DNA from: a virus
Virus record (IMG/VR): IMGVR_UViG_3300010389_000006
Span: 16,786-80,785 of that record
Reading direction: 5' to 3' (one strand)
Length of the DNA: 64,000 bases
The notes under the pieces are model-generated. The model was not told the DNA's origin, searched no databases, and was given only the letters and a program-made list of their open reading frames with translations. The position numbers and the translations under genes are program-made. Below, piece after piece: positions 1-64,000 of this stretch. Position 1 is the first letter of the stretch, and each line of letters begins with the position of its first letter.

Positions 1-3000
1 GTTGTAACTCAACTTGGATCAGTTGTCGCTGGTGCTGGTGGGGGAAGCGGGTATTTTACTGATCTTGGAACAACTTCTGGATATCCAACAGGTCCAATTG
101 AATTAACTATTCAACCAGGAAATTTATCTGTTGGTAATGATGAGATTACCTATCCCAATCATCCATTCATTGATGGTGATAAGATTACGGTAGTGGAAGC
201 AGAACAAGCACCAAACATTGCTAAACTTGGTGGTTCTATTCAAAGTTTTACGGTAACCAATGGTGGATCTGGATATACATCTCCTCCAAATATTCAAGTT
301 ACTGATAATGGTAGTGGACCTGTATCTGCTGGATCTTTCTCTGTTGTAATTAACAATGGATCCGTCACCCAAATCAACGTATTAAATGGTGGCGAAGGTT
401 ATCAGTTCCCTCAGGTTTCTTTTACTGGTGGCGGTGGATCTAATGCTGCTGCTACAGCACAATTATCTCCTGGTGGTGATGGTGGTGTTCAGTTTGAACG
501 TGGATTTACTTTTTATGTTCAATATGTAGATGCCAGCACTTTTAGAATCGGTAGAAGTAATGCTGACATCCTTGCTGGAAAGTATTACAACGTCACTGAT
601 CTTGGATCTGCTGGTACATTTAAACTTGCATCAACAACTGGTTTTGGACTGAGAGTTGGTATTGCCGCAAACTTAGATGGTTCTGTTAATTTTGCTACAA
701 TTAAAAGTCCTGGATATGGATACGAAGACGGTGATGTAGTCTATATTCTACAACCTGGAAGTGATGGTCTTGCTAGAGTAGAAATTGTTTCTACAGTAAG
801 TGATACAGGTGATAATCCAGAAGAACAATATCCTGGATTCTTATATTGTGATGGTGGTGAATATAATGCACAGGACTATCCATTATTGTATGAGATTCTG
901 AGTAATGATTATGGTGGCACTGGAGGAACATATAATCCATCTGATTTTGGTCAGACTAGTGCAGTAACATTTAAAGTTCCTGACTATAAAACTAGAAAAC
1001 TAGTTGGAGCAGGCGGTGGTGTTTCTGGTGGAGGATCTCCTGTATCAGGTAATGTCATCTCCACAGTTGGTGCTACTGGTGGTAAATGGTTCTTCTCTAA
1101 AAATGATCAGGAAGCATTATATGACATTGGTAATATTGTTATCAGTGGATATGATAATGTGACCGATTTTGTTGCTGGTACTTTGAGTGGTGATGTTACC
1201 ATTAAGATTGGACCTTTACAAGAAAAATTAATTTCTGCAGTTCCAGAACACGAACATGCTATTCTTACATCAGAAGCACCAGAAGCAGGTGCATTTGAGG
1301 GTGCTGGATTCTTTGCTGATGATCACTCTGCTGGATTTAAGAATGGCACAGGACAGGTTAACTTCTTCCTGCCATCTGGTGGTGTTCCTTTATTCCACAC
1401 TCATGGTATTGTAGATTATGTTATCCCAGATCCTAACGCATCAACATATGGTAATGTTAGTGGAATTGGTGAAGTTATAACCAAAACTTTCAATGCTACG
1501 GCAATTGTTTCTACTGGAACTTCAACAACTATTACTATTGCTGCTCATGAACTACAGACTGGATATAAAATTAGGGTTTTAGATAATCCACAATCTACAA
1601 TCGCTACAGTTAATGTAGATGGTGTAGCTACTTCATTCGCCGCAAATACTGAATGGTATGTAATTAAAGTTGATAACGATACAATTAAATTAGCAAAGAG
1701 TAGATATGCTGCTCTTCGTCTGCAAGAGTTGCAGTTCTCTACAAATGGCAACTCTGCTGATATTACTATTGAGACACACTACGCAGCTGCTGGTAATTTC
1801 CCATCGGAACTTATTACAACGATTATCACACCAACTCCAACTTCATATGATATTGATGACAACTATGTAATTGGTGGCAAACCAGTTATTATTCCTGGTG
1901 ATACGTTCTCAACAACTGTCCAAAAACAAAATCAAACAACTTCTGGTACATATTCTGTTCCTGCACCTACAGCAGATGAACTCCCACTAACATCTATTGC
2001 GGTAACTCTTGGTGGTGCTGGTGGTTATGGTGCTACTACTGATTCTGCTCCTGGTGGTGGAGGAAATACAACATACACATTTAGTGCTAGTGGATACACT
2101 TATGAAGTGAGAGCAACTGGTGGTAGTGGTGGTACTACTGGAAGTTCTGGTGGTAATGGTGGTGGAGGTGGAGCAGGTTTCATCTATGTTAAGAGTGGTG
2201 GAACTACAGTACAAACTGTTAGTCTTTCTACAATTACTCCTGGCACAACAAATGCACTTACAGGCGGTGTTGAATACACACTAGTTTCATATTATGCAGG
2301 TCAGTCTGGAACTGGTGGTAGTTCATCTCAGGGTGGTACTGGTGGTGCTTCTTCTTATATTGGTGGAGCAGGTGGCGATGGATCTAGAACATTATATACT
2401 GGAACTAATAATGTAACGCAGTCATTTACATCACCATCTTCTAGTTATCAGTCATATAATATCCCGAATGATTGGCCACTAGATCAACTTCAAGCAGAAG
2501 TTAAAGGTGGTGGCGGTGGATCTGGTGGTCGCGGCGATGGCGGCGACTGGTTCCCTGGAAATGGTAATGGTGGTAAGAGAGTTACTGCTAACATTAACCC
2601 TGGCAACAATGGTACTTTGAGAGTATATGTTGGTGGTGGTGGTAATGCTGGCGGCAACCGCTCGGGTGGTTCTGGTGGTGTAGGTTTTGCTACTGGTGGT
2701 AATGGTGGTAATGGTACTGGCGGCGGCGGAGGCGGCGGTGGAGGTGGTGCATCTGCTGTTGGAACACCTTCTGCTATCATTATCGGTGCTGGAGGCGGTG
2801 GCGGTGGTGGTGCTGCTGGAGACTCTACCCAAGGATCTGACCAAAATGGTCAATTAAACTCTAGTGATGCTGTTCAAAATCTGTCTGCATTGTTCTCTGG
2901 AACTGGTTCCAATGGTGGCAACTCTGTCTGCTCTGGAGGCGGCGGAGGCGGCGGCGGAGGCGGCGTTGGCGTAGGTTCTGGCATCGGTGGTGGTGGAGGC

Positions 3001-4095
3001 GGTGGAAACGGATCCAACGCCCGTAGAGATGGTTTTGGTGGTGCTAGAGGTCAGTCTGCTGTTAAGAGTAGTGGAACTGGTCCAACTGCATCTCTTGTCT
3101 CTGAAGGTGGAGCGGGAAATGCTACTAGTGTTAGTGCAGGAAATACACAAAATGGTAATGCTGGATCTGTTGTCTTTGTTGCTACTGAGAACCAAACTTA
3201 CTATGGTTCTGGCGGTGGCGGTGGTGGTTCGGGTGCTTACTTTGAACTGCAATTTACTGAAGTTGGAAATGGTAGTGCTGGTACACTAGTTGTTGGTGAT
3301 GGATATAGTGATGGTAGAGGAATCATTGGATATCAGGTTCCACAATCTTCTGGTGATACGACAGGAACATCTTCTACTATTGGTATCTTTGATGCTGCAA
3401 GCACTAGCGTAGATTATGTTGAGTCTGGTACTGGTAGTGGAACTACTGGTGGATTTGTTTCTCCAGATGGATTCAAATATCTAAGATTCTTTGGTAATGA
3501 AGCAAATAGATGGGCAAGAAGTATCGGTATCAATGCATCTGCTAGCAACTCAAAAGGAACTGTTGTTGAAGCATTGAGATTTAATGTAATTGTTGGTGAT
3601 AATTCTAATGGTGGTGAAGCACCATCTGCTCCTCTTGAACTATTTGCAAGTAATGATGCTGGTGGAAGTTATACTAAAATTGGAACTGTTGCATCTACTG
3701 CTGGTCCATCAGTTTGGACAGATGTTGATGTTGCATTACCAGCAGACTATCAAGAACCAGGAATGCTGTTTGAACTAAGACAATCACGTTCATCTTCTGG
3801 CAATCCAAACAACGATAACTATGGTGTATCTGCTGTCTATTTGATTCATGCTGAGGGTGAGGTTACAACTATTACCACATCTTCTGGTAAAGTTGATCTT
3901 GGTGTAGAATACATTACAGAGGTTATTCCACCACAGGGAGATCCAATTAACTCTGCTGGTATTGATGTTAATGATGGTATTTTCACACTATCCTCTGCTG
4001 TGAAGTTAAGTGTTACATCTGAGTTGCAACCAGAGATTGACATTCCGCTCTTAACACGCTATCATCTAGTTAAGTATTTGATTAAGGCGTACTGA
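1..4095 (+). CDS. Gly-rich tail fibre protein, 5'-truncated by the window edge
   Basis: Frame 1 is open from base 1 to TGA 4093-4095; the ORF track starts only at GTG 193. Contains a tail-collar-like motif (YPGFLYCDGGEYNAQDYPLLYEIL...FKVPDY), GGSGY-type repeats, poly-Gly tracts and a C-terminal Asp-box-containing module. Confidence 0.85.
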   Translation, partial: VVTQLGSVVAGAGGGSGYFTDLGTTSGYPTGPIELTIQPGNLSVGNDEITYPNHPFIDGDKITVVEAEQAPNIAKLGGSIQSFTVTNGGSGYTSPPNIQVTDNGSGPVSAGSFSVVINNGSVTQINVLNGGEGYQFPQVSFTGGGGSNAAATAQLSPGGDGGVQFERGFTFYVQYVDASTFRIGRSNADILAGKYYNVTDLGSAGTFKLASTTGFGLRVGIAANLDGSVNFATIKSPGYGYEDGDVVYILQPGSDGLARVEIVSTVSDTGDNPEEQYPGFLYCDGGEYNAQDYPLLYEILSNDYGGTGGTYNPSDFGQTSAVTFKVPDYKTRKLVGAGGGVSGGGSPVSGNVISTVGATGGKWFFSKNDQEALYDIGNIVISGYDNVTDFVAGTLSGDVTIKIGPLQEKLISAVPEHEHAILTSEAPEAGAFEGAGFFADDHSAGFKNGTGQVNFFLPSGGVPLFHTHGIVDYVIPDPNASTYGNVSGIGEVITKTFNATAIVSTGTSTTITIAAHELQTGYKIRVLDNPQSTIATVNVDGVATSFAANTEWYVIKVDNDTIKLAKSRYAALRLQELQFSTNGNSADITIETHYAAAGNFPSELITTIITPTPTSYDIDDNYVIGGKPVIIPGDTFSTTVQKQNQTTSGTYSVPAPTADELPLTSIAVTLGGAGGYGATTDSAPGGGGNTTYTFSASGYTYEVRATGGSGGTTGSSGGNGGGGGAGFIYVKSGGTTVQTVSLSTITPGTTNALTGGVEYTLVSYYAGQSGTGGSSSQGGTGGASSYIGGAGGDGSRTLYTGTNNVTQSFTSPSSSYQSYNIPNDWPLDQLQAEVKGGGGGSGGRGDGGDWFPGNGNGGKRVTANINPGNNGTLRVYVGGGGNAGGNRSGGSGGVGFATGGNGGNGTGGGGGGGGGGASAVGTPSAIIIGAGGGGGGGAAGDSTQGSDQNGQLNSSDAVQNLSALFSGTGSNGGNSVCSGGGGGGGGGGVGVGSGIGGGGGGGNGSNARRDGFGGARGQSAVKSSGTGPTASLVSEGGAGNATSVSAGNTQNGNAGSVVFVATENQTYYGSGGGGGGSGAYFELQFTEVGNGSAGTLVVGDGYSDGRGIIGYQVPQSSGDTTGTSSTIGIFDAASTSVDYVESGTGSGTTGGFVSPDGFKYLRFFGNEANRWARSIGINASASNSKGTVVEALRFNVIVGDNSNGGEAPSAPLELFASNDAGGSYTKIGTVASTAGPSVWTDVDVALPADYQEPGMLFELRQSRSSSGNPNNDNYGVSAVYLIHAEGEVTTITTSSGKVDLGVEYITEVIPPQGDPINSAGIDVNDGIFTLSSAVKLSVTSELQPEIDIPLLTRYHLVKYLIKAY

Positions 4096-4715
4096 TGCTG
4101 CTTGGTAAAGATTGTGGGTATATTTGTGATCCCCAGCAAGTTAATGGAAAATTTGAGGATTTTATTGGAATCTACCCACGTTTTGTACATCATGAGCTGT
4201 GTACTGCTGTAATAGATCAGTTTGAGAAATATCTGGATACAAATCCTAGTTTTGCACAGCATGGTCAGGATCAATTTCCTGAAAAGAAACTAGGTAGACA
4301 AGACGTTGGCATGATGCTAGATGATGTTGATCAAACATTGGCAGCACACATGTATCAGTATATCAATACTGCATTTGAAAATTATAAGATTCAATACGAT
4401 CAAATATCAAAAATTAATCTGCAAACAATTGGTATCAAACTGCAAAAAACTCCTCCTGGTGGTGGGTATCATGTTTGGCACTATGAAAACTCTAGTTTCA
4501 GAGCAGCAAATAGAGAATTAGCATGGATGGTTTACTTGAATGACATGCCAGAAGGTGAGGCAGAGACTGAGTTTTTGTATCAGAAGAAGAGATACAGACC
4601 ACAGACTGGCACGTTGTTAATTTGGCCTGCTGGTATGACACATGTACATCGTGGCAACACTGTTTTCACGCATGATAAATATATTACGACAGGCTGGTTC
4701 CTAAAACTCCCCTAA
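4095..4715 (+). CDS. 2OG-Fe(II) oxygenase (prolyl-4-hydroxylase-like)
   Basis: GYHVWHYE (HxE) ... LAWMVYLND ... GTLLIWPA ... THVHRG ... KYITTGW. Start overlaps the fibre stop (TGATG). Confidence 0.85.
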   Translation: MLLGKDCGYICDPQQVNGKFEDFIGIYPRFVHHELCTAVIDQFEKYLDTNPSFAQHGQDQFPEKKLGRQDVGMMLDDVDQTLAAHMYQYINTAFENYKIQYDQISKINLQTIGIKLQKTPPGGGYHVWHYENSSFRAANRELAWMVYLNDMPEGEAETEFLYQKKRYRPQTGTLLIWPAGMTHVHRGNTVFTHDKYITTGWFLKLP

Positions 4716-4720
4716 GAATA

Positions 4721-5548
4721 ATGGCAGACACTCGTGTAGTAATCCAAGTAAATGCACTAGAACGACTTATCATCGTTGATGGTAAAGTTCAGGTGATTGG
4801 AGAAGACTATTGGAACGAAAATATTCAGAATGTATTGTTCCCATTCTGGTCATCAGATAGAGATCGTTTGATCTATCTGAATTATTTCTCTGATGGATCC
4901 TATGGTATTGAGAAGAAGAAATATGTTCTTGATCGTGCCAGCGGTGAAAGAAAGTGGAAGACTTATGATTGGAGAGAACCAACGTCTGCACAAGTTGCTG
5001 AGGTCGCTGAGTTGCTTAAAGAGAAATACTTTGAGTATCAGGATACTGAACAAGAAGTAATCCAAGAGAAAATTTACAACGAGTATGGTCGTTGGAATAA
5101 AGTATCATGGGAAGGAATCAGAATGATTCGTAACTTCATGCTTGATGATTGTGATTGGACACAAATGCCCGACGCACAGTTAGATGATGCGACAAAGGCA
5201 CAGTGGTCAGCATATAGACAGAAACTAAGGGACATTCCTACTGACTATGCTGGTCAAGATGCTGATGATGTAAGATTCCCAATTAATCCTATCTTCTTTG
5301 CTGGTACATATCAAAGAATGGAAGGAAAGTCTGAGAATGAGTATCTAGCGACACAAGATCAGTTTGGTGTATTCACATCATCAACTTATGGTGAGTATGC
5401 AAAGAGAATTGTTGCTCAGATTGCAAACTACTATAAGATTAAGAATCCTGATGCTATCTTCCCACCTGCCGATATTGTTGCATCTACTGCATCTAGCGAA
5501 GAAGAACTAGACCTAATCCTACAGAGAATTCAAGCAAATAACGTTTAA
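4721..5548 (+). CDS. Tail-fibre assembly chaperone-like protein
   Basis: Central motif IRMIRNFMLDDCDWTQMPD...QWSAYRQKLRDIP resembles phage tail assembly chaperones; lies downstream of a fibre gene. Confidence 0.65.
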   Translation: MADTRVVIQVNALERLIIVDGKVQVIGEDYWNENIQNVLFPFWSSDRDRLIYLNYFSDGSYGIEKKKYVLDRASGERKWKTYDWREPTSAQVAEVAELLKEKYFEYQDTEQEVIQEKIYNEYGRWNKVSWEGIRMIRNFMLDDCDWTQMPDAQLDDATKAQWSAYRQKLRDIPTDYAGQDADDVRFPINPIFFAGTYQRMEGKSENEYLATQDQFGVFTSSTYGEYAKRIVAQIANYYKIKNPDAIFPPADIVASTASSEEELDLILQRIQANNV

Positions 5549-5550
5549 TT

Positions 5551-5886
5551 ATGTCAACTGAACTTAATATTCTTATCCTTACCCTTACAACGGGTGAGGA
5601 ACTGATTGCTAATGTAAAAAAACATATCGAAAGAGTTGATGGACAAGACGTTGAAGTCTGTTACAATCTCGTGTATCCATTTGTCATGAAAGAGCAAGGC
5701 AGAGAAGGAGACGTAGAGAAAGTATCCTTCATGCCATGGAAAAAATACTCTGGTGATACCCAGTTCTTGCTTGGGTACAATTATGTTATGAATATGTGCA
5801 GTCCTCTTCCAAATGTGCTAAACTCATACAAAGATTCTGTGAACAAGTACATTCAAACTTTGAGCGAGAGAGCAAATGATTTATGA
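5551..5886 (+). CDS. Hypothetical protein (Sm-like T4-type small protein)
   Basis: ORF track, 111 aa; LTLTTGEELIA...LVYPF...PW pattern. Confidence 0.5.
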   Translation: MSTELNILILTLTTGEELIANVKKHIERVDGQDVEVCYNLVYPFVMKEQGREGDVEKVSFMPWKKYSGDTQFLLGYNYVMNMCSPLPNVLNSYKDSVNKYIQTLSERANDL

Positions 5887-6523
5887 ATATGATTTTCTAG
5901 ATAAAAACAAATTGAGACAAATGCTCAGTTTGTTTGATGCTGGTAAGTTTGAAGATGGTGCTAAGTCTGGTCCAAAAGACAAAAAGTATAAGCACAACTC
6001 AGAGCAGAGTGATATTGAAATCGGCAAAATGGTAAATACTGCCGTTTACAAATTAATCAGAGAATCTGAAATTTCAAAAATTCATATTCTCAACAAATGT
6101 TCTCCATCTTTGATGCTCAAGTATGAGGTTGGCAATCACTATGCTGATCATAGTGATTTTTTTGACATGTGGGGAACTAGAACAGATTATACCTGTGTTG
6201 TTAATCTGAATGATGACTACGAAGGTGGTGAGCATTACATTCAGATTGGAACTGAGAGAATTGAGAAAAAAATAGAACCAGGCAAAGCACTCATTTATCC
6301 AACAGAATTCATTCATGGGGTCAATCCTGTCACCAGTGGTGTTCGTAAGTGCTTGACATTTTGGATGGAAAGTTCTATTGTAGATCCTACAATTAGATAC
6401 TATCTTGCTGAATTAAATAAGTTCTACTACAAGATTGAAGGTAGTATGGATCGTGAAGATCTAGTCAATTTTGATCTCATTAGAATGGGATTGATCAAGC
6501 GCAGCAGTATTTTGAGGAACTGA
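5876..6523 (+). CDS. 2OG-Fe(II) oxygenase (PKHD/YbiX-like)
   Basis: FEDGAKSG N-terminus, YADHSD (HxD), YEGGE, FIHGVNPVTSGVRKCL. Confidence 0.85.
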   Translation: MIYEYDFLDKNKLRQMLSLFDAGKFEDGAKSGPKDKKYKHNSEQSDIEIGKMVNTAVYKLIRESEISKIHILNKCSPSLMLKYEVGNHYADHSDFFDMWGTRTDYTCVVNLNDDYEGGEHYIQIGTERIEKKIEPGKALIYPTEFIHGVNPVTSGVRKCLTFWMESSIVDPTIRYYLAELNKFYYKIEGSMDREDLVNFDLIRMGLIKRSSILRN

Positions 6524-6524
6524 T

Positions 6525-7055
6525 ATGGCATTGCTAACTGATATTAAATCATACGATACTATTCTCACTATCAATGAGATGAAAGAGATTGATAGGATTG
6601 CTAGTCGCCCCCGCTGGATGTTTGGTGCTGCTAGTGATACCACCACGCCATTTAAAAGATTCTGGAAGATGGATGTCAAAGGAATTACTATGTTTGATAG
6701 TATTATTCCAGAGAAGATGAAGATCTTGATTCCATTTGAATTTGAGATCTTAGATTATTATTTGAATGGACACACATATGGTTTGAATGGTGGAGCACAC
6801 AAAGATGATGCTGACTACACATTTGTATTGTTCTGTAATCCTACATGGGATATTACATGGGGTGGCAAGACTATGTTTGTTCAGGAAGATGGTAGATTTG
6901 ATTCAGTTTTCCCTAAACCTGGGTCTGCTGTATTGTTCCCATCAGATATTCTACACTGGGCAGAAGAGACTGGACGAGAGTTTTATGGTCTTAGAGTAAC
7001 TGCTGCGTATAAATTAAAGAAAGTGGAGACACAAGATGAACATCCAGACTCTTGA
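6525..7055 (+). CDS. 2OG-Fe(II) oxygenase
   Basis: GGAHKD (HxD), WGGKTMF, PKPGSAVLFPSDILHWA, LRVTAAY. Confidence 0.8.
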   Translation: MALLTDIKSYDTILTINEMKEIDRIASRPRWMFGAASDTTTPFKRFWKMDVKGITMFDSIIPEKMKILIPFEFEILDYYLNGHTYGLNGGAHKDDADYTFVLFCNPTWDITWGGKTMFVQEDGRFDSVFPKPGSAVLFPSDILHWAEETGREFYGLRVTAAYKLKKVETQDEHPDS

Positions 7056-7428
7056 TTCTGCTGCAAATTGGGACGATATTGAAGAGTATGCTGCTACACA
7101 ATCAGGAGCAGTTGTATACTTTGAGAACCCAAGACTTGAAGCAGCAGATGAAGCAACCAAATCAACAGTATTAGATTACTATAAGTTTGATGAAGACATG
7201 CCAGCAGAGCTGGTAGTAGAATTGGAAAGTAAGTTCTACGGTTACATTCAGTTTAGAAATCCAGATATTGCATTTGATTTTGTTGCTGACTATTTCCCTC
7301 GCAGAGATGAATTACCAGACGGTGATTCTGGTGAACCATATTGGTATCAATGCTATGTCATTAGACCAGATGGTGTTGTAGAGTACGATAACAAAGCATT
7401 ACGACCAGGAAACAATAGACTCAAATGA
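7036..7428 (+). CDS. Hypothetical acidic protein
   Basis: ORF track, 130 aa; overlaps both neighbours. Confidence 0.7.
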   Translation: MNIQTLDSAANWDDIEEYAATQSGAVVYFENPRLEAADEATKSTVLDYYKFDEDMPAELVVELESKFYGYIQFRNPDIAFDFVADYFPRRDELPDGDSGEPYWYQCYVIRPDGVVEYDNKALRPGNNRLK

Positions 7429-7958
7429 TGGAACAATTTGATGCATTTAACATTTCTTTCTTTCAGACGAAAGTAGAGAACTGGAGTGAACATAAAGATA
7501 GAATACTAGCATTATTAGATCTTGAAGAGTGCGAAGATCATTACACAGACTATCATAAAAACTATCAGAAACTGATTGAAAGCAATGAGTTTGCTTCTTA
7601 TGGTGAGGAAGTTATTGATGTGCTGCGTCCAGCACTAGAACAATTCAATGAAGTATACCCCAACAATATCAACATTAAATTGATGTGGGCACAGAAATAT
7701 GGTGCTGGTCATCTTCATCAATTACACAATCATGGTCCATTAGGATACAGTTCTATATTCTATGCACAGTTTGATGGTACACATAAAGCGACATCATTTT
7801 ATGCACCATATATTGGATTTATTGAAGGTAATGTGTTAGAGTATGTGCCTGAGGTATCTGAGGGAGACATTATATTCTTCCCATCTGTACTCATGCACCA
7901 GTGTAAACCAGTACAATCTGATACAGAACGTATCATAATTTCTTTTAATATCTACTGA
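7425..7958 (+). CDS. Putative 2OG-Fe(II) oxygenase (HxH type, TIGR02466-like)
   Basis: HQLHNH, EGDIIFFPSVLMHQC, ERIIISFNI. Confidence 0.8.
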   Translation: MMEQFDAFNISFFQTKVENWSEHKDRILALLDLEECEDHYTDYHKNYQKLIESNEFASYGEEVIDVLRPALEQFNEVYPNNINIKLMWAQKYGAGHLHQLHNHGPLGYSSIFYAQFDGTHKATSFYAPYIGFIEGNVLEYVPEVSEGDIIFFPSVLMHQCKPVQSDTERIIISFNIY

Positions 7959-7961
7959 CGC

Positions 7962-7991
7962 TTGACATGGTGTTGACACCTGTGCTATGGT
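7962..7991 (+). promoter_or_regulatory. Sigma70-type promoter enclosed by a 12-bp inverted repeat
   Basis: TTGACA 7962-7967, 18-nt spacer, TGc-TATGGT 7983-7991. Inverted-repeat arms at 7952-7963 and 7996-8007. Confidence 0.7.
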
Positions 7992-8013
7992 AGCAAAGCG
8001 TCAGTAGGACACC

Positions 8014-8565
8014 ATGCTTGAGTTTTGTTATGAACTTCCTTATGAGGACCTTGACTTTACAGATACAGAAACTCGCAAACTTTATCGTATTGGAAGGGGA
8101 GAGCAAGGAGTCCTATTGGTTCGCCCTTATACTAACGACATATGCGCTCATTGGAGATTCGTAAATGAAGATGCTGCTCGCAAATCTGCTGATAAAATTT
8201 ACTCCATGTTCTGTGAATATAGAGAGCATGGAGACTTCATTGGTATGGACATGGCGAGGAAATTCCTTGAGATGGGGTTTACTCGCGCCCGCAGGTATGC
8301 AAATCATCATGACGGGAGAAAATACACTGAAACTGGTGAAGTTAGACCTCAGGAGACAGATGCATTACACTGTGAAAAGTCCGCTGCTGCTAAAGTTTTC
8401 AAAGGTATAAGAGATAAAGCCGCATATGACCCAGAATACCAAAGACAACGCAAACAATGGAGAAACAATGAAAGTTCCTACGCAGTACGAGTTGACACAC
8501 TTGCAGCTACAAGCAATGTTACGCGATCACAATATTCCCGAAACCGAAATAAAGTATCTGGGTGA
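8014..8565 (+). CDS. DUF4385-like protein
   Basis: YRIGRGEQGVLLVRPY...HWRF...MDMARKFLEMGFTRARRYANH. Confidence 0.75.
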   Translation: MLEFCYELPYEDLDFTDTETRKLYRIGRGEQGVLLVRPYTNDICAHWRFVNEDAARKSADKIYSMFCEYREHGDFIGMDMARKFLEMGFTRARRYANHHDGRKYTETGEVRPQETDALHCEKSAAAKVFKGIRDKAAYDPEYQRQRKQWRNNESSYAVRVDTLAATSNVTRSQYSRNRNKVSG

Positions 8566-8701
8566 ATTTGAATACACTGCTGAATATCAAGCACATCCAG
8601 AATACCATGGCTATATGATGCATTGGTATCGCATTGGTAATGAACATGAGGTGCCTGTCTGCGACATCGCATCCGTCGATCGAACCGACGAGGACGATTG
8701 A
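8468..8701 (+). CDS. Hypothetical protein
   Basis: MKVPTQYELTH...; ATG 8468 is preferred over the track start; the stop lies inside the downstream promoter box. Confidence 0.65.
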   Translation: MKVPTQYELTHLQLQAMLRDHNIPETEIKYLGEFEYTAEYQAHPEYHGYMMHWYRIGNEHEVPVCDIASVDRTDEDD

Positions 8702-8749
8702 AGAACTGTCACATGGGGGTCTTCGGACCCCTTTCTCATGCCCTATACT
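8691..8749 (+). promoter_or_regulatory. Early-type promoter element copy 1
   Basis: AGGACGATT-GAAG-AACTGTCAC; spacer hairpin GGGGTC-TTCG-GACCCC; TATACT 8744-8749. Confidence 0.75.
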
Positions 8750-8771
8750 ATTCTCATCAACAGCGCACCAC

Positions 8772-10022
8772 ATGACCCTGACCCTTCGCCCTCACCAGCA
8801 GCGTATGCTCGATGCTCTGCAAGGTGCTGACCGTGGGCGTCTTACCTGCCCCACAGGCGGCGGTAAGACCCTTGTGATGATCCTAGACACTCTGCGCCGT
8901 CTCCAGCAGGCAGACCGCCCCCAGACCATCGTAGTGGTCTCTCCTCGCATCCTGCTGTCTGTCCAGTTGTATGAAGAGTTCTTTGCTGAACTCAATGGTA
9001 AGGTTGATGTTGCTGTGATGCATGTTCACAGCGGTGAGGTTGACTGCACCAGCACCACCAAGATCCAAGAGATCCAGTGTCATGCTGCTGTGTGTGCTGC
9101 TGCTAACACTCACCAACTGATCTTCACCACCTACAACTCTCTGCGTCGTATCAACGAGGCAGGTATTGATGTTGACACCATCTATTACGATGAAGCACAC
9201 AACTCTGTCCGCCGTGACTTCTTCAAAGAAGTTGCTGCTGCTTCGCTGACTGCTAAGCAAGCATACTATCTTACTGCCACTCCTAAGTATCGTGGTGGTG
9301 CTATCAGTATGAACAACACTGATGTGTATGGTAGTGAGCTGATCAATGTTCCTGCTCCTGAACTGATTGCTAACGGTAGCATCATTCCTCCTACCATTCA
9401 ACCCCACGTTGTTGACATCGAGCGTCACAAGTCGCTGCTCGCTGCTGAGAATGACCGCCAGGTGCTCACTGACATCGTTGCCAAACTTGATGGTGACGCT
9501 GCCCAGAAGATCCTGGTTGCTGCTCCTAACACTCGTGTGCTGTGGGCATTGCTGACTGGCACCAATGTGATGCAAGAGTTTGCTGATCGTGGTTATGATG
9601 TGCTCCACATCACCAGCAAGCATGGTGCTTATGTGAACAAGCGTAAGGTTGGTCGTCAAGAGTTCTTTGACACTCTTGATGCCTGGGGTAAAGATCCCAG
9701 CCGTAAGTTTATCATGTTCCACTATAGCATCCTGTCTGAAGGTATCAACGTGCCTGGTCTCACCCATACTATTCTCCTTCGCAATCTGCCTGTGATTGAG
9801 ATGGCGCAAACCATCGGACGTGTGATCCGTCTTGACCGTCAGGATGCTGCTGACATCGCTGCTGGTAAGATTCCTGCTGGTCAGTGTCAGTTCTATCGTA
9901 AGAAGACTGGTTTCGTAACTGTTCCTGTCTTCACCAACTATGGTAAGCAGACTGAGAAGCGTCTCCAGCGTGTTGTGGATGCCATCTTTGTCAAAGGTGT
10001 CGCTGCCACTGAGTTTGCCTGA
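8772..10022 (+). CDS. SF2 (DEAH/ResIII-like) helicase
   Basis: TGGGKT (motif I), DEAH (II), TAT (III), LSEGIN (V), QTIGRVIR (VI). ATG 8772 follows the promoter; the track start at 8634 is probably too early. Confidence 0.9.
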   Translation: MTLTLRPHQQRMLDALQGADRGRLTCPTGGGKTLVMILDTLRRLQQADRPQTIVVVSPRILLSVQLYEEFFAELNGKVDVAVMHVHSGEVDCTSTTKIQEIQCHAAVCAAANTHQLIFTTYNSLRRINEAGIDVDTIYYDEAHNSVRRDFFKEVAAASLTAKQAYYLTATPKYRGGAISMNNTDVYGSELINVPAPELIANGSIIPPTIQPHVVDIERHKSLLAAENDRQVLTDIVAKLDGDAAQKILVAAPNTRVLWALLTGTNVMQEFADRGYDVLHITSKHGAYVNKRKVGRQEFFDTLDAWGKDPSRKFIMFHYSILSEGINVPGLTHTILLRNLPVIEMAQTIGRVIRLDRQDAADIAAGKIPAGQCQFYRKKTGFVTVPVFTNYGKQTEKRLQRVVDAIFVKGVAATEFA

Positions 10023-10097
10023 AATGTGAAGATAGTGTGAGGTTATACAGAAACCCACACAAAACAATCTAAAATACTATTACTACGCTAGACTACC

Positions 10098-10277
10098 ATG
10101 GATGCTAAACACGACAAACGTAGAGATGCTCTGGGTCTGTTCTATGAAAGTGTATTGAAACCAGACAGCGAACTACGTCAGTGTGCTCACAACCAAGAAT
10201 GTTTCCATGAGTTGATGGAATGGCGCTCTGAAGTGCTAGAATACCTTGACCGTCGCCGTAATGAGGAGTTTAACTGA
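10098..10277 (+). CDS. Hypothetical protein (59 aa, not in track)
   Basis: MDAKHDKRRDALGLFYESVLKPD...; stop overlaps the next ATG. Confidence 0.65.
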   Translation: MDAKHDKRRDALGLFYESVLKPDSELRQCAHNQECFHELMEWRSEVLEYLDRRRNEEFN

Positions 10278-10579
10278 TGACTATTGAAGGACGCCCCGAC
10301 ATTAATGTTCCCAATGACTATTGGCAGAAAGAGTATGAAACGCAGCGCAAAGATCGTATGCAAGATTGCATCGATGATTACCTCCAAGATGAGAAAGTCG
10401 ATGCACGACGAGCGTATGAAGAGATTCTATCTTGCATCGATGATGTGATCAATTATCACAAAAAGCAACTAAACAAGGCAGTTGAAGTTAAATCGCTTAT
10501 GATGGGTAACCGTCCTGTCGATTTCGCAGATGAACTTGCTGAGAAATGGCAGTATGATAAACTACCTGAGCGTTTCTAA
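10277..10579 (+). CDS. Hypothetical protein
   Basis: ORF track, 100 aa; overlapping start/stop with neighbours. Confidence 0.7.
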   Translation: MTIEGRPDINVPNDYWQKEYETQRKDRMQDCIDDYLQDEKVDARRAYEEILSCIDDVINYHKKQLNKAVEVKSLMMGNRPVDFADELAEKWQYDKLPERF

Positions 10580-10824
10580 TGAATGAGAAAGAGCGTTTGC
10601 TGTTGGCATTGCAGCAAATAAATAATATCACCTCACTGCTGCAGGACAACAAGTATAAAAACTACCTGTACAGCAATCTTATCACCATTGAGGTAGAACT
10701 ACAACGTCAACTCACGAACCTGACTTATCATGAACGAAGAAGATTTCAAGAAAGCAATGCAAAATGTTCTGATGATGCAGAACAACAACGATCAGAACTT
10801 TCAGATCTTGCAAGCACAAATTGA
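10579..10824 (+). CDS. Hypothetical protein
   Basis: ORF track, 81 aa; overlaps the next gene by 95 nt. Confidence 0.55.
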   Translation: MNEKERLLLALQQINNITSLLQDNKYKNYLYSNLITIEVELQRQLTNLTYHERRRFQESNAKCSDDAEQQRSELSDLASTN

Positions 10825-10927
10825 CAATCTACAGCGTCAGTTGAATGACTTAAATGATCTGAAAGAGATGTTCCGTCTCCCCAAACCAGAAAACAAAGAT
10901 CGTAAACTCTTTGATACCGTTGACTGA
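10730..10927 (+). CDS. Hypothetical coiled-coil protein
   Basis: ORF track, 65 aa; heptad-like LQAQIDNLQRQLNDL. Confidence 0.65.
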   Translation: MNEEDFKKAMQNVLMMQNNNDQNFQILQAQIDNLQRQLNDLNDLKEMFRLPKPENKDRKLFDTVD

Positions 10928-11196
10928 TGAAGTTTGAGCATGGTATGATGGTCCAGTATCACCACACTGAAGGGTGGGTGAATTTCATTTGTGATGACTA
11001 TATCACAATCTGTTTTATTGATCGACCAGACAAGCACAAGCGTAATGGTCGATACCAAGCAAACCTTTTAGTTTATCGTGATTTTTGGCATGAAGTACGC
11101 AGTTGTGTGGATGAAAAGCAAGAAGAAGAGTCAAGCGAAACAACAAGCTATTTTCTACAATCTAGAGGATGCGATTATGTGGGAGCAGCACATTAA
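10927..11196 (+). CDS. Hypothetical protein
   Basis: ORF track, 89 aa; coupled start (TGATG). Confidence 0.65.
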   Translation: MKFEHGMMVQYHHTEGWVNFICDDYITICFIDRPDKHKRNGRYQANLLVYRDFWHEVRSCVDEKQEEESSETTSYFLQSRGCDYVGAAH

Positions 11197-11237
11197 CATG
11201 ACTGAACACGCCAAGACTGAGATCCATCCCGTTTTCG

Positions 11238-11294
11238 GGGACAGTTGATGAACCGTCCACTCTCTTGACACAGCGCCCCTGAGTGCTGTATGAT
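11238..11294 (+). promoter_or_regulatory. Early-type promoter element copy 2, also with a sigma70 -35
   Basis: GGGACAGTT-GATG-AACCGTCCA; TTGACA 11265-11270; TATGAT 11289-11294. Confidence 0.75.
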
Positions 11295-11317
11295 TACAAG
11301 GTAATCGAGAGACACCC

Positions 11318-11554
11318 ATGCAACTCCAAACCTCTGCCACCCAGGTTGATTTCTTCCCTGCTGCTGGTGGCAAGCGTTTCGTCAAGCGTGTGATCTGGCA
11401 TCCTGGTGCTGAGAGCGAGATGATTTCCTTCAGCACTGTTGTTAAGACCGATGCTCTCTATTCTATCCGCAACCTGATTGCCAACGGTGCTGAAGTTACT
11501 GATTTCAACACTGAAGCGTATCAGGGGGTTGACTACGCTCCCGTTTACTGCTAA
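11318..11554 (+). CDS. Hypothetical early protein
   Basis: ORF track, 78 aa, directly after the promoter. Confidence 0.7.
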   Translation: MQLQTSATQVDFFPAAGGKRFVKRVIWHPGAESEMISFSTVVKTDALYSIRNLIANGAEVTDFNTEAYQGVDYAPVYC

Positions 11555-11629
11555 TCTAGATTCATGGGAACGGTAGCGCCCTAAAGACTCCAACATTGTA
11601 TAATCCCACCCATGTAGGTGGCAATCCTA

Positions 11630-12322
11630 ATGTTCCAATCCGATCTTTCCCAAATTCGTATCACCCGTCAGTTCAAGACCAACCGTGATCTTGCTGAGAC
11701 TATTGCTCACACCGAGCATATGTCAGACAAAGATCTGAAGCGTTTGATCAACTTCAACTCGCTTGATCGTCTTGCTCAACTGCTCGGCACTGACCGTGAA
11801 TACATTTTTGAGAAGTGCAAAGCGGACTATGAGTATGCTTTGACAGTTGCTCATGGTACTGCTATTCTTGCCTCTCGTCAAGGTTCCAAGGACGAATCTT
11901 ACGTTCTTGATGAGATCAACCGTGTCTCCTCTGGTTATGGCATCTATGTTCAATCTCTGAACAACCAAGATCTCCGTCCTACGAAGGATGGTCGTCTTCT
12001 GAACAAGCGTGAGTTTGCTGAGTCTGGTCTCGACAAACTTGAGTGCTTGAAGTCTATCGACGGTGTTATCAACGGAGAAGTTGAAGGTTACATCTTTGCC
12101 AAGATCTGCTTTGGTGAAGGTGGACACCAAGACAACGTGTTCCATGAAGCAGCACACTTTGCTGATTGGGCAGAACAATACGCTGAGGAAGGCAAAGTCT
12201 ATGTCATTCTCATCGACACCGATCTGACCGACAAGTTCGATCGTCTCAAGTTTAACTACGATTCCGACAACGTTTGGGTCGTTGATCATGTAGAATTTCA
12301 AAAGCGTCTCGGTATTGCATGA
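11630..12322 (+). CDS. Putative type II restriction endonuclease (PD-(D/E)xK-like)
   Basis: KSIDG...IFAK...GGHQDNVFHE pattern; translationally coupled (ATGA) to a DNA methyltransferase. ATG 11630 preferred over GTG 11618. Confidence 0.55.
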   Translation: MFQSDLSQIRITRQFKTNRDLAETIAHTEHMSDKDLKRLINFNSLDRLAQLLGTDREYIFEKCKADYEYALTVAHGTAILASRQGSKDESYVLDEINRVSSGYGIYVQSLNNQDLRPTKDGRLLNKREFAESGLDKLECLKSIDGVINGEVEGYIFAKICFGEGGHQDNVFHEAAHFADWAEQYAEEGKVYVILIDTDLTDKFDRLKFNYDSDNVWVVDHVEFQKRLGIA

Positions 12323-13293
12323 GCAAACAACTTCTGGGTCAGTATTATACTACAACTGATCCATTCAACAACTCTGGTGCATTCCGCTCCTGGTATCAAA
12401 TGGTCCCCAAGACTACTATCTTGGAACCATTTGCAGGTGCGGGGCACCTTTTTTCTTACATAGATGCAGAGTGGAATGGATATGATATTGAACCCAATCA
12501 CCCTGATGTAGAGTATAGAAATACATTTGAACAGTTTCCTACTGGGTACAGTGTGTGTATTACTAATCCACCATACCTTGCTAAGACTGTTGTGTCGCGC
12601 AAGAAACTACCAGTGCAACTGATACATGAGGACATGTATCTTGACGCACTCCAGTTGATGTTGGACAACTGCGATTACGTCGCGGCAATTATACCCAGCA
12701 CGTTCTGGAACCAGAGATTATTCAAGAATAGATTGTATGCATGGGATAAGTTTGATATGCAACTATTCAGTGATACTGATGCACCCGCAGGTGTTGCGTA
12801 TTTTGTACCGCATAATGTAGAACACACGCGGACATTTGTCAATGGTGAGGAAATTGTGCTCACATCTGACAACACACCAACAAAAACTGATTTTCCTGTG
12901 CGCTTCAACCCACATGACCTGGCACCCATCCTCGTCAATGGAATTGACACTAATACACAAAATAACATTCATCTCCGCATGTTACAGGACAATGACATAC
13001 CATCACTCGTGAATAGTGCTGGTAAGTGTAAACCAACCAATAGAAATCACTTCCCGATTGAGTCAACAATTGTAAAAGAGGAAGATCTGCCTGCAATCAA
13101 TGCTATGATAGACCAGTGGCGACATGAGACAAAGGATTTTTTCCTTACTAGTTTCAAGTCTCCCATGGTATCAGGCAAATACAGGAAACGGATCAGTTTC
13201 CTGGAAGTCAGGTGGTTGCTAGATCGCTTCTACTCTGATAAACTGCCTGAGAGGCGTCTAGAAGCGCCTGTAAGCGTCCTTAACTACCTTTGA
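12319..13293 (+). CDS. Amino-DNA methyltransferase, gamma-class motif order (probably m6A)
   Basis: LGQYYT (motif X), ILEPFAGAG (motif I), ITNPPY (motif IV), in that order. Confidence 0.85.
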   Translation: MSKQLLGQYYTTTDPFNNSGAFRSWYQMVPKTTILEPFAGAGHLFSYIDAEWNGYDIEPNHPDVEYRNTFEQFPTGYSVCITNPPYLAKTVVSRKKLPVQLIHEDMYLDALQLMLDNCDYVAAIIPSTFWNQRLFKNRLYAWDKFDMQLFSDTDAPAGVAYFVPHNVEHTRTFVNGEEIVLTSDNTPTKTDFPVRFNPHDLAPILVNGIDTNTQNNIHLRMLQDNDIPSLVNSAGKCKPTNRNHFPIESTIVKEEDLPAINAMIDQWRHETKDFFLTSFKSPMVSGKYRKRISFLEVRWLLDRFYSDKLPERRLEAPVSVLNYL

Positions 13294-13296
13294 CCT

Positions 13297-13473
13297 ATGA
13301 AGACCGCTGAAGTCCCCCTGACTGCCCCTGAACTGAAGTTTCTGATCGATCTGATGTGGGGTGCTCCCATCTCTACTGTGCGTGAGACAGCATCGCGCCA
13401 TGGTCTGTCAGATGCTGACATCGAAGGACACTTGGTAAAGTGTCTGGGCTACCTTGCCTGTGAGATGGATTGA
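13297..13473 (+). CDS. Hypothetical protein (58 aa, not in track)
   Basis: MKTAEVPLTAPELKFLIDLMWG...ACEMD*; a promoter box is embedded in its 3' end. Confidence 0.6.
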   Translation: MKTAEVPLTAPELKFLIDLMWGAPISTVRETASRHGLSDADIEGHLVKCLGYLACEMD

Positions 13474-13482
13474 CCCTATACT
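13425..13482 (+). promoter_or_regulatory. Early-type promoter element copy 3
   Basis: AGGACACTT-GGTA-AAGTGTCTG; TATACT 13477-13482. Confidence 0.75.
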
Positions 13483-13507
13483 ACTAAGGTAGTCAAGGGA
13501 ACGACCC

Positions 13508-13666
13508 ATGCCTCTGATCTCAGACAACACTCTCGACCGTCAACTCCGTCGTACCATTCTCCAGAACATTGAAGAGATGGACATTGAGATGCTCAAGCGT
13601 ATTGCTTACGAGTGCCGCTGTGAAGAGATGGGTCTGCTCCCTGACAATACTTACCTGAATTTCTAA
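13508..13666 (+). CDS. Hypothetical protein (52 aa, not in track)
   Basis: MPLISDNTLDRQLRRTILQNIEEMD...; follows the promoter. Confidence 0.6.
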   Translation: MPLISDNTLDRQLRRTILQNIEEMDIEMLKRIAYECRCEEMGLLPDNTYLNF

Positions 13667-13806
13667 TGATTACCAAAGAAGATCGAGAGTTTGTTGACTT
13701 TCTCTTCGGCAAACTCCTCAAGCATGTTGACACTGACATGCTAGACCTGCAAGACGATGACTCTTGCTCTGACCACATTAACTTTCAACAACTTACCCTT
13801 TTTTGA
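13666..13806 (+). CDS. Hypothetical protein (46 aa, not in track)
   Basis: MITKEDREFVDFLFGKLL...; TAATG coupling. Confidence 0.6.
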   Translation: MITKEDREFVDFLFGKLLKHVDTDMLDLQDDDSCSDHINFQQLTLF

Positions 13807-13809
13807 ACC

Positions 13810-13935
13810 ATGAATGAAGTTATGCTCGACCGCTGGCTCCTGGATCAACTCGATGAAGAATACGATGTGATCGAGATCGAACGCGACATGCCAGTTGAGG
13901 AACTGTCCCATGAGGTGCTCGAACTGCTCTCCTGA
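13810..13935 (+). CDS. Hypothetical protein (41 aa, not in track)
   Basis: MNEVMLDRWLLDQLDEEY...MPVEELSHEVLELLS*; its tail encodes promoter box 4. Confidence 0.5.
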   Translation: MNEVMLDRWLLDQLDEEYDVIEIERDMPVEELSHEVLELLS

Positions 13936-13945
13936 GCCCTATACT
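13888..13945 (+). promoter_or_regulatory. Early-type promoter element copy 4
   Basis: ATGCCAGTT-GAGG-AACTGTCCC; TATACT 13940-13945. Confidence 0.8.
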
Positions 13946-13969
13946 AAGTTCATCAGCAAACAACCCCCG

Positions 13970-14185
13970 ATGCCCAACGCTTACGAAGTCTCCATCGACA
14001 ACAGCGACAACACCACCAGCATCTTCTACATCACTCGCCCTGCGACTAAGAGCATCCGTGGTCTGAACCGTCAGCACAACAACGTGGTGAATCAGGTGGT
14101 CAATGGTATCCGTGAGATCCGTGGATGGAAGCGCCTTGAGGTCAAGCGTGTGCCGCTTGAGCAAGTGGCACAGGGTTCGCTCTGA
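13970..14185 (+). CDS. Hypothetical early protein
   Basis: MPNAYEVSIDNS...; ATG 13970 follows the promoter. Confidence 0.7.
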   Translation: MPNAYEVSIDNSDNTTSIFYITRPATKSIRGLNRQHNNVVNQVVNGIREIRGWKRLEVKRVPLEQVAQGSL

Positions 14186-14207
14186 TCCCTCCATTCCACC
14201 CTATACT
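14150..14207 (+). promoter_or_regulatory. Early-type promoter element copy 5
   Basis: GTGCCGCTT-GAGC-AAGTGGCAC (near-perfect palindrome); TATACT 14202-14207. Confidence 0.8.
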
Positions 14208-14230
14208 AAGGACATCAGCAAACAACCCCG

Positions 14231-14605
14231 ATGATCTCGCTTCCTAACCCCACCCGCCAAGAGTTCTCTCAGTTCTGTGCTGAGCAGGATGCTCGCAACA
14301 CCATTCACCTCAACATCGTGAAGTATTGCCTGATGCTGTGTGATGCTCTCACTCAAGATGCTCCTGATGGTTATGGTTATGAGTTGAACTCTGATGGTCG
14401 TAAGTATCACAAGATCTACATGACCATCAACGGCAAGCGTGATAGCATCCACGCTTTCATTGACAAGAAGACTGGTGAAGTGTACAAACCCGCTAACACC
14501 AAAGCGCCTGCTAAGCATGTTCGTTATAACATGCTCTCCATCACTTCCCGCGAAGAGATGTTTGAGAAGTGCGACTGGGCAGGTGGTTATCTGTACATGC
14601 GTTGA
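14231..14605 (+). CDS. Conserved phage hypothetical protein
   Basis: HAFIDKKTGEVYKPA...APAKHVRYN motif typical of T4-like marine phage early proteins. Confidence 0.75.
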   Translation: MISLPNPTRQEFSQFCAEQDARNTIHLNIVKYCLMLCDALTQDAPDGYGYELNSDGRKYHKIYMTINGKRDSIHAFIDKKTGEVYKPANTKAPAKHVRYNMLSITSREEMFEKCDWAGGYLYMR

Positions 14606-14630
14606 CATTCCGCGCTTTCTCTGCTAAATT
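14602..14630 (+). promoter_or_regulatory. Sigma70-type promoter
   Basis: TTGACA 14602-14607, 17-nt spacer, TGc-TAAATT 14622-14630. Confidence 0.65.
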
Positions 14631-14656
14631 ACTCTAGTTCATTCGATTCTCCTCCA

Positions 14657-14926
14657 ATGTCTGCTCCTCAGTTCTATCTTGTTGCTGATGACACTGCGTT
14701 TGCCATTGATGAAGATGGCAAATTCTTCTGTGCTCCTGTTTGTGACTTTGATAATACCGTAGATGGTATTGCCAAAGGTGAGGTATGTTGGGATGATTCT
14801 TGGGAATTGGATGACATCCGCCCCGAGTTTCAAGATTATGTTGAATATGTGGCGCACATGTGCTACTATCTAAAGCAAGCACAGCAACTTACTATCGAAC
14901 ACACCCAAGAGGTATTTGTCAAATGA
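14657..14926 (+). CDS. Hypothetical protein
   Basis: ORF track, 89 aa. Confidence 0.65.
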   Translation: MSAPQFYLVADDTAFAIDEDGKFFCAPVCDFDNTVDGIAKGEVCWDDSWELDDIRPEFQDYVEYVAHMCYYLKQAQQLTIEHTQEVFVK

Positions 14927-15171
14927 ACATGCTAGCAGAGCACATCCGCGACTACATCAACCCTTTCCCCAATCGTTATACTCGTGGTCAGTATGAGATT
15001 CGTGTTCTTCCGCATGAAGATCTAGATTACGATGGTATCCAGAAGTTCTGGCGCTTGTTTAAGAAGTTTCCTAACGACTTCGCGGCAGCAGCAGTCTCTC
15101 TGCTACCTGATGATGTAGAATTCATTCAGTACGACCACCTCAACAACATTCTGTTCGCCAACAAACTTTGA
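14923..15171 (+). CDS. Hypothetical protein
   Basis: MNMLAEHIRDYINPF...; ATGA overlap with the previous stop. Confidence 0.65.
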   Translation: MNMLAEHIRDYINPFPNRYTRGQYEIRVLPHEDLDYDGIQKFWRLFKKFPNDFAAAAVSLLPDDVEFIQYDHLNNILFANKL

Positions 15172-15173
15172 TC

Positions 15174-15401
15174 ATGAGCACTGACACCCAACGCCTTTCC
15201 TACCAGCGCGATCTTATCTACGATTGGTGTACCGATCGTTTCAAAGAACTGATGGTAGAAGAAGATCATGATAGTGCTCTCGCTATTGCTGACGAGTTCT
15301 TTGAATGGTTAGACCCCGAGCAACTAGAAGATGAAGAAACACTGTACTACAACGAACAAGAACTCCTCGAACTCTACACCCAAAGAGTATCTGATCAGTG
15401 A
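15174..15401 (+). CDS. Hypothetical acidic protein
   Basis: MSTDTQRLSYQRDLIYDW...; in ORF track. Confidence 0.65.
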   Translation: MSTDTQRLSYQRDLIYDWCTDRFKELMVEEDHDSALAIADEFFEWLDPEQLEDEETLYYNEQELLELYTQRVSDQ

Positions 15402-15405
15402 TACG

Positions 15406-15525
15406 ATGCGTGACCTTATCATTCGCTACATGGAAGCATGTAATGAGGGTGATGAGGTCAAAGAAGCAGCATTGTTAGATGCTATCAAACAACAAGGCAT
15501 TGCTGACCATGAAAGTTCAAATTGA
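15406..15525 (+). CDS. Hypothetical protein
   Basis: MRDLIIRYMEACNEG...; in-frame ATG within a track ORF. Confidence 0.45.
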   Translation: MRDLIIRYMEACNEGDEVKEAALLDAIKQQGIADHESSN

Positions 15526-15685
15526 ATTAGGTGAAGATCTCCAACTAGAGTATCAGTCATGGTTGGATGTGAAAGAATCGCTAGGCATTGAGCGTAGCAT
15601 CAACAATTTCCTTTATTACACATACAACTATGGCACGTTCGCTAATCCCCGCAATCCTGACGACAATGAGCCTAGCACTGAGTAG
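15509..15685 (+). CDS. Hypothetical protein
   Basis: MKVQIELGEDLQLEYQSW...; in-frame ATG within a track ORF. Confidence 0.55.
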   Translation: MKVQIELGEDLQLEYQSWLDVKESLGIERSINNFLYYTYNYGTFANPRNPDDNEPSTE

Positions 15686-16310
15686 TGTTGCGCTTGCTAA
15701 TGAAGACAAGATTACCAAAGGTTTCTATTCTTATGATGCCATGGGTTGTATGCTCATGCGTGAGTGTAAGAAAGATGTGAAGGAAGTGTTCAGCATGTTA
15801 GACATCAGTTCTAACTATGAGAACATGGAAGCATTCACACCAGTAGCACAAGAGTTTAACAATATGCTTATGACACTCAATCAAATTGGTGTCAAAGTAT
15901 ATCTTGCTGATGAGAGATACTTTCCAGTTGGACATCGTGGTGTCTACCATACTGTCAGCAATGCATTCTTCTTGAACAAAGCATTCATGGGTCGCCCTAA
16001 TGTGTTGATGAGTGTAATGCGTCATGAAGGATGGCACGCTGCACAAGATTGTATGGCAGGTAGCATCAAGAATAGCATGATTGCTATTATCATGCCAGAG
16101 GAGAAAGTACCACCTCTGTGGAGAGAAATGGTAGAGCGAACCTATCCAGCGTCAGCAGTGCCATGGGAGGCAGAGGCTACATGGGCAGGAAAGACCGCTG
16201 GGATGACCCAGAAGGCGCTTGAAGCATGTGCCAAGGGTAGCATGTGGGAGACCTATGAGCCAACCCCTCTCACGCGCCAATGGTTGGAGGAGGAAGGTTA
16301 TATCAAATGA
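15630..16310 (+). CDS. Signal-peptide-bearing HExxH (zincin-like) protein
   Basis: MARSLIPAILTTMSLALSSVALA|NEDK looks like a signal peptide; MRHEGWHAAQDC motif followed by WEAEA. Confidence 0.6.
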   Translation: MARSLIPAILTTMSLALSSVALANEDKITKGFYSYDAMGCMLMRECKKDVKEVFSMLDISSNYENMEAFTPVAQEFNNMLMTLNQIGVKVYLADERYFPVGHRGVYHTVSNAFFLNKAFMGRPNVLMSVMRHEGWHAAQDCMAGSIKNSMIAIIMPEEKVPPLWREMVERTYPASAVPWEAEATWAGKTAGMTQKALEACAKGSMWETYEPTPLTRQWLEEEGYIK

Positions 16311-16510
16311 CCTACACTAATGAAGAATTGATTGCTGCATTGGTCAAAGAGTATGAATGGTTATGCCATGATGACTTTGACCCTGATGTAGACCCCACAC
16401 CAGAAGAATACCTTGACAGCATCAAGGATCTATCCTATGATGAACTAGTAGAAGAGACACAGACTGATGATTTCTTCACCCTTGATCTATTCATGAGAGC
16501 ATGGACATGA
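16307..16510 (+). CDS. Hypothetical acidic protein
   Basis: MTYTNEELIAALVKEY...; ATGA coupling. Confidence 0.65.
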   Translation: MTYTNEELIAALVKEYEWLCHDDFDPDVDPTPEEYLDSIKDLSYDELVEETQTDDFFTLDLFMRAWT

Positions 16511-16938
16511 CTTACGAAGCAGAAGTTCAATTTAAATTTGATGCTACGTTCACTCCCACCTATGGGACATCATCCTGGACCAGTGATGATTACATTCCTG
16601 AAGAGCATTATCTGATCACAGCACCTGCTGCTGATCTCAATGCCAAGCAGTATTTCAAGTTATTTGAGAAATTCATGCTATGTGTAGGCATGGACCCACA
16701 ATCTATTCGCTCTGCTGCTATGTCATTGGTATTCAATGACTGTGTGCGTGAAGAAGATCAGCGTAAAGTATGTGCTGAGTATGAACTGACCATGGATGAA
16801 GATCTTGACAAGAAGTATGAACAGTGGAAAGAGCGTGATGCTCAATGGGCTAAGATGAATGCTCATTATGAGAAGAACTTTGGTAGTGAACCGAAGATCA
16901 AAGGTGATTTTGTTGATAGTGCCGATGGAGTAGCATGA
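16501..16938 (+). CDS. Hypothetical protein
   Basis: ORF track, 145 aa. Confidence 0.7.
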   Translation: MDMTYEAEVQFKFDATFTPTYGTSSWTSDDYIPEEHYLITAPAADLNAKQYFKLFEKFMLCVGMDPQSIRSAAMSLVFNDCVREEDQRKVCAEYELTMDEDLDKKYEQWKERDAQWAKMNAHYEKNFGSEPKIKGDFVDSADGVA

Positions 16939-17150
16939 GTAATGAGTTTCGTAATGGTGTCGCATTTACTATTGCCATCACGGCATTTGCTTTTGTAGTA
17001 ATTGCCATGGTTGTTGGTAATAATAATATACCAATCGCTGAACCATCTGCTGATGTAGTTGGCACATACAAAGAGTGTGATATAATTAGATGGACTAACA
17101 ATCAACTCGCTGAATACAAGTATTTCCTTTATTGTGAGAAGAACAAATGA
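16935..17150 (+). CDS. Hypothetical single-TM protein
   Basis: Hydrophobic N-terminus GVAFTIAITAFAFVVIAMVVG. Confidence 0.65.
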   Translation: MSNEFRNGVAFTIAITAFAFVVIAMVVGNNNIPIAEPSADVVGTYKECDIIRWTNNQLAEYKYFLYCEKNK

Positions 17151-17296
17151 CTAACTGGCCGTATAATCATAGACACACAACAGAACTATGGGATATTGCT
17201 GCTGAGATCCTCTCAGAACTGTCCCGTAGAGATGAAGTGACGTATCAAGTAAGAGCAACCCCTGAATCTGTTAAAGCAAAGGTAGAAGCACTATGA
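17147..17296 (+). CDS. Hypothetical protein (49 aa, not in track)
   Basis: MTNWPYNHRHTTELWDIAAEIL...; ATGA overlaps at both ends. Confidence 0.6.
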   Translation: MTNWPYNHRHTTELWDIAAEILSELSRRDEVTYQVRATPESVKAKVEAL

Positions 17297-17676
17297 GTAT
17301 CCCTGATTTTCAAACTGAAGAGCACCAACAAGAGTTTGAACTGTTGTTCGAACAAAAAGCAACTGTCTACATCAACATGATGAACAAAGTGAAGGACATG
17401 ATGTATGGCACTGGTGGTGGCAATTATGCTAATCTACCTGGCACATGTCAAGAAGTTCTCAGAGACATTACGCAATCACTGATCTATGATACTGAGTATG
17501 CATTCAAGGATGCTCACCTAGAGTATAAGGGCTCAGAGGATGAGATCTTCATTCCTTATCGTTCATTCAAGGAGAATGTATTAGAAGCACTCAATGAGGC
17601 ACTTACACCCTATGAGTTGCAATACAAGAATGAATGTGATACACTAGCATGTGCGGACCATTTGGGCGATGATTAA
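17293..17676 (+). CDS. Hypothetical protein
   Basis: ORF track, 127 aa. Confidence 0.7.
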   Translation: MSIPDFQTEEHQQEFELLFEQKATVYINMMNKVKDMMYGTGGGNYANLPGTCQEVLRDITQSLIYDTEYAFKDAHLEYKGSEDEIFIPYRSFKENVLEALNEALTPYELQYKNECDTLACADHLGDD

Positions 17677-18070
17677 AGTAACTCAAGAAAATGACAACAC
17701 GTTCACGATCTACTGGGACGAAAATGACCCAACAGAAAAAGTCTTCAACGACTACACAGAGGAAGACTTCATCAACCTCATCCAGAACTACCTCAACACT
17801 CTCCAAGAATCTGGAGAAGTTGACATCAACCAAGTCGCAGAAGCAGTTAACCAAATCAACGACCACATCGAAGAAGAAATCATCGCAACCTGCGAAGAAA
17901 CCTTCGGTGAAGACTGCTACGAAAAAGACACCACTCTCTACGAGTTCATCGACCAAACAGCAGAAGAACTCTTCGAAGACATCAGCAACGCGGAAAAGTT
18001 CACAGACTGGTACTCAGTCAAAGAAGAAGCAATCCGAGAGTATCAAGATACAGAACTCAAGGAAGATTGA
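17669..18070 (+). CDS. Hypothetical highly acidic protein
   Basis: MIKVTQENDNTFTIYWDENDP...; overlapped in another frame by 17691-18218. Confidence 0.65.
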   Translation: MIKVTQENDNTFTIYWDENDPTEKVFNDYTEEDFINLIQNYLNTLQESGEVDINQVAEAVNQINDHIEEEIIATCEETFGEDCYEKDTTLYEFIDQTAEELFEDISNAEKFTDWYSVKEEAIREYQDTELKED

Positions 18071-18218
18071 ACTCTTCCCCCACCTGACATCTTTCCCCTA
18101 TTTCCTTGATGATCTAACTGAAAAGAAAAAATGTTGGTTTACCTGTGAAGAACATGCAAGAAAATACATTGAACGATACAACCCACAATACAAACTATAC
18201 TGTTACACTGGAGGGTGA
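17691..18218 (+). CDS. Hypothetical protein: K/S/T-rich N-terminal part plus C-terminal globular domain
   Basis: C-terminal IELFPHLTSFPY...KKCWFTCEEHARKYIERY looks protein-like. The only upstream ATGs lie inside the previous gene. Confidence 0.5.
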   Translation: MTTRSRSTGTKMTQQKKSSTTTQRKTSSTSSRTTSTLSKNLEKLTSTKSQKQLTKSTTTSKKKSSQPAKKPSVKTATKKTPLSTSSSTKQQKNSSKTSATRKSSQTGTQSKKKQSESIKIQNSRKIELFPHLTSFPYFLDDLTEKKKCWFTCEEHARKYIERYNPQYKLYCYTGG

Positions 18219-18339
18219 TGATGATGAATGTATTCTCCCATTACCAGATGAGATCCTAGATGAACTTGACTGGCAAGAAGGAGATGTGCTAGAATGGGTT
18301 GTCAACGATGACAACACCATAACAATACATAAAGTATAA
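18154..18339 (+). CDS. AbrB/MazE-like DNA-binding protein
   Basis: ILPLPDEILDELDWQEGDVLEWVVNDDNTITIHKV matches the swapped-hairpin pattern. Confidence 0.65.
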   Translation: MQENTLNDTTHNTNYTVTLEGDDDECILPLPDEILDELDWQEGDVLEWVVNDDNTITIHKV

Positions 18340-18356
18340 CCAACACTCACACTATC

Positions 18357-18488
18357 ATGACTGTAGAAGAGTTCTATCAAGAAATGGAAGAACAAGCACT
18401 AGAGGACATCTTCCTAGGTTATATTGATGCGTCCTACTATGATGATGAACTATACACACTAGAAATAGATTACACCACACAGTCATGA
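18357..18488 (+). CDS. Hypothetical acidic peptide (43 aa)
   Basis: MTVEEFYQEMEEQALEDIF... Confidence 0.45.
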   Translation: MTVEEFYQEMEEQALEDIFLGYIDASYYDDELYTLEIDYTTQS

Positions 18489-18583
18489 TTAGTACACTCT
18501 TTGTTCTCTCATTTACTATTCTACTAGTAGCAACACTAGAATACACTTGGCCAGTAAAAGACGCAATTAAACGATTCAAATGA
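18485..18583 (+). CDS. Small single-TM peptide (32 aa)
   Basis: MISTLFVLSFTILLVATLEYTWPVKDAIKRFK*; ATGA overlaps at both ends. Confidence 0.55.
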   Translation: MISTLFVLSFTILLVATLEYTWPVKDAIKRFK

Positions 18584-18804
18584 CTGTACCATACTATGTT
18601 GAAGAACCTATCACATGGAAACAAGTTAAAGTTCCGTATGATATTGTTCAATACTGTGATGCCTTTACTCCACTCTCTGATCGTGAAGATCTAGAATATG
18701 TTGACTGTGTATGGATGCATATGGGATACTATGGTGTGCCCAAACACATAATGAAAGCAGTAAGAGAAGAGTGGAACCCTAACATTATCCCCGTATTCGA
18801 ATGA
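18580..18804 (+). CDS. Hypothetical protein
   Basis: ORF track, 74 aa. Confidence 0.7.
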   Translation: MTVPYYVEEPITWKQVKVPYDIVQYCDAFTPLSDREDLEYVDCVWMHMGYYGVPKHIMKAVREEWNPNIIPVFE

Positions 18805-18983
18805 TAAAAGCATATCTACAACGAGTAAAAGAAAGAGCAGGTCCTATCCTACTCATGGGTAATATTATGATCATGTTCTTCAATCTACTCTACATTGGTC
18901 ACAAACTAGACAACCTAGCAAATAAACAAATATTTGTATGTGAACTCTCATCCTATACTACATCAGTATGCCTAGAGCAATAA
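18801..18983 (+). CDS. Hypothetical TM protein
   Basis: ORF track, 60 aa, one hydrophobic stretch. Confidence 0.55.
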   Translation: MIKAYLQRVKERAGPILLMGNIMIMFFNLLYIGHKLDNLANKQIFVCELSSYTTSVCLEQ

Positions 18984-19177
18984 AAGAACATTTTACTCAT
19001 GGAGGATTGCCACCTACAAGTATCAATATACTCAGACTAATCAGTGAACTAGAAGGATGCTATCAACTAACAAAGTATATGGCATTTGATGATGACAATA
19101 CTATCATCAATGAAATGAAACAACGATACTACAAACTATACTACCAAACAGTTAAACAAGAGAAGAATAATGTATAG
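18968..19177 (+). CDS. Hypothetical protein
   Basis: ORF track, 69 aa. Confidence 0.6.
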   Translation: MPRAIKEHFTHGGLPPTSINILRLISELEGCYQLTKYMAFDDDNTIINEMKQRYYKLYYQTVKQEKNNV

Positions 19178-19331
19178 TGTACAAACATGGGATGAAGAAT
19201 ATCATATGGTAAGATACCACACAGTAGCAGATGCTATTGACTACGAAGATGCAGCACAAGTGGTAAAAGATCTCAACCCAGGGCAAAATGTAATAGGTGT
19301 GACAAAGCATCGTGCTAATGAGAATCAATAA
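19170..19331 (+). CDS. Hypothetical protein (53 aa, not in track)
   Basis: MYSVQTWDEEYHMVRYHTV...ENQ*. Confidence 0.55.
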   Translation: MYSVQTWDEEYHMVRYHTVADAIDYEDAAQVVKDLNPGQNVIGVTKHRANENQ

Positions 19332-19379
19332 GGAAATTATGTAGTTTTCAAGGTGCTTCCGCGCTAGTAATAGCAAGGG

Positions 19380-19408
19380 TTCTCAATAGTGTGTGCTAGT
19401 TGAGAATC
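19380..19408. repeat. Palindromic element TTCTCAATAG-N10-TTGAGAATC, copy A
   Basis: Same arms as copy B at 21609-21636. TGAGAATCAATAA also occurs at both 19319-19331 and 19401-19413. Confidence 0.75.
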
Positions 19409-19495
19409 AATAATAAGAAATGGTTAATTAAATAGGGGTAAGGTGCGCTGGAGATGTTGGCTTAGCACGCTACCTATCGAAAGTCAAGAACACAT

Positions 19496-19553
19496 GTGCC
19501 AGTCCTCAAAGTGTCCTCAGAGACCCTCCCAGACCCCTCAGAGGGACTATAAT
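19496..19553 (+). promoter_or_regulatory. Early-type promoter element copy 6
   Basis: GTGCCAGTC-CTCA-AAGTGTCCT; TATAAT 19548-19553. Confidence 0.8.
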
Positions 19554-19582
19554 ACTGTCATGAGGCAAGGGGAGGACTTTTC

Positions 19583-19684
19583 AAGTTTTCTCTAAATCTC
19601 AAAAATCCAAAAAACTCACTTTTTTAAGATTTTGAAAAAATGAGAAAACTTAAATTCTTGTTTTTTTGAGTTTTTTGGATTTTT
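19583..19684. repeat. Two interleaved perfect inverted repeats (10 bp and 18 bp)
   Basis: AAGTTTTCTC 19583-19592 / GAGAAAACTT 19642-19651; AAAAATCCAAAAAACTCA 19601-19618 / TGAGTTTTTTGGATTTTT 19667-19684. Confidence 0.8.
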
Positions 19685-19714
19685 AACCTTTAATAACAAC
19701 AACAAACACTCAAA

Positions 19715-19960
19715 ATGTCTAAGAAGTACGACAATTTAATCTCTACTGCTATTAAAAGCGTAGAAATTGTCGAAAACACTGTTATAATTGTCTATAATAG
19801 CAATATAGACAAAGAATATACATTTAACTGTGAAAATGTAGAACAATTCCAAGAAGATTTGTGTAAAGAACTTATCAGTATTGAACTGAAGACTGGAGGG
19901 AGTCTAGGTAAGTTTCTTTATACTCAAATCAAGAATTCTGTCTTGATTGAATCTAAATAA
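19715..19960 (+). CDS. Hypothetical protein, possibly KTSC-like
   Basis: STAIKSVEI...IVYNSN..KEYTF...SLGKFL pattern. Confidence 0.55.
   Translation: MSKKYDNLISTAIKSVEIVENTVIIVYNSNIDKEYTFNCENVEQFQEDLCKELISIELKTGGSLGKFLYTQIKNSVLIESK
19952..19959 (+). promoter_or_regulatory. Possible T4-type late promoter
   Basis: TCTAAATA upstream of ATG 19995. Confidence 0.4.
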
Positions 19961-19994
19961 TACACACAGTTTGAGTTAACATTCACCACAAATC

Positions 19995-20153
19995 ATGGGC
20001 AAACGTTATAATCAGTCCGACAACCAAAAGTATCAACAATTCGATGAAGAATTCGAAGACTTTGGTTACGAAGTGAAGAACATTCGAAGGCAGACTAAAA
20101 AGAAAGTTACCAAATTCAAGAGGGAAGTGGACGAATACTATGACAGTTTCTGA
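19995..20153 (+). CDS. Hypothetical protein (52 aa, not in track)
   Basis: MGKRYNQSDNQKYQQFDEEFEDF...YYDSF*; the stop lies in promoter box 7. Confidence 0.6.
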   Translation: MGKRYNQSDNQKYQQFDEEFEDFGYEVKNIRRQTKKKVTKFKREVDEYYDSF

Positions 20154-20196
20154 ACTGTCCACTTAATCCCCCATTTGTCCCGTTAGCGTGTATTGT
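20140..20196 (+). promoter_or_regulatory. Early-type promoter element copy 7
   Basis: ATGACAGTT-TCTG-AACTGTCCA; TATTGT 20191-20196. Confidence 0.7.
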
Positions 20197-20200
20197 ATAC

Positions 20201-20428
20201 ATGTTGACGGGATTTTTCATGACTTTCATCTTCTCCAAGGCAAACGAGTTAGTATACACATTGGATGGTAATCACCAGCGAGTTTTGATGTATCACCCGC
20301 TGCTATCTGATGGGAGCGTTGAGTCTAACCGTGGTGCCTATGAGTATGTTGAATGGGATGAACTTGATGATAAAGAACTCGTAGAGGCAGATCGTTGCCA
20401 CAAACTGTTGCTCGCTGAAGTTAACTAA
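20201..20428 (+). CDS. Hypothetical early protein
   Basis: ORF track, 75 aa; alternative start 20219. Confidence 0.65.
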   Translation: MLTGFFMTFIFSKANELVYTLDGNHQRVLMYHPLLSDGSVESNRGAYEYVEWDELDDKELVEADRCHKLLLAEVN

Positions 20429-20441
20429 TTCATCCACAATC

Positions 20442-20642
20442 ATGCAATTCCAAGTTACACAAATTGAGTTTGATTTTGAGGATAGTCTCTATCCTATGAG
20501 TGAGGAAGAATGTGCTGAGTTTTATGATGACTACATCGGCACATTTTGGGAGGCAGATGATGGTGATGATTTGGTAGAAGAGATTACATGTGCTGCAGGA
20601 TATTGCGTCAAGACTATAGACTACCGTATCATCCTTGATTAA
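20442..20642 (+). CDS. Hypothetical acidic protein
   Basis: ORF track, 66 aa. Confidence 0.7.
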   Translation: MQFQVTQIEFDFEDSLYPMSEEECAEFYDDYIGTFWEADDGDDLVEEITCAAGYCVKTIDYRIILD

Positions 20643-20653
20643 TACAAACTACT

Positions 20654-20712
20654 GTGCCAGTCGGGGCAGTGTCCACTTTGCCTCGCAGATCGTCCCCACC
20701 CGTGCCTATAAT
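20654..20712 (+). promoter_or_regulatory. Early-type promoter element copy 8
   Basis: GTGCCAGTC-GGGG-CAGTGTCCA; TATAAT 20707-20712. Confidence 0.75.
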
Positions 20713-20718
20713 GTCAGC

Positions 20719-20910
20719 ATGAACAACTTCACTATCACCTGCCCTGCTCTGGGCGAGACCGAGACCACGACCGACCTGGATCGTGCCATGGATATCTGCT
20801 TCGCTATGCATGACGAGTCCGACTCCTATGCCTACATCCGAGACGCCTTCGGTGATATCGTGGGCGAGTATGGCGACGTTATGGAGGCAGTCGCTGACCA
20901 GTTGATCTAG
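20719..20910 (+). CDS. Hypothetical early protein, probably leaderless
   Basis: MNNFTITCPALGETE...; ATG sits 7 nt after the -10 hexamer. Confidence 0.7.
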   Translation: MNNFTITCPALGETETTTDLDRAMDICFAMHDESDSYAYIRDAFGDIVGEYGDVMEAVADQLI

Positions 20911-20953
20911 TGTCACACAGGGGGTTGCAATTGCCCCCAATCTCCTCCATACT
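20895..20953 (+). promoter_or_regulatory. Early-type promoter element copy 9
   Basis: TGACCAGTT-GATC-TAGTGTCAC; GGGGG..CCCCC hairpin; CATACT 20948-20953. Confidence 0.7.
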
Positions 20954-20979
20954 AACCAAAGTTCAAACAACCGCTTCAC

Positions 20980-21342
20980 ATGACCCGCAAGATCGAACGT
21001 GAGATGAATGCTGCTATCAGCAACAATCTTAACTGGTCTAAAGCAAACACTCGTGTAGAGTTTGACGCTGACACTAACGAGTCTAAAGTGTATCTGCACG
21101 GCAACCACATTGCAGACGTAGGTGAGAACTATGTGCGTCTGTTTGATGGTGGTTGGCAATCTAACACCACCAAATCTCGCATCAATGCTATTCTCGGTGA
21201 GCATGGTATTTCTGGTGAGGGTATCTTTCAAAAGAACTATCAGTGGTTCATTCGTCTCTACAATGGCACTGAATTCTTTGTGACTGAGTTTCGCAATGGT
21301 ATGAAATTGGGTGATCTGCCCTACTCTCTGCTGCTCGCCTGA
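20980..21342 (+). CDS. Conserved phage early hypothetical protein
   Basis: MTRKIEREMNAAI...YLHGNHIA...DGGWQSNTTKSRINAIL. Confidence 0.75.
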   Translation: MTRKIEREMNAAISNNLNWSKANTRVEFDADTNESKVYLHGNHIADVGENYVRLFDGGWQSNTTKSRINAILGEHGISGEGIFQKNYQWFIRLYNGTEFFVTEFRNGMKLGDLPYSLLLA

Positions 21343-21381
21343 GCATAACTTAGTCCACACATTCACCATTGCATTCTTAAC

Positions 21382-21585
21382 ATGAACGACGCTGAACTCT
21401 TCGCTCTCAAAGAGAACTATTGCAACCATATCATCGATGGCATGGATATGGATACGCTGTGCCAAATGGCATACGATTTGCTACTCGATGCATACAAGGA
21501 TTGCAGTGAGGATGAGATGATTGAAGAGATCAAAGATCTGTATGATGAGGATACTTTGATCAGTTTAATCCCTGAGGCGATGTAA
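21382..21585 (+). CDS. Hypothetical acidic protein
   Basis: ORF track, 67 aa. Confidence 0.7.
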   Translation: MNDAELFALKENYCNHIIDGMDMDTLCQMAYDLLLDAYKDCSEDEMIEEIKDLYDEDTLISLIPEAM

Positions 21586-21607
21586 CACTTAGCACCTCTA
21601 ATCTGTT

Positions 21608-21636
21608 ATTCTCAATAGACTTTCTTATTGAGAATC
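21608..21636. repeat. Palindromic element copy B (perfect 10-bp stem)
   Basis: ATTCTCAATA 21608-21617 / TATTGAGAAT 21626-21635. Confidence 0.75.
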
Positions 21637-21708
21637 GCGGCTCAAACTAGTACGTCTGAACTCATGGCACATTTTACGATGCCCCATCTGCCTGTCGTCA
21701 AGGCATCG

Positions 21709-21767
21709 GGGACAGTCGATGAACTGGCATGGAATGCCGCCAAACGTGCCCTAGGGGTGCTTATAAT
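21709..21767 (+). promoter_or_regulatory. Early-type promoter element copy 10
   Basis: GGGACAGTC-GATG-AACTGGCAT; TATAAT 21762-21767. Confidence 0.8.
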
Positions 21768-21791
21768 GACTTCAGTTCAAAGGAAACGCAA

Positions 21792-22007
21792 TTGACCAAC
21801 GCCATCGCAGTTCAACCCAGCGCCTGGGGAAAGTTCGATCCTAACGGGTGCGACTGGGCGACCGACATGAACCACGCTTTCAGGATCGGTAAACTGTGGG
21901 GAGAGGAGTGCATGATCTGGATGTGCCCTCCCTCTGGTGAACCCATCCGCTGGTGTCGCACCGATGCCAACACCAACGCCATCGCTGATCTGGTGTTCGG
22001 TTGCTAA
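21792..22007 (+). CDS. Hypothetical early protein (TTG start)
   Basis: LTNAIAVQPSAWGKFDP...; purine-rich AAGGAAA precedes TTG 21792. Confidence 0.6.
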   Translation: MTNAIAVQPSAWGKFDPNGCDWATDMNHAFRIGKLWGEECMIWMCPPSGEPIRWCRTDANTNAIADLVFGC

Positions 22008-22051
22008 GGTGTCCACCATTTCCCCCAAAGCGCCTCAAGACCTGCCATACT
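21994..22051 (+). promoter_or_regulatory. Early-type promoter element copy 11
   Basis: TGTTCGGTT-GCTA-AGGTGTCCA; CATACT 22046-22051. Confidence 0.6.
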
Positions 22052-22057
22052 AGTCTC

Positions 22058-22240
22058 ATGACAAACGAAACCAACTTCAACCGCTTCTCCTTCGCTTCCA
22101 TCGCTGGCAAGGCAGGGCAGCAACCCGCCAACTATGCCACCGACATGGGCGACGGCGACTTCGATGATTACTTCACCGCTGAGGACATCGACCGCCGCCG
22201 CTACGAAACCGAGATGCGCCGCCAACGCTACGGGTACTGA
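22058..22240 (+). CDS. Hypothetical early protein, probably leaderless
   Basis: MTNETNFNRFSFASIAG...; ATG sits 7 nt after the -10 hexamer. Confidence 0.65.
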   Translation: MTNETNFNRFSFASIAGKAGQQPANYATDMGDGDFDDYFTAEDIDRRRYETEMRRQRYGY

Positions 22241-22290
22241 TGCTGGCATCCCTTACTAAACCCCGTTCCCCATCCTACCACAGGCAGACC

Positions 22291-22404
22291 ATGTTTCGAC
22301 TGATCATCCTAGCAGCGGTTGGCGTTCTCTTCTGGACCAGCACCCCTGCCCGTACTGTGACGGCGGATGCACTGTCCACCATAGAGCAGGCAGTGCGCCC
22401 CTGA
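22291..22404 (+). CDS. Small signal/TM peptide (37 aa, not in track)
   Basis: MFRLIILAAVGVLFWTSTPARTVTADALSTIEQAVRP*. Confidence 0.55.
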   Translation: MFRLIILAAVGVLFWTSTPARTVTADALSTIEQAVRP

Positions 22405-22415
22405 CCCTGTAGAAT
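22357..22415 (+). promoter_or_regulatory. Early-type promoter element copy 12
   Basis: GTGACGGCG-GATG-CACTGTCCA; TAGAAT 22410-22415. Confidence 0.65.
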
Positions 22416-22442
22416 AACCACATCAACACAACACACAACGAC

Positions 22443-22712
22443 ATGACCAGCACCCTCTCCACTTACAACGGTTGGGCAACCTACGAGACTTGGAACGCTG
22501 CCCTCTGGATTGGCAACGATGAATTTCTTTACAACACCGCTAAGGCGTGTGTCGAGTTCTGTGCCCCTTGGGAGACCCCCTGGGAGAAGTTCGTGCGCTG
22601 CATGACCGAAGGGCAGATCGGTCGCCACCTCGTCAAGACTGGCGACGGCGTGGCATGGGATTCTCCTGCCATCGATGCAGACGAGATGAACGAGATGATG
22701 GGCGATCTCTGA
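22443..22712 (+). CDS. Conserved phage hypothetical protein (YNGWxxYETW family)
   Basis: TYNGWATYETWNAALWIGNDEFLY. Confidence 0.75.
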   Translation: MTSTLSTYNGWATYETWNAALWIGNDEFLYNTAKACVEFCAPWETPWEKFVRCMTEGQIGRHLVKTGDGVAWDSPAIDADEMNEMMGDL

Positions 22713-22757
22713 ACCGCACACCAGGGGGGTCTCTACTGCCCCCCTTGCCTGTAGACT
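22699..22757 (+). promoter_or_regulatory. Early-type promoter element copy 13
   Basis: TGGGCGATC-TCTG-AACCGCACA; GGGGGG..CCCCCC hairpin; TAGACT 22752-22757. Confidence 0.6.
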
Positions 22758-22779
22758 AACCACAACAACACAGCACAGC

Positions 22780-22953
22780 ATGACCAAGCGCAACCCCACC
22801 TGCTTCCGCCTCGCCTCTGACATCACCACCCGCCAGACAGGATGGGTCAGCAGCAACACCCTGCAGGGCACAGCACACAGCGCCTACATGATCGCAGGCG
22901 TCTTTGCAGAGCACCATGCACAGGAAGCGATCGACCGCCTGCCCACGTGGTGA
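22780..22953 (+). CDS. Hypothetical protein (57 aa, not in track)
   Basis: MTKRNPTCFRLASDITTRQTGWV...LPTW*. Confidence 0.6.
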   Translation: MTKRNPTCFRLASDITTRQTGWVSSNTLQGTAHSAYMIAGVFAEHHAQEAIDRLPTW

Positions 22954-22991
22954 TCCATCCTAGCACCTAGGCATTTCTCTACACTAACACC

Positions 22992-23168
22992 ATGACAGAT
23001 AAGCAACTCAAACGCCTTGCACTTGCACACGGTTGGATTAAAGAACGCAATGGCAGTAAGCATGAGAAATGGATACACAAATCAGGTAATGTGATGACTA
23101 TTCCATACAGACCTAAGGAACACACAGCACGACACATTGCGAGGCGATTGGTGACACTTAGCGCCTGA
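22992..23168 (+). CDS. hicA: HicA-like mRNA interferase (58 aa, not in track)
   Basis: MTDKQLKRLALAHGWIKERNGSKHEKWIHKSGNVMTIPYRPK...: GW-x3-R-x-GSKH-x4-H-x-SG-x3-TIP resembles HicA. Confidence 0.65.
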   Translation: MTDKQLKRLALAHGWIKERNGSKHEKWIHKSGNVMTIPYRPKEHTARHIARRLVTLSA

Positions 23169-23280
23169 CAGTTAGTGACAGTGGGGGCAGTTAATTATGC
23201 CCCCTATGTTATACTTAAGGTCGCCAAGCGGTTTCCAAAAACGCATGACTCCCCTAACCTACAAAAGTATCCAGACGACC

Positions 23281-23288
23281 GATAAATA
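23281..23288 (+). promoter_or_regulatory. T4-type late promoter
   Basis: GATAAATA at the start of the structural block. Confidence 0.55.
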
Positions 23289-23347
23289 TTTTTGAAAATG
23301 GTTTTTTGAAAACCTCAAAACGAAAAAAATTTCCCGCCAAAAAAATC

Positions 23348-23596
23348 ATGCAAAAACCTTTTGATAACTTTGAAGCAATTCTGAATGACTTTGACGGATT
23401 TTGCGATGAGTTCGAAACACGCGCCGCTGAGGCATTTATGAAAGGAGACAGTAATAATGGAAACATCGTCAGAGCAGCTACAGACAAACTTGGAGGAGAA
23501 ACTCCTAGTGTTGTTACAGAGATTAGAGAACCTGGAGATGAGGGTTTCGGCGCTGGAGAGACCCACGTTAGCGTATCGCAGACCGAGTGCGAATGA
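23348..23596 (+). CDS. Hypothetical protein
   Basis: MQKPFDNFEAILNDFDGFCDEF...; overlaps the next ORF by 140 nt. Confidence 0.55.
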   Translation: MQKPFDNFEAILNDFDGFCDEFETRAAEAFMKGDSNNGNIVRAATDKLGGETPSVVTEIREPGDEGFGAGETHVSVSQTECE

Positions 23597-23687
23597 ATAC
23601 GAAACACTCTCAGACACTCTAGACTATCTTCATAATAACGTTGAGGGGATTAAGAGAGACCTTCTAAGAGTTGCAAAAGCAGTCTAA
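23457..23687 (+). CDS. Hypothetical coiled-coil protein
   Basis: ORF track, 76 aa; TAATG coupling to the next gene. Confidence 0.7.
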   Translation: METSSEQLQTNLEEKLLVLLQRLENLEMRVSALERPTLAYRRPSANEYETLSDTLDYLHNNVEGIKRDLLRVAKAV

Positions 23688-24940
23688 TGGCAATACCCTT
23701 CATAAACATCTTAGCACCCTCCCTGGGCGGTATAGGACCCATAGAACTCGCAGACTTCAATAGGTTAACGAGGTTAAATGGGAATGGTATCCCATTTTAT
23801 GCTGGGAGATTTTATCCCAAAGATTCGACGGGTCTTTGGATCGATCGCGGTAATCTCAAAGATCAGATTGGATTTATTGCAGAGATCCCGCCGTGGTTGT
23901 GCTGGGAGAATATTGACCCTACGCAGATCTGGATGATTTCTGCTACACCCGAAGAGCAGATCATTTCAACCACTACGAGTATTGCTAGGATTGATTGGTG
24001 GCCTAGGGAGGAAGAAGATGGTTTGCCAGAAAACCCCCAAGCTACAAATGGTTGGGATTACACTCCCGATGAATGGGAGAAGTCCCGTGCCCGTGCAGGT
24101 TGGGGGTGGGGCAGCACTGGTGCAAATAACATTGGTGCATCCCTTGACATTACCTCTCTGGATCCCCTGGTGGAGGTGCAGCAGAATCTTAACATGCCAA
24201 TCTTGTTTAACCAGCGGGTCGCCATCAGTGGCATTCAGGGGCGATGCTCCGAGTATGCATTCTTCGACCAGGAGTTGAGGTATATGAATGGTACGGGGTT
24301 GAATCAGAATGAATTTGAGAATGCGTTTTACGCCGAGAACTATCCAGATGGTTATAGAGACTATTGGAGGTTACGTTCTGATGGTGCATGGAAGAAACGT
24401 AATCAACCTGTTCCAGTGGACTATGATGATGTTGATTGGGGTAATACATTGATTGATGAGCGTTTCCAAGGCACTCAGTCTGGATATATGCCTACAGGAT
24501 GGGTGAGGGATAGCGCCGACGAACTTGATTACCTTACAACCGCGATCACCGACCCGCTGCTAGCAAATAGGTATGGAACCGAGTTTTGGAATGAGTATAC
24601 AAAATATAATGAACCAGGCGGCAGCGCACGTATGGGACAACTGTTAGAGATTGTTCCGAGTGCTTTTGATACAGTAGTATACACGATTAAGGTTTCTTGT
24701 GTCACCATAGTTGGTCAAAATGTAGAAGATCCTGCTATAGCAGATGAACCATTAGGTCCATTTGACGTTACCTTGGGTGATGCACGAATCAACCTTGCTG
24801 ATAATGTCGCTCAGAACTTATTTGCAAATGATTGGTATTTCTATTGGCCAGTAAGGTATGATACGAGGTATGCTGAATTTAGAAATGAGTTCCTTCTAAA
24901 TAGAGCAGGCATTGCTTTTGAAGGGGCGATCCCACCATGA
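23687..24940 (+). CDS. Hypothetical Trp/acid-rich protein upstream of PAAR, probably structural
   Basis: ORF track, 417 aa; coupled to the PAAR gene by ATGA. Confidence 0.7.
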   Translation: MAIPFINILAPSLGGIGPIELADFNRLTRLNGNGIPFYAGRFYPKDSTGLWIDRGNLKDQIGFIAEIPPWLCWENIDPTQIWMISATPEEQIISTTTSIARIDWWPREEEDGLPENPQATNGWDYTPDEWEKSRARAGWGWGSTGANNIGASLDITSLDPLVEVQQNLNMPILFNQRVAISGIQGRCSEYAFFDQELRYMNGTGLNQNEFENAFYAENYPDGYRDYWRLRSDGAWKKRNQPVPVDYDDVDWGNTLIDERFQGTQSGYMPTGWVRDSADELDYLTTAITDPLLANRYGTEFWNEYTKYNEPGGSARMGQLLEIVPSAFDTVVYTIKVSCVTIVGQNVEDPAIADEPLGPFDVTLGDARINLADNVAQNLFANDWYFYWPVRYDTRYAEFRNEFLLNRAGIAFEGAIPP

Positions 24941-25329
24941 CGGTAAGACAAATTGGATTAGCGGGAGTACCATTAAGTCCCCATGCTGATCACCAACCAC
25001 CAATTCCACTTCCAGCACCAGTTGGATTTGCTGCTAATGTGGTAGTGAATGGTCGTCCAGTGCATCATGTTGGCAACACCATGATTCTCCACCCCATTCC
25101 TGGTACATTTCCTCCAGTTTTCCACATTCCACCTGATGTAATTGTAGAAGGGTTTGGAAGGGTCTTCTGTAATGGTACACCACTTGCTAGGTTCATGAGT
25201 AAGACACAATACGGTTCTCAGGTCATGCAGGGCAGTATTAACGTCTTTGTGAACTCTGGTTTAACCACATGGCTGTCTAGTGGTGGAGAAGAACCAACAG
25301 TTAGTCCTCCACCTGAACCATCTGCCTGA
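24937..25329 (+). CDS. PAAR-like baseplate spike tip protein
   Basis: NVVVNGRPVHHVG...H...VFCNGTPLAR...QGSINVFVN repeats; lies upstream of gp25/gp6. Confidence 0.75.
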   Translation: MTVRQIGLAGVPLSPHADHQPPIPLPAPVGFAANVVVNGRPVHHVGNTMILHPIPGTFPPVFHIPPDVIVEGFGRVFCNGTPLARFMSKTQYGSQVMQGSINVFVNSGLTTWLSSGGEEPTVSPPPEPSA

Positions 25330-25334
25330 TTATA

Positions 25335-25343
25335 TGCTATAAT
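25335..25343 (+). promoter_or_regulatory. Extended -10 promoter
   Basis: TGc-TATAAT; no clear -35. Confidence 0.5.
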
Positions 25344-25367
25344 ATTGGAGTCAATTGATAGAACACT

Positions 25368-25514
25368 ATGGCACGAGCAAAAGTTGGTCTTAGCGGTAAG
25401 AAGATCATTGAGTCGAAACCCAAAACCACGCGACAGGGCAGCAGCAAGAACACGAAATATTCTGCTACCAGTCGTAATTCTGCTAAGAAGCGTTATCGCG
25501 GACAAGGAAAGTAA
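25368..25514 (+). CDS. Small basic protein (48 aa, not in track)
   Basis: MARAKVGLSGKKIIESKPKTTRQG...KKRYRGQGK*; TAATG coupling. More credible than the track's 25345-25545. Confidence 0.7.
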   Translation: MARAKVGLSGKKIIESKPKTTRQGSSKNTKYSATSRNSAKKRYRGQGK

Positions 25515-26017
25515 TGAAAGATTTACTGTTCATCTCACAGGATAAAGAGATGGCACTCATTCAGGAGATGTCATACAAGATCAAGATGTCAAACTGGGAT
25601 ATTCATCCTAGTAAGACTTGTTTCTTGTGCGTGTCTCCTGATTACTCTAGTATTGTAACTCAGCATCTCTCGCATTCATTGTCAATGGATCGGGAGATTT
25701 TTCATATTGAGGCAGTTAATGTGCCGTTTCCCGATGAAAACCCCACTCAATATCAAGTTAACTTTGAGTTAGACTTTGCTGAGTGGGTATTGGATTGGGA
25801 TAACTTTGTGTTATGCGAAGCAGGAGTAATCAGAGGTGGCAATTATACTTGGATTACTAAAGTAATGGAAAAGTTTGTAGACAAGAATTACTACACTTTA
25901 TCATTATGTGAAAATATCCATAGTAAATATAAGAGTGATCTGGTTTCACTTTATTATGATGATACCATCGAAGATTTACATTTTTGGTGGGAACGACCAA
26001 ATAATCATTGGACATAG
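25514..26017 (+). CDS. Hypothetical protein, possibly a PRTase-like fold
   Basis: FVLCEAGVIRGGNY resembles a degenerate PRPP-binding loop. Confidence 0.5.
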   Translation: MKDLLFISQDKEMALIQEMSYKIKMSNWDIHPSKTCFLCVSPDYSSIVTQHLSHSLSMDREIFHIEAVNVPFPDENPTQYQVNFELDFAEWVLDWDNFVLCEAGVIRGGNYTWITKVMEKFVDKNYYTLSLCENIHSKYKSDLVSLYYDDTIEDLHFWWERPNNHWT

Positions 26018-26066
26018 GGATAGCAACCCCAAAAAAAGTTCTAATCAAACTTTTCAAAGGAGAACT

Positions 26067-26282
26067 ATGGGATTATTTCCAGTAGACAAAGGCGAAGAAT
26101 TTTTGGAAGAAGGTATGACACTGATCACCGAGACAGACAGTGATCGCCTTCTAGATGCCGCTGCAAAGCGTCGTAGGTCAAAGATGAAGGAAGAACTATA
26201 CCCACTGCCCGAAGATCGCCTTGAGCGCCCTTGTGGGGGAGCAGGTGGTTTTGACGACTTTGTAGAGCGTTGGCACGAGTGA
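26067..26282 (+). CDS. Hypothetical protein
   Basis: MGLFPVDKGEEFLEEG...; AAGGAG SD precedes ATG 26067. Confidence 0.7.
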   Translation: MGLFPVDKGEEFLEEGMTLITETDSDRLLDAAAKRRRSKMKEELYPLPEDRLERPCGGAGGFDDFVERWHE

Positions 26283-26289
26283 ATAAATA
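26282..26289 (+). promoter_or_regulatory. T4-type late promoter
   Basis: AATAAATA upstream of gp25. Confidence 0.6.
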
Positions 26290-26313
26290 ATAGCAGCCTA
26301 CTGCTGTGTCTAA

Positions 26314-26706
26314 ATGCCAACCTTTCAGACATTCAAAGATTTGAGTGTTACGTTTAAGAAGCACCCCGTCTCTGATGACCTCGTCACAGTGAAGGATAAG
26401 GCAGCTATTGTGCAGTCAATCTCCAACTTGCTTCTTACAAATAAAGGTGAAAGACCATTTCAACCAGATCTAGGGTGTGGACTACGAAATGTATTGTTCG
26501 AACCACTAGATTTTGCGTCTGCTGGTATTATCCGTTCAGAGATTACGGATACACTTAAGAAGTATGAACCAAGAATCACGGTTAATACAATTCGTGTTTA
26601 TCCTGATCAGTTGAATAATGGTTATGATGTGGAGATTACTTATACCATCGTCGGTAGAGACGACGCACCAGTAACTGTAGACATCTTTCTAGAGCGTACA
26701 CGATAA
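26314..26706 (+). CDS. gp25: Baseplate wedge subunit gp25
   Basis: FKDLS..F.KHP..DL...AIVQSISNLLLTNKGERPFQPDLG...YEPRI. Confidence 0.93.
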   Translation: MPTFQTFKDLSVTFKKHPVSDDLVTVKDKAAIVQSISNLLLTNKGERPFQPDLGCGLRNVLFEPLDFASAGIIRSEITDTLKKYEPRITVNTIRVYPDQLNNGYDVEITYTIVGRDDAPVTVDIFLERTR

Positions 26707-28502
26707 TGCCTTATACTCAGGTTGCCAACTTAGACTTTGAAGATATCAAAGCTGCTCTAAAAGACTATCTTAGAGCACAGACAGATTTTACTGACTATGA
26801 CTTTGATGGTTCGGTACTATCGACGCTAATTGATACTCTTGCCTACAACACGTACTACACGGCGTTTAACACCAACATGGTAGTCAATGAACTATTCATT
26901 GATTCTGCCACCTTGAGGGACAACGTAGTGGCGATTGCGAAGCAATTAGGTTATAGACCCAAGAGTATCACTTCGCCAACTGCATATATTGACTTTACAG
27001 TTACCTACACAAATCCAACAACTGATACAGCACTGTATCTGAAGAAAGGAACTGGATTTATTGCTAACTATGACAATACAATCTATCAGTATGTTGTCGC
27101 TGATGATGTAAAGGCACAAGTATCAAACAACACTGCAATTTTTACAGAAGTTCCTCTACAGGAGGGTAATCTTCTTATTAATACCTTTACAGTAAATACT
27201 TCTCTCAAGTCGCAGAGATTTATTTTAGACAACACCAATATTGATACAAACACAATTAGAGTTAAGGTTTACCCAACTGGTGGATCCTTTAGCGAACCAT
27301 ACCTTGTAGCAGATAATATTTTAGGTATTGATGCAAACTCTAAAGTCTTCTACTTAGAAGAGATTGAAGACGAGAGATATGAATTGATCTTTGGAGATGG
27401 TGTTTTAGGAAAGAAACTAGAGAATGGTTCTAGAGTTGAAGTTTCATATATTAGAACATCTGGTCCAGATTCAAATGGAGTAAAAACTTTTGTCTTTACT
27501 GGTGTTCTAGAAAACGGACTTGGCGTTTCTCCGTCTGGATTTAATGTTGTCATTAATAAGACTACACCATCTTCTGGTGGTGAAGCAATGGAAACCACAA
27601 AGAACATTAAGTATAATGCACCCAAGGCATACGGCACTCAGGACCGTGCTGTGACCGCCTCTGACTACGCTTCGATCGTTCGTAATGTATATCCTGCCAC
27701 AAGCGATATCATCATCTTTGGAGGCGAAGATCAGGACCCACCAGAGTATGGTAAGGTATTCATTGTACTAAAACCAAAAGATGCTACTTATCTAACATCT
27801 ATAACAAAGCAACAAATTATTAGCGAACTTGAGAAATACGTTGTTGCTTCTGTAGAACCAGTCATTGTAGATCCCTCAGTATTGTTTGTAGAGATCACAA
27901 GTAAAATTTATTATAATAGATCGATTACAGATCAAACACCAGCACAGATTAGAGACAAAGTTATCGGTGCTGTGCAATCTTATATTGATAATTCTGATAC
28001 AGAAAAGTTCAATGGCAAGTTTAGATACAGTAAATTTGTTGGTGTTATTGATGATGCAGACAGATCAATCAATTCGAACTTAACAGAAGTTACCATGAGA
28101 AAGGATTTTTATCCTCAACTCAATGCAACTTTCTATTATGAGATTTGTTTCCAGAATTCGTTTGACATTGATTGCGACGAATCCGTACTTTCATCTACAA
28201 AATTTAGAGTCACTGAGTATCCTAATTTTGATGTCTATATCGAAGATAGGGATGGCAAAATTGTCCTATATAGACTAGACGCTGTAACTGGCGAGAAAGT
28301 TGTTCTCGACAAGGAAGTTGGGGATATTGATTATGTAAAAGGCGAATTGAGATTGTACAATATGACTATCATTAAAGGTAGTTTCTTTGATAACAGAATC
28401 TCAGTTAGAGTAAAACCTTTATCTAATGATATTCAGGCACTCCGCGAGGTTTATCTGGACGTTGATGTAGCGAATTCAAGTTTCACCGCATATAAAGAGT
28501 AA
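26706..28502 (+). CDS. gp6: Baseplate wedge subunit gp6
   Basis: LDFEDIKAALKDYL...DYDFDGS...LAYNTYY...DSATLRDNVV; QDRAVTASDY; PPEYGKVFI. Confidence 0.93.
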   Translation: MPYTQVANLDFEDIKAALKDYLRAQTDFTDYDFDGSVLSTLIDTLAYNTYYTAFNTNMVVNELFIDSATLRDNVVAIAKQLGYRPKSITSPTAYIDFTVTYTNPTTDTALYLKKGTGFIANYDNTIYQYVVADDVKAQVSNNTAIFTEVPLQEGNLLINTFTVNTSLKSQRFILDNTNIDTNTIRVKVYPTGGSFSEPYLVADNILGIDANSKVFYLEEIEDERYELIFGDGVLGKKLENGSRVEVSYIRTSGPDSNGVKTFVFTGVLENGLGVSPSGFNVVINKTTPSSGGEAMETTKNIKYNAPKAYGTQDRAVTASDYASIVRNVYPATSDIIIFGGEDQDPPEYGKVFIVLKPKDATYLTSITKQQIISELEKYVVASVEPVIVDPSVLFVEITSKIYYNRSITDQTPAQIRDKVIGAVQSYIDNSDTEKFNGKFRYSKFVGVIDDADRSINSNLTEVTMRKDFYPQLNATFYYEICFQNSFDIDCDESVLSSTKFRVTEYPNFDVYIEDRDGKIVLYRLDAVTGEKVVLDKEVGDIDYVKGELRLYNMTIIKGSFFDNRISVRVKPLSNDIQALREVYLDVDVANSSFTAYKE

Positions 28503-28506
28503 ATAA

Positions 28507-31500
28507 ATGGCTGCTGTTAAGACTAAGAGAATTTCAACTCTAATTGAGTCCCAGCTTCCTGAATTCATTGCTACTGAATATGAACTGTTTGCTAAGTTCG
28601 TTCAGAAGTATTACGAAGCACAGGAAGTCCAAGGTGGAACTTTGGATATCATCAGCAATATCCAAAAATATGCAGACATCGATTTCTATGAGAAAAATCT
28701 TCTCAAACAGAATGATACTCTTGCTGTATCTATTTCTGATACAGATACCACAATTGTTGTAAATGATGCGAGTTCATTTCCAGCAAAAAATGGATATATT
28801 AGAATTAATGATGAGATTATCTTTTATTCTAATAGAACAGACACAGAATTTTTAAATTGTTCTAGAGGTGTAAGTGGTAATACTACCTTAGGAGATCTAT
28901 ACACCGAGTCAAATTTTACAAGTACAGAAGCGACATCTCATAATGCTAATGTAAAAGTATATAATGTCAGCAATCTTTTCCTATATGCTTTTGTAAAAAA
29001 CTTTGAGTCTCAGTATCTTGGTTCATTTCCAGAGAAGTATCTTCGTGGTGAAGTTGACAAGAGAACTCTTATCAAGAACATTAACAAGTTCTACAAGGCA
29101 AAAGGAACTGATAGTTCTATTAAGTTCATCTTTAACACCATTGTTTCTCAAGATGTAACTAATAAACCAGAAGTATACAAACCAAAAGACTTTACATATA
29201 AAGTATCAAAGTCCGATTGGGTTAATGTCTATGCACTAAAAGTAAAGGTAATCTCTGGAGACCCAACAGATCTTATTGGTAAGCAGATTGTTCAACCAGA
29301 AACGGAAGAATATGGTTATGTTTCTGCTACTGTAGATAATGCAAGAGCAGAGGGTACATTTGATGGCGAGAAAATTTGGAACATTGTTCTTGCTCCAGAA
29401 ACTGTCACTGGTGAGTTTGCAATCTCCACAAAGACTCGTCTAGAGAAAAATATTTCTCAGGCGGATAGTGTTGGCAAGAGAATCAATGTTTTCTCGACTA
29501 TTGGGTGGGGTAAGACTGGAGAAGTTTTAATTGGCGAAGAAACCATCAAGTTTGATGATAAGAACGTAACTCAATTTACTATTAGTAAAAGAGGAAATAT
29601 CACATATAACCATGAGGCAGGTGCTTCTGTATACAAACCAGTTGTTATTAGTGGTTCTAATGTAAAACTTTTAACTTTGGGTGTTGTATATAACTTTGAG
29701 ATCAATGATTCTCATCCATATTCTGCAGTAGATGATACTATTGAAATTTCAAATCCTGGATTTGAGAGTGCAGATCCTAAGATTGTCAATACTGGATCAA
29801 ACCAGACAAGATGGATTTTAAATAGAAATCTTCCAATCAATGCACCAACAGTTCCTTATGTTGGCACGCAACTTGGTCAAACATCAACAGATGTATCTGC
29901 TATTTTTGCAGATGATCAATACTATTACATTACTTCTTCTGGATATCCTTCATACAAAATTCTAGATGGTTCAGATGTTTCTCAGACTGTAGAGGATCAG
30001 AAACTTCTTCGTATCATCAGAAGACTTGCAACCAGAACAACTGAGAAGTATAAGACACCAAAGACTGAAGTCGGTATCCTTCTCAATGGTGTTCGTCTAT
30101 ATGGATATAAAGATACAGATAGCATCCGTTATGGAACGTTAGAGCAAATTGTTCCTGATAGACAGGGTAGTGGATATGTAAAACCACCATTTGTTCTTTT
30201 AGACGGTGCTCCAAACAAAGCAAGAGCGGTTCTATCTGGTTCTGTTGTAGAAAGATATATTGTAGATACTAACAACATCTTCCCAAGAACACCTGTTGTT
30301 GAGGTAACTTCTGGTAGAGGAGCATCTGTTCGTGCTGTTGTTACTGGAGACAAAATTACTAGTTTAGTAGTTGAAAACCCAGGAGAGTATTATTCTTCCC
30401 CTCCCATTGTTCGTATTACAGATAGCAATGGTAAAGGAAGATTTGCAGAGTACAACGCTATTGTAGATACTGATGGTAAATTAGTTGATTTTGAAAAAAT
30501 TGCAGAAGGAAACTTCTACGATCAAAGAACCGTCAAAGTTGATATCATTGCTGTTGGTAATGGTGCTATTGGAACGCCTCTACTAAAAGAATGGAATTTC
30601 AACAGATATGAAAAACTCAAGACCGTTCTTGATACAGAGAATGGATATCTTTTTCCAAATTACAATATAACCTTTGAGAATGGTTATGGTCAAGTTGCTA
30701 ATCCTAAGGCACTGAGGGTTGCATTAAATGATAACTTGAGTGCTGCTGGTCTAGAACCATCAACTAAGACTCACTCACCAATCCTTGGATTTGCTTATGA
30801 TGGCAATCCAATCTATGGACCATTTGCACATCAGAACCCACTAGATTCACAATCTCCTATTGTAAGGATGACATCTAGTTATGTTCGCAACTCTTCCAGA
30901 TCTGGCGGTCCTTCCGTTTCAGACTATCCTTTAGGTACATTCACAAATGATTATACCTATAAGCACAAGAATGGTTCACTAGACGAAAACAATGGACGTT
31001 TTTGCATTACCCCCGAATTTCCAGAGGGAGTTTATGCTTATTTCCTTACTATTGATAGCAATCAAGTACCACAATATCCATACATTCTAGGTGAAAACTT
31101 CTATTCTCTACCAGTAGATAGTAATTATAATTCCGATATTAATCAGAATGATATTCCAAAGGCATCCAAGAGACTATTTACTCTTGGTATGCAGGGTAAT
31201 GGATCTGGCGTGTTTGCTAAGATCAATGAAGTAAAGCCTGGAACCGTTGATAATATTACAATTGAAAACTCTTCTAGTAACTTCTCTGTTAATTCAAAAG
31301 TTTATTTTGATAATAAGGGAACAAATGGTTCGGAAGCAGAAGCACTTGTAAACTCTGTAAAAGGAAAACCAGTAAGTTATATTGACAGTTATGAGAATAA
31401 AGTTGTCAAGTTGACAACTATTCAAAATGCTTATCTATTTACCGATGACATTCTAAGACAACCATCTTCTAATGCATCTGGTCAGATTGTCGGAAATGTC

Positions 31501-34500
31501 AGAAACGATAATGAAATTGTTCTAAAAAATGTTGTTGGAACGTTTGACAACACTGGAACGTTCTCTGCAGACATCAAGACATTCTTCATTCTTCTAGATC
31601 AAGACAGTTCTTATTCTGAGGGAGCAATCTTGAGTCTAACTGATGGTATCAATCCAACAGTAGCTAAAGGTGAAGTATTGAATGGTACAAGCAACCAGAA
31701 CGTTGTTGAAATCAAAGTTGTACCACTAAACCCAGAAGATGATCCACAAGATTGGGATCTTGGTGATTGGTTCCAATTCAACCAAGGAGAATACTTCTTA
31801 CAATCAAACAACTTCTTTAATACGTCTGGTACTAGACCAGTAACGCTAACTTCTTTGAGCGACAACCTAGAACCATTTGAAGTTAATCAAAGTGTCGCTT
31901 TGGTGGAGACTTTAGGCAACCATGGTCTAGGAATTGACGACAAGGTAGATATTACTATCTTACCAAGTGATAGCACAAAAACTAAGACCTATTATCTAAG
32001 AAAGCGTTTATATCAAAACGTAGTATTTAAGGCACCAAAATATTCTTCTACTATTTCTGATACTGGAGTTGGAAGATTCCAAATCCTTAACGGTGGTGCA
32101 GATTATGCTCCTGGTACATATACTAATGTTCCATTCACTGGTGGATCTGGAACTGGCGCAACTGCTATCATTACAGTATCTGATGCTGGTGTAGTATCAT
32201 CTATTTCCATCCAGGATAAAGGAACTGGATATAGAAAAGCAGATTATCTAGGAATTGATGATGAGTCTCTATCAAGATCTGTCGCTTCACAGAGCACACA
32301 GAGATTAACTTTGTATGTTGATCACGTTGGTTTTGCTGCTGGATCTACGAGACTTAATGTAAGTAGTGCAAATGGACTTGCAGAAGGAGACACTGTTCTA
32401 ATTGGTGAAGAAGTAATTGAGATTGCATCTATCAGTGGTAATACACTCACTGTTTTGAGAGGAAGAGAAGGAACTGTTGATAAAGATCACTATGACAAGC
32501 AACCAGTAGATATCTACAAACCAAAACTCAATTTTGTTGATAATTTCCAATTAGGTGCTGGAAACTCTGCATACATTGCTTCTTACAATCCTTCTACTCA
32601 GGAAGCAACACTTGTTTATGACTATCAAGTAGAATTAAACACTGCGGTGTCTGTAACAATCAGTACATCTTTCTTTGATAGTAGTGTTCCTTCTAGACTG
32701 GTAGCAATTCAGTCATTAGAACCAATTGCATACAAGTTTGAATTTTCCGAAGATAACGTAAACTTCACACCAAATCCAAACATTGATATTCAAGAACTAT
32801 ATCGCTATGTGTTTGATACATCACACCCATCTTTGACTGGAACTTACTTTGATCTAAGTCCAAGTAAGAATTTTAATCTTATCACAGGTGAGAAACTAGC
32901 ATCTAATACTCTTCCTGGAAATGCTGGTGCATTTACAGAAGTTAAGTTTGGTTTTGGTTCTAGAATAGCAGCAAATGATTATTCTACAGAAAGAGGAACA
33001 GACTTTACCAATTTCTATTATTTTGATAAGAATGGTATTGTAAATGCAGAAGGTTCTTTCCTTAAAATTGTAAAAGATCCTCTACAGGGCGAAAAGCGTG
33101 TAATTTATGTAACACCAAACAGATTTGTTTATAACGTATCCTCTGAACCACTCTGGGATGGATCTGGTGATATTTCTTACACCACCACAGGTCAGTTTGC
33201 TATTGGAGAAATTAAAGACTTTAAGATTACCAACCTCGGTCTAAACTATAAGAAAGTTCCTATTATCACTGGAGTTGCTCCCACACAAAACTACAGAGCA
33301 TCTGCTACTGTTTTGTTTGACTTAGAATCTAAACTAATTACTTCAGTTGAAGTTAATGAAAGAGGATCGAATTATTCAAATCCAAAGGTTGTTATAACTG
33401 ATGGAGATGGCATTGATGCGAAATTCAATGTAGTTCTAAGGGGAGGAGAAATATTCTCTATTACTGTTGCAAATCCTGGATCTGGATATACATATGCCCC
33501 TACAATTGAAATTGTAGAATCTGATGTTGAGGCATATGTTGACAGTAATACTATCGGTATTCCACAAAGCGTTAGCATCATTAGAAATGGTGGAGCATTC
33601 CACTTAGATAAGACAGTTGCATCTAACTTCACATCTAAGTATACGCTAGCATTACTATCTCCTGAAGGAAGATTTAGAAAAGGTGAGACTGTAGTACAAA
33701 AAGTTGGTGCTACTGAGGTAATGAGAGCAAAAGTAGCAGAATGGCGTCAAGGAACTAATCTATTAAAACTGGAGTCTGTAACAGGAATCGTTAGACAAAA
33801 CTTGGAAGTCCAAGGTCTTATCTCTAAATCAACAGGAACGGTAAAGGCAATTTATGCTACAACCTTCAAGGAAAAAATCACTTCTTTCTTTGACAACATT
33901 GGTTATTATAGTTCCGATAGAGGAAAGTTAGGTGTATCAAACCAAAAGATTACTGATAGTTTCTTCTATCAAGATTATTCTTATGTTGTCAAGTCTAAGA
34001 CTCCTATTGATCAGTGGCGTGAGTTAATTAAGTCAACGACACACCCTGCTGGATTCAAGTTATTTGGTCAAGTAGATATTGAAACGGATGCTCCTGTTGA
34101 AATGCCAGCAGAAGCGCCAAAGGCGTCTCACTTTACTGTTATCCAACTTTGGGATCCTAATAAGAATAAGATTACAGTTGAGAACACCAGAAGAACTATC
34201 ACTCAGACAGTTCAAAAGATTGAAAATCAGAGAATCAAGAAAGGTGTTGGTTCTGCTGCTACTTCCGAATTTAACTTTAATGAGTCAAGAGCGTTTACAG
34301 TTACTTTAAGTGCTCCTTTTGATGGTTATTTTGATAATGATGGAAGACTTCAGGGAACTACAACATTCCAACTGTTGAATGATGGAGCATTGTTCTCTCC
34401 TGCCAGTGCTAAGAATTTGGTTATTACACTTAATGGAGTTTTACAAGAACCCGAAGTAGCATATACTGTTTCTGGTGATACTATTACTTTTGCTGCTCCT

Positions 34501-37500
34501 CCACTCGGACCAGGACAAAAGTTAACAGGAAATAATCTATCAGAACTCTCTGATTATTCTGGAACTATTTTCTACGGAAGATATTTTGCTTTCAAGGACA
34601 ATCAGTATAACACAAGATATTTCAAAAAACTCAGAAATATTTTCCAGAGAAATGGAAGATGGTTAGATTCTGCAAATCAGATTGAAAGAAACAGAACTTT
34701 CATTGTTGAAGAGACAATCGGTTATGGTAGAGAGAAGTATCCATCTCTTGATTGGAGTACAAAGCAAGATGATTATGAGAGAGATCTAGGTTATGTTCTA
34801 GATGCATATGAGCATGATATTAGATTTGGCGGTAACGTCAAGACTGTTGATTATATCAATTTGTTTGGTGATGACTCAGATTATGATTATATTACAAAGA
34901 ATAAAACAGAGTCTCTAGGTATTATAAAGTATGCTACAAACTTAGCAAATCTTGCTATCAGAAATTGGGACATTGTTGAAAGTGGTGTAAGCTACATTCA
35001 AGGTTCTAGACAGATGACTGTCTCTGATACTAACAGACTTGCAGTTGGTATGCATGTAAGTTCTGGTAGAGCATATCCAGAAGAAACTAAGATTGTTTCT
35101 ATTGACAGTGATACACAAATCACACTTTCAAGAGCAGCACTTGCAAACTCAGGTGGTGGCGGTGGTGCTCCACAAGGAACAACATCTTATAGTGGAACTA
35201 GTGGTGGTGATATTGCATCTCCAACAAACACTGTTGCCATTGAACCTGGAGATACCTTTGCTGTAGAACCTGGAGATACCTTCACTGCTTCAATTTCTTT
35301 CTCTGGAAATGATGTTGCTACATTCTTCTTCAGTGGTATTAATAGTGGAACATTCTATGATGCTGCTAATTTGATTGCTGGTAATAAACTCTATCTACAA
35401 GAAGAGATTAGCGAATACATTTATGATACTTACACTCTTCCCCAAGGTGACAAAGCAAAGTGCTACAGAGATCTTGGATATTTGATTGATGCTATTGTCT
35501 ATCACCTCAAACTTGGCGGTAATCAACAGGTTGTGGAATTTGCTCGTTTGTACTATACAAACACTGGATATCCTTATGGAGAAGAATTAACATATATCAA
35601 CAGATCTGCAGAAGAAACCACTGCTGCAATTGATGCTTGGGAAAAACTAGGCGAGAAGATGATTCTTGCTATGAGAAATACTCTTGGAGCAGGAACTTAT
35701 ACATCTATTACTCCATATACAGATCTTAGTATTTCTCCAGATTCTCAAGTTCCAGAGTGTGCTGAAGTAGCATCTGCAATTAATTCATTTGTTGACATTG
35801 TTAAGGATATTATTGCAAATGGAACAGGAGCGGTTGATACTGTTAGCATCAATGCCAGTAAACCTGGAAACTGGACAGATACAAAACCATACACAGATTA
35901 TAACCTAATTCCAGATACAGATCTTCCTTACAATGGTGAGTGTGATGATGTTGTATCTTCTATCAATTCACTTTATGACAATGTATCTGATATCCTCAAT
36001 AATTCATCTGCGGTAAGAACTCTGCCCGATTATGTTGATGGTGAGAACAAAATCTTTGAGATGTATTGGGAAGATGGTAGTGAAGTTAATACTGAAGAGG
36101 ATGAAGATCTCTTCTTGACTATCAATGCTGTACTACAACGTCCAAAGTATAACGCAGATTATCCTGGTGAAGATTCTTACTACATTGATAGAACTACAAT
36201 TCCAAACAAATTAGTATTTGATGTCGCTCCTATCTGGGATCAAGATTTTGGTGCTAAGAGCATTGGTGAACCAACTGCGGTTGAAAAAGTTGTTGGTATT
36301 GGCGTTGGTAACTATAAGAGATTAACAATTGATAAGAATTTGGTTGATGGTTCTAGGACTGGTCCATTCCTGATTCTTGATGTAGAAGACGGCACTGTAC
36401 AAAGTATTGAAGACAAAGAGTTCTTATATGTCTTCCTAGATGGCGTCCTGCAGAGAGAAGGATATAGTTATACAATTTCTGGTCCAAACATTTACTTCAA
36501 TGTTCCTATTAAAAAGGAAATGAAGATTGATATGAGATATCTCTATGGTAGAGATGTCGGACAGATCCTCAATCTCTATGATTTTGCACCAGATCAGTTC
36601 TATGCAAAAGCATCTGTTGTTTTAGATGTTTCTTCTGGACTATCAAATTTAGTTTCATATACTTGGATGGGAGACAAAATTGGAACTCCAATTCATGCTT
36701 GGCAAGTTAGACCAAATGGAACAAAAAATATTCTTGGACAAGTATCAAATATTACTCCATATAATTCTACATCACAGGTAGCATTTGGTGTATTTGGATT
36801 TAAGTGCGATTTAGATACATCATTACCTCTCACATTTGCGTCTTCAGCAGATTACTCTAAGACTGTATCTATTGATATTTCTGACTATACTATTATATAC
36901 GAAACTGATGAGTTTGGAAGAACTATTCTATCAGATAATAGTCAAATTTGGTCTGGATCTTACTTAAGAAAAACATATAGAAATCCATTCTTAAGTCTTT
37001 CCAATGGAGACAACATTAGAGTTGAAGGTGAAGATAAGTTTAGAAGAATTAAGACTCTTCCAAGCAGAACAACAAGTAAGGAACAAAGACTACAAGAACA
37101 AGTATCAAACTCGTTGTTTGGTTCTGTTGATGTGGAAAGATACAATGGCATCACACGAGGTGAAGGTCTTAGTGTTGTTGCGATTATTGAAAATGGATCA
37201 GTAGTTAGACTTGAGTGGAACCAGCGTAGTTATGAACCACTTACACAACCAACAGCATATCAATACTATACTCCACCTGTACTTCACTTCATTCCTCTAG
37301 ATGGAAATGGTGGTGGTGCAAGAGCGAACGTTCTTGTAAGTAAAGGTCAGGTAATTAGTGTTGACTTAATTGATGGTGGTTCTGGATATACAGAAGCTCC
37401 AAAAGTAGAAGTTGCGAGAAGATATGATGTTCTTTCTGATAGAGACATTGGTGTTTCCTTAATTAATGTCTCTGTCAATCCTGTAGTAGAAATGCAAGGA

Positions 37501-39048
37501 TTGATCTCTCAATCAACTGTTGATGTTATTACTTTACCACCACCATTAGCATTTACATCTACTGCTGTTGTAGTTGATAGTCCAAAGAGAGTTGATATTG
37601 ATCTGGAAGCAGAGATTCAACTTCTTCGTGAAGTTAGTGAAAATCTTGCTGGATCTACTTCAGAAATTCGTTCTAGCAGACCAAATCCAGACAAGTTTGC
37701 TATTATTGATATGTTCACTGCAACAAATCAATATCTATCTCAAGTTTCTGGTCGCGTTGATAACATTATTTCTAGCTCTGTTGTAACTGCTAATAGGCAG
37801 ATTACTAGCACTGTACATAATATCATTCAAAATACTTCGCTATCTAACATTAACTACTATGAAGTTGGCGCGTTCCTTGAAGTTGATGCAGATGTAGCAG
37901 ATACTATTATCTACATTTCCGATACATCCAAGTTTAAGACAAATGGATTCTTACTAATTGGTGATGAAGTTGTACGCTACATGCGTAAACTTTCTGATAG
38001 ATTCTTAATGGTCCAGAGGGGTCAAGAAGGAACTACAGCGAAGTTCTGGCCAGCTGGAACATTTATTCGTCAGATTCCTGATCCAGTATCTGTTGCTCCT
38101 GGTGGTATTATCTCTATTGAGTCTGAGGCAAGTGTTTCTATCGTTGGTGCCGCCGCAGGTCTTGATGGTAGAACTGGTCAGGATAGAATCAGATATGAGC
38201 AGATTGAAACTCCCGATGTAACTCTAACAACAACTTCTAGAGAAATCATTGCAGAGATTCAACCCGAGTTGAATGTAGAATCTGTATCCACTATTAGTTC
38301 AAAAGTATTCTATAGACTCGAAGTTCCATTTAATATAACTCCAGTAGCTACTGTTAAAGAAGTAGAAATTGCTCAAATTAAATGTGAAATTCAAACTGTA
38401 CAAACAGAATTTAATATCAGAAAAGAAGCACTTGAAGTTGTACTAATTCCACCTCCATCTGGTGTTGTTGATGGATATCAAGAAAGTGCATTTATTTCAG
38501 ATCCAATTAAAACTAGATTAAATGGATTCGTAGATCTCTTAGATGATTATGGAGTTGTACAAAGAAATGGTAATGTAATTTACGTAAGAAATTCCGTTTT
38601 TGGAACTGGTTCGGAATATATTGGTCAATACACAAAGACTAATGCTGGTCATACAATTAGTCATTTTAATGGAATTTTTGATACTGGAGTTTGTAATGTT
38701 TCTGGTGTGTCATTCCTAGAAATAGATCTACATTTCTCTTCTTTGACACTTAGAGATTTTGAGTTGAGAGGAAATTCAAGTTATACTCTGAATGGAGATA
38801 AATTTACTCTGATGCCTCCATCAATTCAAAATCCTGTTGCTATTAGCTCTTCTTCTGGAACAATAGGAGGTCCAATTGTTGTACAAGATACAACATACTT
38901 CCCAGATGAAGGTTATCTCTTCACCAGTGGCGGTACTGTTGTACAATACACAAGCAAGACTACCACAACATTTGAAGGATGTACATTGTATAGTGGACCA
39001 GATTCTATCAGCAATGGTGATGAATTAGTTCCATTCTCAATTGTCTAA
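28507..39048 (+). CDS. gp7: Giant baseplate wedge initiator gp7 (3513 aa)
   Basis: RISTLIESQLPEFI; LIKNINKFYKAKGT; FYQDYSYVVKS...W...K...HPAG; lies between gp6 and gp8. Also contains a YHYH-like segment (SPILGFAYDGNPIYGP...LDENNGRF) and phycobiliprotein-like helical domains. Confidence 0.85.
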   Translation: MAAVKTKRISTLIESQLPEFIATEYELFAKFVQKYYEAQEVQGGTLDIISNIQKYADIDFYEKNLLKQNDTLAVSISDTDTTIVVNDASSFPAKNGYIRINDEIIFYSNRTDTEFLNCSRGVSGNTTLGDLYTESNFTSTEATSHNANVKVYNVSNLFLYAFVKNFESQYLGSFPEKYLRGEVDKRTLIKNINKFYKAKGTDSSIKFIFNTIVSQDVTNKPEVYKPKDFTYKVSKSDWVNVYALKVKVISGDPTDLIGKQIVQPETEEYGYVSATVDNARAEGTFDGEKIWNIVLAPETVTGEFAISTKTRLEKNISQADSVGKRINVFSTIGWGKTGEVLIGEETIKFDDKNVTQFTISKRGNITYNHEAGASVYKPVVISGSNVKLLTLGVVYNFEINDSHPYSAVDDTIEISNPGFESADPKIVNTGSNQTRWILNRNLPINAPTVPYVGTQLGQTSTDVSAIFADDQYYYITSSGYPSYKILDGSDVSQTVEDQKLLRIIRRLATRTTEKYKTPKTEVGILLNGVRLYGYKDTDSIRYGTLEQIVPDRQGSGYVKPPFVLLDGAPNKARAVLSGSVVERYIVDTNNIFPRTPVVEVTSGRGASVRAVVTGDKITSLVVENPGEYYSSPPIVRITDSNGKGRFAEYNAIVDTDGKLVDFEKIAEGNFYDQRTVKVDIIAVGNGAIGTPLLKEWNFNRYEKLKTVLDTENGYLFPNYNITFENGYGQVANPKALRVALNDNLSAAGLEPSTKTHSPILGFAYDGNPIYGPFAHQNPLDSQSPIVRMTSSYVRNSSRSGGPSVSDYPLGTFTNDYTYKHKNGSLDENNGRFCITPEFPEGVYAYFLTIDSNQVPQYPYILGENFYSLPVDSNYNSDINQNDIPKASKRLFTLGMQGNGSGVFAKINEVKPGTVDNITIENSSSNFSVNSKVYFDNKGTNGSEAEALVNSVKGKPVSYIDSYENKVVKLTTIQNAYLFTDDILRQPSSNASGQIVGNVRNDNEIVLKNVVGTFDNTGTFSADIKTFFILLDQDSSYSEGAILSLTDGINPTVAKGEVLNGTSNQNVVEIKVVPLNPEDDPQDWDLGDWFQFNQGEYFLQSNNFFNTSGTRPVTLTSLSDNLEPFEVNQSVALVETLGNHGLGIDDKVDITILPSDSTKTKTYYLRKRLYQNVVFKAPKYSSTISDTGVGRFQILNGGADYAPGTYTNVPFTGGSGTGATAIITVSDAGVVSSISIQDKGTGYRKADYLGIDDESLSRSVASQSTQRLTLYVDHVGFAAGSTRLNVSSANGLAEGDTVLIGEEVIEIASISGNTLTVLRGREGTVDKDHYDKQPVDIYKPKLNFVDNFQLGAGNSAYIASYNPSTQEATLVYDYQVELNTAVSVTISTSFFDSSVPSRLVAIQSLEPIAYKFEFSEDNVNFTPNPNIDIQELYRYVFDTSHPSLTGTYFDLSPSKNFNLITGEKLASNTLPGNAGAFTEVKFGFGSRIAANDYSTERGTDFTNFYYFDKNGIVNAEGSFLKIVKDPLQGEKRVIYVTPNRFVYNVSSEPLWDGSGDISYTTTGQFAIGEIKDFKITNLGLNYKKVPIITGVAPTQNYRASATVLFDLESKLITSVEVNERGSNYSNPKVVITDGDGIDAKFNVVLRGGEIFSITVANPGSGYTYAPTIEIVESDVEAYVDSNTIGIPQSVSIIRNGGAFHLDKTVASNFTSKYTLALLSPEGRFRKGETVVQKVGATEVMRAKVAEWRQGTNLLKLESVTGIVRQNLEVQGLISKSTGTVKAIYATTFKEKITSFFDNIGYYSSDRGKLGVSNQKITDSFFYQDYSYVVKSKTPIDQWRELIKSTTHPAGFKLFGQVDIETDAPVEMPAEAPKASHFTVIQLWDPNKNKITVENTRRTITQTVQKIENQRIKKGVGSAATSEFNFNESRAFTVTLSAPFDGYFDNDGRLQGTTTFQLLNDGALFSPASAKNLVITLNGVLQEPEVAYTVSGDTITFAAPPLGPGQKLTGNNLSELSDYSGTIFYGRYFAFKDNQYNTRYFKKLRNIFQRNGRWLDSANQIERNRTFIVEETIGYGREKYPSLDWSTKQDDYERDLGYVLDAYEHDIRFGGNVKTVDYINLFGDDSDYDYITKNKTESLGIIKYATNLANLAIRNWDIVESGVSYIQGSRQMTVSDTNRLAVGMHVSSGRAYPEETKIVSIDSDTQITLSRAALANSGGGGGAPQGTTSYSGTSGGDIASPTNTVAIEPGDTFAVEPGDTFTASISFSGNDVATFFFSGINSGTFYDAANLIAGNKLYLQEEISEYIYDTYTLPQGDKAKCYRDLGYLIDAIVYHLKLGGNQQVVEFARLYYTNTGYPYGEELTYINRSAEETTAAIDAWEKLGEKMILAMRNTLGAGTYTSITPYTDLSISPDSQVPECAEVASAINSFVDIVKDIIANGTGAVDTVSINASKPGNWTDTKPYTDYNLIPDTDLPYNGECDDVVSSINSLYDNVSDILNNSSAVRTLPDYVDGENKIFEMYWEDGSEVNTEEDEDLFLTINAVLQRPKYNADYPGEDSYYIDRTTIPNKLVFDVAPIWDQDFGAKSIGEPTAVEKVVGIGVGNYKRLTIDKNLVDGSRTGPFLILDVEDGTVQSIEDKEFLYVFLDGVLQREGYSYTISGPNIYFNVPIKKEMKIDMRYLYGRDVGQILNLYDFAPDQFYAKASVVLDVSSGLSNLVSYTWMGDKIGTPIHAWQVRPNGTKNILGQVSNITPYNSTSQVAFGVFGFKCDLDTSLPLTFASSADYSKTVSIDISDYTIIYETDEFGRTILSDNSQIWSGSYLRKTYRNPFLSLSNGDNIRVEGEDKFRRIKTLPSRTTSKEQRLQEQVSNSLFGSVDVERYNGITRGEGLSVVAIIENGSVVRLEWNQRSYEPLTQPTAYQYYTPPVLHFIPLDGNGGGARANVLVSKGQVISVDLIDGGSGYTEAPKVEVARRYDVLSDRDIGVSLINVSVNPVVEMQGLISQSTVDVITLPPPLAFTSTAVVVDSPKRVDIDLEAEIQLLREVSENLAGSTSEIRSSRPNPDKFAIIDMFTATNQYLSQVSGRVDNIISSSVVTANRQITSTVHNIIQNTSLSNINYYEVGAFLEVDADVADTIIYISDTSKFKTNGFLLIGDEVVRYMRKLSDRFLMVQRGQEGTTAKFWPAGTFIRQIPDPVSVAPGGIISIESEASVSIVGAAAGLDGRTGQDRIRYEQIETPDVTLTTTSREIIAEIQPELNVESVSTISSKVFYRLEVPFNITPVATVKEVEIAQIKCEIQTVQTEFNIRKEALEVVLIPPPSGVVDGYQESAFISDPIKTRLNGFVDLLDDYGVVQRNGNVIYVRNSVFGTGSEYIGQYTKTNAGHTISHFNGIFDTGVCNVSGVSFLEIDLHFSSLTLRDFELRGNSSYTLNGDKFTLMPPSIQNPVAISSSSGTIGGPIVVQDTTYFPDEGYLFTSGGTVVQYTSKTTTTFEGCTLYSGPDSISNGDELVPFSIV

Positions 39049-39055
39049 ATAACTG

Positions 39056-39069
39056 CATAAATATAAATA
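39056..39069 (+). promoter_or_regulatory. Tandem T4-type late promoters
   Basis: CATAAATA 39056-39063 overlapping TATAAATA 39062-39069; CTAAATA also at 39045-39051. Confidence 0.75.
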
Positions 39070-39101
39070 ACTCAGGCACAACACTACGTCGGAAAAAACC
39101 A

Positions 39102-40949
39102 ATGGCTGCTATTATCTCTGATAAGTTTAGAATTTTTAATGCGAAGCAATTCCTGGAATCGCTTACTGAGGGTGCTACCGATGATAGCCCCGAAAAAACT
39201 AGAATGTATTTCTTTGTGGGTCGCCCACAACCATGGAGAGCATACTTAGAAGTATACTCCAAATCTTCAACCAACTTCACTGTTGGCAATGAAGTTTATA
39301 TTGGAACATATGGAACAACAGCGTTCCGTGCCACTGTTGCTGCTGTTTATGATAGTGCCCTTCTTCTAACCGACGTTTTTGGCAGCAACGGTGTCAACTC
39401 CGCTCCTCCTCTTGGTAGCACCCTAAAAGAGACTGCAGACGGTGGTTCTACCGATACTCTTGCTACAGCAACGACTGGTGTTTATCGCTACGCTACCGAG
39501 GACGTTCCACCCCTCCCTCTAGATAATCAGAGAGAAAAAATTGCACTATATGATGAAATCATCGCTGCTAAGCGTATTTCCGATGCTTTTGCAAGAACAG
39601 TAATTCGTCGTTATAACTGGAACTTGGTTGCTAACCCCAAGTTTGACATGTGGAAGCCTGACTACTCTGCTACTCCTGGTGGCGGTGGTCAAATTGGTAA
39701 GCAAACCGCAACTGGTGCAGACAGCATCTCTGATGCTAAGTTCTATGTAATGAACAGCAACTACGAAGTATTCAAGTGCCTCTACAACGGTGAAGGTCCT
39801 GGAAATCCAACTGGTGTAGATGCTGTTGAAGAACCAACCACTTCAGGTGGTAACTACGACGCTGGAACTGGTCTTTACACCGAGACTACAAATGTAAATG
39901 GTAATTACATTTGGAAGTACATGTACACCATTCCAACCGATGATGTTCTGAAGTTCCTATCTTCTGACTTCATGCCAATCGTTCTTCCTGCTAACCCATC
40001 ACGTACAACTGTTGTTGGACAAGCAGTTGCTGGAGCAATTGACGTTGTTCTAATTGAAGACGCTGGTAGCGGTCTTCCTGCAAACAGAGGTGTTGGCAAC
40101 GAACTCTATGCTGGTATCAAGGGAGATGGTGCTGGTGGTGTTGTTAAGATGACTACCGATGGTAGTGGTTCAATCCTAACTGCTGAAGTTGAAGTTCGCG
40201 GTTCTGGATACACCTATGCTAATGTTCTTCTCGGCAACGGCAATCTGTTCACCGATCCTGGTCTAGCACCTGGCGATGCAATTGCAACTCCTGGTGGTTG
40301 GAGTGGTGCTCTAGAAGCAATCCTACCTCCTCAGGGCGGTCATGGTTCAGATCACGAAACCGAACTCAACGGTAAGCGTGTTATGACAAACATCCGTCTA
40401 ACATATGATGAAGGTTCAGGCGACTTCCCCGTTGACAACGACTTCCGTAGAATCGGTATTATCAAGGACCCATATGCATGGGGAACTACCGATTTCCTAC
40501 TTTCAGACACAGTTTCTGGTCTAAGAGCACTCAAGCTTCAAGGATCACAAGCAGATTACATCCCTGATGAGACAATCACTCAGTCTGTAACTGGTGGTAC
40601 TGCTTATGGTACTGTTGTTTCTTGGGTACTAGATTCTGGTTCTACTACAGACGGTGTTCTCAAGTACATCCAAACCAACGATGCACACACCGATCAGGGT
40701 GTTGTAAGAGCATTTGAAAGCACTGGTGCTACAGTTGCTGGTGGTCAGTCTGGTGGAGACGGAACTGTACTTACTACCTACAACACTGGTGGTGCTGTTC
40801 TTCCTCTCCTAGGTCATTCATTCACTAATGGTCTTTCAAATCCAGAGATTGAGAACAACTCTGGCGATGTAATCTACATTGAGAACCGTCGTCTAATCAC
40901 CCGTGCTCCTGACCAGATTGAAGACATCAAACTTGTAATTGAATTCTGA
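39102..40949 (+). CDS. gp8: Baseplate wedge subunit gp8
   Basis: MAAIISDKFRIFNAKQF; MYFFVGRPQPW; FYVMNSNYEVFKCLYN; YIWKYMYTI; FRRIGIIKDP; IYIENRRLITRAPDQIEDIKLVIEF. Confidence 0.92.
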   Translation: MAAIISDKFRIFNAKQFLESLTEGATDDSPEKTRMYFFVGRPQPWRAYLEVYSKSSTNFTVGNEVYIGTYGTTAFRATVAAVYDSALLLTDVFGSNGVNSAPPLGSTLKETADGGSTDTLATATTGVYRYATEDVPPLPLDNQREKIALYDEIIAAKRISDAFARTVIRRYNWNLVANPKFDMWKPDYSATPGGGGQIGKQTATGADSISDAKFYVMNSNYEVFKCLYNGEGPGNPTGVDAVEEPTTSGGNYDAGTGLYTETTNVNGNYIWKYMYTIPTDDVLKFLSSDFMPIVLPANPSRTTVVGQAVAGAIDVVLIEDAGSGLPANRGVGNELYAGIKGDGAGGVVKMTTDGSGSILTAEVEVRGSGYTYANVLLGNGNLFTDPGLAPGDAIATPGGWSGALEAILPPQGGHGSDHETELNGKRVMTNIRLTYDEGSGDFPVDNDFRRIGIIKDPYAWGTTDFLLSDTVSGLRALKLQGSQADYIPDETITQSVTGGTAYGTVVSWVLDSGSTTDGVLKYIQTNDAHTDQGVVRAFESTGATVAGGQSGGDGTVLTTYNTGGAVLPLLGHSFTNGLSNPEIENNSGDVIYIENRRLITRAPDQIEDIKLVIEF

Positions 40950-40966
40950 TTTATCAGACTTCTAAG

Positions 40967-40996
40967 AATCCCCCGAGAGATCGGGGGATTTTTTTT
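40967..40996 (+). terminator. Rho-independent terminator
   Basis: AATCCCCCGA-GAGA-TCGGGGGATT followed by TTTTTT, directly after gp8. Confidence 0.9.
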
Positions 40997-41002
40997 ATCC
41001 TT

Positions 41003-41010
41003 ACTAAATA
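41003..41010 (+). promoter_or_regulatory. T4-type late promoter
   Basis: ACTAAATA between the terminator and ATG 41045. Confidence 0.6.
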
Positions 41011-41044
41011 CTAGGGACTAGATACTAGTATTTGGCGGAGTACG

Positions 41045-44000
41045 ATGCCTCAGAAGACGAACCTAAATGTAAATCCTTATTACGAGGACTTTGACGCGAG
41101 TAAGAATTTTTATAAAATTCTATTCCGTCCTGGATACTCCATTCAAGGTAGAGAATTAACACAAGTTCAGTCAATCCTCCAAAACCAGATTGAGAGTTTT
41201 GGTAGATATGCATTTAAGCAAGGAGAACTTGTAATTCCTGGAGAGGTTGGTTTAAATACCAAACTAGATTATGTAAAGTTATCTTCTGTATCTGAAGTTG
41301 CAGTAAACGATGGAAACGATATCGTTTATAAGAAATATGATATTACTCAACTAGTAGGTCAACAACTAAGAGGTTTAACTTCTGGTGTTATTGCTAATGT
41401 TCTAGCAGCAAATCTGTCAACCGAGGCAACGGCAGATACTCTATACGTTAGCTATATCAATAGTGGTAATTCTAATACAGAGTCCACATTCAGACAAGGC
41501 GAGACTTTAGAAGTTATTGATGGTGTAAACACTCCATTAATGGTTGTTGGAACAGATGGTAGTGTATTACCTACCAGTATCAATGTAACTAACCCAGATA
41601 CTGGAGATACTACATCACTAGAAAGTCCTGCAATGGGATACGCTTCTGCTGTTAAGGTAGAAGAAGGTATCTATTTTGTCAATGGATATTTTGTTCGCAA
41701 TGAAGCAGCTCTGCTCGTCATTGATGAATACTATGATAAACCATCTGCAAAAGTTGGTTTTACCATTAAGGAAGAAATTATTAGTCCAGAAGAAGATTCA
41801 AGTCTATACGATAATGCAATTGGATCTTCTAACTACACCGCACCTGGAGCACATAGACTAAAAATTAGTCTTGAATTAAAAGAGTTTGCTCTAGATGCAA
41901 TTACAGATAAGAATTTTATTCAACTTATCACTGTCAAAAGAGGTCAAGTACAGAGAAAGGTAACTGCCGCTGACTATTCACTCATTGAGCAAACACTTGC
42001 AAGAAGAACATTTGACGAGAGTGGTGATTATGTTGTAGATGATTTTGCAATTGATATCAGAGAGTTTGCACAGAAGGATAGCAATCGCGGTATCTACTCT
42101 GCTGATGAATTTGGTCTTTATAATGGATATACTGCTGGCGAAGCTGCCAGAAAAATGGTTGCCAGTGTTGGTCCTGGTAAGGCATATATCAAAGGATATG
42201 AAATTGTCAATAAGGAAACTAAGTATCTTGAGATTAACAAAGCAAGAGAAAGTCTCACCAGCGACAATGTAACTCTCAAAACAAGAGGACTACCTACATT
42301 CAGTATTACTAATACCTACGGTAGTGTTCCTCTCAACAAAGAAGGTTCACAATTAACAGCATATCCAACTCTATATCTCTCATCTTTGTTCAATGATGGA
42401 TATGTTGGTCTTAACAATACAGAGGCAAGCAACAACTATCGTCAAACAATTACAAGAAGAGGTCAGTTCTTAGATTCTAATAAAGGTGTTAGAACGATCA
42501 CTCTTGAGGTAGTTGATGTCAATATTCCAATTGCATCAATTGTTGCATCAGATTTGACAGATACATTCAACAAACTATGGTATGTCAAGACAAGAGCAGG
42601 CACGAACGTAGTTGATTACGTTGATGTTCTATCATATAGTAAAGTATTCAAACCAGCAAAGAATCCTGGTACTACTGAAGAGTCCAGATTCCTAGAAGTA
42701 ACAGTAACTGGATTGAAGAGCGACCTTGAAAACATTTTCATTGAGTACGACGAAGGATCTGAAGAAGGTAAAAAGAGAAAGCTCTTCCTAACAGAAGCAG
42801 ATGCTAGAGGAGATGAGAAAGAAGATCTTTCATCAACTGTATTTGCTAACATCATTGATTATAGCGAGACAATTACTCCAGTAATCGGTACTGCAAAACC
42901 AAGCAACTTCTTCCTACAGGAAAGAGGAACTGGATTCAACTCTGACTCGGACATCGTTCTTTCTAAAGGTGTTGAAGCAGACGGAACCCAGTCTTACAAT
43001 GCTGTATTCGGTCTCTCATATTTTGATCCTCAATTCTTCACCAAGATCAAACTAGAAACTCAACCACCTTCACAATCATATGGTGTTGGTACATATGTTT
43101 ATGGTTTGACCAGTGGAGCATACGGTGTTGTTGAGGGCGGTCCATCTGGAGTCTATTCAACAGGAAGAATCTTGTTTGTGAAGACTCTTTCTGGAAAGTT
43201 TGCACCAGGAGAGACACTCAAAGATGAGGGTGGAAACCTAGTCAAGATTGCTCAGGAGAACACAATTTCTCACTTTGTTGTTCAAGAAAGAGGTTTGGGA
43301 TATCCAACAACCTCAACAATTAAGATTGATGGTGTTTCATTTGATCAAGGTAAGATTGAATTGGGATTCTTAGGTCAGGGAATCTATAGAGTAGATATTC
43401 TTGACAGAACTGCGGTATCTAATACTTACTCCAGACCACCAGTAGTATCAATTGATGCGGGAGAAGCAACTCCAACTACTGCTGCGGTAATCATTCCTGT
43501 TCTCAACAGAAACACTGTTATTACATACACACCTCAAAATGTTAAGTCCATTGGAACTTCATATGGTTCAGGTGGAGCAAATACTTTCACAGCAGATATC
43601 CTAGTTGATGACAGAAATTATGCTGATCTATACGATGTAACCGACTTTACTTTCTTCGGAAAGAAAGGAACTAAGTTCCTTGAGTCTACTAGCTTCAGTG
43701 CAGATGCAAGTTCCGTAGTTCAACAGGGAGATCTAATTCAATTCTCTGATGATTCTAATAATGTTATTAGAGCGGTTGTACAATATGCAACAATTCAGAA
43801 AGGATCATCAAAAACAAGAATCTATCTAGACGAAACTCTATATGATGATGTTGCTAGCACAAGCGTAGTAAGATTCCGTCCTGTAATTCAGAATGCAAAC
43901 TCAGGAACTTTACTATTCCCAACTGGAAGCAGATCTGTACAAAGTGTATCCGCTGGTCCAGATGATAGCAAGATTGTATACTATTTCCGTAGAGACTTTG

Positions 44001-47000
44001 TAACTGCTGGTTCTACTGGTGGCGGACTTATTACTTTTGCTGCTCAGTTGCCATTCGGTACTCAAAGATTTACAACATTCAACGAGAAGAACTATGTAAT
44101 TACTGTTCTTAATAAGAATGATGCAGACAAGGTAGAAACTGGAGATATTGTATACATTGACGAAGATAATGTAGAGATCACATCTGCAACCGATACCGCC
44201 AGTGGATTGGTATCTGGAAGCATCCAGTTCAATCTGCCAAGTTCATACTTCAATACTGGTTCTATTGAAGGAATTGCAAATTATACTGCTCCCGAATTAA
44301 AACTAACTGCAACTCTTGAAGTTGAGAACGCTAAACCAAGACTAAAAACTGCTGTTAGAAACAAGAGAATTGTAGTTGATTCTTCTGGTGATAGAGTCAT
44401 TCCTTTCAGAGGAACCGATTATGATAGTGATGTTGTTGAGACACTATCTTACTCAGATGCATTTAAGTTAAGATACGTTTATGAAGGAACTAGCACACAA
44501 CCACCCGAGATTGATAGTGCTGGCAATCTTGTTTCTGGATCAGACGTAACTAATAGATTTACATTTGACAATGGTCAAAGAGACACAATCTATGATGTAT
44601 CTAGAATTGTAATCAAACCAGGATATGAAGCACCAACTGGTCAACTAGTAATTGCATTTGATTACTTTGAGCAATCACAAGGAGACTTCTGTACTATTGA
44701 TAGTTATCTACATGATGCAGGTGTTCCTGAAGATGAGATTCCAACATTCAACTCATCTGTACTTGGAAATGTAGAACTCAAGAATGTAATTGACTTTAGA
44801 CCTAAAGTTAACACTGCTACCATTGTTCCTGGTTTCCAAGATACTTCTTCACTAGAAGTCATCACCAGCAACTTTACTGGTTCTGGTTCTGTATTTGCTG
44901 CAACTCCTGCTCCAGATTCAAATCTTGAGTATACCTTCAAGTTCAGTCAAGTTCAGTACCTAGACCGCATTGACGGAATCTTCCTCAATAAGAATGGTGA
45001 GTTTATTGTTAAAGAAGGCAACTCATCACTCAATCCTTCCAAACCAGATCCTGTTAAGGATGCTATTCCTCTATTCTATGCATATGTTCCTGCTTATACA
45101 AATACAAGCAAGGATGTGAGGATCACTCCTGTTGAGCATCGTAGATATACGATGAAGGACATTGGCAAACTTGAGAAGCGTATTGAGCGTCTTGAGTATT
45201 ACACCACTCTCAGCATTCTAGAGCAACAGGCTCTCAATATGCAGGTTAAGGATGAAGTTGGTCTTGACAGATTCAAGTCTGGATTTTTTGTTGATAACTT
45301 TGAATCACACAGCATTGGTAATCTAGTGTCTGTGGATTATAAGTGTTCTATTGATAGCAGACAATCAGTTCTAAGACCACAGTCAAAAGAAGATTCATTT
45401 ACTCTAAAAGAAGTCTACACAAGACAAGATCAAAGATCAGTAGCTGGATATCAGAAGACTGGAAGTGTAATCACACTACCTTACTCTAAGTTAAGTCTAC
45501 TTGGCAACAACTTTGCATCTAAAACAATCAATCCAAATCCATTTGTTGTAGTTCAATATGTTGGAGATGGCGCAGTTTCTCCCGCTATTGATCAGTGGTA
45601 TGATCAAAGTGTAGAACCACTAGTTGTAGATACTAACACAAGTATCTTTAATATCTTCTTAGCAAAAGAAAATGTTAAAGAAAGTTTCTCCAGTTTACAT
45701 GATTCCTTCATTGTCAACTGGGTTGGATCTTCACCATCTTTCACAGCGATTAATTCGCTTGGAGAACTCAACACTACCCAGGCAAATGCTGGTGTTAAGG
45801 CAGCATCTGTAGGAAGTTCCTCAAATATTAGTCCACAAAACAATGAGATTGGTAAGGGAGTAAGAACTAAGACTGTTGGAGAGAACGTTGTCTCTACAGC
45901 ACTACAGTTCTTTGCTAGAACAAAACCAATCAAGTTTGTAATTGGTAGACTAAAACCAAATACAAAAATTTCAGTATTCCTAGAAGGCAGAGACATTAGT
46001 CGTTGGGTCAATCCAGATCTCAGATTTACTGGAACTGCTGGAAACTCACTGTCTGCTTTCAATGGTGAGATTGTAACCGATGAAAATGGTAATGCTAGTG
46101 GTCTAATTCTACTTCCCGCTGGTAAACCACCAAGAGAGAATGCTACTTGGACAGGTGATGCAACTACTGTGGAGTATGATGACTCGGCAGAAGAAGTACG
46201 TTTCACGACTGGAGAACTTACATTTAGATTTACTTCCAGTGCTACAAATGCAGATAAGGCAACTGTAGATACATATGCAGAGGTTAAGTATTATGCTACT
46301 GGTGTTCTACCACAGAACCCTGCAAGCATTGTTTCCACAAGACCATCTTACTTCAAGTCAAATGAGGGTGTTCAGTTTGTAGATAGCAACACCGATAACC
46401 CAATCAGACCAAATCCACTTGCACAAACATTCAAGATTGAAAACTTTGAGGGTGGACTATTTGTAACTGGACTAGATCTCTTCTTCAGTAAGAAGAGCAC
46501 CAATATTCCCGTTAAGGCATACATCACTAACGTAGACTTTGATAAACCAAGCAAGAACATTGTTCCTGGAACAGAGAGAACTCTATCTCCAGATACTTAC
46601 CTCAAGTGCTACAGTAATGGAAACGTACTTATTAGTAGAGGTGAGTATGTTGTAGGAAAGAGTTCTGCTGCTTCTGGTCCAATTTCAAGAGTCGTTGATA
46701 AGAATGGCGTTGAGGTAACTCCTTCTTCTACAGGTGTTTTTGCTCTAACCAATGAGCAAGTCTATACACTCATCCTAAGCAATCATAACGGTCGTTCATT
46801 CATCCAGAATGAAGAGTTGGAAATTCCATCTGTTGAGTTGGCAAATGATAAAGATGGCACAAGTCTTGCTCTGACAATTGCTAAAGACAGCGGAAGAGTT
46901 TCTGACATTAGAATTAAGAATCCTGGTGCAAACTATGATAGCGCAGTTCTAACAATTGAAAGTCCACAACTTCCTGGTGGTTCTGTTGCTACTGCAAAAG

Positions 47001-49201
47001 TTAATGTCTCTGGTGGAAAGATCTATAACGTTGATGTTTCAATTTCTGGATTTGGATACACCGAATCTCCATCAGTTGTCGTCAAAGGCGTCGGAAATGG
47101 CGCTGGAGGATGCGAAGTTGAGACTTTCATAGAGATTGATACCCCAGCAGTTAGAATGGGCGTAGCGACCGATTTTGAGGGTCTCACAGCATCTACAACA
47201 CCAACCAGATTTGAGTTTGAATATCCTGTATATCTACAAAACGATACCGAGTATGCTCTAGTTGTAGAGACAGACTCTAGCGATTTTGAGATGTGGGCAT
47301 CACGTCTTGGTGAGACTGATCTTGCTACAAGCACAGTTATCACAACCCAACCAGCACTTGGATCTGTTTACAAGTCTCAAAACACCGAGAATTGGACAGA
47401 AGATAATTTTGAAGATCTGAAGTTTACTCTTTACAGAGCAGAATTTGATATTACTAGATCAGCAGAATTGCTTGTTAGAAATGAAGATCTTGGTTATGAA
47501 CTACTAGATGCAGACCCAATTGAGACTAACGCAACTGCTGAGTCTATTGCTACTTCTAAGTTGTTCAAGAATAACAACAGCGTTATCAAGTTTAACCACA
47601 GAGACAATGGATTTGAGGATAGTGGCAAGTCTTATGTCTTCTTCAGAGGAGTTAAGGATGTTGGTGGTGTAAACTCAGAAGTATTCAACACCAACCTGTA
47701 TCAAGTTTCCAACTCTGGTATTGACTCATATAACATTAGAACTATCACTAGTGCTTCCAGAAACTCTTTTGGTGGCGGTAGTTCCGTATATGCTACTTAC
47801 AACAGAAAGTATGAGGTTCTATATCCACAGGTTCACTACCTAACAGTAACTGGAACCAAGATTGATACGTCTGTCAAGACAACTAACATTATTCCTGTTG
47901 ATTCTTCAACAACCAACTACACCTCATACTCCGAGTCTGCATATGAAAAGACTTTCTTGAATGAAGCACACTACTTTGATAATCAGAAAGTTCTTGCTTC
48001 TCAGATCAACGAGACTCTCAATAATCTGAGCAGATCTCTTACTTATAAGATGGCATTGTCTTCCACAGTGTCTTACTTGTCTCCTGTCATTGATCTTTCT
48101 AGTGCTTCTGTCAAGACTGTTTCTAACAGAATTGAGAATGCTGGTGGTCAAGAAAACAGATATGGAAGAAGAGATCAAATTCTAGAGTTCTATCCAGTAT
48201 ATACTTTCCAACTTTCTACCACAACTCCAGATGTTACTTACCAAAACAACCAGAGTGTAAAAGGAAAGACATCATCTGCAACAGGAACCGTTTCTAAGGT
48301 AGATGGAAATACTGTTTGGGTCAGAGTCAGAACCAAGCAAGGTTTTGAAATCAACGAAGAACTTGACATGACACAGTTCACTAATGTTCAGAGTGCTCCA
48401 ACTATTACAGTTGGTTCTACTCCATCTCTAGTAACTCCTGTCATTAACAGTTCCACCCAGTCAGCAGCGGGTGAGTCTATTACAATTGTCGCTAGAAATC
48501 CCGTTGAGTCTAAGATTCTAGAGACATATGACAATAGAATCACTGGTAAGTCTATTATCTGGAATAGAACTACAAGACAACTAACTCTAAGAACCGACCA
48601 GCAACCAATTAATGATGATTACACTGCTAGAGTAATTGATAGCAATCTCTATGCTAGAGCAAACGAAGTGACAGATCAGATTGCTGATATCTTCCGTGTT
48701 GGTGATATTATTTCATATCCAAACCAACCAGATGATGAAGCACTGTTTATGGAAGTTCAAAGAGTTTCTTATACCAATGGTGTTGACTTTGTTGCCGAAG
48801 ATACTTCTAAGAACAGTTCTTCTGCTGCCAAGTATGTAACCAAAGAGATCTACATTACAAATCCTGCCACTGCAATTGATGTTCATCTACTTGCAAACAT
48901 GAAGGATATCTCAAACGTACAAGTTCTTTACAAGTATAAGAGATCTTCCAGTCAGGAGAACTTTGAAGATGCTGAGTGGTTCTACTTCAATGAGTCTGGA
49001 GAACCAGATTCTCTAGAAATTGCTACCGCTGATAATAGCATTTCAAGCATCGTTGAAAAGCAGTCTGCATATCAAGATCTCAAGTATAGCGTTGCAGGTC
49101 TTCCCGAATTCTCATCTTTTGCAATCAAAGTTGTTATGAAGGGTGTTGATCCAGCATACGTTCCTAAGATTCAAGATATTAGAGCTGTCGCCGCATTCTA
49201 A
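41045..49201 (+). CDS. vrlC: VrlC-like (DUF4815-type) large structural protein, 2718 aa
   Basis: MPQKTNLNVNPYYEDFD...ILFRPG..IQGRELTQ; APGAHR; LARRTFDESGDY; YTMKDIGKLEKRIERLEYYTTLS; PLAQTF. Confidence 0.85.
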   Translation: MPQKTNLNVNPYYEDFDASKNFYKILFRPGYSIQGRELTQVQSILQNQIESFGRYAFKQGELVIPGEVGLNTKLDYVKLSSVSEVAVNDGNDIVYKKYDITQLVGQQLRGLTSGVIANVLAANLSTEATADTLYVSYINSGNSNTESTFRQGETLEVIDGVNTPLMVVGTDGSVLPTSINVTNPDTGDTTSLESPAMGYASAVKVEEGIYFVNGYFVRNEAALLVIDEYYDKPSAKVGFTIKEEIISPEEDSSLYDNAIGSSNYTAPGAHRLKISLELKEFALDAITDKNFIQLITVKRGQVQRKVTAADYSLIEQTLARRTFDESGDYVVDDFAIDIREFAQKDSNRGIYSADEFGLYNGYTAGEAARKMVASVGPGKAYIKGYEIVNKETKYLEINKARESLTSDNVTLKTRGLPTFSITNTYGSVPLNKEGSQLTAYPTLYLSSLFNDGYVGLNNTEASNNYRQTITRRGQFLDSNKGVRTITLEVVDVNIPIASIVASDLTDTFNKLWYVKTRAGTNVVDYVDVLSYSKVFKPAKNPGTTEESRFLEVTVTGLKSDLENIFIEYDEGSEEGKKRKLFLTEADARGDEKEDLSSTVFANIIDYSETITPVIGTAKPSNFFLQERGTGFNSDSDIVLSKGVEADGTQSYNAVFGLSYFDPQFFTKIKLETQPPSQSYGVGTYVYGLTSGAYGVVEGGPSGVYSTGRILFVKTLSGKFAPGETLKDEGGNLVKIAQENTISHFVVQERGLGYPTTSTIKIDGVSFDQGKIELGFLGQGIYRVDILDRTAVSNTYSRPPVVSIDAGEATPTTAAVIIPVLNRNTVITYTPQNVKSIGTSYGSGGANTFTADILVDDRNYADLYDVTDFTFFGKKGTKFLESTSFSADASSVVQQGDLIQFSDDSNNVIRAVVQYATIQKGSSKTRIYLDETLYDDVASTSVVRFRPVIQNANSGTLLFPTGSRSVQSVSAGPDDSKIVYYFRRDFVTAGSTGGGLITFAAQLPFGTQRFTTFNEKNYVITVLNKNDADKVETGDIVYIDEDNVEITSATDTASGLVSGSIQFNLPSSYFNTGSIEGIANYTAPELKLTATLEVENAKPRLKTAVRNKRIVVDSSGDRVIPFRGTDYDSDVVETLSYSDAFKLRYVYEGTSTQPPEIDSAGNLVSGSDVTNRFTFDNGQRDTIYDVSRIVIKPGYEAPTGQLVIAFDYFEQSQGDFCTIDSYLHDAGVPEDEIPTFNSSVLGNVELKNVIDFRPKVNTATIVPGFQDTSSLEVITSNFTGSGSVFAATPAPDSNLEYTFKFSQVQYLDRIDGIFLNKNGEFIVKEGNSSLNPSKPDPVKDAIPLFYAYVPAYTNTSKDVRITPVEHRRYTMKDIGKLEKRIERLEYYTTLSILEQQALNMQVKDEVGLDRFKSGFFVDNFESHSIGNLVSVDYKCSIDSRQSVLRPQSKEDSFTLKEVYTRQDQRSVAGYQKTGSVITLPYSKLSLLGNNFASKTINPNPFVVVQYVGDGAVSPAIDQWYDQSVEPLVVDTNTSIFNIFLAKENVKESFSSLHDSFIVNWVGSSPSFTAINSLGELNTTQANAGVKAASVGSSSNISPQNNEIGKGVRTKTVGENVVSTALQFFARTKPIKFVIGRLKPNTKISVFLEGRDISRWVNPDLRFTGTAGNSLSAFNGEIVTDENGNASGLILLPAGKPPRENATWTGDATTVEYDDSAEEVRFTTGELTFRFTSSATNADKATVDTYAEVKYYATGVLPQNPASIVSTRPSYFKSNEGVQFVDSNTDNPIRPNPLAQTFKIENFEGGLFVTGLDLFFSKKSTNIPVKAYITNVDFDKPSKNIVPGTERTLSPDTYLKCYSNGNVLISRGEYVVGKSSAASGPISRVVDKNGVEVTPSSTGVFALTNEQVYTLILSNHNGRSFIQNEELEIPSVELANDKDGTSLALTIAKDSGRVSDIRIKNPGANYDSAVLTIESPQLPGGSVATAKVNVSGGKIYNVDVSISGFGYTESPSVVVKGVGNGAGGCEVETFIEIDTPAVRMGVATDFEGLTASTTPTRFEFEYPVYLQNDTEYALVVETDSSDFEMWASRLGETDLATSTVITTQPALGSVYKSQNTENWTEDNFEDLKFTLYRAEFDITRSAELLVRNEDLGYELLDADPIETNATAESIATSKLFKNNNSVIKFNHRDNGFEDSGKSYVFFRGVKDVGGVNSEVFNTNLYQVSNSGIDSYNIRTITSASRNSFGGGSSVYATYNRKYEVLYPQVHYLTVTGTKIDTSVKTTNIIPVDSSTTNYTSYSESAYEKTFLNEAHYFDNQKVLASQINETLNNLSRSLTYKMALSSTVSYLSPVIDLSSASVKTVSNRIENAGGQENRYGRRDQILEFYPVYTFQLSTTTPDVTYQNNQSVKGKTSSATGTVSKVDGNTVWVRVRTKQGFEINEELDMTQFTNVQSAPTITVGSTPSLVTPVINSSTQSAAGESITIVARNPVESKILETYDNRITGKSIIWNRTTRQLTLRTDQQPINDDYTARVIDSNLYARANEVTDQIADIFRVGDIISYPNQPDDEALFMEVQRVSYTNGVDFVAEDTSKNSSSAAKYVTKEIYITNPATAIDVHLLANMKDISNVQVLYKYKRSSSQENFEDAEWFYFNESGEPDSLEIATADNSISSIVEKQSAYQDLKYSVAGLPEFSSFAIKVVMKGVDPAYVPKIQDIRAVAAF

Positions 49202-49210
49202 TTTCCGCAT

Positions 49211-49417
49211 ATGGGTTACATCAAAGTTAAAGGGCATGATGGTCTTGTCAGAGACGAGACCACAGGTGCCATCTTGAATCACAACGATTCTGCCATACAA
49301 GCTCGCCGTAAACAAAAACATCTGAGTTCCGCGTTAGACGACATAAATATGTTGAAGGATGAAATCTCTGAAATCAAATCCCTACTTAGAGAGTTAGTAA
49401 AAAATGCCAGCAATTAA
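49211..49417 (+). CDS. Conserved small protein following vrlC
   Basis: IKVKGHDGLVRDETTGAILN...coiled-coil tail. Confidence 0.75.
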   Translation: MGYIKVKGHDGLVRDETTGAILNHNDSAIQARRKQKHLSSALDDINMLKDEISEIKSLLRELVKNASN

Positions 49418-52400
49418 CGTCGCCAGAACAGACACCTTTGAAACTCAAAGGCAAAAAATTAACCAAATTGGTGATCAGATTTTTAACATCTCTCAAGGTG
49501 GCAGCGATCTTGCTACTGGCAATTTGAAGTTGGGTGATGGAACTAGGATTGCTCCATCATTAGCATTTACTACAGATGCTTCACTTGGAATTTACAAAAC
49601 TACTGATTCTGAGTTTGGATATGTTTATAATGGCAAAGAGTTATTAAACATTGGCATTGAGGGTATAAATTTATTTAAAAATTTAAATTTACAAAGAAGA
49701 TTTTTATATACAGAAGGATTAACTACATTAAACCCAGGTCAAAATTATGATCCAGGATCATATTCCAGTATTTTACTAAATGGCGGAACTGGAAATGATG
49801 CTTCTTTAGACATTACCGTTACAGAATTTGTTGGAACTATTACTAATTCTGGTGTTGGATATTTTCCTGGAGAATATCAGGGAGTAGTATTGACTGGAGG
49901 AAGTGGTTCTGGTGCTACAGTTTCTTTTGATGTTGATGGAATTGAAGGAAATATTACCAATGCTGGATCTGGGTATATTCCAGGATCATACTCAAATATT
50001 CCTCTTGCTGGAGGATCTGGAAATGGTGCTACTGCTGATTTAGAAATCTTAGGATCATCAGAATTAACAGGAACCATAACTAATTCTGGATCTGGATATA
50101 CAAATGGAAGTTATCAGTTAGTTGGATTTTTTAACACACCAACTACAACATTTGTAGTAACAACAACTTCAAATCCAGGAACACCTCCACCCGATAATGT
50201 GTATGTTATTGATGGAAACGTTCAGCAAGTATTGAGCTTAGAAAAAGGAAATACTTATAGGTTTGATACTTCTGATGCATCAATGGTTGGTCATCCATTA
50301 GTATTTGATTTTGGTGGAAATGCTCTTCCTGGAGCAGAATTTGTAACAAGACAAAGTTCCGCTCAACTTGGAACTCCAGGATCTTTTATTGATTTAATTA
50401 TCAAACCAAATGCTTCTTTTAGCACCATCCAGTACAGATGCTCCGTTCATTCTGGAATGGGAGCAAGTATTAATATTACAACTGGAACAACGGGATCTTA
50501 CGGATCTGGAGCTAATGCCAATATCACAGTTTCTGGTGGTTCTGTATCTATCGATTCTTGGGGAACCGCTGGAAATGGATATCAGAATGGTGATGTACTT
50601 ACTATTGACACCCTAGGTGGAACTGGAAGTGGTTTTAGTTTTACTGTTTCTGGTATTGCGTACACTGGAGTAATTGATACTTTTACCATTGTAGAAAGTG
50701 GATCTGGGTATGTAAATGGCGATATCTTAGGTATCAATAATGCTGATGTTGGCGGGTCTGGATCTAATTTTGCTTTTACTATTAATAACAATCCAGGGAG
50801 AATTGATGAGGTTATTTTCTTTTCAAAGGGAATTGGTTATCAAACAAATGATGTTTTGGAATTACCAAAATCAACATCTAGATCATCGGTAACTTTGCGT
50901 GGTAGAGTTCAAGGTGTTTCTACTACTCTTAGTATTTCATCTGCAACAATAACCATTGCTGATACTGATGGAATTATTGCTGGTATGCAGGTAACTGCTG
51001 ACCTCAATCAACCAGGACAGGTAGCACAAGGAACTACAGTTCAAAGCGTAGATAGTTCTACTCAGATTACACTATCAGCAAATCCAACATCTGATGGATC
51101 TGCTTTACTAACTTTTCAATCTCCTGGATCTTTAACTGGAATAACTGTTTCATCAACCACAGGAATTTCAAATGGTTATAGAGTGTTTGTTTCTTCGGGA
51201 TCTGGAGTTTTAGATTCAAACACCGTTATTTCTGGTGTAAACGAGCAGACTAACGAAATTATTATTTCCCCCCAACCAATAAAAGCTGGTGTTGTTGATT
51301 TATTAATTACACCTCCATTTGGAGATCCAACAGTAGATTTTCAGTATGTTGTTGGAAATCTAGGAGTTGTTTCTGATTATTCTATTTCATATGGTGGTAG
51401 CGGATATATTATTGGAGATAATTTATCTGTCAATCCATCAGATTTAACACAACCAGAAGAAATTGATGTTATTTCTAGGGAAGTAGTGGAGATTTCTTTT
51501 TCTAATACAATTTCTTCTGGTGTTTTTAGCGTAGGAGATACGATTAGAAATAGAGATGGGGAAATTGAATCATTCTCTACTGGAAATACAACTTCAATTC
51601 CAGCAGCTGCTGGAAATTCATATACTGGTATTTCTGCTTCTGGTGGAAATGGAACAGGTGCTACTTTTAATGCTATAAGAGATCAGCAAGGCGGAATTTC
51701 ATTTACAATAAACTCCCCAGGATATTTTTATCAAGATAGTGATGTTCTGACTATTCAGGGATCTGATATTGGTGGAGCATCTCCTACAGACAATGTTCAA
51801 ATAACTGTTTCATCTGCTTCATCTTCTCCATCTAGAGAAGTTTACAAAGTAAACTTGGATGGATCTAATAATCTCTCTAGTTTAATAGTTCAAAGTAGTT
51901 CAGAAGAACTTTTAGTTTCTGGAGATCAAATTTATCTAGACGGAACTACAACATTATATGAGCTAGATTCAAACGGATCTTCTGGATTTAGATTCTTTTT
52001 TGTTATTGATGGAGGACCTCAAATTACTCCAGATCTAACATTTTATGTTGGAAACTCATATCAATTTAATTTAACAAGTTCTTCTTTATCTGGAATTACA
52101 TTTTTACTAAGTAAATTTAGAGATGGTATTTGGGATCCAAGTTATATTCAAAATATATCTACCACTTTATCTACATCATCAAAGCAAATTACAGTTTCTT
52201 CCACTGCAGGAATAGAAGAAGGGATGATCGTATCCCAAGCGCAAAATCCTGGAGACACTGGCAATATTTCTCCATCATCTTTTGTAGAATCCGTTGATGG
52301 TCCAACAACACTAACATTATCAGAATTTCCTGATACTGATGGAACAGCAACATTAAACTTTAGGGGACAAGAATATAGTGATGGTGTAGAAAAAGAATCT

Positions 52401-54533
52401 ACAACATTAACAGTAAAGATTACAGAAAATACTCCCACTCTTTACTACTACTCCTCCACATATCAGAATATGGGTGGATCGGATAATGTTGAGGCATCTA
52501 TAACAATTGATCCAAATAACCCAAAAGTTTTTGGTAGTGGATTTTTAGTAGAAGCATCTGAAATTAATATTTCTGATAATATTAATGGAAATACGGAGAC
52601 TGGCGTTTTTGAATGTGTAACTCTCAATTCAGAAACAGCAAATGTAACTGAAGCGATTGTTACTGGATCTCTTACTTCCCCTGCTATTTCAACAACCACT
52701 TTAACCACAACAACAATTTCAGCAACACCGCAACTTACTGTAAATTCTCCTACGACTAGATTTAGTGGAAATGTAAATATTGGAACTAATATTCAAATTT
52801 CCCAAAGTAATGGAAATATTACAACTTCAGGTATTCTGAAAACTACTGGATCATTTAACGTAAATGATCATATCACTATTTCCGATAATATTATTGGATC
52901 TACTCCCACAAATGATATTGTATTGTCTCCAGCAACTGGACAACTTACAGAAATTATTTCCAACAAAGCATTGATTATTCCTGTTGGTGATAATTTGGAA
53001 AGACCAGCATTTACTCCTGGAAACGGAGATGGTGCTATTCGTTTTAATACAGAAACTAGTCAATATGAAGGTTATAATTCTTCAACCACTTCTTGGTCAT
53101 CTCTAGGTGGAGTTCGTGATATTGATGGAAACACTTATATCTTGGCAGAACTTACTGCTGGAGCTAATGATAACACTCTATGGTTTTATAATGATGGTTT
53201 AAATACTCTAAGATTGGATAGAGAATTTTTAGATTTTAGAAACACAAAGAAAATTTCGTCTGGAAGATTGGGTCTTCCATCCTTTACATTATGGACAGCA
53301 AATACTCCAGTGTTGATTGGTCAATTTATTAAGTATAGAAATAATCTTTATGAGGTAACTGGATCTGGAACAACAGCAACAGTTGGAAACGAACCAGTTC
53401 ATGTTTCTGGAGCTCTTAATAATGGAACTGCTCAGTTAACTTGGTATTCTTCTGCCGTATCTCCACTTACATTTACAGAAATTGAAGAACTAAGAGTTGC
53501 TCCGAATAAAGATGCTGCTCTTGTCGTCAATGGTGGACTAAAATTAGGCGGAACTACATCCGAAGATTGGAATACTATTTCAACTCTGGTAGAAGATCTA
53601 ACTATTGCTCCAAACCCTGGTAAAAAAGTAGTAATTAAATCATACACTCACCTTGCTATTCCTGCTGGTAATAACAACCAGAAGAATACTGCTTCTGCTG
53701 TACCTGGATCAATTAGATTCAATACAGAAATTCAACAATTTGAAGGTTATAGCGGAACTAACTGGTCTTCTCTTGGTGGCGTAAGAGACGTTGATGGCAA
53801 TACTTACATCATTCCAGAAACCGCACCAGCGGCAAACGAGAATATCTTGTATTTCTACAATGATAATCTCAACACAATGCAGTTGACGAGGACTTCGTTA
53901 GACTTTACAAACATTGACACAATTACCACATCTGGTCTCAGTAATCTCTCTATTGACACTCCTCTTGTAACTCTAAATTCAAATGACACCACCATTGATA
54001 ATAGAGATGTAGACAGAACCTTTATTAGCACAAGTAAGCAGTTCTTAGATCTAGGTCTCTCTTCTGGTTTAGTTGTTGATCCTGTATTAAGACTAGATGA
54101 TCAGGGCGATGTTTATTTGAACACCACGTTTGGATCAGGAACTTTCAATGGTGTCAAAGTTCTCGATGGTCAACTAAAAGAATTTGAGTTGGCAGATTAT
54201 GCTATAAGGACAACAACATTCCAGTTAGCAAAAGGTGGTGCCGAAACTGGATCGTTTGTTTTATATGATTCTGGATCTAGAAAAGGATGTAAAGTAACAG
54301 TGGTTTCTAAGTCTTCTTCTGGAAAAAGATCAATGACGGAGTATTCTGTTATAGATAATGGAACTGATATTTTCCACAATGAGTTTGGATCGTTGAATAC
54401 ATCTCTTGATCAATATTCAGCATCATTTGATTTCAACGCCATCAATGAGACCAGAATTTCTCTAACTCTTTCAAATGATCATGCCAATGGCGACATTATT
54501 ACGTTCACAATTCTCGTACAGGTAATTAAGTAA
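49404..54533 (+). CDS. Large tail/baseplate-associated fibre-like structural protein, 1709 aa
   Basis: N-terminal TDTFETQRQKIN; GSGY repeats; cupredoxin-like module; duplicated IRFNTE...WSSLGGVRD.DGNTYI; W-x12-NLYEV CBM5/12-like motif. Confidence 0.75.
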   Translation: MPAINVARTDTFETQRQKINQIGDQIFNISQGGSDLATGNLKLGDGTRIAPSLAFTTDASLGIYKTTDSEFGYVYNGKELLNIGIEGINLFKNLNLQRRFLYTEGLTTLNPGQNYDPGSYSSILLNGGTGNDASLDITVTEFVGTITNSGVGYFPGEYQGVVLTGGSGSGATVSFDVDGIEGNITNAGSGYIPGSYSNIPLAGGSGNGATADLEILGSSELTGTITNSGSGYTNGSYQLVGFFNTPTTTFVVTTTSNPGTPPPDNVYVIDGNVQQVLSLEKGNTYRFDTSDASMVGHPLVFDFGGNALPGAEFVTRQSSAQLGTPGSFIDLIIKPNASFSTIQYRCSVHSGMGASINITTGTTGSYGSGANANITVSGGSVSIDSWGTAGNGYQNGDVLTIDTLGGTGSGFSFTVSGIAYTGVIDTFTIVESGSGYVNGDILGINNADVGGSGSNFAFTINNNPGRIDEVIFFSKGIGYQTNDVLELPKSTSRSSVTLRGRVQGVSTTLSISSATITIADTDGIIAGMQVTADLNQPGQVAQGTTVQSVDSSTQITLSANPTSDGSALLTFQSPGSLTGITVSSTTGISNGYRVFVSSGSGVLDSNTVISGVNEQTNEIIISPQPIKAGVVDLLITPPFGDPTVDFQYVVGNLGVVSDYSISYGGSGYIIGDNLSVNPSDLTQPEEIDVISREVVEISFSNTISSGVFSVGDTIRNRDGEIESFSTGNTTSIPAAAGNSYTGISASGGNGTGATFNAIRDQQGGISFTINSPGYFYQDSDVLTIQGSDIGGASPTDNVQITVSSASSSPSREVYKVNLDGSNNLSSLIVQSSSEELLVSGDQIYLDGTTTLYELDSNGSSGFRFFFVIDGGPQITPDLTFYVGNSYQFNLTSSSLSGITFLLSKFRDGIWDPSYIQNISTTLSTSSKQITVSSTAGIEEGMIVSQAQNPGDTGNISPSSFVESVDGPTTLTLSEFPDTDGTATLNFRGQEYSDGVEKESTTLTVKITENTPTLYYYSSTYQNMGGSDNVEASITIDPNNPKVFGSGFLVEASEINISDNINGNTETGVFECVTLNSETANVTEAIVTGSLTSPAISTTTLTTTTISATPQLTVNSPTTRFSGNVNIGTNIQISQSNGNITTSGILKTTGSFNVNDHITISDNIIGSTPTNDIVLSPATGQLTEIISNKALIIPVGDNLERPAFTPGNGDGAIRFNTETSQYEGYNSSTTSWSSLGGVRDIDGNTYILAELTAGANDNTLWFYNDGLNTLRLDREFLDFRNTKKISSGRLGLPSFTLWTANTPVLIGQFIKYRNNLYEVTGSGTTATVGNEPVHVSGALNNGTAQLTWYSSAVSPLTFTEIEELRVAPNKDAALVVNGGLKLGGTTSEDWNTISTLVEDLTIAPNPGKKVVIKSYTHLAIPAGNNNQKNTASAVPGSIRFNTEIQQFEGYSGTNWSSLGGVRDVDGNTYIIPETAPAANENILYFYNDNLNTMQLTRTSLDFTNIDTITTSGLSNLSIDTPLVTLNSNDTTIDNRDVDRTFISTSKQFLDLGLSSGLVVDPVLRLDDQGDVYLNTTFGSGTFNGVKVLDGQLKEFELADYAIRTTTFQLAKGGAETGSFVLYDSGSRKGCKVTVVSKSSSGKRSMTEYSVIDNGTDIFHNEFGSLNTSLDQYSASFDFNAINETRISLTLSNDHANGDIITFTILVQVIK

Positions 54534-54534
54534 A

Positions 54535-55035
54535 ATGGCAAGTAATCTAAAAGAGTTTGATTCTTTGGGTGGATTCTCTATTGATCAAGTATCAGTAATT
54601 GATGAAGATAGAAATGCCAAAGATCTAAACACATTAGAAATCAAGAATAGTTTTTATTCTGATAGTAAGACAACACAATATATTTTAAGAGGAATTAATA
54701 CAGCAACTCTGCAGTTGGATGATGTTGGAACAACCATTCCATTAGAAAATTCAACTATCAATTTTATTACTGGACATTTTCTAGCAGCAAATCCAAGTGG
54801 TGTTGTATATACAGGAAAGATTGAAAGTTCTGTTTTATGTGGACCAATTGGAAACACTACTGTTCAATCTAGTATGTTGACAATTATCAAGCACGATGTT
54901 CCTGTTGGAGAGGCGTGGGAAATTGATACATTTTCAGCAGCAAATAGATTCAGTTATAATGTTGTGAGAACAGGAACAACACAGACAATCAAATGGGTTG
55001 TATCAACACAGGTTGTTAGTATTGCGTGGGCATAG
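54535..55035 (+). CDS. Hypothetical structural protein
   Basis: ORF track, 166 aa, beta-rich; within the late block. Confidence 0.7.
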   Translation: MASNLKEFDSLGGFSIDQVSVIDEDRNAKDLNTLEIKNSFYSDSKTTQYILRGINTATLQLDDVGTTIPLENSTINFITGHFLAANPSGVVYTGKIESSVLCGPIGNTTVQSSMLTIIKHDVPVGEAWEIDTFSAANRFSYNVVRTGTTQTIKWVVSTQVVSIAWA

Positions 55036-55037
55036 GT

Positions 55038-55045
55038 GCTAAATA
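55038..55045 (+). promoter_or_regulatory. T4-type late promoter
   Basis: GCTAAATA upstream of ATG 55083. Confidence 0.6.
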
Positions 55046-55082
55046 TAACTGAGGATAATAACGGCGGGAGCTAGAAGGCACC

Positions 55083-58000
55083 ATGAGTTTTCATATTAAT
55101 TCCGATAAAGAAAAGATTAGAGGCGTAAACCCTAAACTCATCGGTGATAATGAAGCTACTATTAGAGTTGGTACTGGAACTGACGAGCGAGAAGTATTTC
55201 GTGCTCAGTTAGATCCAAATACCAATTTGCCCAGAATTGGTATTAACAGAACTGGTCAAAGAGTAAATAACATTGAGATTACTCAAGGTGGTACTGGATA
55301 TACTCAAGTTCCTCTTGTAGAACTTTCTGCTCCACCAGCTGGCGGAACTCAAGCACTTGCATCTGCTTTTATTTTCAATGGAAGAATTTCTTCTATTGCT
55401 GTAAATGATCCTGGCAGTGGATACACTTCACCCCCATTAGTAACTATCACTGGCGGTAATGGTGCTGGTGCTGCTGCCGAAGCGTTCCTTGATACAGTTG
55501 ACTTTGAACTTGATATCAATGGTGCTATTAGAACTTCTACATCTATCATTTCTGATACTGCTAGAGTTCTAAACCTTGATATTGAAAACTTTGTTACTCC
55601 AGACTTAGCACTCAGAGGTCCAAGTCTAAAAACATACATGAATGGAACTGGAACCATTTGGAGTTCCAATGTAATCCTTCAAAAAGGAGATTACAGATAT
55701 TTTGGTCAAAACGTTTATGAGGCACTTAACTCTGGTCAAACTGGAGTTCTTGGACCTGAACATAGTGATGGCATTGAACTGAATGGAGAAGTAAGATTTA
55801 AGCATATTGGTTTTAGAGTTGTAGATCCAAATAATGAACTGTATCTACAAACTGGAGAAGCAGGATTATTCCCACGTTCAATTACACCTCAACTTGGTGA
55901 TAGATCAGATAGAATTGCTACAACAGAATACGTCCTCAACCTAGCAACGAATGACGTTGGTGGTCGTATCTATGTTTCCGAACAGATTGGTTCCGATCTA
56001 AACGATGGTCGTTCAGCTGTAAACCCAGTTAGAACCATCAAGAAAGCGGCGCAACTTGCTTGGGAAACGGTTGGCGTAAAAGAAACTATTATTGTTTCTG
56101 GTGGTGATTATGTAGAAGATAACCCAATTTCACTCCCACCAGATGCTTCGGTTGTTGGTGATAACTTGCGTCTTGTTATCATTAGACCAGGAAATCCAAA
56201 CAAGCACATCTTTAAGTTTGGTGATAAAAACTATGTAACTGGTGTTACGTATAGAGACCAAGTTGATTCAAACGGAGACCCAGTAGCAACTTGGGACTTT
56301 GCTATGGTCTTTGACGACAAGCAAAGAATTTCTATTGACTATGATGCTAATGGCGATTTTGGAACATCATTCCCAATTGGTCATCAAATTTTTGGTCCAA
56401 ACAGATTTAGAGTTACTTTCCAGAATAACACAGGTCTTTCAGATCTACAGACTGGCGTTGAAGTTGTTGGTGTCAACACTGGTGCTAGAGCAAATGTTCT
56501 AGATGTCATATTCAACTCAACAACTGGAGCAAATGCGTATGTTTCTGGAACACTTGATGTTGAACTATCATCTGGTTCTTTCGTTGAGGGTGAGCAATAC
56601 GACTACCTTATATCATCAACAACTGGACCAGCAATTGCTCTAACTATTTCTCAGACTGCTGGGGAAAACACTCTTAGATTTACTGATGATCCAGAATCAA
56701 CCATTCCAGCTGGAACATATGTTTTCCTAGATGATACAACTGATGCTAATTTTACTCAAGGTTATTATCAGGTAGGATCTATTGATGACGCCAATGCTCC
56801 AACATACTGGGATGTAAACTTTGTTCCTGTTTTAGGATCTCCTGGATGGGATAGTTCCACTTCAGCATCAATTACTATCAATGAAGCATCTCCTGATATT
56901 GAAACGTTTGATACAACCAGACTAAGATCAATTAGAGCTGAAGGTGAGGTTGTTTCTGTTGATGAGGATATTACAACAACTTTACCAATTGTAAGACTTG
57001 ACTTCTCACTACAAGGAGATCCCAGTATTGCTACTGGTGGTTTCCAAGAAGCACAGTTTGGTAGTGCTGAAGATCTTGGTGGTGTTGTTTTCTACACCAG
57101 TGATCTTGTAGGAAGAACCAATACCCACGAGTTCAAAGAGGGTCAGGAAATCATCATCACTGGAATGCCAGTGGCAAACCCAGACCTTTCTGCGTTGAAT
57201 GGTAAGCAAAGAATTTATAAAGTTCTTGAGGATGCTGACGGTAGAGCAAGAAGATTTGTTATTCCTAAGAAGTTTCCATCAATTGCTAATCCAGATCTAG
57301 ATCCTGGTGAATTTGCCACGGTTCAGTCTTACTCAAAAGTAATTACACTTTCACTACTAAACTCACCAAACAAGTTCCAACTTACAACTCCAACTGATAG
57401 AAGATATCAGGATGCTTGTCAACTCATCAGAAACAACAGAGATTTTATTGCTGATGAAGTTGTAGGACGTATCAACGATGAGTTCAAGAAAGAATATTAC
57501 TCAGCATATAACATTGATACGGTAAACAACACTTTTGATATTTTCCTAGGAACAAGCAACTTTGCTCATACTTATGTAAGTGGCGGAACTGTATACTTTG
57601 GAGCAACTCCATACACGATCACGGATTTTGTTTGGGACAATCTTAGCACTGGTGTTGCTACTATTACTCTAAGCACTGCTCCTGGTTTTGTTGAAGATGA
57701 TATTATTAGAATAGAAGATATTCTAGTTTCATGTGCTAATGGCGAAAAGTTATATCCAAGTTTTAGCATCCCCGTAGATGATGATCAGTGCCGTCAAGAC
57801 ATTGTTCACTTCTTGAATGCTCTAGTAAGAGACCTTGAGTTTGGAAGCAACCACAACGTCTTAGAAGCAGGTTCTAAGTATATCACTGGAGCTAAGATTG
57901 GATATGTAGAGAATGAGATTGTTCAAACCGTCCGTGCTATTGAGTATGCCAGAGAGTTGGCAATCTATGCGATGTGTAATTGGAGAATTGGAAACAGAAC

Positions 58001-61000
58001 TCCTGGTGATCCTCTATATGCTCCACAGTATTCTACACTTGACAGATATTTTGATGATACTGTTATTACAGCAACTGCTGGAACACCAGCTTGTTCTAAC
58101 GTAGCATCTGCTATTACAACACTATCATATTTGTTTATTGATGTTGTTGCCAACAACACAAGTGGAACTTATCTAGACGCAGCATACCTAATCGCAAGAA
58201 ACAAAGATCTCATTGCTCATCAGGCACTCCTAGATACCCAATCACAGTATCCTACACTAGGTCTTTCAAATACACACGAAAGAAAGTGCCTCAGAGACAT
58301 TGGATATGTTCTAAGAGGTCTCATCAGGGATCTGTGCCTTGGTGGAAACGCTGGAACAGTTACAGCAGCAAAAGCGTACTTTACTGCTAATGTTCTATCT
58401 GGTGTTGATGTAGATCAGATTGAAGAAACAAGATACGCTTATACCAAGGTAAGAGATTACGCTATTGACGCAATGCGTAATTGGACTGATGGTGCTGGAA
58501 CACCAGTAACAACATCATCAGATATTCCACAATTCACAGATGGAACTATTCTGGCAGATCCAGGAAGTCCAGATTGCGCCAATGTAGCATCATCAATTGG
58601 CACTCTGATGGGAATTCTTGATGCAATTCTTGAGTATGGTGAAGATAGCGAAAGTCCAACTGCTACTGCTCCAACATCTGTAATTGAGAATTATGGAACT
58701 CTATATGATATTTCAGAAATTATTACTTACCCAGATAGCTATCTTACTGATTTTAATAATCAAGTAGTAGCAATTCGTGGCGACTATGATGACTATCCAA
58801 TTATTGAAGCCTCACCTTATACACAGAATGCATCTGTCATTTCATTCTTAGGGGGTGGCGGCGCTAGAGTTGATGGTTCTAAGGTCAAACAACCCAACTG
58901 TCCTTTCCCTGGTCTAGAATTAGATGGAACAGCATCATTCCCCAACCAAGGTAAGTCCATGGTTGCTGCTGCTTTCACCATTGTATCTTTTGGTGGAACG
59001 GGATATGAAATTATCAATGATGGTTATACTCAGTTAGTTTCTGTCTTCGTTATCTTCTGTGCTGACGGTGTTCTTGCCGAATCTGGTGGATATGCTTCTA
59101 TCACAAACTCAGCAACAAACTTTGGACAATATGCTTTAAGAGCAACTGGATATAGAGACGAAGCATATGAATTTGACGTTGCTACTGTAGATGTTGTATC
59201 TCAGACAGCAACTGGAAGAACTACACTTACTATTTCTGGTATAGGAAGAGAACCACTTGAGCACTATGTCTGTAAGTTTGATGGTTTCTCCAATTTTGAT
59301 GACGAAACAGAATACTTTATTGATTCTGTAAGTCAGGTTTCTGTTGGACCTCCTTTCTCCGCTACTATCACCATTGATGATGGAACTGGAACTCCACTAG
59401 AACTTATCAGAGATTCTGATGGTGCTGTAATTACTGGTCTAACAAACTTACAGAATGCTCTAACACCACAAGGTCAGAACGCTACAATTAGACTACACAG
59501 ACCATCTATTGTTAATAGTTCTTCTCACACTTGGGAATATGCTGGTTCTGGTACTAACTACCTTGCTCTTCCAGAGAACGGTGGTACTAAGATAGAAGCA
59601 TTTGAGCAAGTATCTGAGAACTATGGTAGAGTCTATTGTTCTGGTACGGACGAACTTGGTGACTTCAAAGTTGGTACTTTTGCTAGAATTGAAAACAGAA
59701 CTGGTAATATTACCTTTACTGGTACAGTTACGATCTCGGAAGTTGAATTCCTCAAACTGAAGGGTGGAGACGTTGTTGTTACTGGTTTTGACGCATCCAA
59801 TACTCTTGGTGGTGCTAACGCAACCGACTCCAAACTACCAACTCAAAAAGCAGTTAGAGATTACATCACCAACAACCTTGGTCCATACATCAACAAACCA
59901 TATTCAACCAACGCTGTTCCTAGAGCACTAGTCGAACTTACTGATTCTGGTAAGATTTCTCTAGATCAGATTCCCGCTCTAAGACCATTCAGTGTCTACA
60001 CTGTTGCTGATGAAGCAGAAAGACTTTCGATTGAAGGGGCACTTGCTGGTGATATTGCTATTCAGCAAGACACATCAACATCGTTTATTCTAAACAACGA
60101 TCTCGATAGTCTATTCCTTGGTTTTGCTGTAGACCCAACGCTACAATTTACCAATCAAAATATTTACACTGGAACACCTTCTACGGGAAGAATTCAAGCA
60201 ACTGAATACAGAGAAGGTGTTGTATATCAAATCAATATCACTGATGGTGGATCTGGTTATACAGTAGCACCAACGGTTACAATTTCTGGTGGTAGTCCAG
60301 ACCCCAATGGATCAGTTCCTGCTACAGCATCATGTACCATTGCAAATGGTGAAGTTGTTACAGTAACTATTACTGAGAATGCTGGATATAGGGGTGGTTA
60401 TGGATACACAGCACAACCTATTGTAACCTTTACTGCTCCTCCTGGTGCTGGAACACAAGCAACTGGTAATGCTTTTATAGAAAGCAGACTATATGGTGAT
60501 GTTGTCAACAGAATCAAAATGCTTGACACAGATAATTTTGATGACGATCTCGGAAATACAATTAATATTACTCGTGTTGTAAATACTTCTGCTTCCGATA
60601 TCAACAACTGGGTATCTCTATCTAGTGATTCTGTTTCTGTTGGAACTCTTGTTGGTCCTGGTGTTATTTCCACAACCTTACTTGGTACTGGAGCAGCAAA
60701 CTCATTCACATTCCTTAGAGGCGACGAAAGTTATGCTCTAGCAGTTCAATCTCTCAAGGGTGCTGAATCTAGATACTTTGCTCAACTATATTCAACTGCT
60801 ACTGTAGGATCTGCTCAACTTATCTTTACAACAAACTCCAATACTCTAATTGGACACGAAGTTAAACCAACGGTTGCTGGTATTGCTAACGACACCTCAA
60901 TCAATGGTGTTGTAACTACTGGAGGTTTGACAACTGTATCAATCAATAATCCACTAACAGCAGAAATACCTGCGGGAACTGTTATTGAATTTGAAAGAGG

Positions 61001-64000
61001 ATCTTCTCCACTACTATTTGAATCTTCATATACTCAGGGTGGATTTATTGATCAATTAGTTATTGGAAATGGTGGTACTAATTATACCGATGGTCAGTAT
61101 TTTGATGTTGGAATTGATGGTGGTGCTGGAACTGGACTAAGAGCAAATATTGTTGTTTCTGGTGGAACAGTTACTGAAATTACTGTTACAAACTCTGGAA
61201 CTGGATACACAAATGACTTTACCGTCAATCCAAATCCAGCAGATATTGGTGCTGGATCTAACCTAGTTTTACTAGCAAAAACTAGCACAGTAAACAGACA
61301 GTATGCGAACGTATCTCTTGACATTCAGAGAGTTTCCGATCTTACTATTTCTGCCGATGAATATGGAACTATTGGTGTTGCTAGATTCCTCAAGTCTCAG
61401 TTCAAAATTGGAGAATCTGGAAACGGATCTATTGACATTAGAACAGGTCCTGATAGTGGACTAGATGCTGACTTACTTGACGGCGCACAAGGCGCTTTCT
61501 ATACAAACGCATCCAACATTAGTTCTGGAACTTTAGATTCTGATCGTCTATCTGGAACATATAACATCTCAATTTCTGGTCAATCGGCAAACACGATTCG
61601 TCTATTGACTGGTACATCAAACCCATCTTCAAACCCACTACCCAAGGATTTTGCTCAAGGTATTGTTCTAAACAGTGTCTTCAATAGTTCAAATGGACTA
61701 TCAACTGCATATCCATCTGTAACAGGTATTGATCCTAACGATCCAAACTCAACTCCCACATCGACAAAACATCTTGTAATGTCGATCAGAACTGAGGGTA
61801 GCGGTATTTCAACTGCTGCTGGTGTTAGACAACTAGCATTTGCTGATGATGATAGCATCTACACTCGTGGTTCTGGAAGTGAAGCAGGACAATCAACTAC
61901 ATTTGGATCATGGAATAAGATTTGGAGTTCTGGAAACCATGGTCTAGATAGTGGACTTGATGCTGATAAACTTGATAACAAGCAAGGTCTTTGGTATCAA
62001 GATGGTTGGAACATCAAAACAAATGAGTTGTTTGATACCAGAATGCCACGCTGGTTAAGCCCAACTAAGTTCAGAAATCAACTAGAAATTAAATCGTATT
62101 CTGGAACAGATACTTATTATAGAATTCTTGTAAGAGAGAATCTTCCTATTGATCCAGGTGGAGATTATGAACCAAACTCCCAAATTAATGTTTATGATGC
62201 TAACTTCCAAGACATTAGTGATTTCTTCATTACCGATGCCTTCCGAAATGTAGATATTGATGATCCAACAAATACTTACACAATGCTTATCGGAAGACTT
62301 CCTTCTGGTGGTGATATTACTCTTGCTAAGTATATTGGTTTCGCTGGCGAAGAAAAAGTATTTGAAAACTATGAAATCTATGATACAAATACTTACACCG
62401 TATCAAAACTAGGAAATGATAGTGGAGATGCATTTTTACAGTTAGGAAGAAGAGATGGTGTAGCATCTTCACAACCATACATTTGGTTTAATTCTTCATT
62501 ATTCCCAGCACTAGATGGAAATGGAGATCCATCATATAATGCTGCCATTGTTGCTAGTGGAGGAGATGCCACTACAGGATCAGGAACACTAGAATTCCTA
62601 GTAGCAAATGAAAATGCGGTAGAGATCAATGGTTCTGTTATCTGGAACGCATCAAACGTAGCGTTTAACAATACAAACGTTGTTACAACATATCTAGAAG
62701 ATGGAACTACTCCAAACCTAAGATCAGCAGTAATGCGCGATGGTTTTGGAAACTTCTCTGCTGGAACAATTACTGCTTCTCTAACTGGTGCCGCTTCACT
62801 CAACGTGTTGAAGACTGGAGACACCATGACTGGTGCTCTGCTAATTACGAATGTCGGTGCTACAACAACTGCTCTTAGTGTTTCTGGTAAAGGTGTATTC
62901 CTTGCTGGTGCTACCGTTGCCGCTGACTTTGCCGTTGATACTGGAACACTCTATGTGAATTCCACAAACAACAGAGTAAGCATCAACACTCCAGTTGATG
63001 GTGGAACAGGCGCATTTATTGAAACCAATCCACTGAAGTTGAATGTTTATGATGCTAACCAATCACTAGCATTCCAGAGTGATACGGCGCTTACAGCAAA
63101 TACAAGTTTCTATCAATTCTCTATCTTCAATAAGGTTGATGGTGGCGAATCTGGATTGATTCTACAACATGGCGATGGAGAAGTAGCACAGTGGGGTATT
63201 TCTACTGTAAGAACTGGAAATTATGTTGGCGATCTTATCTTTAGAACGAGAGTTGCTAATTCACAAAATTCCAAGAGACTTACTCTTACAAATGGTGGCA
63301 ATCTAATTCCAGCGACAACAAATGCTCAATCTGTTGGTAGCAGCACGAATAAGTGGCAAGAGATTTATACACACATTTCTCTAGTTCAAGATAGTGTAAG
63401 AATTGGAGATGCTTCCGCTAATGCCGAGGCAGATGTTCAATTCAAGGGTGCTAGTGCTTCTCCTGGTGGCGGTAGAAACTTCCGTATTGGTAATAACATC
63501 GGTGCTGGTGTTGATGTATTTGCTATCTATTCTTCTGGAACTGATGGTGGTATTGACTGGAAGAATACTCTCGGAACTCCAGAAGCTCCAGCATTAGCAA
63601 TTCAAGGTGCTAATAATAGAATTGGTATTAATACCACAGAATTTAGTGGAATTGATAATTCGGATGAAGAAAATCCAATTACAAGAAACTATATTCTAAA
63701 CGTTCAGGGAGATATGAACCTGAATGGTATTCTTTATCAAAACAATGAGGAATTTGTAACTTCAAGATGGACAGAATCTAGCGATTTTGATGGAGCAAAT
63801 ATTTACAGATTGTCTTATGTTGGTATCAACAAAGAAGATCCACAATATGCTCTGGATGTTTCTGGTGATCTTAATATGACTGGCGTTCTAAGAGTTAATG
63901 GAACTGCTCAGTGGTTAGATTCTTATGGCATTATTAAAGTTACTAATTCACTCATCGCAGAAGACGTAACAATTCCATCTGGAACAATTGCATATAGTAA
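55083..64000 (+). CDS. Giant tailspike/tail-fibre protein, 3'-truncated (at least 2972 aa); absent from the ORF track
   Basis: ATG 55083 (MSFHINSDKEKIRG...). The frame reads open wherever checked and at the window end (...EDVTIPSGTIAYS). Pectin-lyase-like beta-helix signatures (IYVSEQIGSDLNDG...PVRTIKKAAQLA; SVVGDNLR; SPYTQNASVIS; SITNSATNFG), two phycobiliprotein-like inserts, and C-terminal fibre repeats (RIGINT, LNVQGD). Confidence 0.85.
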   Translation, partial: MSFHINSDKEKIRGVNPKLIGDNEATIRVGTGTDEREVFRAQLDPNTNLPRIGINRTGQRVNNIEITQGGTGYTQVPLVELSAPPAGGTQALASAFIFNGRISSIAVNDPGSGYTSPPLVTITGGNGAGAAAEAFLDTVDFELDINGAIRTSTSIISDTARVLNLDIENFVTPDLALRGPSLKTYMNGTGTIWSSNVILQKGDYRYFGQNVYEALNSGQTGVLGPEHSDGIELNGEVRFKHIGFRVVDPNNELYLQTGEAGLFPRSITPQLGDRSDRIATTEYVLNLATNDVGGRIYVSEQIGSDLNDGRSAVNPVRTIKKAAQLAWETVGVKETIIVSGGDYVEDNPISLPPDASVVGDNLRLVIIRPGNPNKHIFKFGDKNYVTGVTYRDQVDSNGDPVATWDFAMVFDDKQRISIDYDANGDFGTSFPIGHQIFGPNRFRVTFQNNTGLSDLQTGVEVVGVNTGARANVLDVIFNSTTGANAYVSGTLDVELSSGSFVEGEQYDYLISSTTGPAIALTISQTAGENTLRFTDDPESTIPAGTYVFLDDTTDANFTQGYYQVGSIDDANAPTYWDVNFVPVLGSPGWDSSTSASITINEASPDIETFDTTRLRSIRAEGEVVSVDEDITTTLPIVRLDFSLQGDPSIATGGFQEAQFGSAEDLGGVVFYTSDLVGRTNTHEFKEGQEIIITGMPVANPDLSALNGKQRIYKVLEDADGRARRFVIPKKFPSIANPDLDPGEFATVQSYSKVITLSLLNSPNKFQLTTPTDRRYQDACQLIRNNRDFIADEVVGRINDEFKKEYYSAYNIDTVNNTFDIFLGTSNFAHTYVSGGTVYFGATPYTITDFVWDNLSTGVATITLSTAPGFVEDDIIRIEDILVSCANGEKLYPSFSIPVDDDQCRQDIVHFLNALVRDLEFGSNHNVLEAGSKYITGAKIGYVENEIVQTVRAIEYARELAIYAMCNWRIGNRTPGDPLYAPQYSTLDRYFDDTVITATAGTPACSNVASAITTLSYLFIDVVANNTSGTYLDAAYLIARNKDLIAHQALLDTQSQYPTLGLSNTHERKCLRDIGYVLRGLIRDLCLGGNAGTVTAAKAYFTANVLSGVDVDQIEETRYAYTKVRDYAIDAMRNWTDGAGTPVTTSSDIPQFTDGTILADPGSPDCANVASSIGTLMGILDAILEYGEDSESPTATAPTSVIENYGTLYDISEIITYPDSYLTDFNNQVVAIRGDYDDYPIIEASPYTQNASVISFLGGGGARVDGSKVKQPNCPFPGLELDGTASFPNQGKSMVAAAFTIVSFGGTGYEIINDGYTQLVSVFVIFCADGVLAESGGYASITNSATNFGQYALRATGYRDEAYEFDVATVDVVSQTATGRTTLTISGIGREPLEHYVCKFDGFSNFDDETEYFIDSVSQVSVGPPFSATITIDDGTGTPLELIRDSDGAVITGLTNLQNALTPQGQNATIRLHRPSIVNSSSHTWEYAGSGTNYLALPENGGTKIEAFEQVSENYGRVYCSGTDELGDFKVGTFARIENRTGNITFTGTVTISEVEFLKLKGGDVVVTGFDASNTLGGANATDSKLPTQKAVRDYITNNLGPYINKPYSTNAVPRALVELTDSGKISLDQIPALRPFSVYTVADEAERLSIEGALAGDIAIQQDTSTSFILNNDLDSLFLGFAVDPTLQFTNQNIYTGTPSTGRIQATEYREGVVYQINITDGGSGYTVAPTVTISGGSPDPNGSVPATASCTIANGEVVTVTITENAGYRGGYGYTAQPIVTFTAPPGAGTQATGNAFIESRLYGDVVNRIKMLDTDNFDDDLGNTINITRVVNTSASDINNWVSLSSDSVSVGTLVGPGVISTTLLGTGAANSFTFLRGDESYALAVQSLKGAESRYFAQLYSTATVGSAQLIFTTNSNTLIGHEVKPTVAGIANDTSINGVVTTGGLTTVSINNPLTAEIPAGTVIEFERGSSPLLFESSYTQGGFIDQLVIGNGGTNYTDGQYFDVGIDGGAGTGLRANIVVSGGTVTEITVTNSGTGYTNDFTVNPNPADIGAGSNLVLLAKTSTVNRQYANVSLDIQRVSDLTISADEYGTIGVARFLKSQFKIGESGNGSIDIRTGPDSGLDADLLDGAQGAFYTNASNISSGTLDSDRLSGTYNISISGQSANTIRLLTGTSNPSSNPLPKDFAQGIVLNSVFNSSNGLSTAYPSVTGIDPNDPNSTPTSTKHLVMSIRTEGSGISTAAGVRQLAFADDDSIYTRGSGSEAGQSTTFGSWNKIWSSGNHGLDSGLDADKLDNKQGLWYQDGWNIKTNELFDTRMPRWLSPTKFRNQLEIKSYSGTDTYYRILVRENLPIDPGGDYEPNSQINVYDANFQDISDFFITDAFRNVDIDDPTNTYTMLIGRLPSGGDITLAKYIGFAGEEKVFENYEIYDTNTYTVSKLGNDSGDAFLQLGRRDGVASSQPYIWFNSSLFPALDGNGDPSYNAAIVASGGDATTGSGTLEFLVANENAVEINGSVIWNASNVAFNNTNVVTTYLEDGTTPNLRSAVMRDGFGNFSAGTITASLTGAASLNVLKTGDTMTGALLITNVGATTTALSVSGKGVFLAGATVAADFAVDTGTLYVNSTNNRVSINTPVDGGTGAFIETNPLKLNVYDANQSLAFQSDTALTANTSFYQFSIFNKVDGGESGLILQHGDGEVAQWGISTVRTGNYVGDLIFRTRVANSQNSKRLTLTNGGNLIPATTNAQSVGSSTNKWQEIYTHISLVQDSVRIGDASANAEADVQFKGASASPGGGRNFRIGNNIGAGVDVFAIYSSGTDGGIDWKNTLGTPEAPALAIQGANNRIGINTTEFSGIDNSDEENPITRNYILNVQGDMNLNGILYQNNEEFVTSRWTESSDFDGANIYRLSYVGINKEDPQYALDVSGDLNMTGVLRVNGTAQWLDSYGIIKVTNSLIAEDVTIPSGTIAYS

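Follow-up and report, generated by a model that had tools for sequence, protein, structure and literature searches.

The window, a stretch of 64,000 nucleotides from the IMG/VR record IMGVR_UViG_3300010389_000006, is part of a T4-like cyanomyovirus. Two giant structural ORFs in it contain helical modules that resemble phycobiliproteins (PBPs), two in each ORF, and the coordinates of these features are collected in Table 1.

Table 1. Module-bearing ORFs in the window and their PBP-like features.
Feature	Position	Strand	Details
gp7-like giant baseplate-wedge/virion structural ORF	28507..39048	+	3513 aa; two modules (copies A and B)
Copy A, helices A-G	34654..35031	+	gp7-like ORF; profile search
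Copy B, complete	35344..35835	+	gp7-like ORF; K-C-Y-R-D; second Cys in P-E-C-A-E-V
Orphan helix-H-like segment (G-E-C-D-D-V-V-S-S-I)	35887..36027	+	3' of copy B; weak match, E 0.17
Giant tail-fibre-like structural ORF	55083..63998	+	2972 aa, open at the 3' end of the window
Unit 1, helices A + B of PBP-like module	57396..57494	+	aa 772-804; hmmsearch profile A2 positions 2-34; helices in AF2 model
Unit 1, beta-rich insert in B-E loop	57495..57755	+	~87 aa; gap between profile segments; AF2
Unit 1, helices E-H	57756..58154	+	hmmsearch profile + AF2 model
Unit 2, uninterrupted PBP-like module	58161..58652	+	aa 1027-1190; intact K-C-L-R-D site and second Cys
Unit 2, Cys1069-Leu-Arg1071-Asp1072 codons	58287..58298	+	hhalign mapping
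Unit 2, Cys1165, start of helix H	58575..58577	+	aligned with PBP beta Cys153 bilin site

The tail-fibre-like ORF is a homologue of the S-RSM4 protein SRSM4_146, annotated as 'tail fiber protein', and a member of phrog_5342. Its two tandem helical units had been noticed in a sequence-only reading, and the peptides quoted there from the ORF were all found as written, as were the four cysteine codons at 57789 (TGC, aa 903), 58092 (TGT, aa 1004), 58287 (TGC, aa 1069) and 58575 (TGC, aa 1165). The beta-helix of a tailspike, in which the units were said to lie, was not confirmed, as searches with the flanks of the units against Pfam and PDB sequences returned no match. The proposed split of unit 1 does hold: helices A and B are followed by the insert, for which eight strands are predicted at a pLDDT of about 80-89 in the AF2 model, and then by helices E-H. 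The site in unit 1 reads C-R-Q-D, with the cysteine at 57789 and the aspartate kept and a glutamine at the arginine position, and the second cysteine of this unit is the one at 58092.

The gp7-like ORF sits between gp6-like (26706-28502) and gp8-like (39102-40949) genes. The site of copy A is D-Y-E-R-D, where tyrosine replaces the cysteine and the arginine and aspartate are retained. Copy B appears to be nested within the G-H loop of copy A, and the orphan segment probably represents helix H of copy A in a displaced position. PHROGs assignments and gene order place the module-bearing proteins in the baseplate and tail-fibre module.

Cyanobacteria, red algae and cryptophytes use phycobiliproteins as soluble subunits of their antennae. 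The reference motifs given in the sequence-only reading were compared with actual PBPs from a marine Synechococcus genome. The match of KCLRDIGYVLR in unit 2 with KCARDIGYYLR in CpcA is indeed 9/11, an identity that none of 300 shuffles of unit 2 reached. Likeness of the helix A/B segment to CpcB 38-66 was also borne out, at 10/29 identical positions instead of the 9/29 counted earlier, and at the beta-153 position PDCANVASSIGTLMG and CpcB GDCASLNSEIGTYFD agree in 7/15. For helix G the ungapped identity fell away (4/15, in the wrong place), and what stands is that hhalign aligns the G helices. By hhalign, Cys1069, Arg1071 and Asp1072 of unit 2 are equivalent to PBP beta Cys82, Arg84 and Asp85 (alpha Cys84, Arg86 and Asp87), a bilin site on helix E, and Cys141 of the unit (aa 1165) is paired with CpcB Cys153.

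Sequence profiles, profile-profile alignment and fold comparison strongly support the earlier proposal of phycobiliprotein-like folds with both bilin-site cysteines correctly placed, and the units belong to a large domain family, hitherto without a name, within the phycobiliprotein (globin-like) superfamily. Scores of single sequences are weak. PF00502 matches unit 2 with E 0.006 and 17 bits, under its gathering score of 22.2 (E 0.006-0.012 for Pfam matches below this score), and a phmmer search of the PDB with the region gives E 0.027, with PBP alpha chains as all of the top 11 matches. If these scores stood by themselves, one might suppose that a helical segment resembles PBPs by chance or convergence and shares no ancestor with them, but we judge this very improbable, and the likeness is well beyond chance. 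Among 150 family members PF00502 is the sole recurrent Pfam match (55/150 at E<=0.1, best 8e-6), other families being matched by two members or fewer each; this pattern fits a remote homologue, not a member by Pfam's own cut-off. Searches of the PDB with profiles reach E 9e-5 (11 sequences) and 2e-5 (150 sequences), and nearly all of the top 60 matches are PBPs. Against seven Synechococcus PBPs, hhalign gives a probability of 95.8% and E 8e-9, with viral residues 4-159 on CpcB 35-171. It is therefore almost certain that the modules are homologous to PBPs, i.e. true relatives of the light-harvesting proteins of the host.

The module retains the helical core of the globin-like fold, made up of helices A, B, E, F, G and H, and its nearest fold is that of the PBP beta subunits, whereas other globin-like folds give only weak structural matches (E 0.1-1). 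The N-terminal X/Y hairpin, through which PBP alpha and beta chains pair into alpha-beta monomers, is absent: alignments begin at PBP residue 28-38, and where PBPs have X/Y, each module is preceded by another module or by fibre sequence.

The family comprises 1228 cluster representatives. The modules, each of about 150-165 residues, are built into giant proteins of the baseplate wedge and tail fibres of T4-like cyanophages; some stand alone, others form tandem arrays of up to 34 copies per protein, lie nested, or are interrupted by inserted beta domains. The module is present in 14 of the 16 T4-like cyanophage genomes (genera) that were sampled. No stand-alone module or PBP was found among short proteins, where the homologue search gave only fragments of giant proteins, and a scan of genome contigs with the 11-sequence alignment returned one locus, in a 194-kb phage genome binned as a Synechococcus MAG. 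Among 50,697 phage records the module was found only in cyanophages; tblastn with four divergent copies matched 344, 58, 11 and 325 records, all of them Synechococcus, Prochlorococcus, 'Cyanophage' or 'Marine' phages, whereas a control search with gp6 retrieved 2366 T4-like records, mostly from non-cyanobacterial hosts. The objection that such motifs might be common in phages of non-photosynthetic hosts consequently fails, and the host restriction makes it plausible that the modules are host-derived. The literature searched contained no earlier account of PBP-like domains in structural proteins of phages.

Conservation was counted over about 1520 copies from 150 cluster representatives. At a mean identity of about 20%, the cysteine is kept in 98%, the arginine in 94% and the aspartate in 99% of copies, and the triad is complete in 1413/1524, unit 1 (Gln for Arg) and copy A (Tyr for Cys) being exceptions. 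The best-conserved positions map onto the PBP invariants C82, R84, D85, G100 and Y117; Asp59 (95%) and Asn65 (83%) are conserved in the family and absent from PBPs. A single cysteine is all that 74% of near-full-length copies possess, so an intradomain disulfide cannot explain the conservation of this residue, which disposes of a structural disulfide as a general explanation. The second, beta-153-like cysteine is present in units 1 and 2, in copy B, in most complete copies of isolate phages and in about 45% of metagenomic copies extending to that column.

Judged from these sequence features, the chances that bilins are attached to the modules, so that the virion carries pigment, seem to us evenly balanced. 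The modules would receive phycoerythrobilin or phycocyanobilin inside the infected cyanobacterium, through a thioether bond with the C-x-R-D cysteine and, in copies that have it, also with the second cysteine; attachment would be autocatalytic or brought about by lyases of the host (S/U- and T-type). Bilins numbering from tens to hundreds would in this way be displayed on the baseplate and fibres of the assembled virion, and the chromophores could render fibre or baseplate conformation, and hence adsorption, light-responsive. Attachment is made less certain by the missing X/Y helices, and lyases may not recognise such a module as a substrate. We are aware of no report of coloured or fluorescent cyanophage virions, and estimate that about 100-200 bilins per virion would amount to only about 0.5% of the DNA absorbance.

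T-type lyases act on the beta-153 position (PMC10452541). Phage CpeT is a candidate lyase for the beta-153-like site of the modules. The cpeT gene occurs in 11/14 module-bearing and 0/2 module-less genomes (one-sided Fisher p about 0.08, from a small table that ignores phylogeny), and three module-bearing phages are without it. It lies 1-3 kb upstream of the module-bearing giant gene, on the same strand, in S-PM2, S-RSM4, S-WAM2 and S-RIM44, and in a second clade 3-6 kb upstream of a gene with 13-22 copies, with an adjoining ho1 at one locus (L018); within each clade this synteny represents common descent. The second cysteine does not track cpeT, as B23 and ACG-2014d keep the cysteine without the gene. 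Nor do ho1 and the bilin reductases track the module, since they are present in Prochlorococcus phages including P-SSM2, which has no module; phage bilin-synthesis genes are therefore independent of it. No cpeT, ho1 or bilin reductase was found in the source record of the window, an 85-kb, 45%-complete fragment whose gene content does not speak for the whole phage. A predicted complex of a P0011 module with the neighbouring CpeT scored 0.00, in a model where the module folded poorly and no alignment was given, and this score counts neither for nor against an interaction. Phage CpeT reportedly bound PEB tightly in the hands of Gasper et al. in 2017, without transfer to the host beta subunit. 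A tie between the cyanophage bilin genes (cpeT, ho1, pebS/pcyA) and virion proteins has not been proposed in the literature searched.

A serious, if not a probable, alternative to bilin attachment is that the module is an apo, PBP-derived helical domain that serves as a rigid spacer, knob or receptor-binding unit, with C-x-R-D, G-G-N and the tyrosine kept for family-specific folding, packing or assembly. Tolerance of insertions, nesting and long tandem arrays, as seen for structural repeats, is in keeping with such a role, as are the absent X/Y hairpin, the family-specific Asp59 and Asn65, the phages that lack cpeT, and the want of reports of pigmented virions. It is more difficult to reconcile with the finding that, at about 20% identity, conservation is highest at precisely the residues by which PBPs hold their bilin, residues for which we know of no structural role in PBPs. 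In an extracellular protein, a single free cysteine retained at 98% demands a chemical role, and the restriction of the family to phages of bilin-making hosts likewise speaks against a purely apo module.

Conservation of the Cys/Arg/Asp pocket indicates function and leaves the identity of the ligand unspecified, so that the pocket might serve other chemistry, with another tetrapyrrole, a metal or a host surface molecule as ligand, or form an inter-subunit cross-link that stabilises the fibre. Virion proteins act extracellularly, most commonly in receptor binding, and the copies of isolate phages mostly carry two cysteines. We nevertheless consider this distinctly unlikely: the two cysteines align with beta-82 and beta-153, which are far apart in PBP structures, most metagenomic copies have a single cysteine, and an arginine and an aspartate next to the cysteine are the PBP solution for the propionates and pyrrole nitrogens of a bilin.

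A bilin on the virion could explain the light requirement of some cyanophages for attachment. Adsorption of P-HM1 and P-HM2 fails in the dark, that of S-PM2 is light-dependent and independent of photosynthesis, and P-SSM2 adsorbs without light (PMC6628666). S-PM2, P-HM1 and P-HM2 carry the module and P-SSM2 does not, a correlation over four phages. A light-sensing role of the module is speculative, and we regard it as unlikely that the modules are holo-biliproteins acting as the phage's own photoreceptor, in which light shifts the conformation and licenses adsorption. If true, this would explain the light-dependent, photosynthesis-independent adsorption of the three phages, a phenomenon known for long, and supply phage cpeT with a virion substrate; we know of no earlier light-sensing virus particle, and this would be the first.

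With its chromophore site under strong selection, the PBP fold proves to be a highly abundant structural unit in the baseplates and fibres of cyanophages. If a bilin is carried, a light-sensitive element of light-dependent adsorption, the substrate of phage CpeT and the reason for the confinement of bilin genes to cyanomyoviruses all become testable. Even an apo module would be a clear case of a host photosynthesis fold turned into virion hardware, and the 'hypothetical', 'structural' and 'tail fiber' annotations of module proteins could be refined.

The non-haem globin at the N-terminus of RsbR, the MAP3K HisK-N-like globin and the globin-coupled sensors share the superfold of the module, but are far more distant from it than PBPs, with no C-x-R-D site and no sequence signal. 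The cyanophage cpeT, ho1 and pebS/pcyA genes are common to the same phage group as the module, whereas they encode soluble enzymes whose presumed substrates are the antenna proteins of the host. Unlike the PBP beta subunits (CpcB, CpeB/MpeB; PF00502), the viral module lacks the X/Y helices, and therefore no alpha-beta monomer or ring assembly is expected; given this absence and the embedding in fibres, (alpha-beta)3 rings or phycobilisome rods built from modules are unlikely. The module further differs from these subunits in being phage-encoded outside antenna operons, in forming part, frequently in many copies, of virion proteins 2000-8000 residues long, and in having its own conserved Asp59, a G-G-N motif and a long G-H loop. 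A split match resembling that of ApcE, the core-membrane linker, was observed in a 1045-aa frame in the search of one genome (G001). ApcE itself belongs to the phycobilisome of the cell and has only one PBP domain, and its attachment cysteine is at a different position. As for the viral proteins, however, the PBP-fold domain of ApcE belongs to a large multidomain protein and is interrupted by an inserted loop, and it reportedly attaches its bilin autocatalytically, which provides a precedent for a PBP module that functions in a setting other than the classical alpha-beta one.

By its sequence, the window comes from the genome of a T4-like cyanomyovirus (Kyanoviridae), with S-RSM4 and S-H9-1 as the nearest isolates in sequence comparison. 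It spans the baseplate gene module, which holds two more giant structural ORFs besides the gp6-, gp7- and gp8-like genes and the 3'-open ORF at 55083. Four copies of a helical module of about 150–165 residues are present: units 1 and 2, in tandem, in the 55083 ORF, and copies A and B in the gp7-like ORF. The sequence-only reading had taken units 1 and 2 to be phycobiliprotein-like domains with bilin-site cysteines, and the peptides and four Cys codons that it quoted all lie at the exact positions it gave. Its phycobiliprotein motifs agree with real Synechococcus phycobiliproteins in three segments of four (9/11, 10/29 and 7/15 identical), whereas the helix-G segment does not hold up in ungapped identity.

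Positions of the modules and of the genes and motifs discussed with them
Feature	Sequence	Position	Remark
2OG-Fe(II) oxygenase gene region	window	4095–4715	
2OG-Fe(II) oxygenase gene region	L051 (S-PM2)	5308–5889	S-PM2p220
2OG-Fe(II) oxygenase gene region	L017 (S-RSM4)	20314–24682	
gp6-like gene	window	26706–28502	
gp7-like giant ORF	window	28507–39048	
Copy A	window	34654–35031	gp7-like ORF
Copy B	window	35344–35835	gp7-like ORF
Apparent nested region	window	34654–36027	gp7-like ORF
gp8-like gene	window	39102–40949	
3'-open ORF	window	55083–63998	homologue of S-RSM4 'tail fiber protein' SRSM4_146
Gly-rich motif	window	55083–55500; about 60100–60400; about 61000–61250	55083 ORF
Unit 1	window	57396–58154	55083 ORF
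Insert in B–E loop	window	57495–57755	unit 1
Unit 2	window	58161–58652	55083 ORF

That the modules are homologous to phycobiliproteins and share their fold can be regarded as established, with little room for doubt. The sole Pfam match of the 2972-aa protein encoded by the 55083 ORF is PF00502 (Phycobilisome protein), located in unit 2 and under the gathering score, and when the module region was compared by phmmer with all PDB sequences, the first 11 of 12 matches were phycobiliprotein alpha chains. The signal rises as the profile deepens: an 11-sequence profile reached E 9e-5 against the PDB, with phycobiliproteins making up nearly all of the top 60, and a profile of 150 highly diverse copies (20% mean identity per column) reached E 2e-5, matching both alpha and beta chains, in some cases over the whole module. 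PF00502 is matched individually by 55 of these 150 sequences, and every other Pfam family by at most two. With reference phycobiliproteins from one marine Synechococcus genome, hhalign aligned viral residues 4–159 with CpcB 35–171 (probability 95.8%, E 8e-9). A fold search of AlphaFold DB clusters placed phycobilisome protein first, other globin-like folds scoring far weaker, and from the fold-search results the module corresponds to the A-B-E-F-G-H core of a phycobiliprotein of beta-like type, without the N-terminal X/Y hairpin. A predicted model of residues 765–1195, of lower confidence (pLDDT 70), folds unit 1 likewise, its B–E loop holding a beta insert of eight strands; this insert of about 87 residues is itself predicted at pLDDT 80–89. 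In the related phages L005–L015, a different insert of about 65 residues lies in the G–H loop of unit 2. Copy B, together with about 100 further residues, seems to lie inside the G–H loop of copy A, helix H of which probably recurs after copy B, so that one domain appears nested within its own kind.

The family to which the modules belong is large and had gone unrecognised: when 1.84 billion cluster representatives were searched exhaustively with a profile, 1228 proteins matched at E≤0.001. The top 150 are mostly 1000–8000 residues long and match in as many as 34 stretches each, and the 6382-residue P0003 carries a copy every 150–170 residues over its entire chain. Nearly all the sequence of P0003, P0004 (5984 residues) and P0011 (L018 10001–18784), all metagenomic, consists of 22–34 tandem modules, most with a single Cys; ho1 and cpeT lie just upstream in the clade of P0011. 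In BFVD the same fold is confined to giant proteins of cyanophages and uncultured phages, none named phycobiliprotein-like, and no description of such domains in phage structural proteins was found in the literature searched, a search with subscription journals and automatic InterPro-type annotations outside it.

The bilin-site residues are strongly conserved. Conservation across about 1520 copies is 98%, 94% and 99% in the columns that correspond to Cys82, Arg84 and Asp85 of phycobiliproteins, and 1413 of 1524 copies have all three residues. Tyr75 (99%) and Gly63 (75%) map to phycobiliprotein Tyr117 and Gly100, and Asn16 of the module is 97% conserved. An intradomain disulfide as the reason for keeping the Cys is excluded, since 74% of near-full-length copies have exactly one. 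Where helix H begins, there may be a second Cys, which hhalign aligns with the beta-153 bilin site; most complete copies from isolate phages have it, as do about 45% of the metagenomic copies that extend far enough to cover the position. Both bilin-type sites are intact in unit 2 and copy B; unit 1 has Gln in place of the triad Arg, and Tyr replaces the triad Cys in copy A.

The module is also restricted in host range. In tblastn against 50,697 phage records, four divergent copies (344, 58, 11 and 325 records) matched only Synechococcus, Prochlorococcus, 'Cyanophage' or 'Marine' phages; the gp6 control returned 2366 T4-like records, the majority from enterobacterial, Vibrio and other hosts. 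A match labelled as a Nanopelagicaceae MAG, on a 2-kb contig and 65% identical to S-PM2, is in all likelihood a phage fragment placed in the wrong bin. Short cyanophage fibre fragments (P0074/P0164) are assigned to Nanopelagicaceae MAGs, and an entire T4-like cyanophage genome, L019 (JBJBBP010000001.1, 193,981 bp), stands as contig 1 in a Synechococcus MAG; both cases look like contamination of public genomes through binning.

By profile search, 14 of the 16 cyanomyovirus genomes sampled have the module, whereas P-SSM2 and MA01 lack it, the former absence being confirmed by unfiltered whole-genome hmmsearch. Eleven of these 14 genomes have the bilin-related gene cpeT, and neither of the other two does (one-sided Fisher p about 0.08, uncorrected for relatedness). 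In S-PM2, S-RSM4, S-WAM2 and S-RIM44, cpeT is on the same strand as a giant module-bearing gene named 'short tail fiber' and 1–3 kb upstream of it. A comparable layout occurs in a second clade, of metagenomic origin: in L018, adjacent ho1 and cpeT precede the 22-copy gene by about 5 kb, and among 17 related IMG/VR loci, 14 have a 9–22-copy gene with cpeT 3–6 kb upstream; the other three extend at most about 5 kb downstream of cpeT, so that a gene at such a distance may fall past the contig end.

Several further features of these loci were noted. The 55083 ORF protein carries at its N-terminus, and at two later positions, a Gly-rich motif (G-G-x-G-Y-T...P-x-V-x-I...G-G-x-G-A) that matches phrog_460/phrog_438-type segments. 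Genes for 2OG-Fe(II) oxygenases recurrently adjoin giant structural genes, and in S-PM2 one separates cpeT from the giant gene; virion proteins may be their substrates. In the RefSeq record of S-PM2 (NC_006820.1 168556–173383), 16 tRNA features have coordinates within the giant 11-kb 'short tail fiber' CDS and bear its locus tag, apparently through an error of annotation or of coordinates.

Covalent bilin binding by the modules, predicted from sequence, would account most economically for the conservation pattern, host restriction and cpeT association, and we consider its prospects evenly balanced. The main rival, that the modules are apo structural or receptor-binding domains, is a lesser but real possibility. 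A strict link between module and bilin genes is disfavoured, because ho1 and bilin reductases are present in Prochlorococcus phages, the module-less P-SSM2 included, and because the second Cys is independent of cpeT presence. We know of no reports of coloured cyanophage virions; this is weak evidence, since an estimated 100–200 bilins would raise the absorbance of a virion only about 0.5% above that of its DNA.

If the modules do bind bilins, a light-sensing role of the virion is conceivable, but it is speculative and improbable. P-SSM2 is able to adsorb in the dark, P-HM1 and P-HM2 do not, and adsorption of S-PM2 needs light independently of photosynthesis (PMC6628666). With four phages the comparison is an anecdote and not a test: the module is not found in P-SSM2, and is found in P-HM1, P-HM2 and S-PM2.
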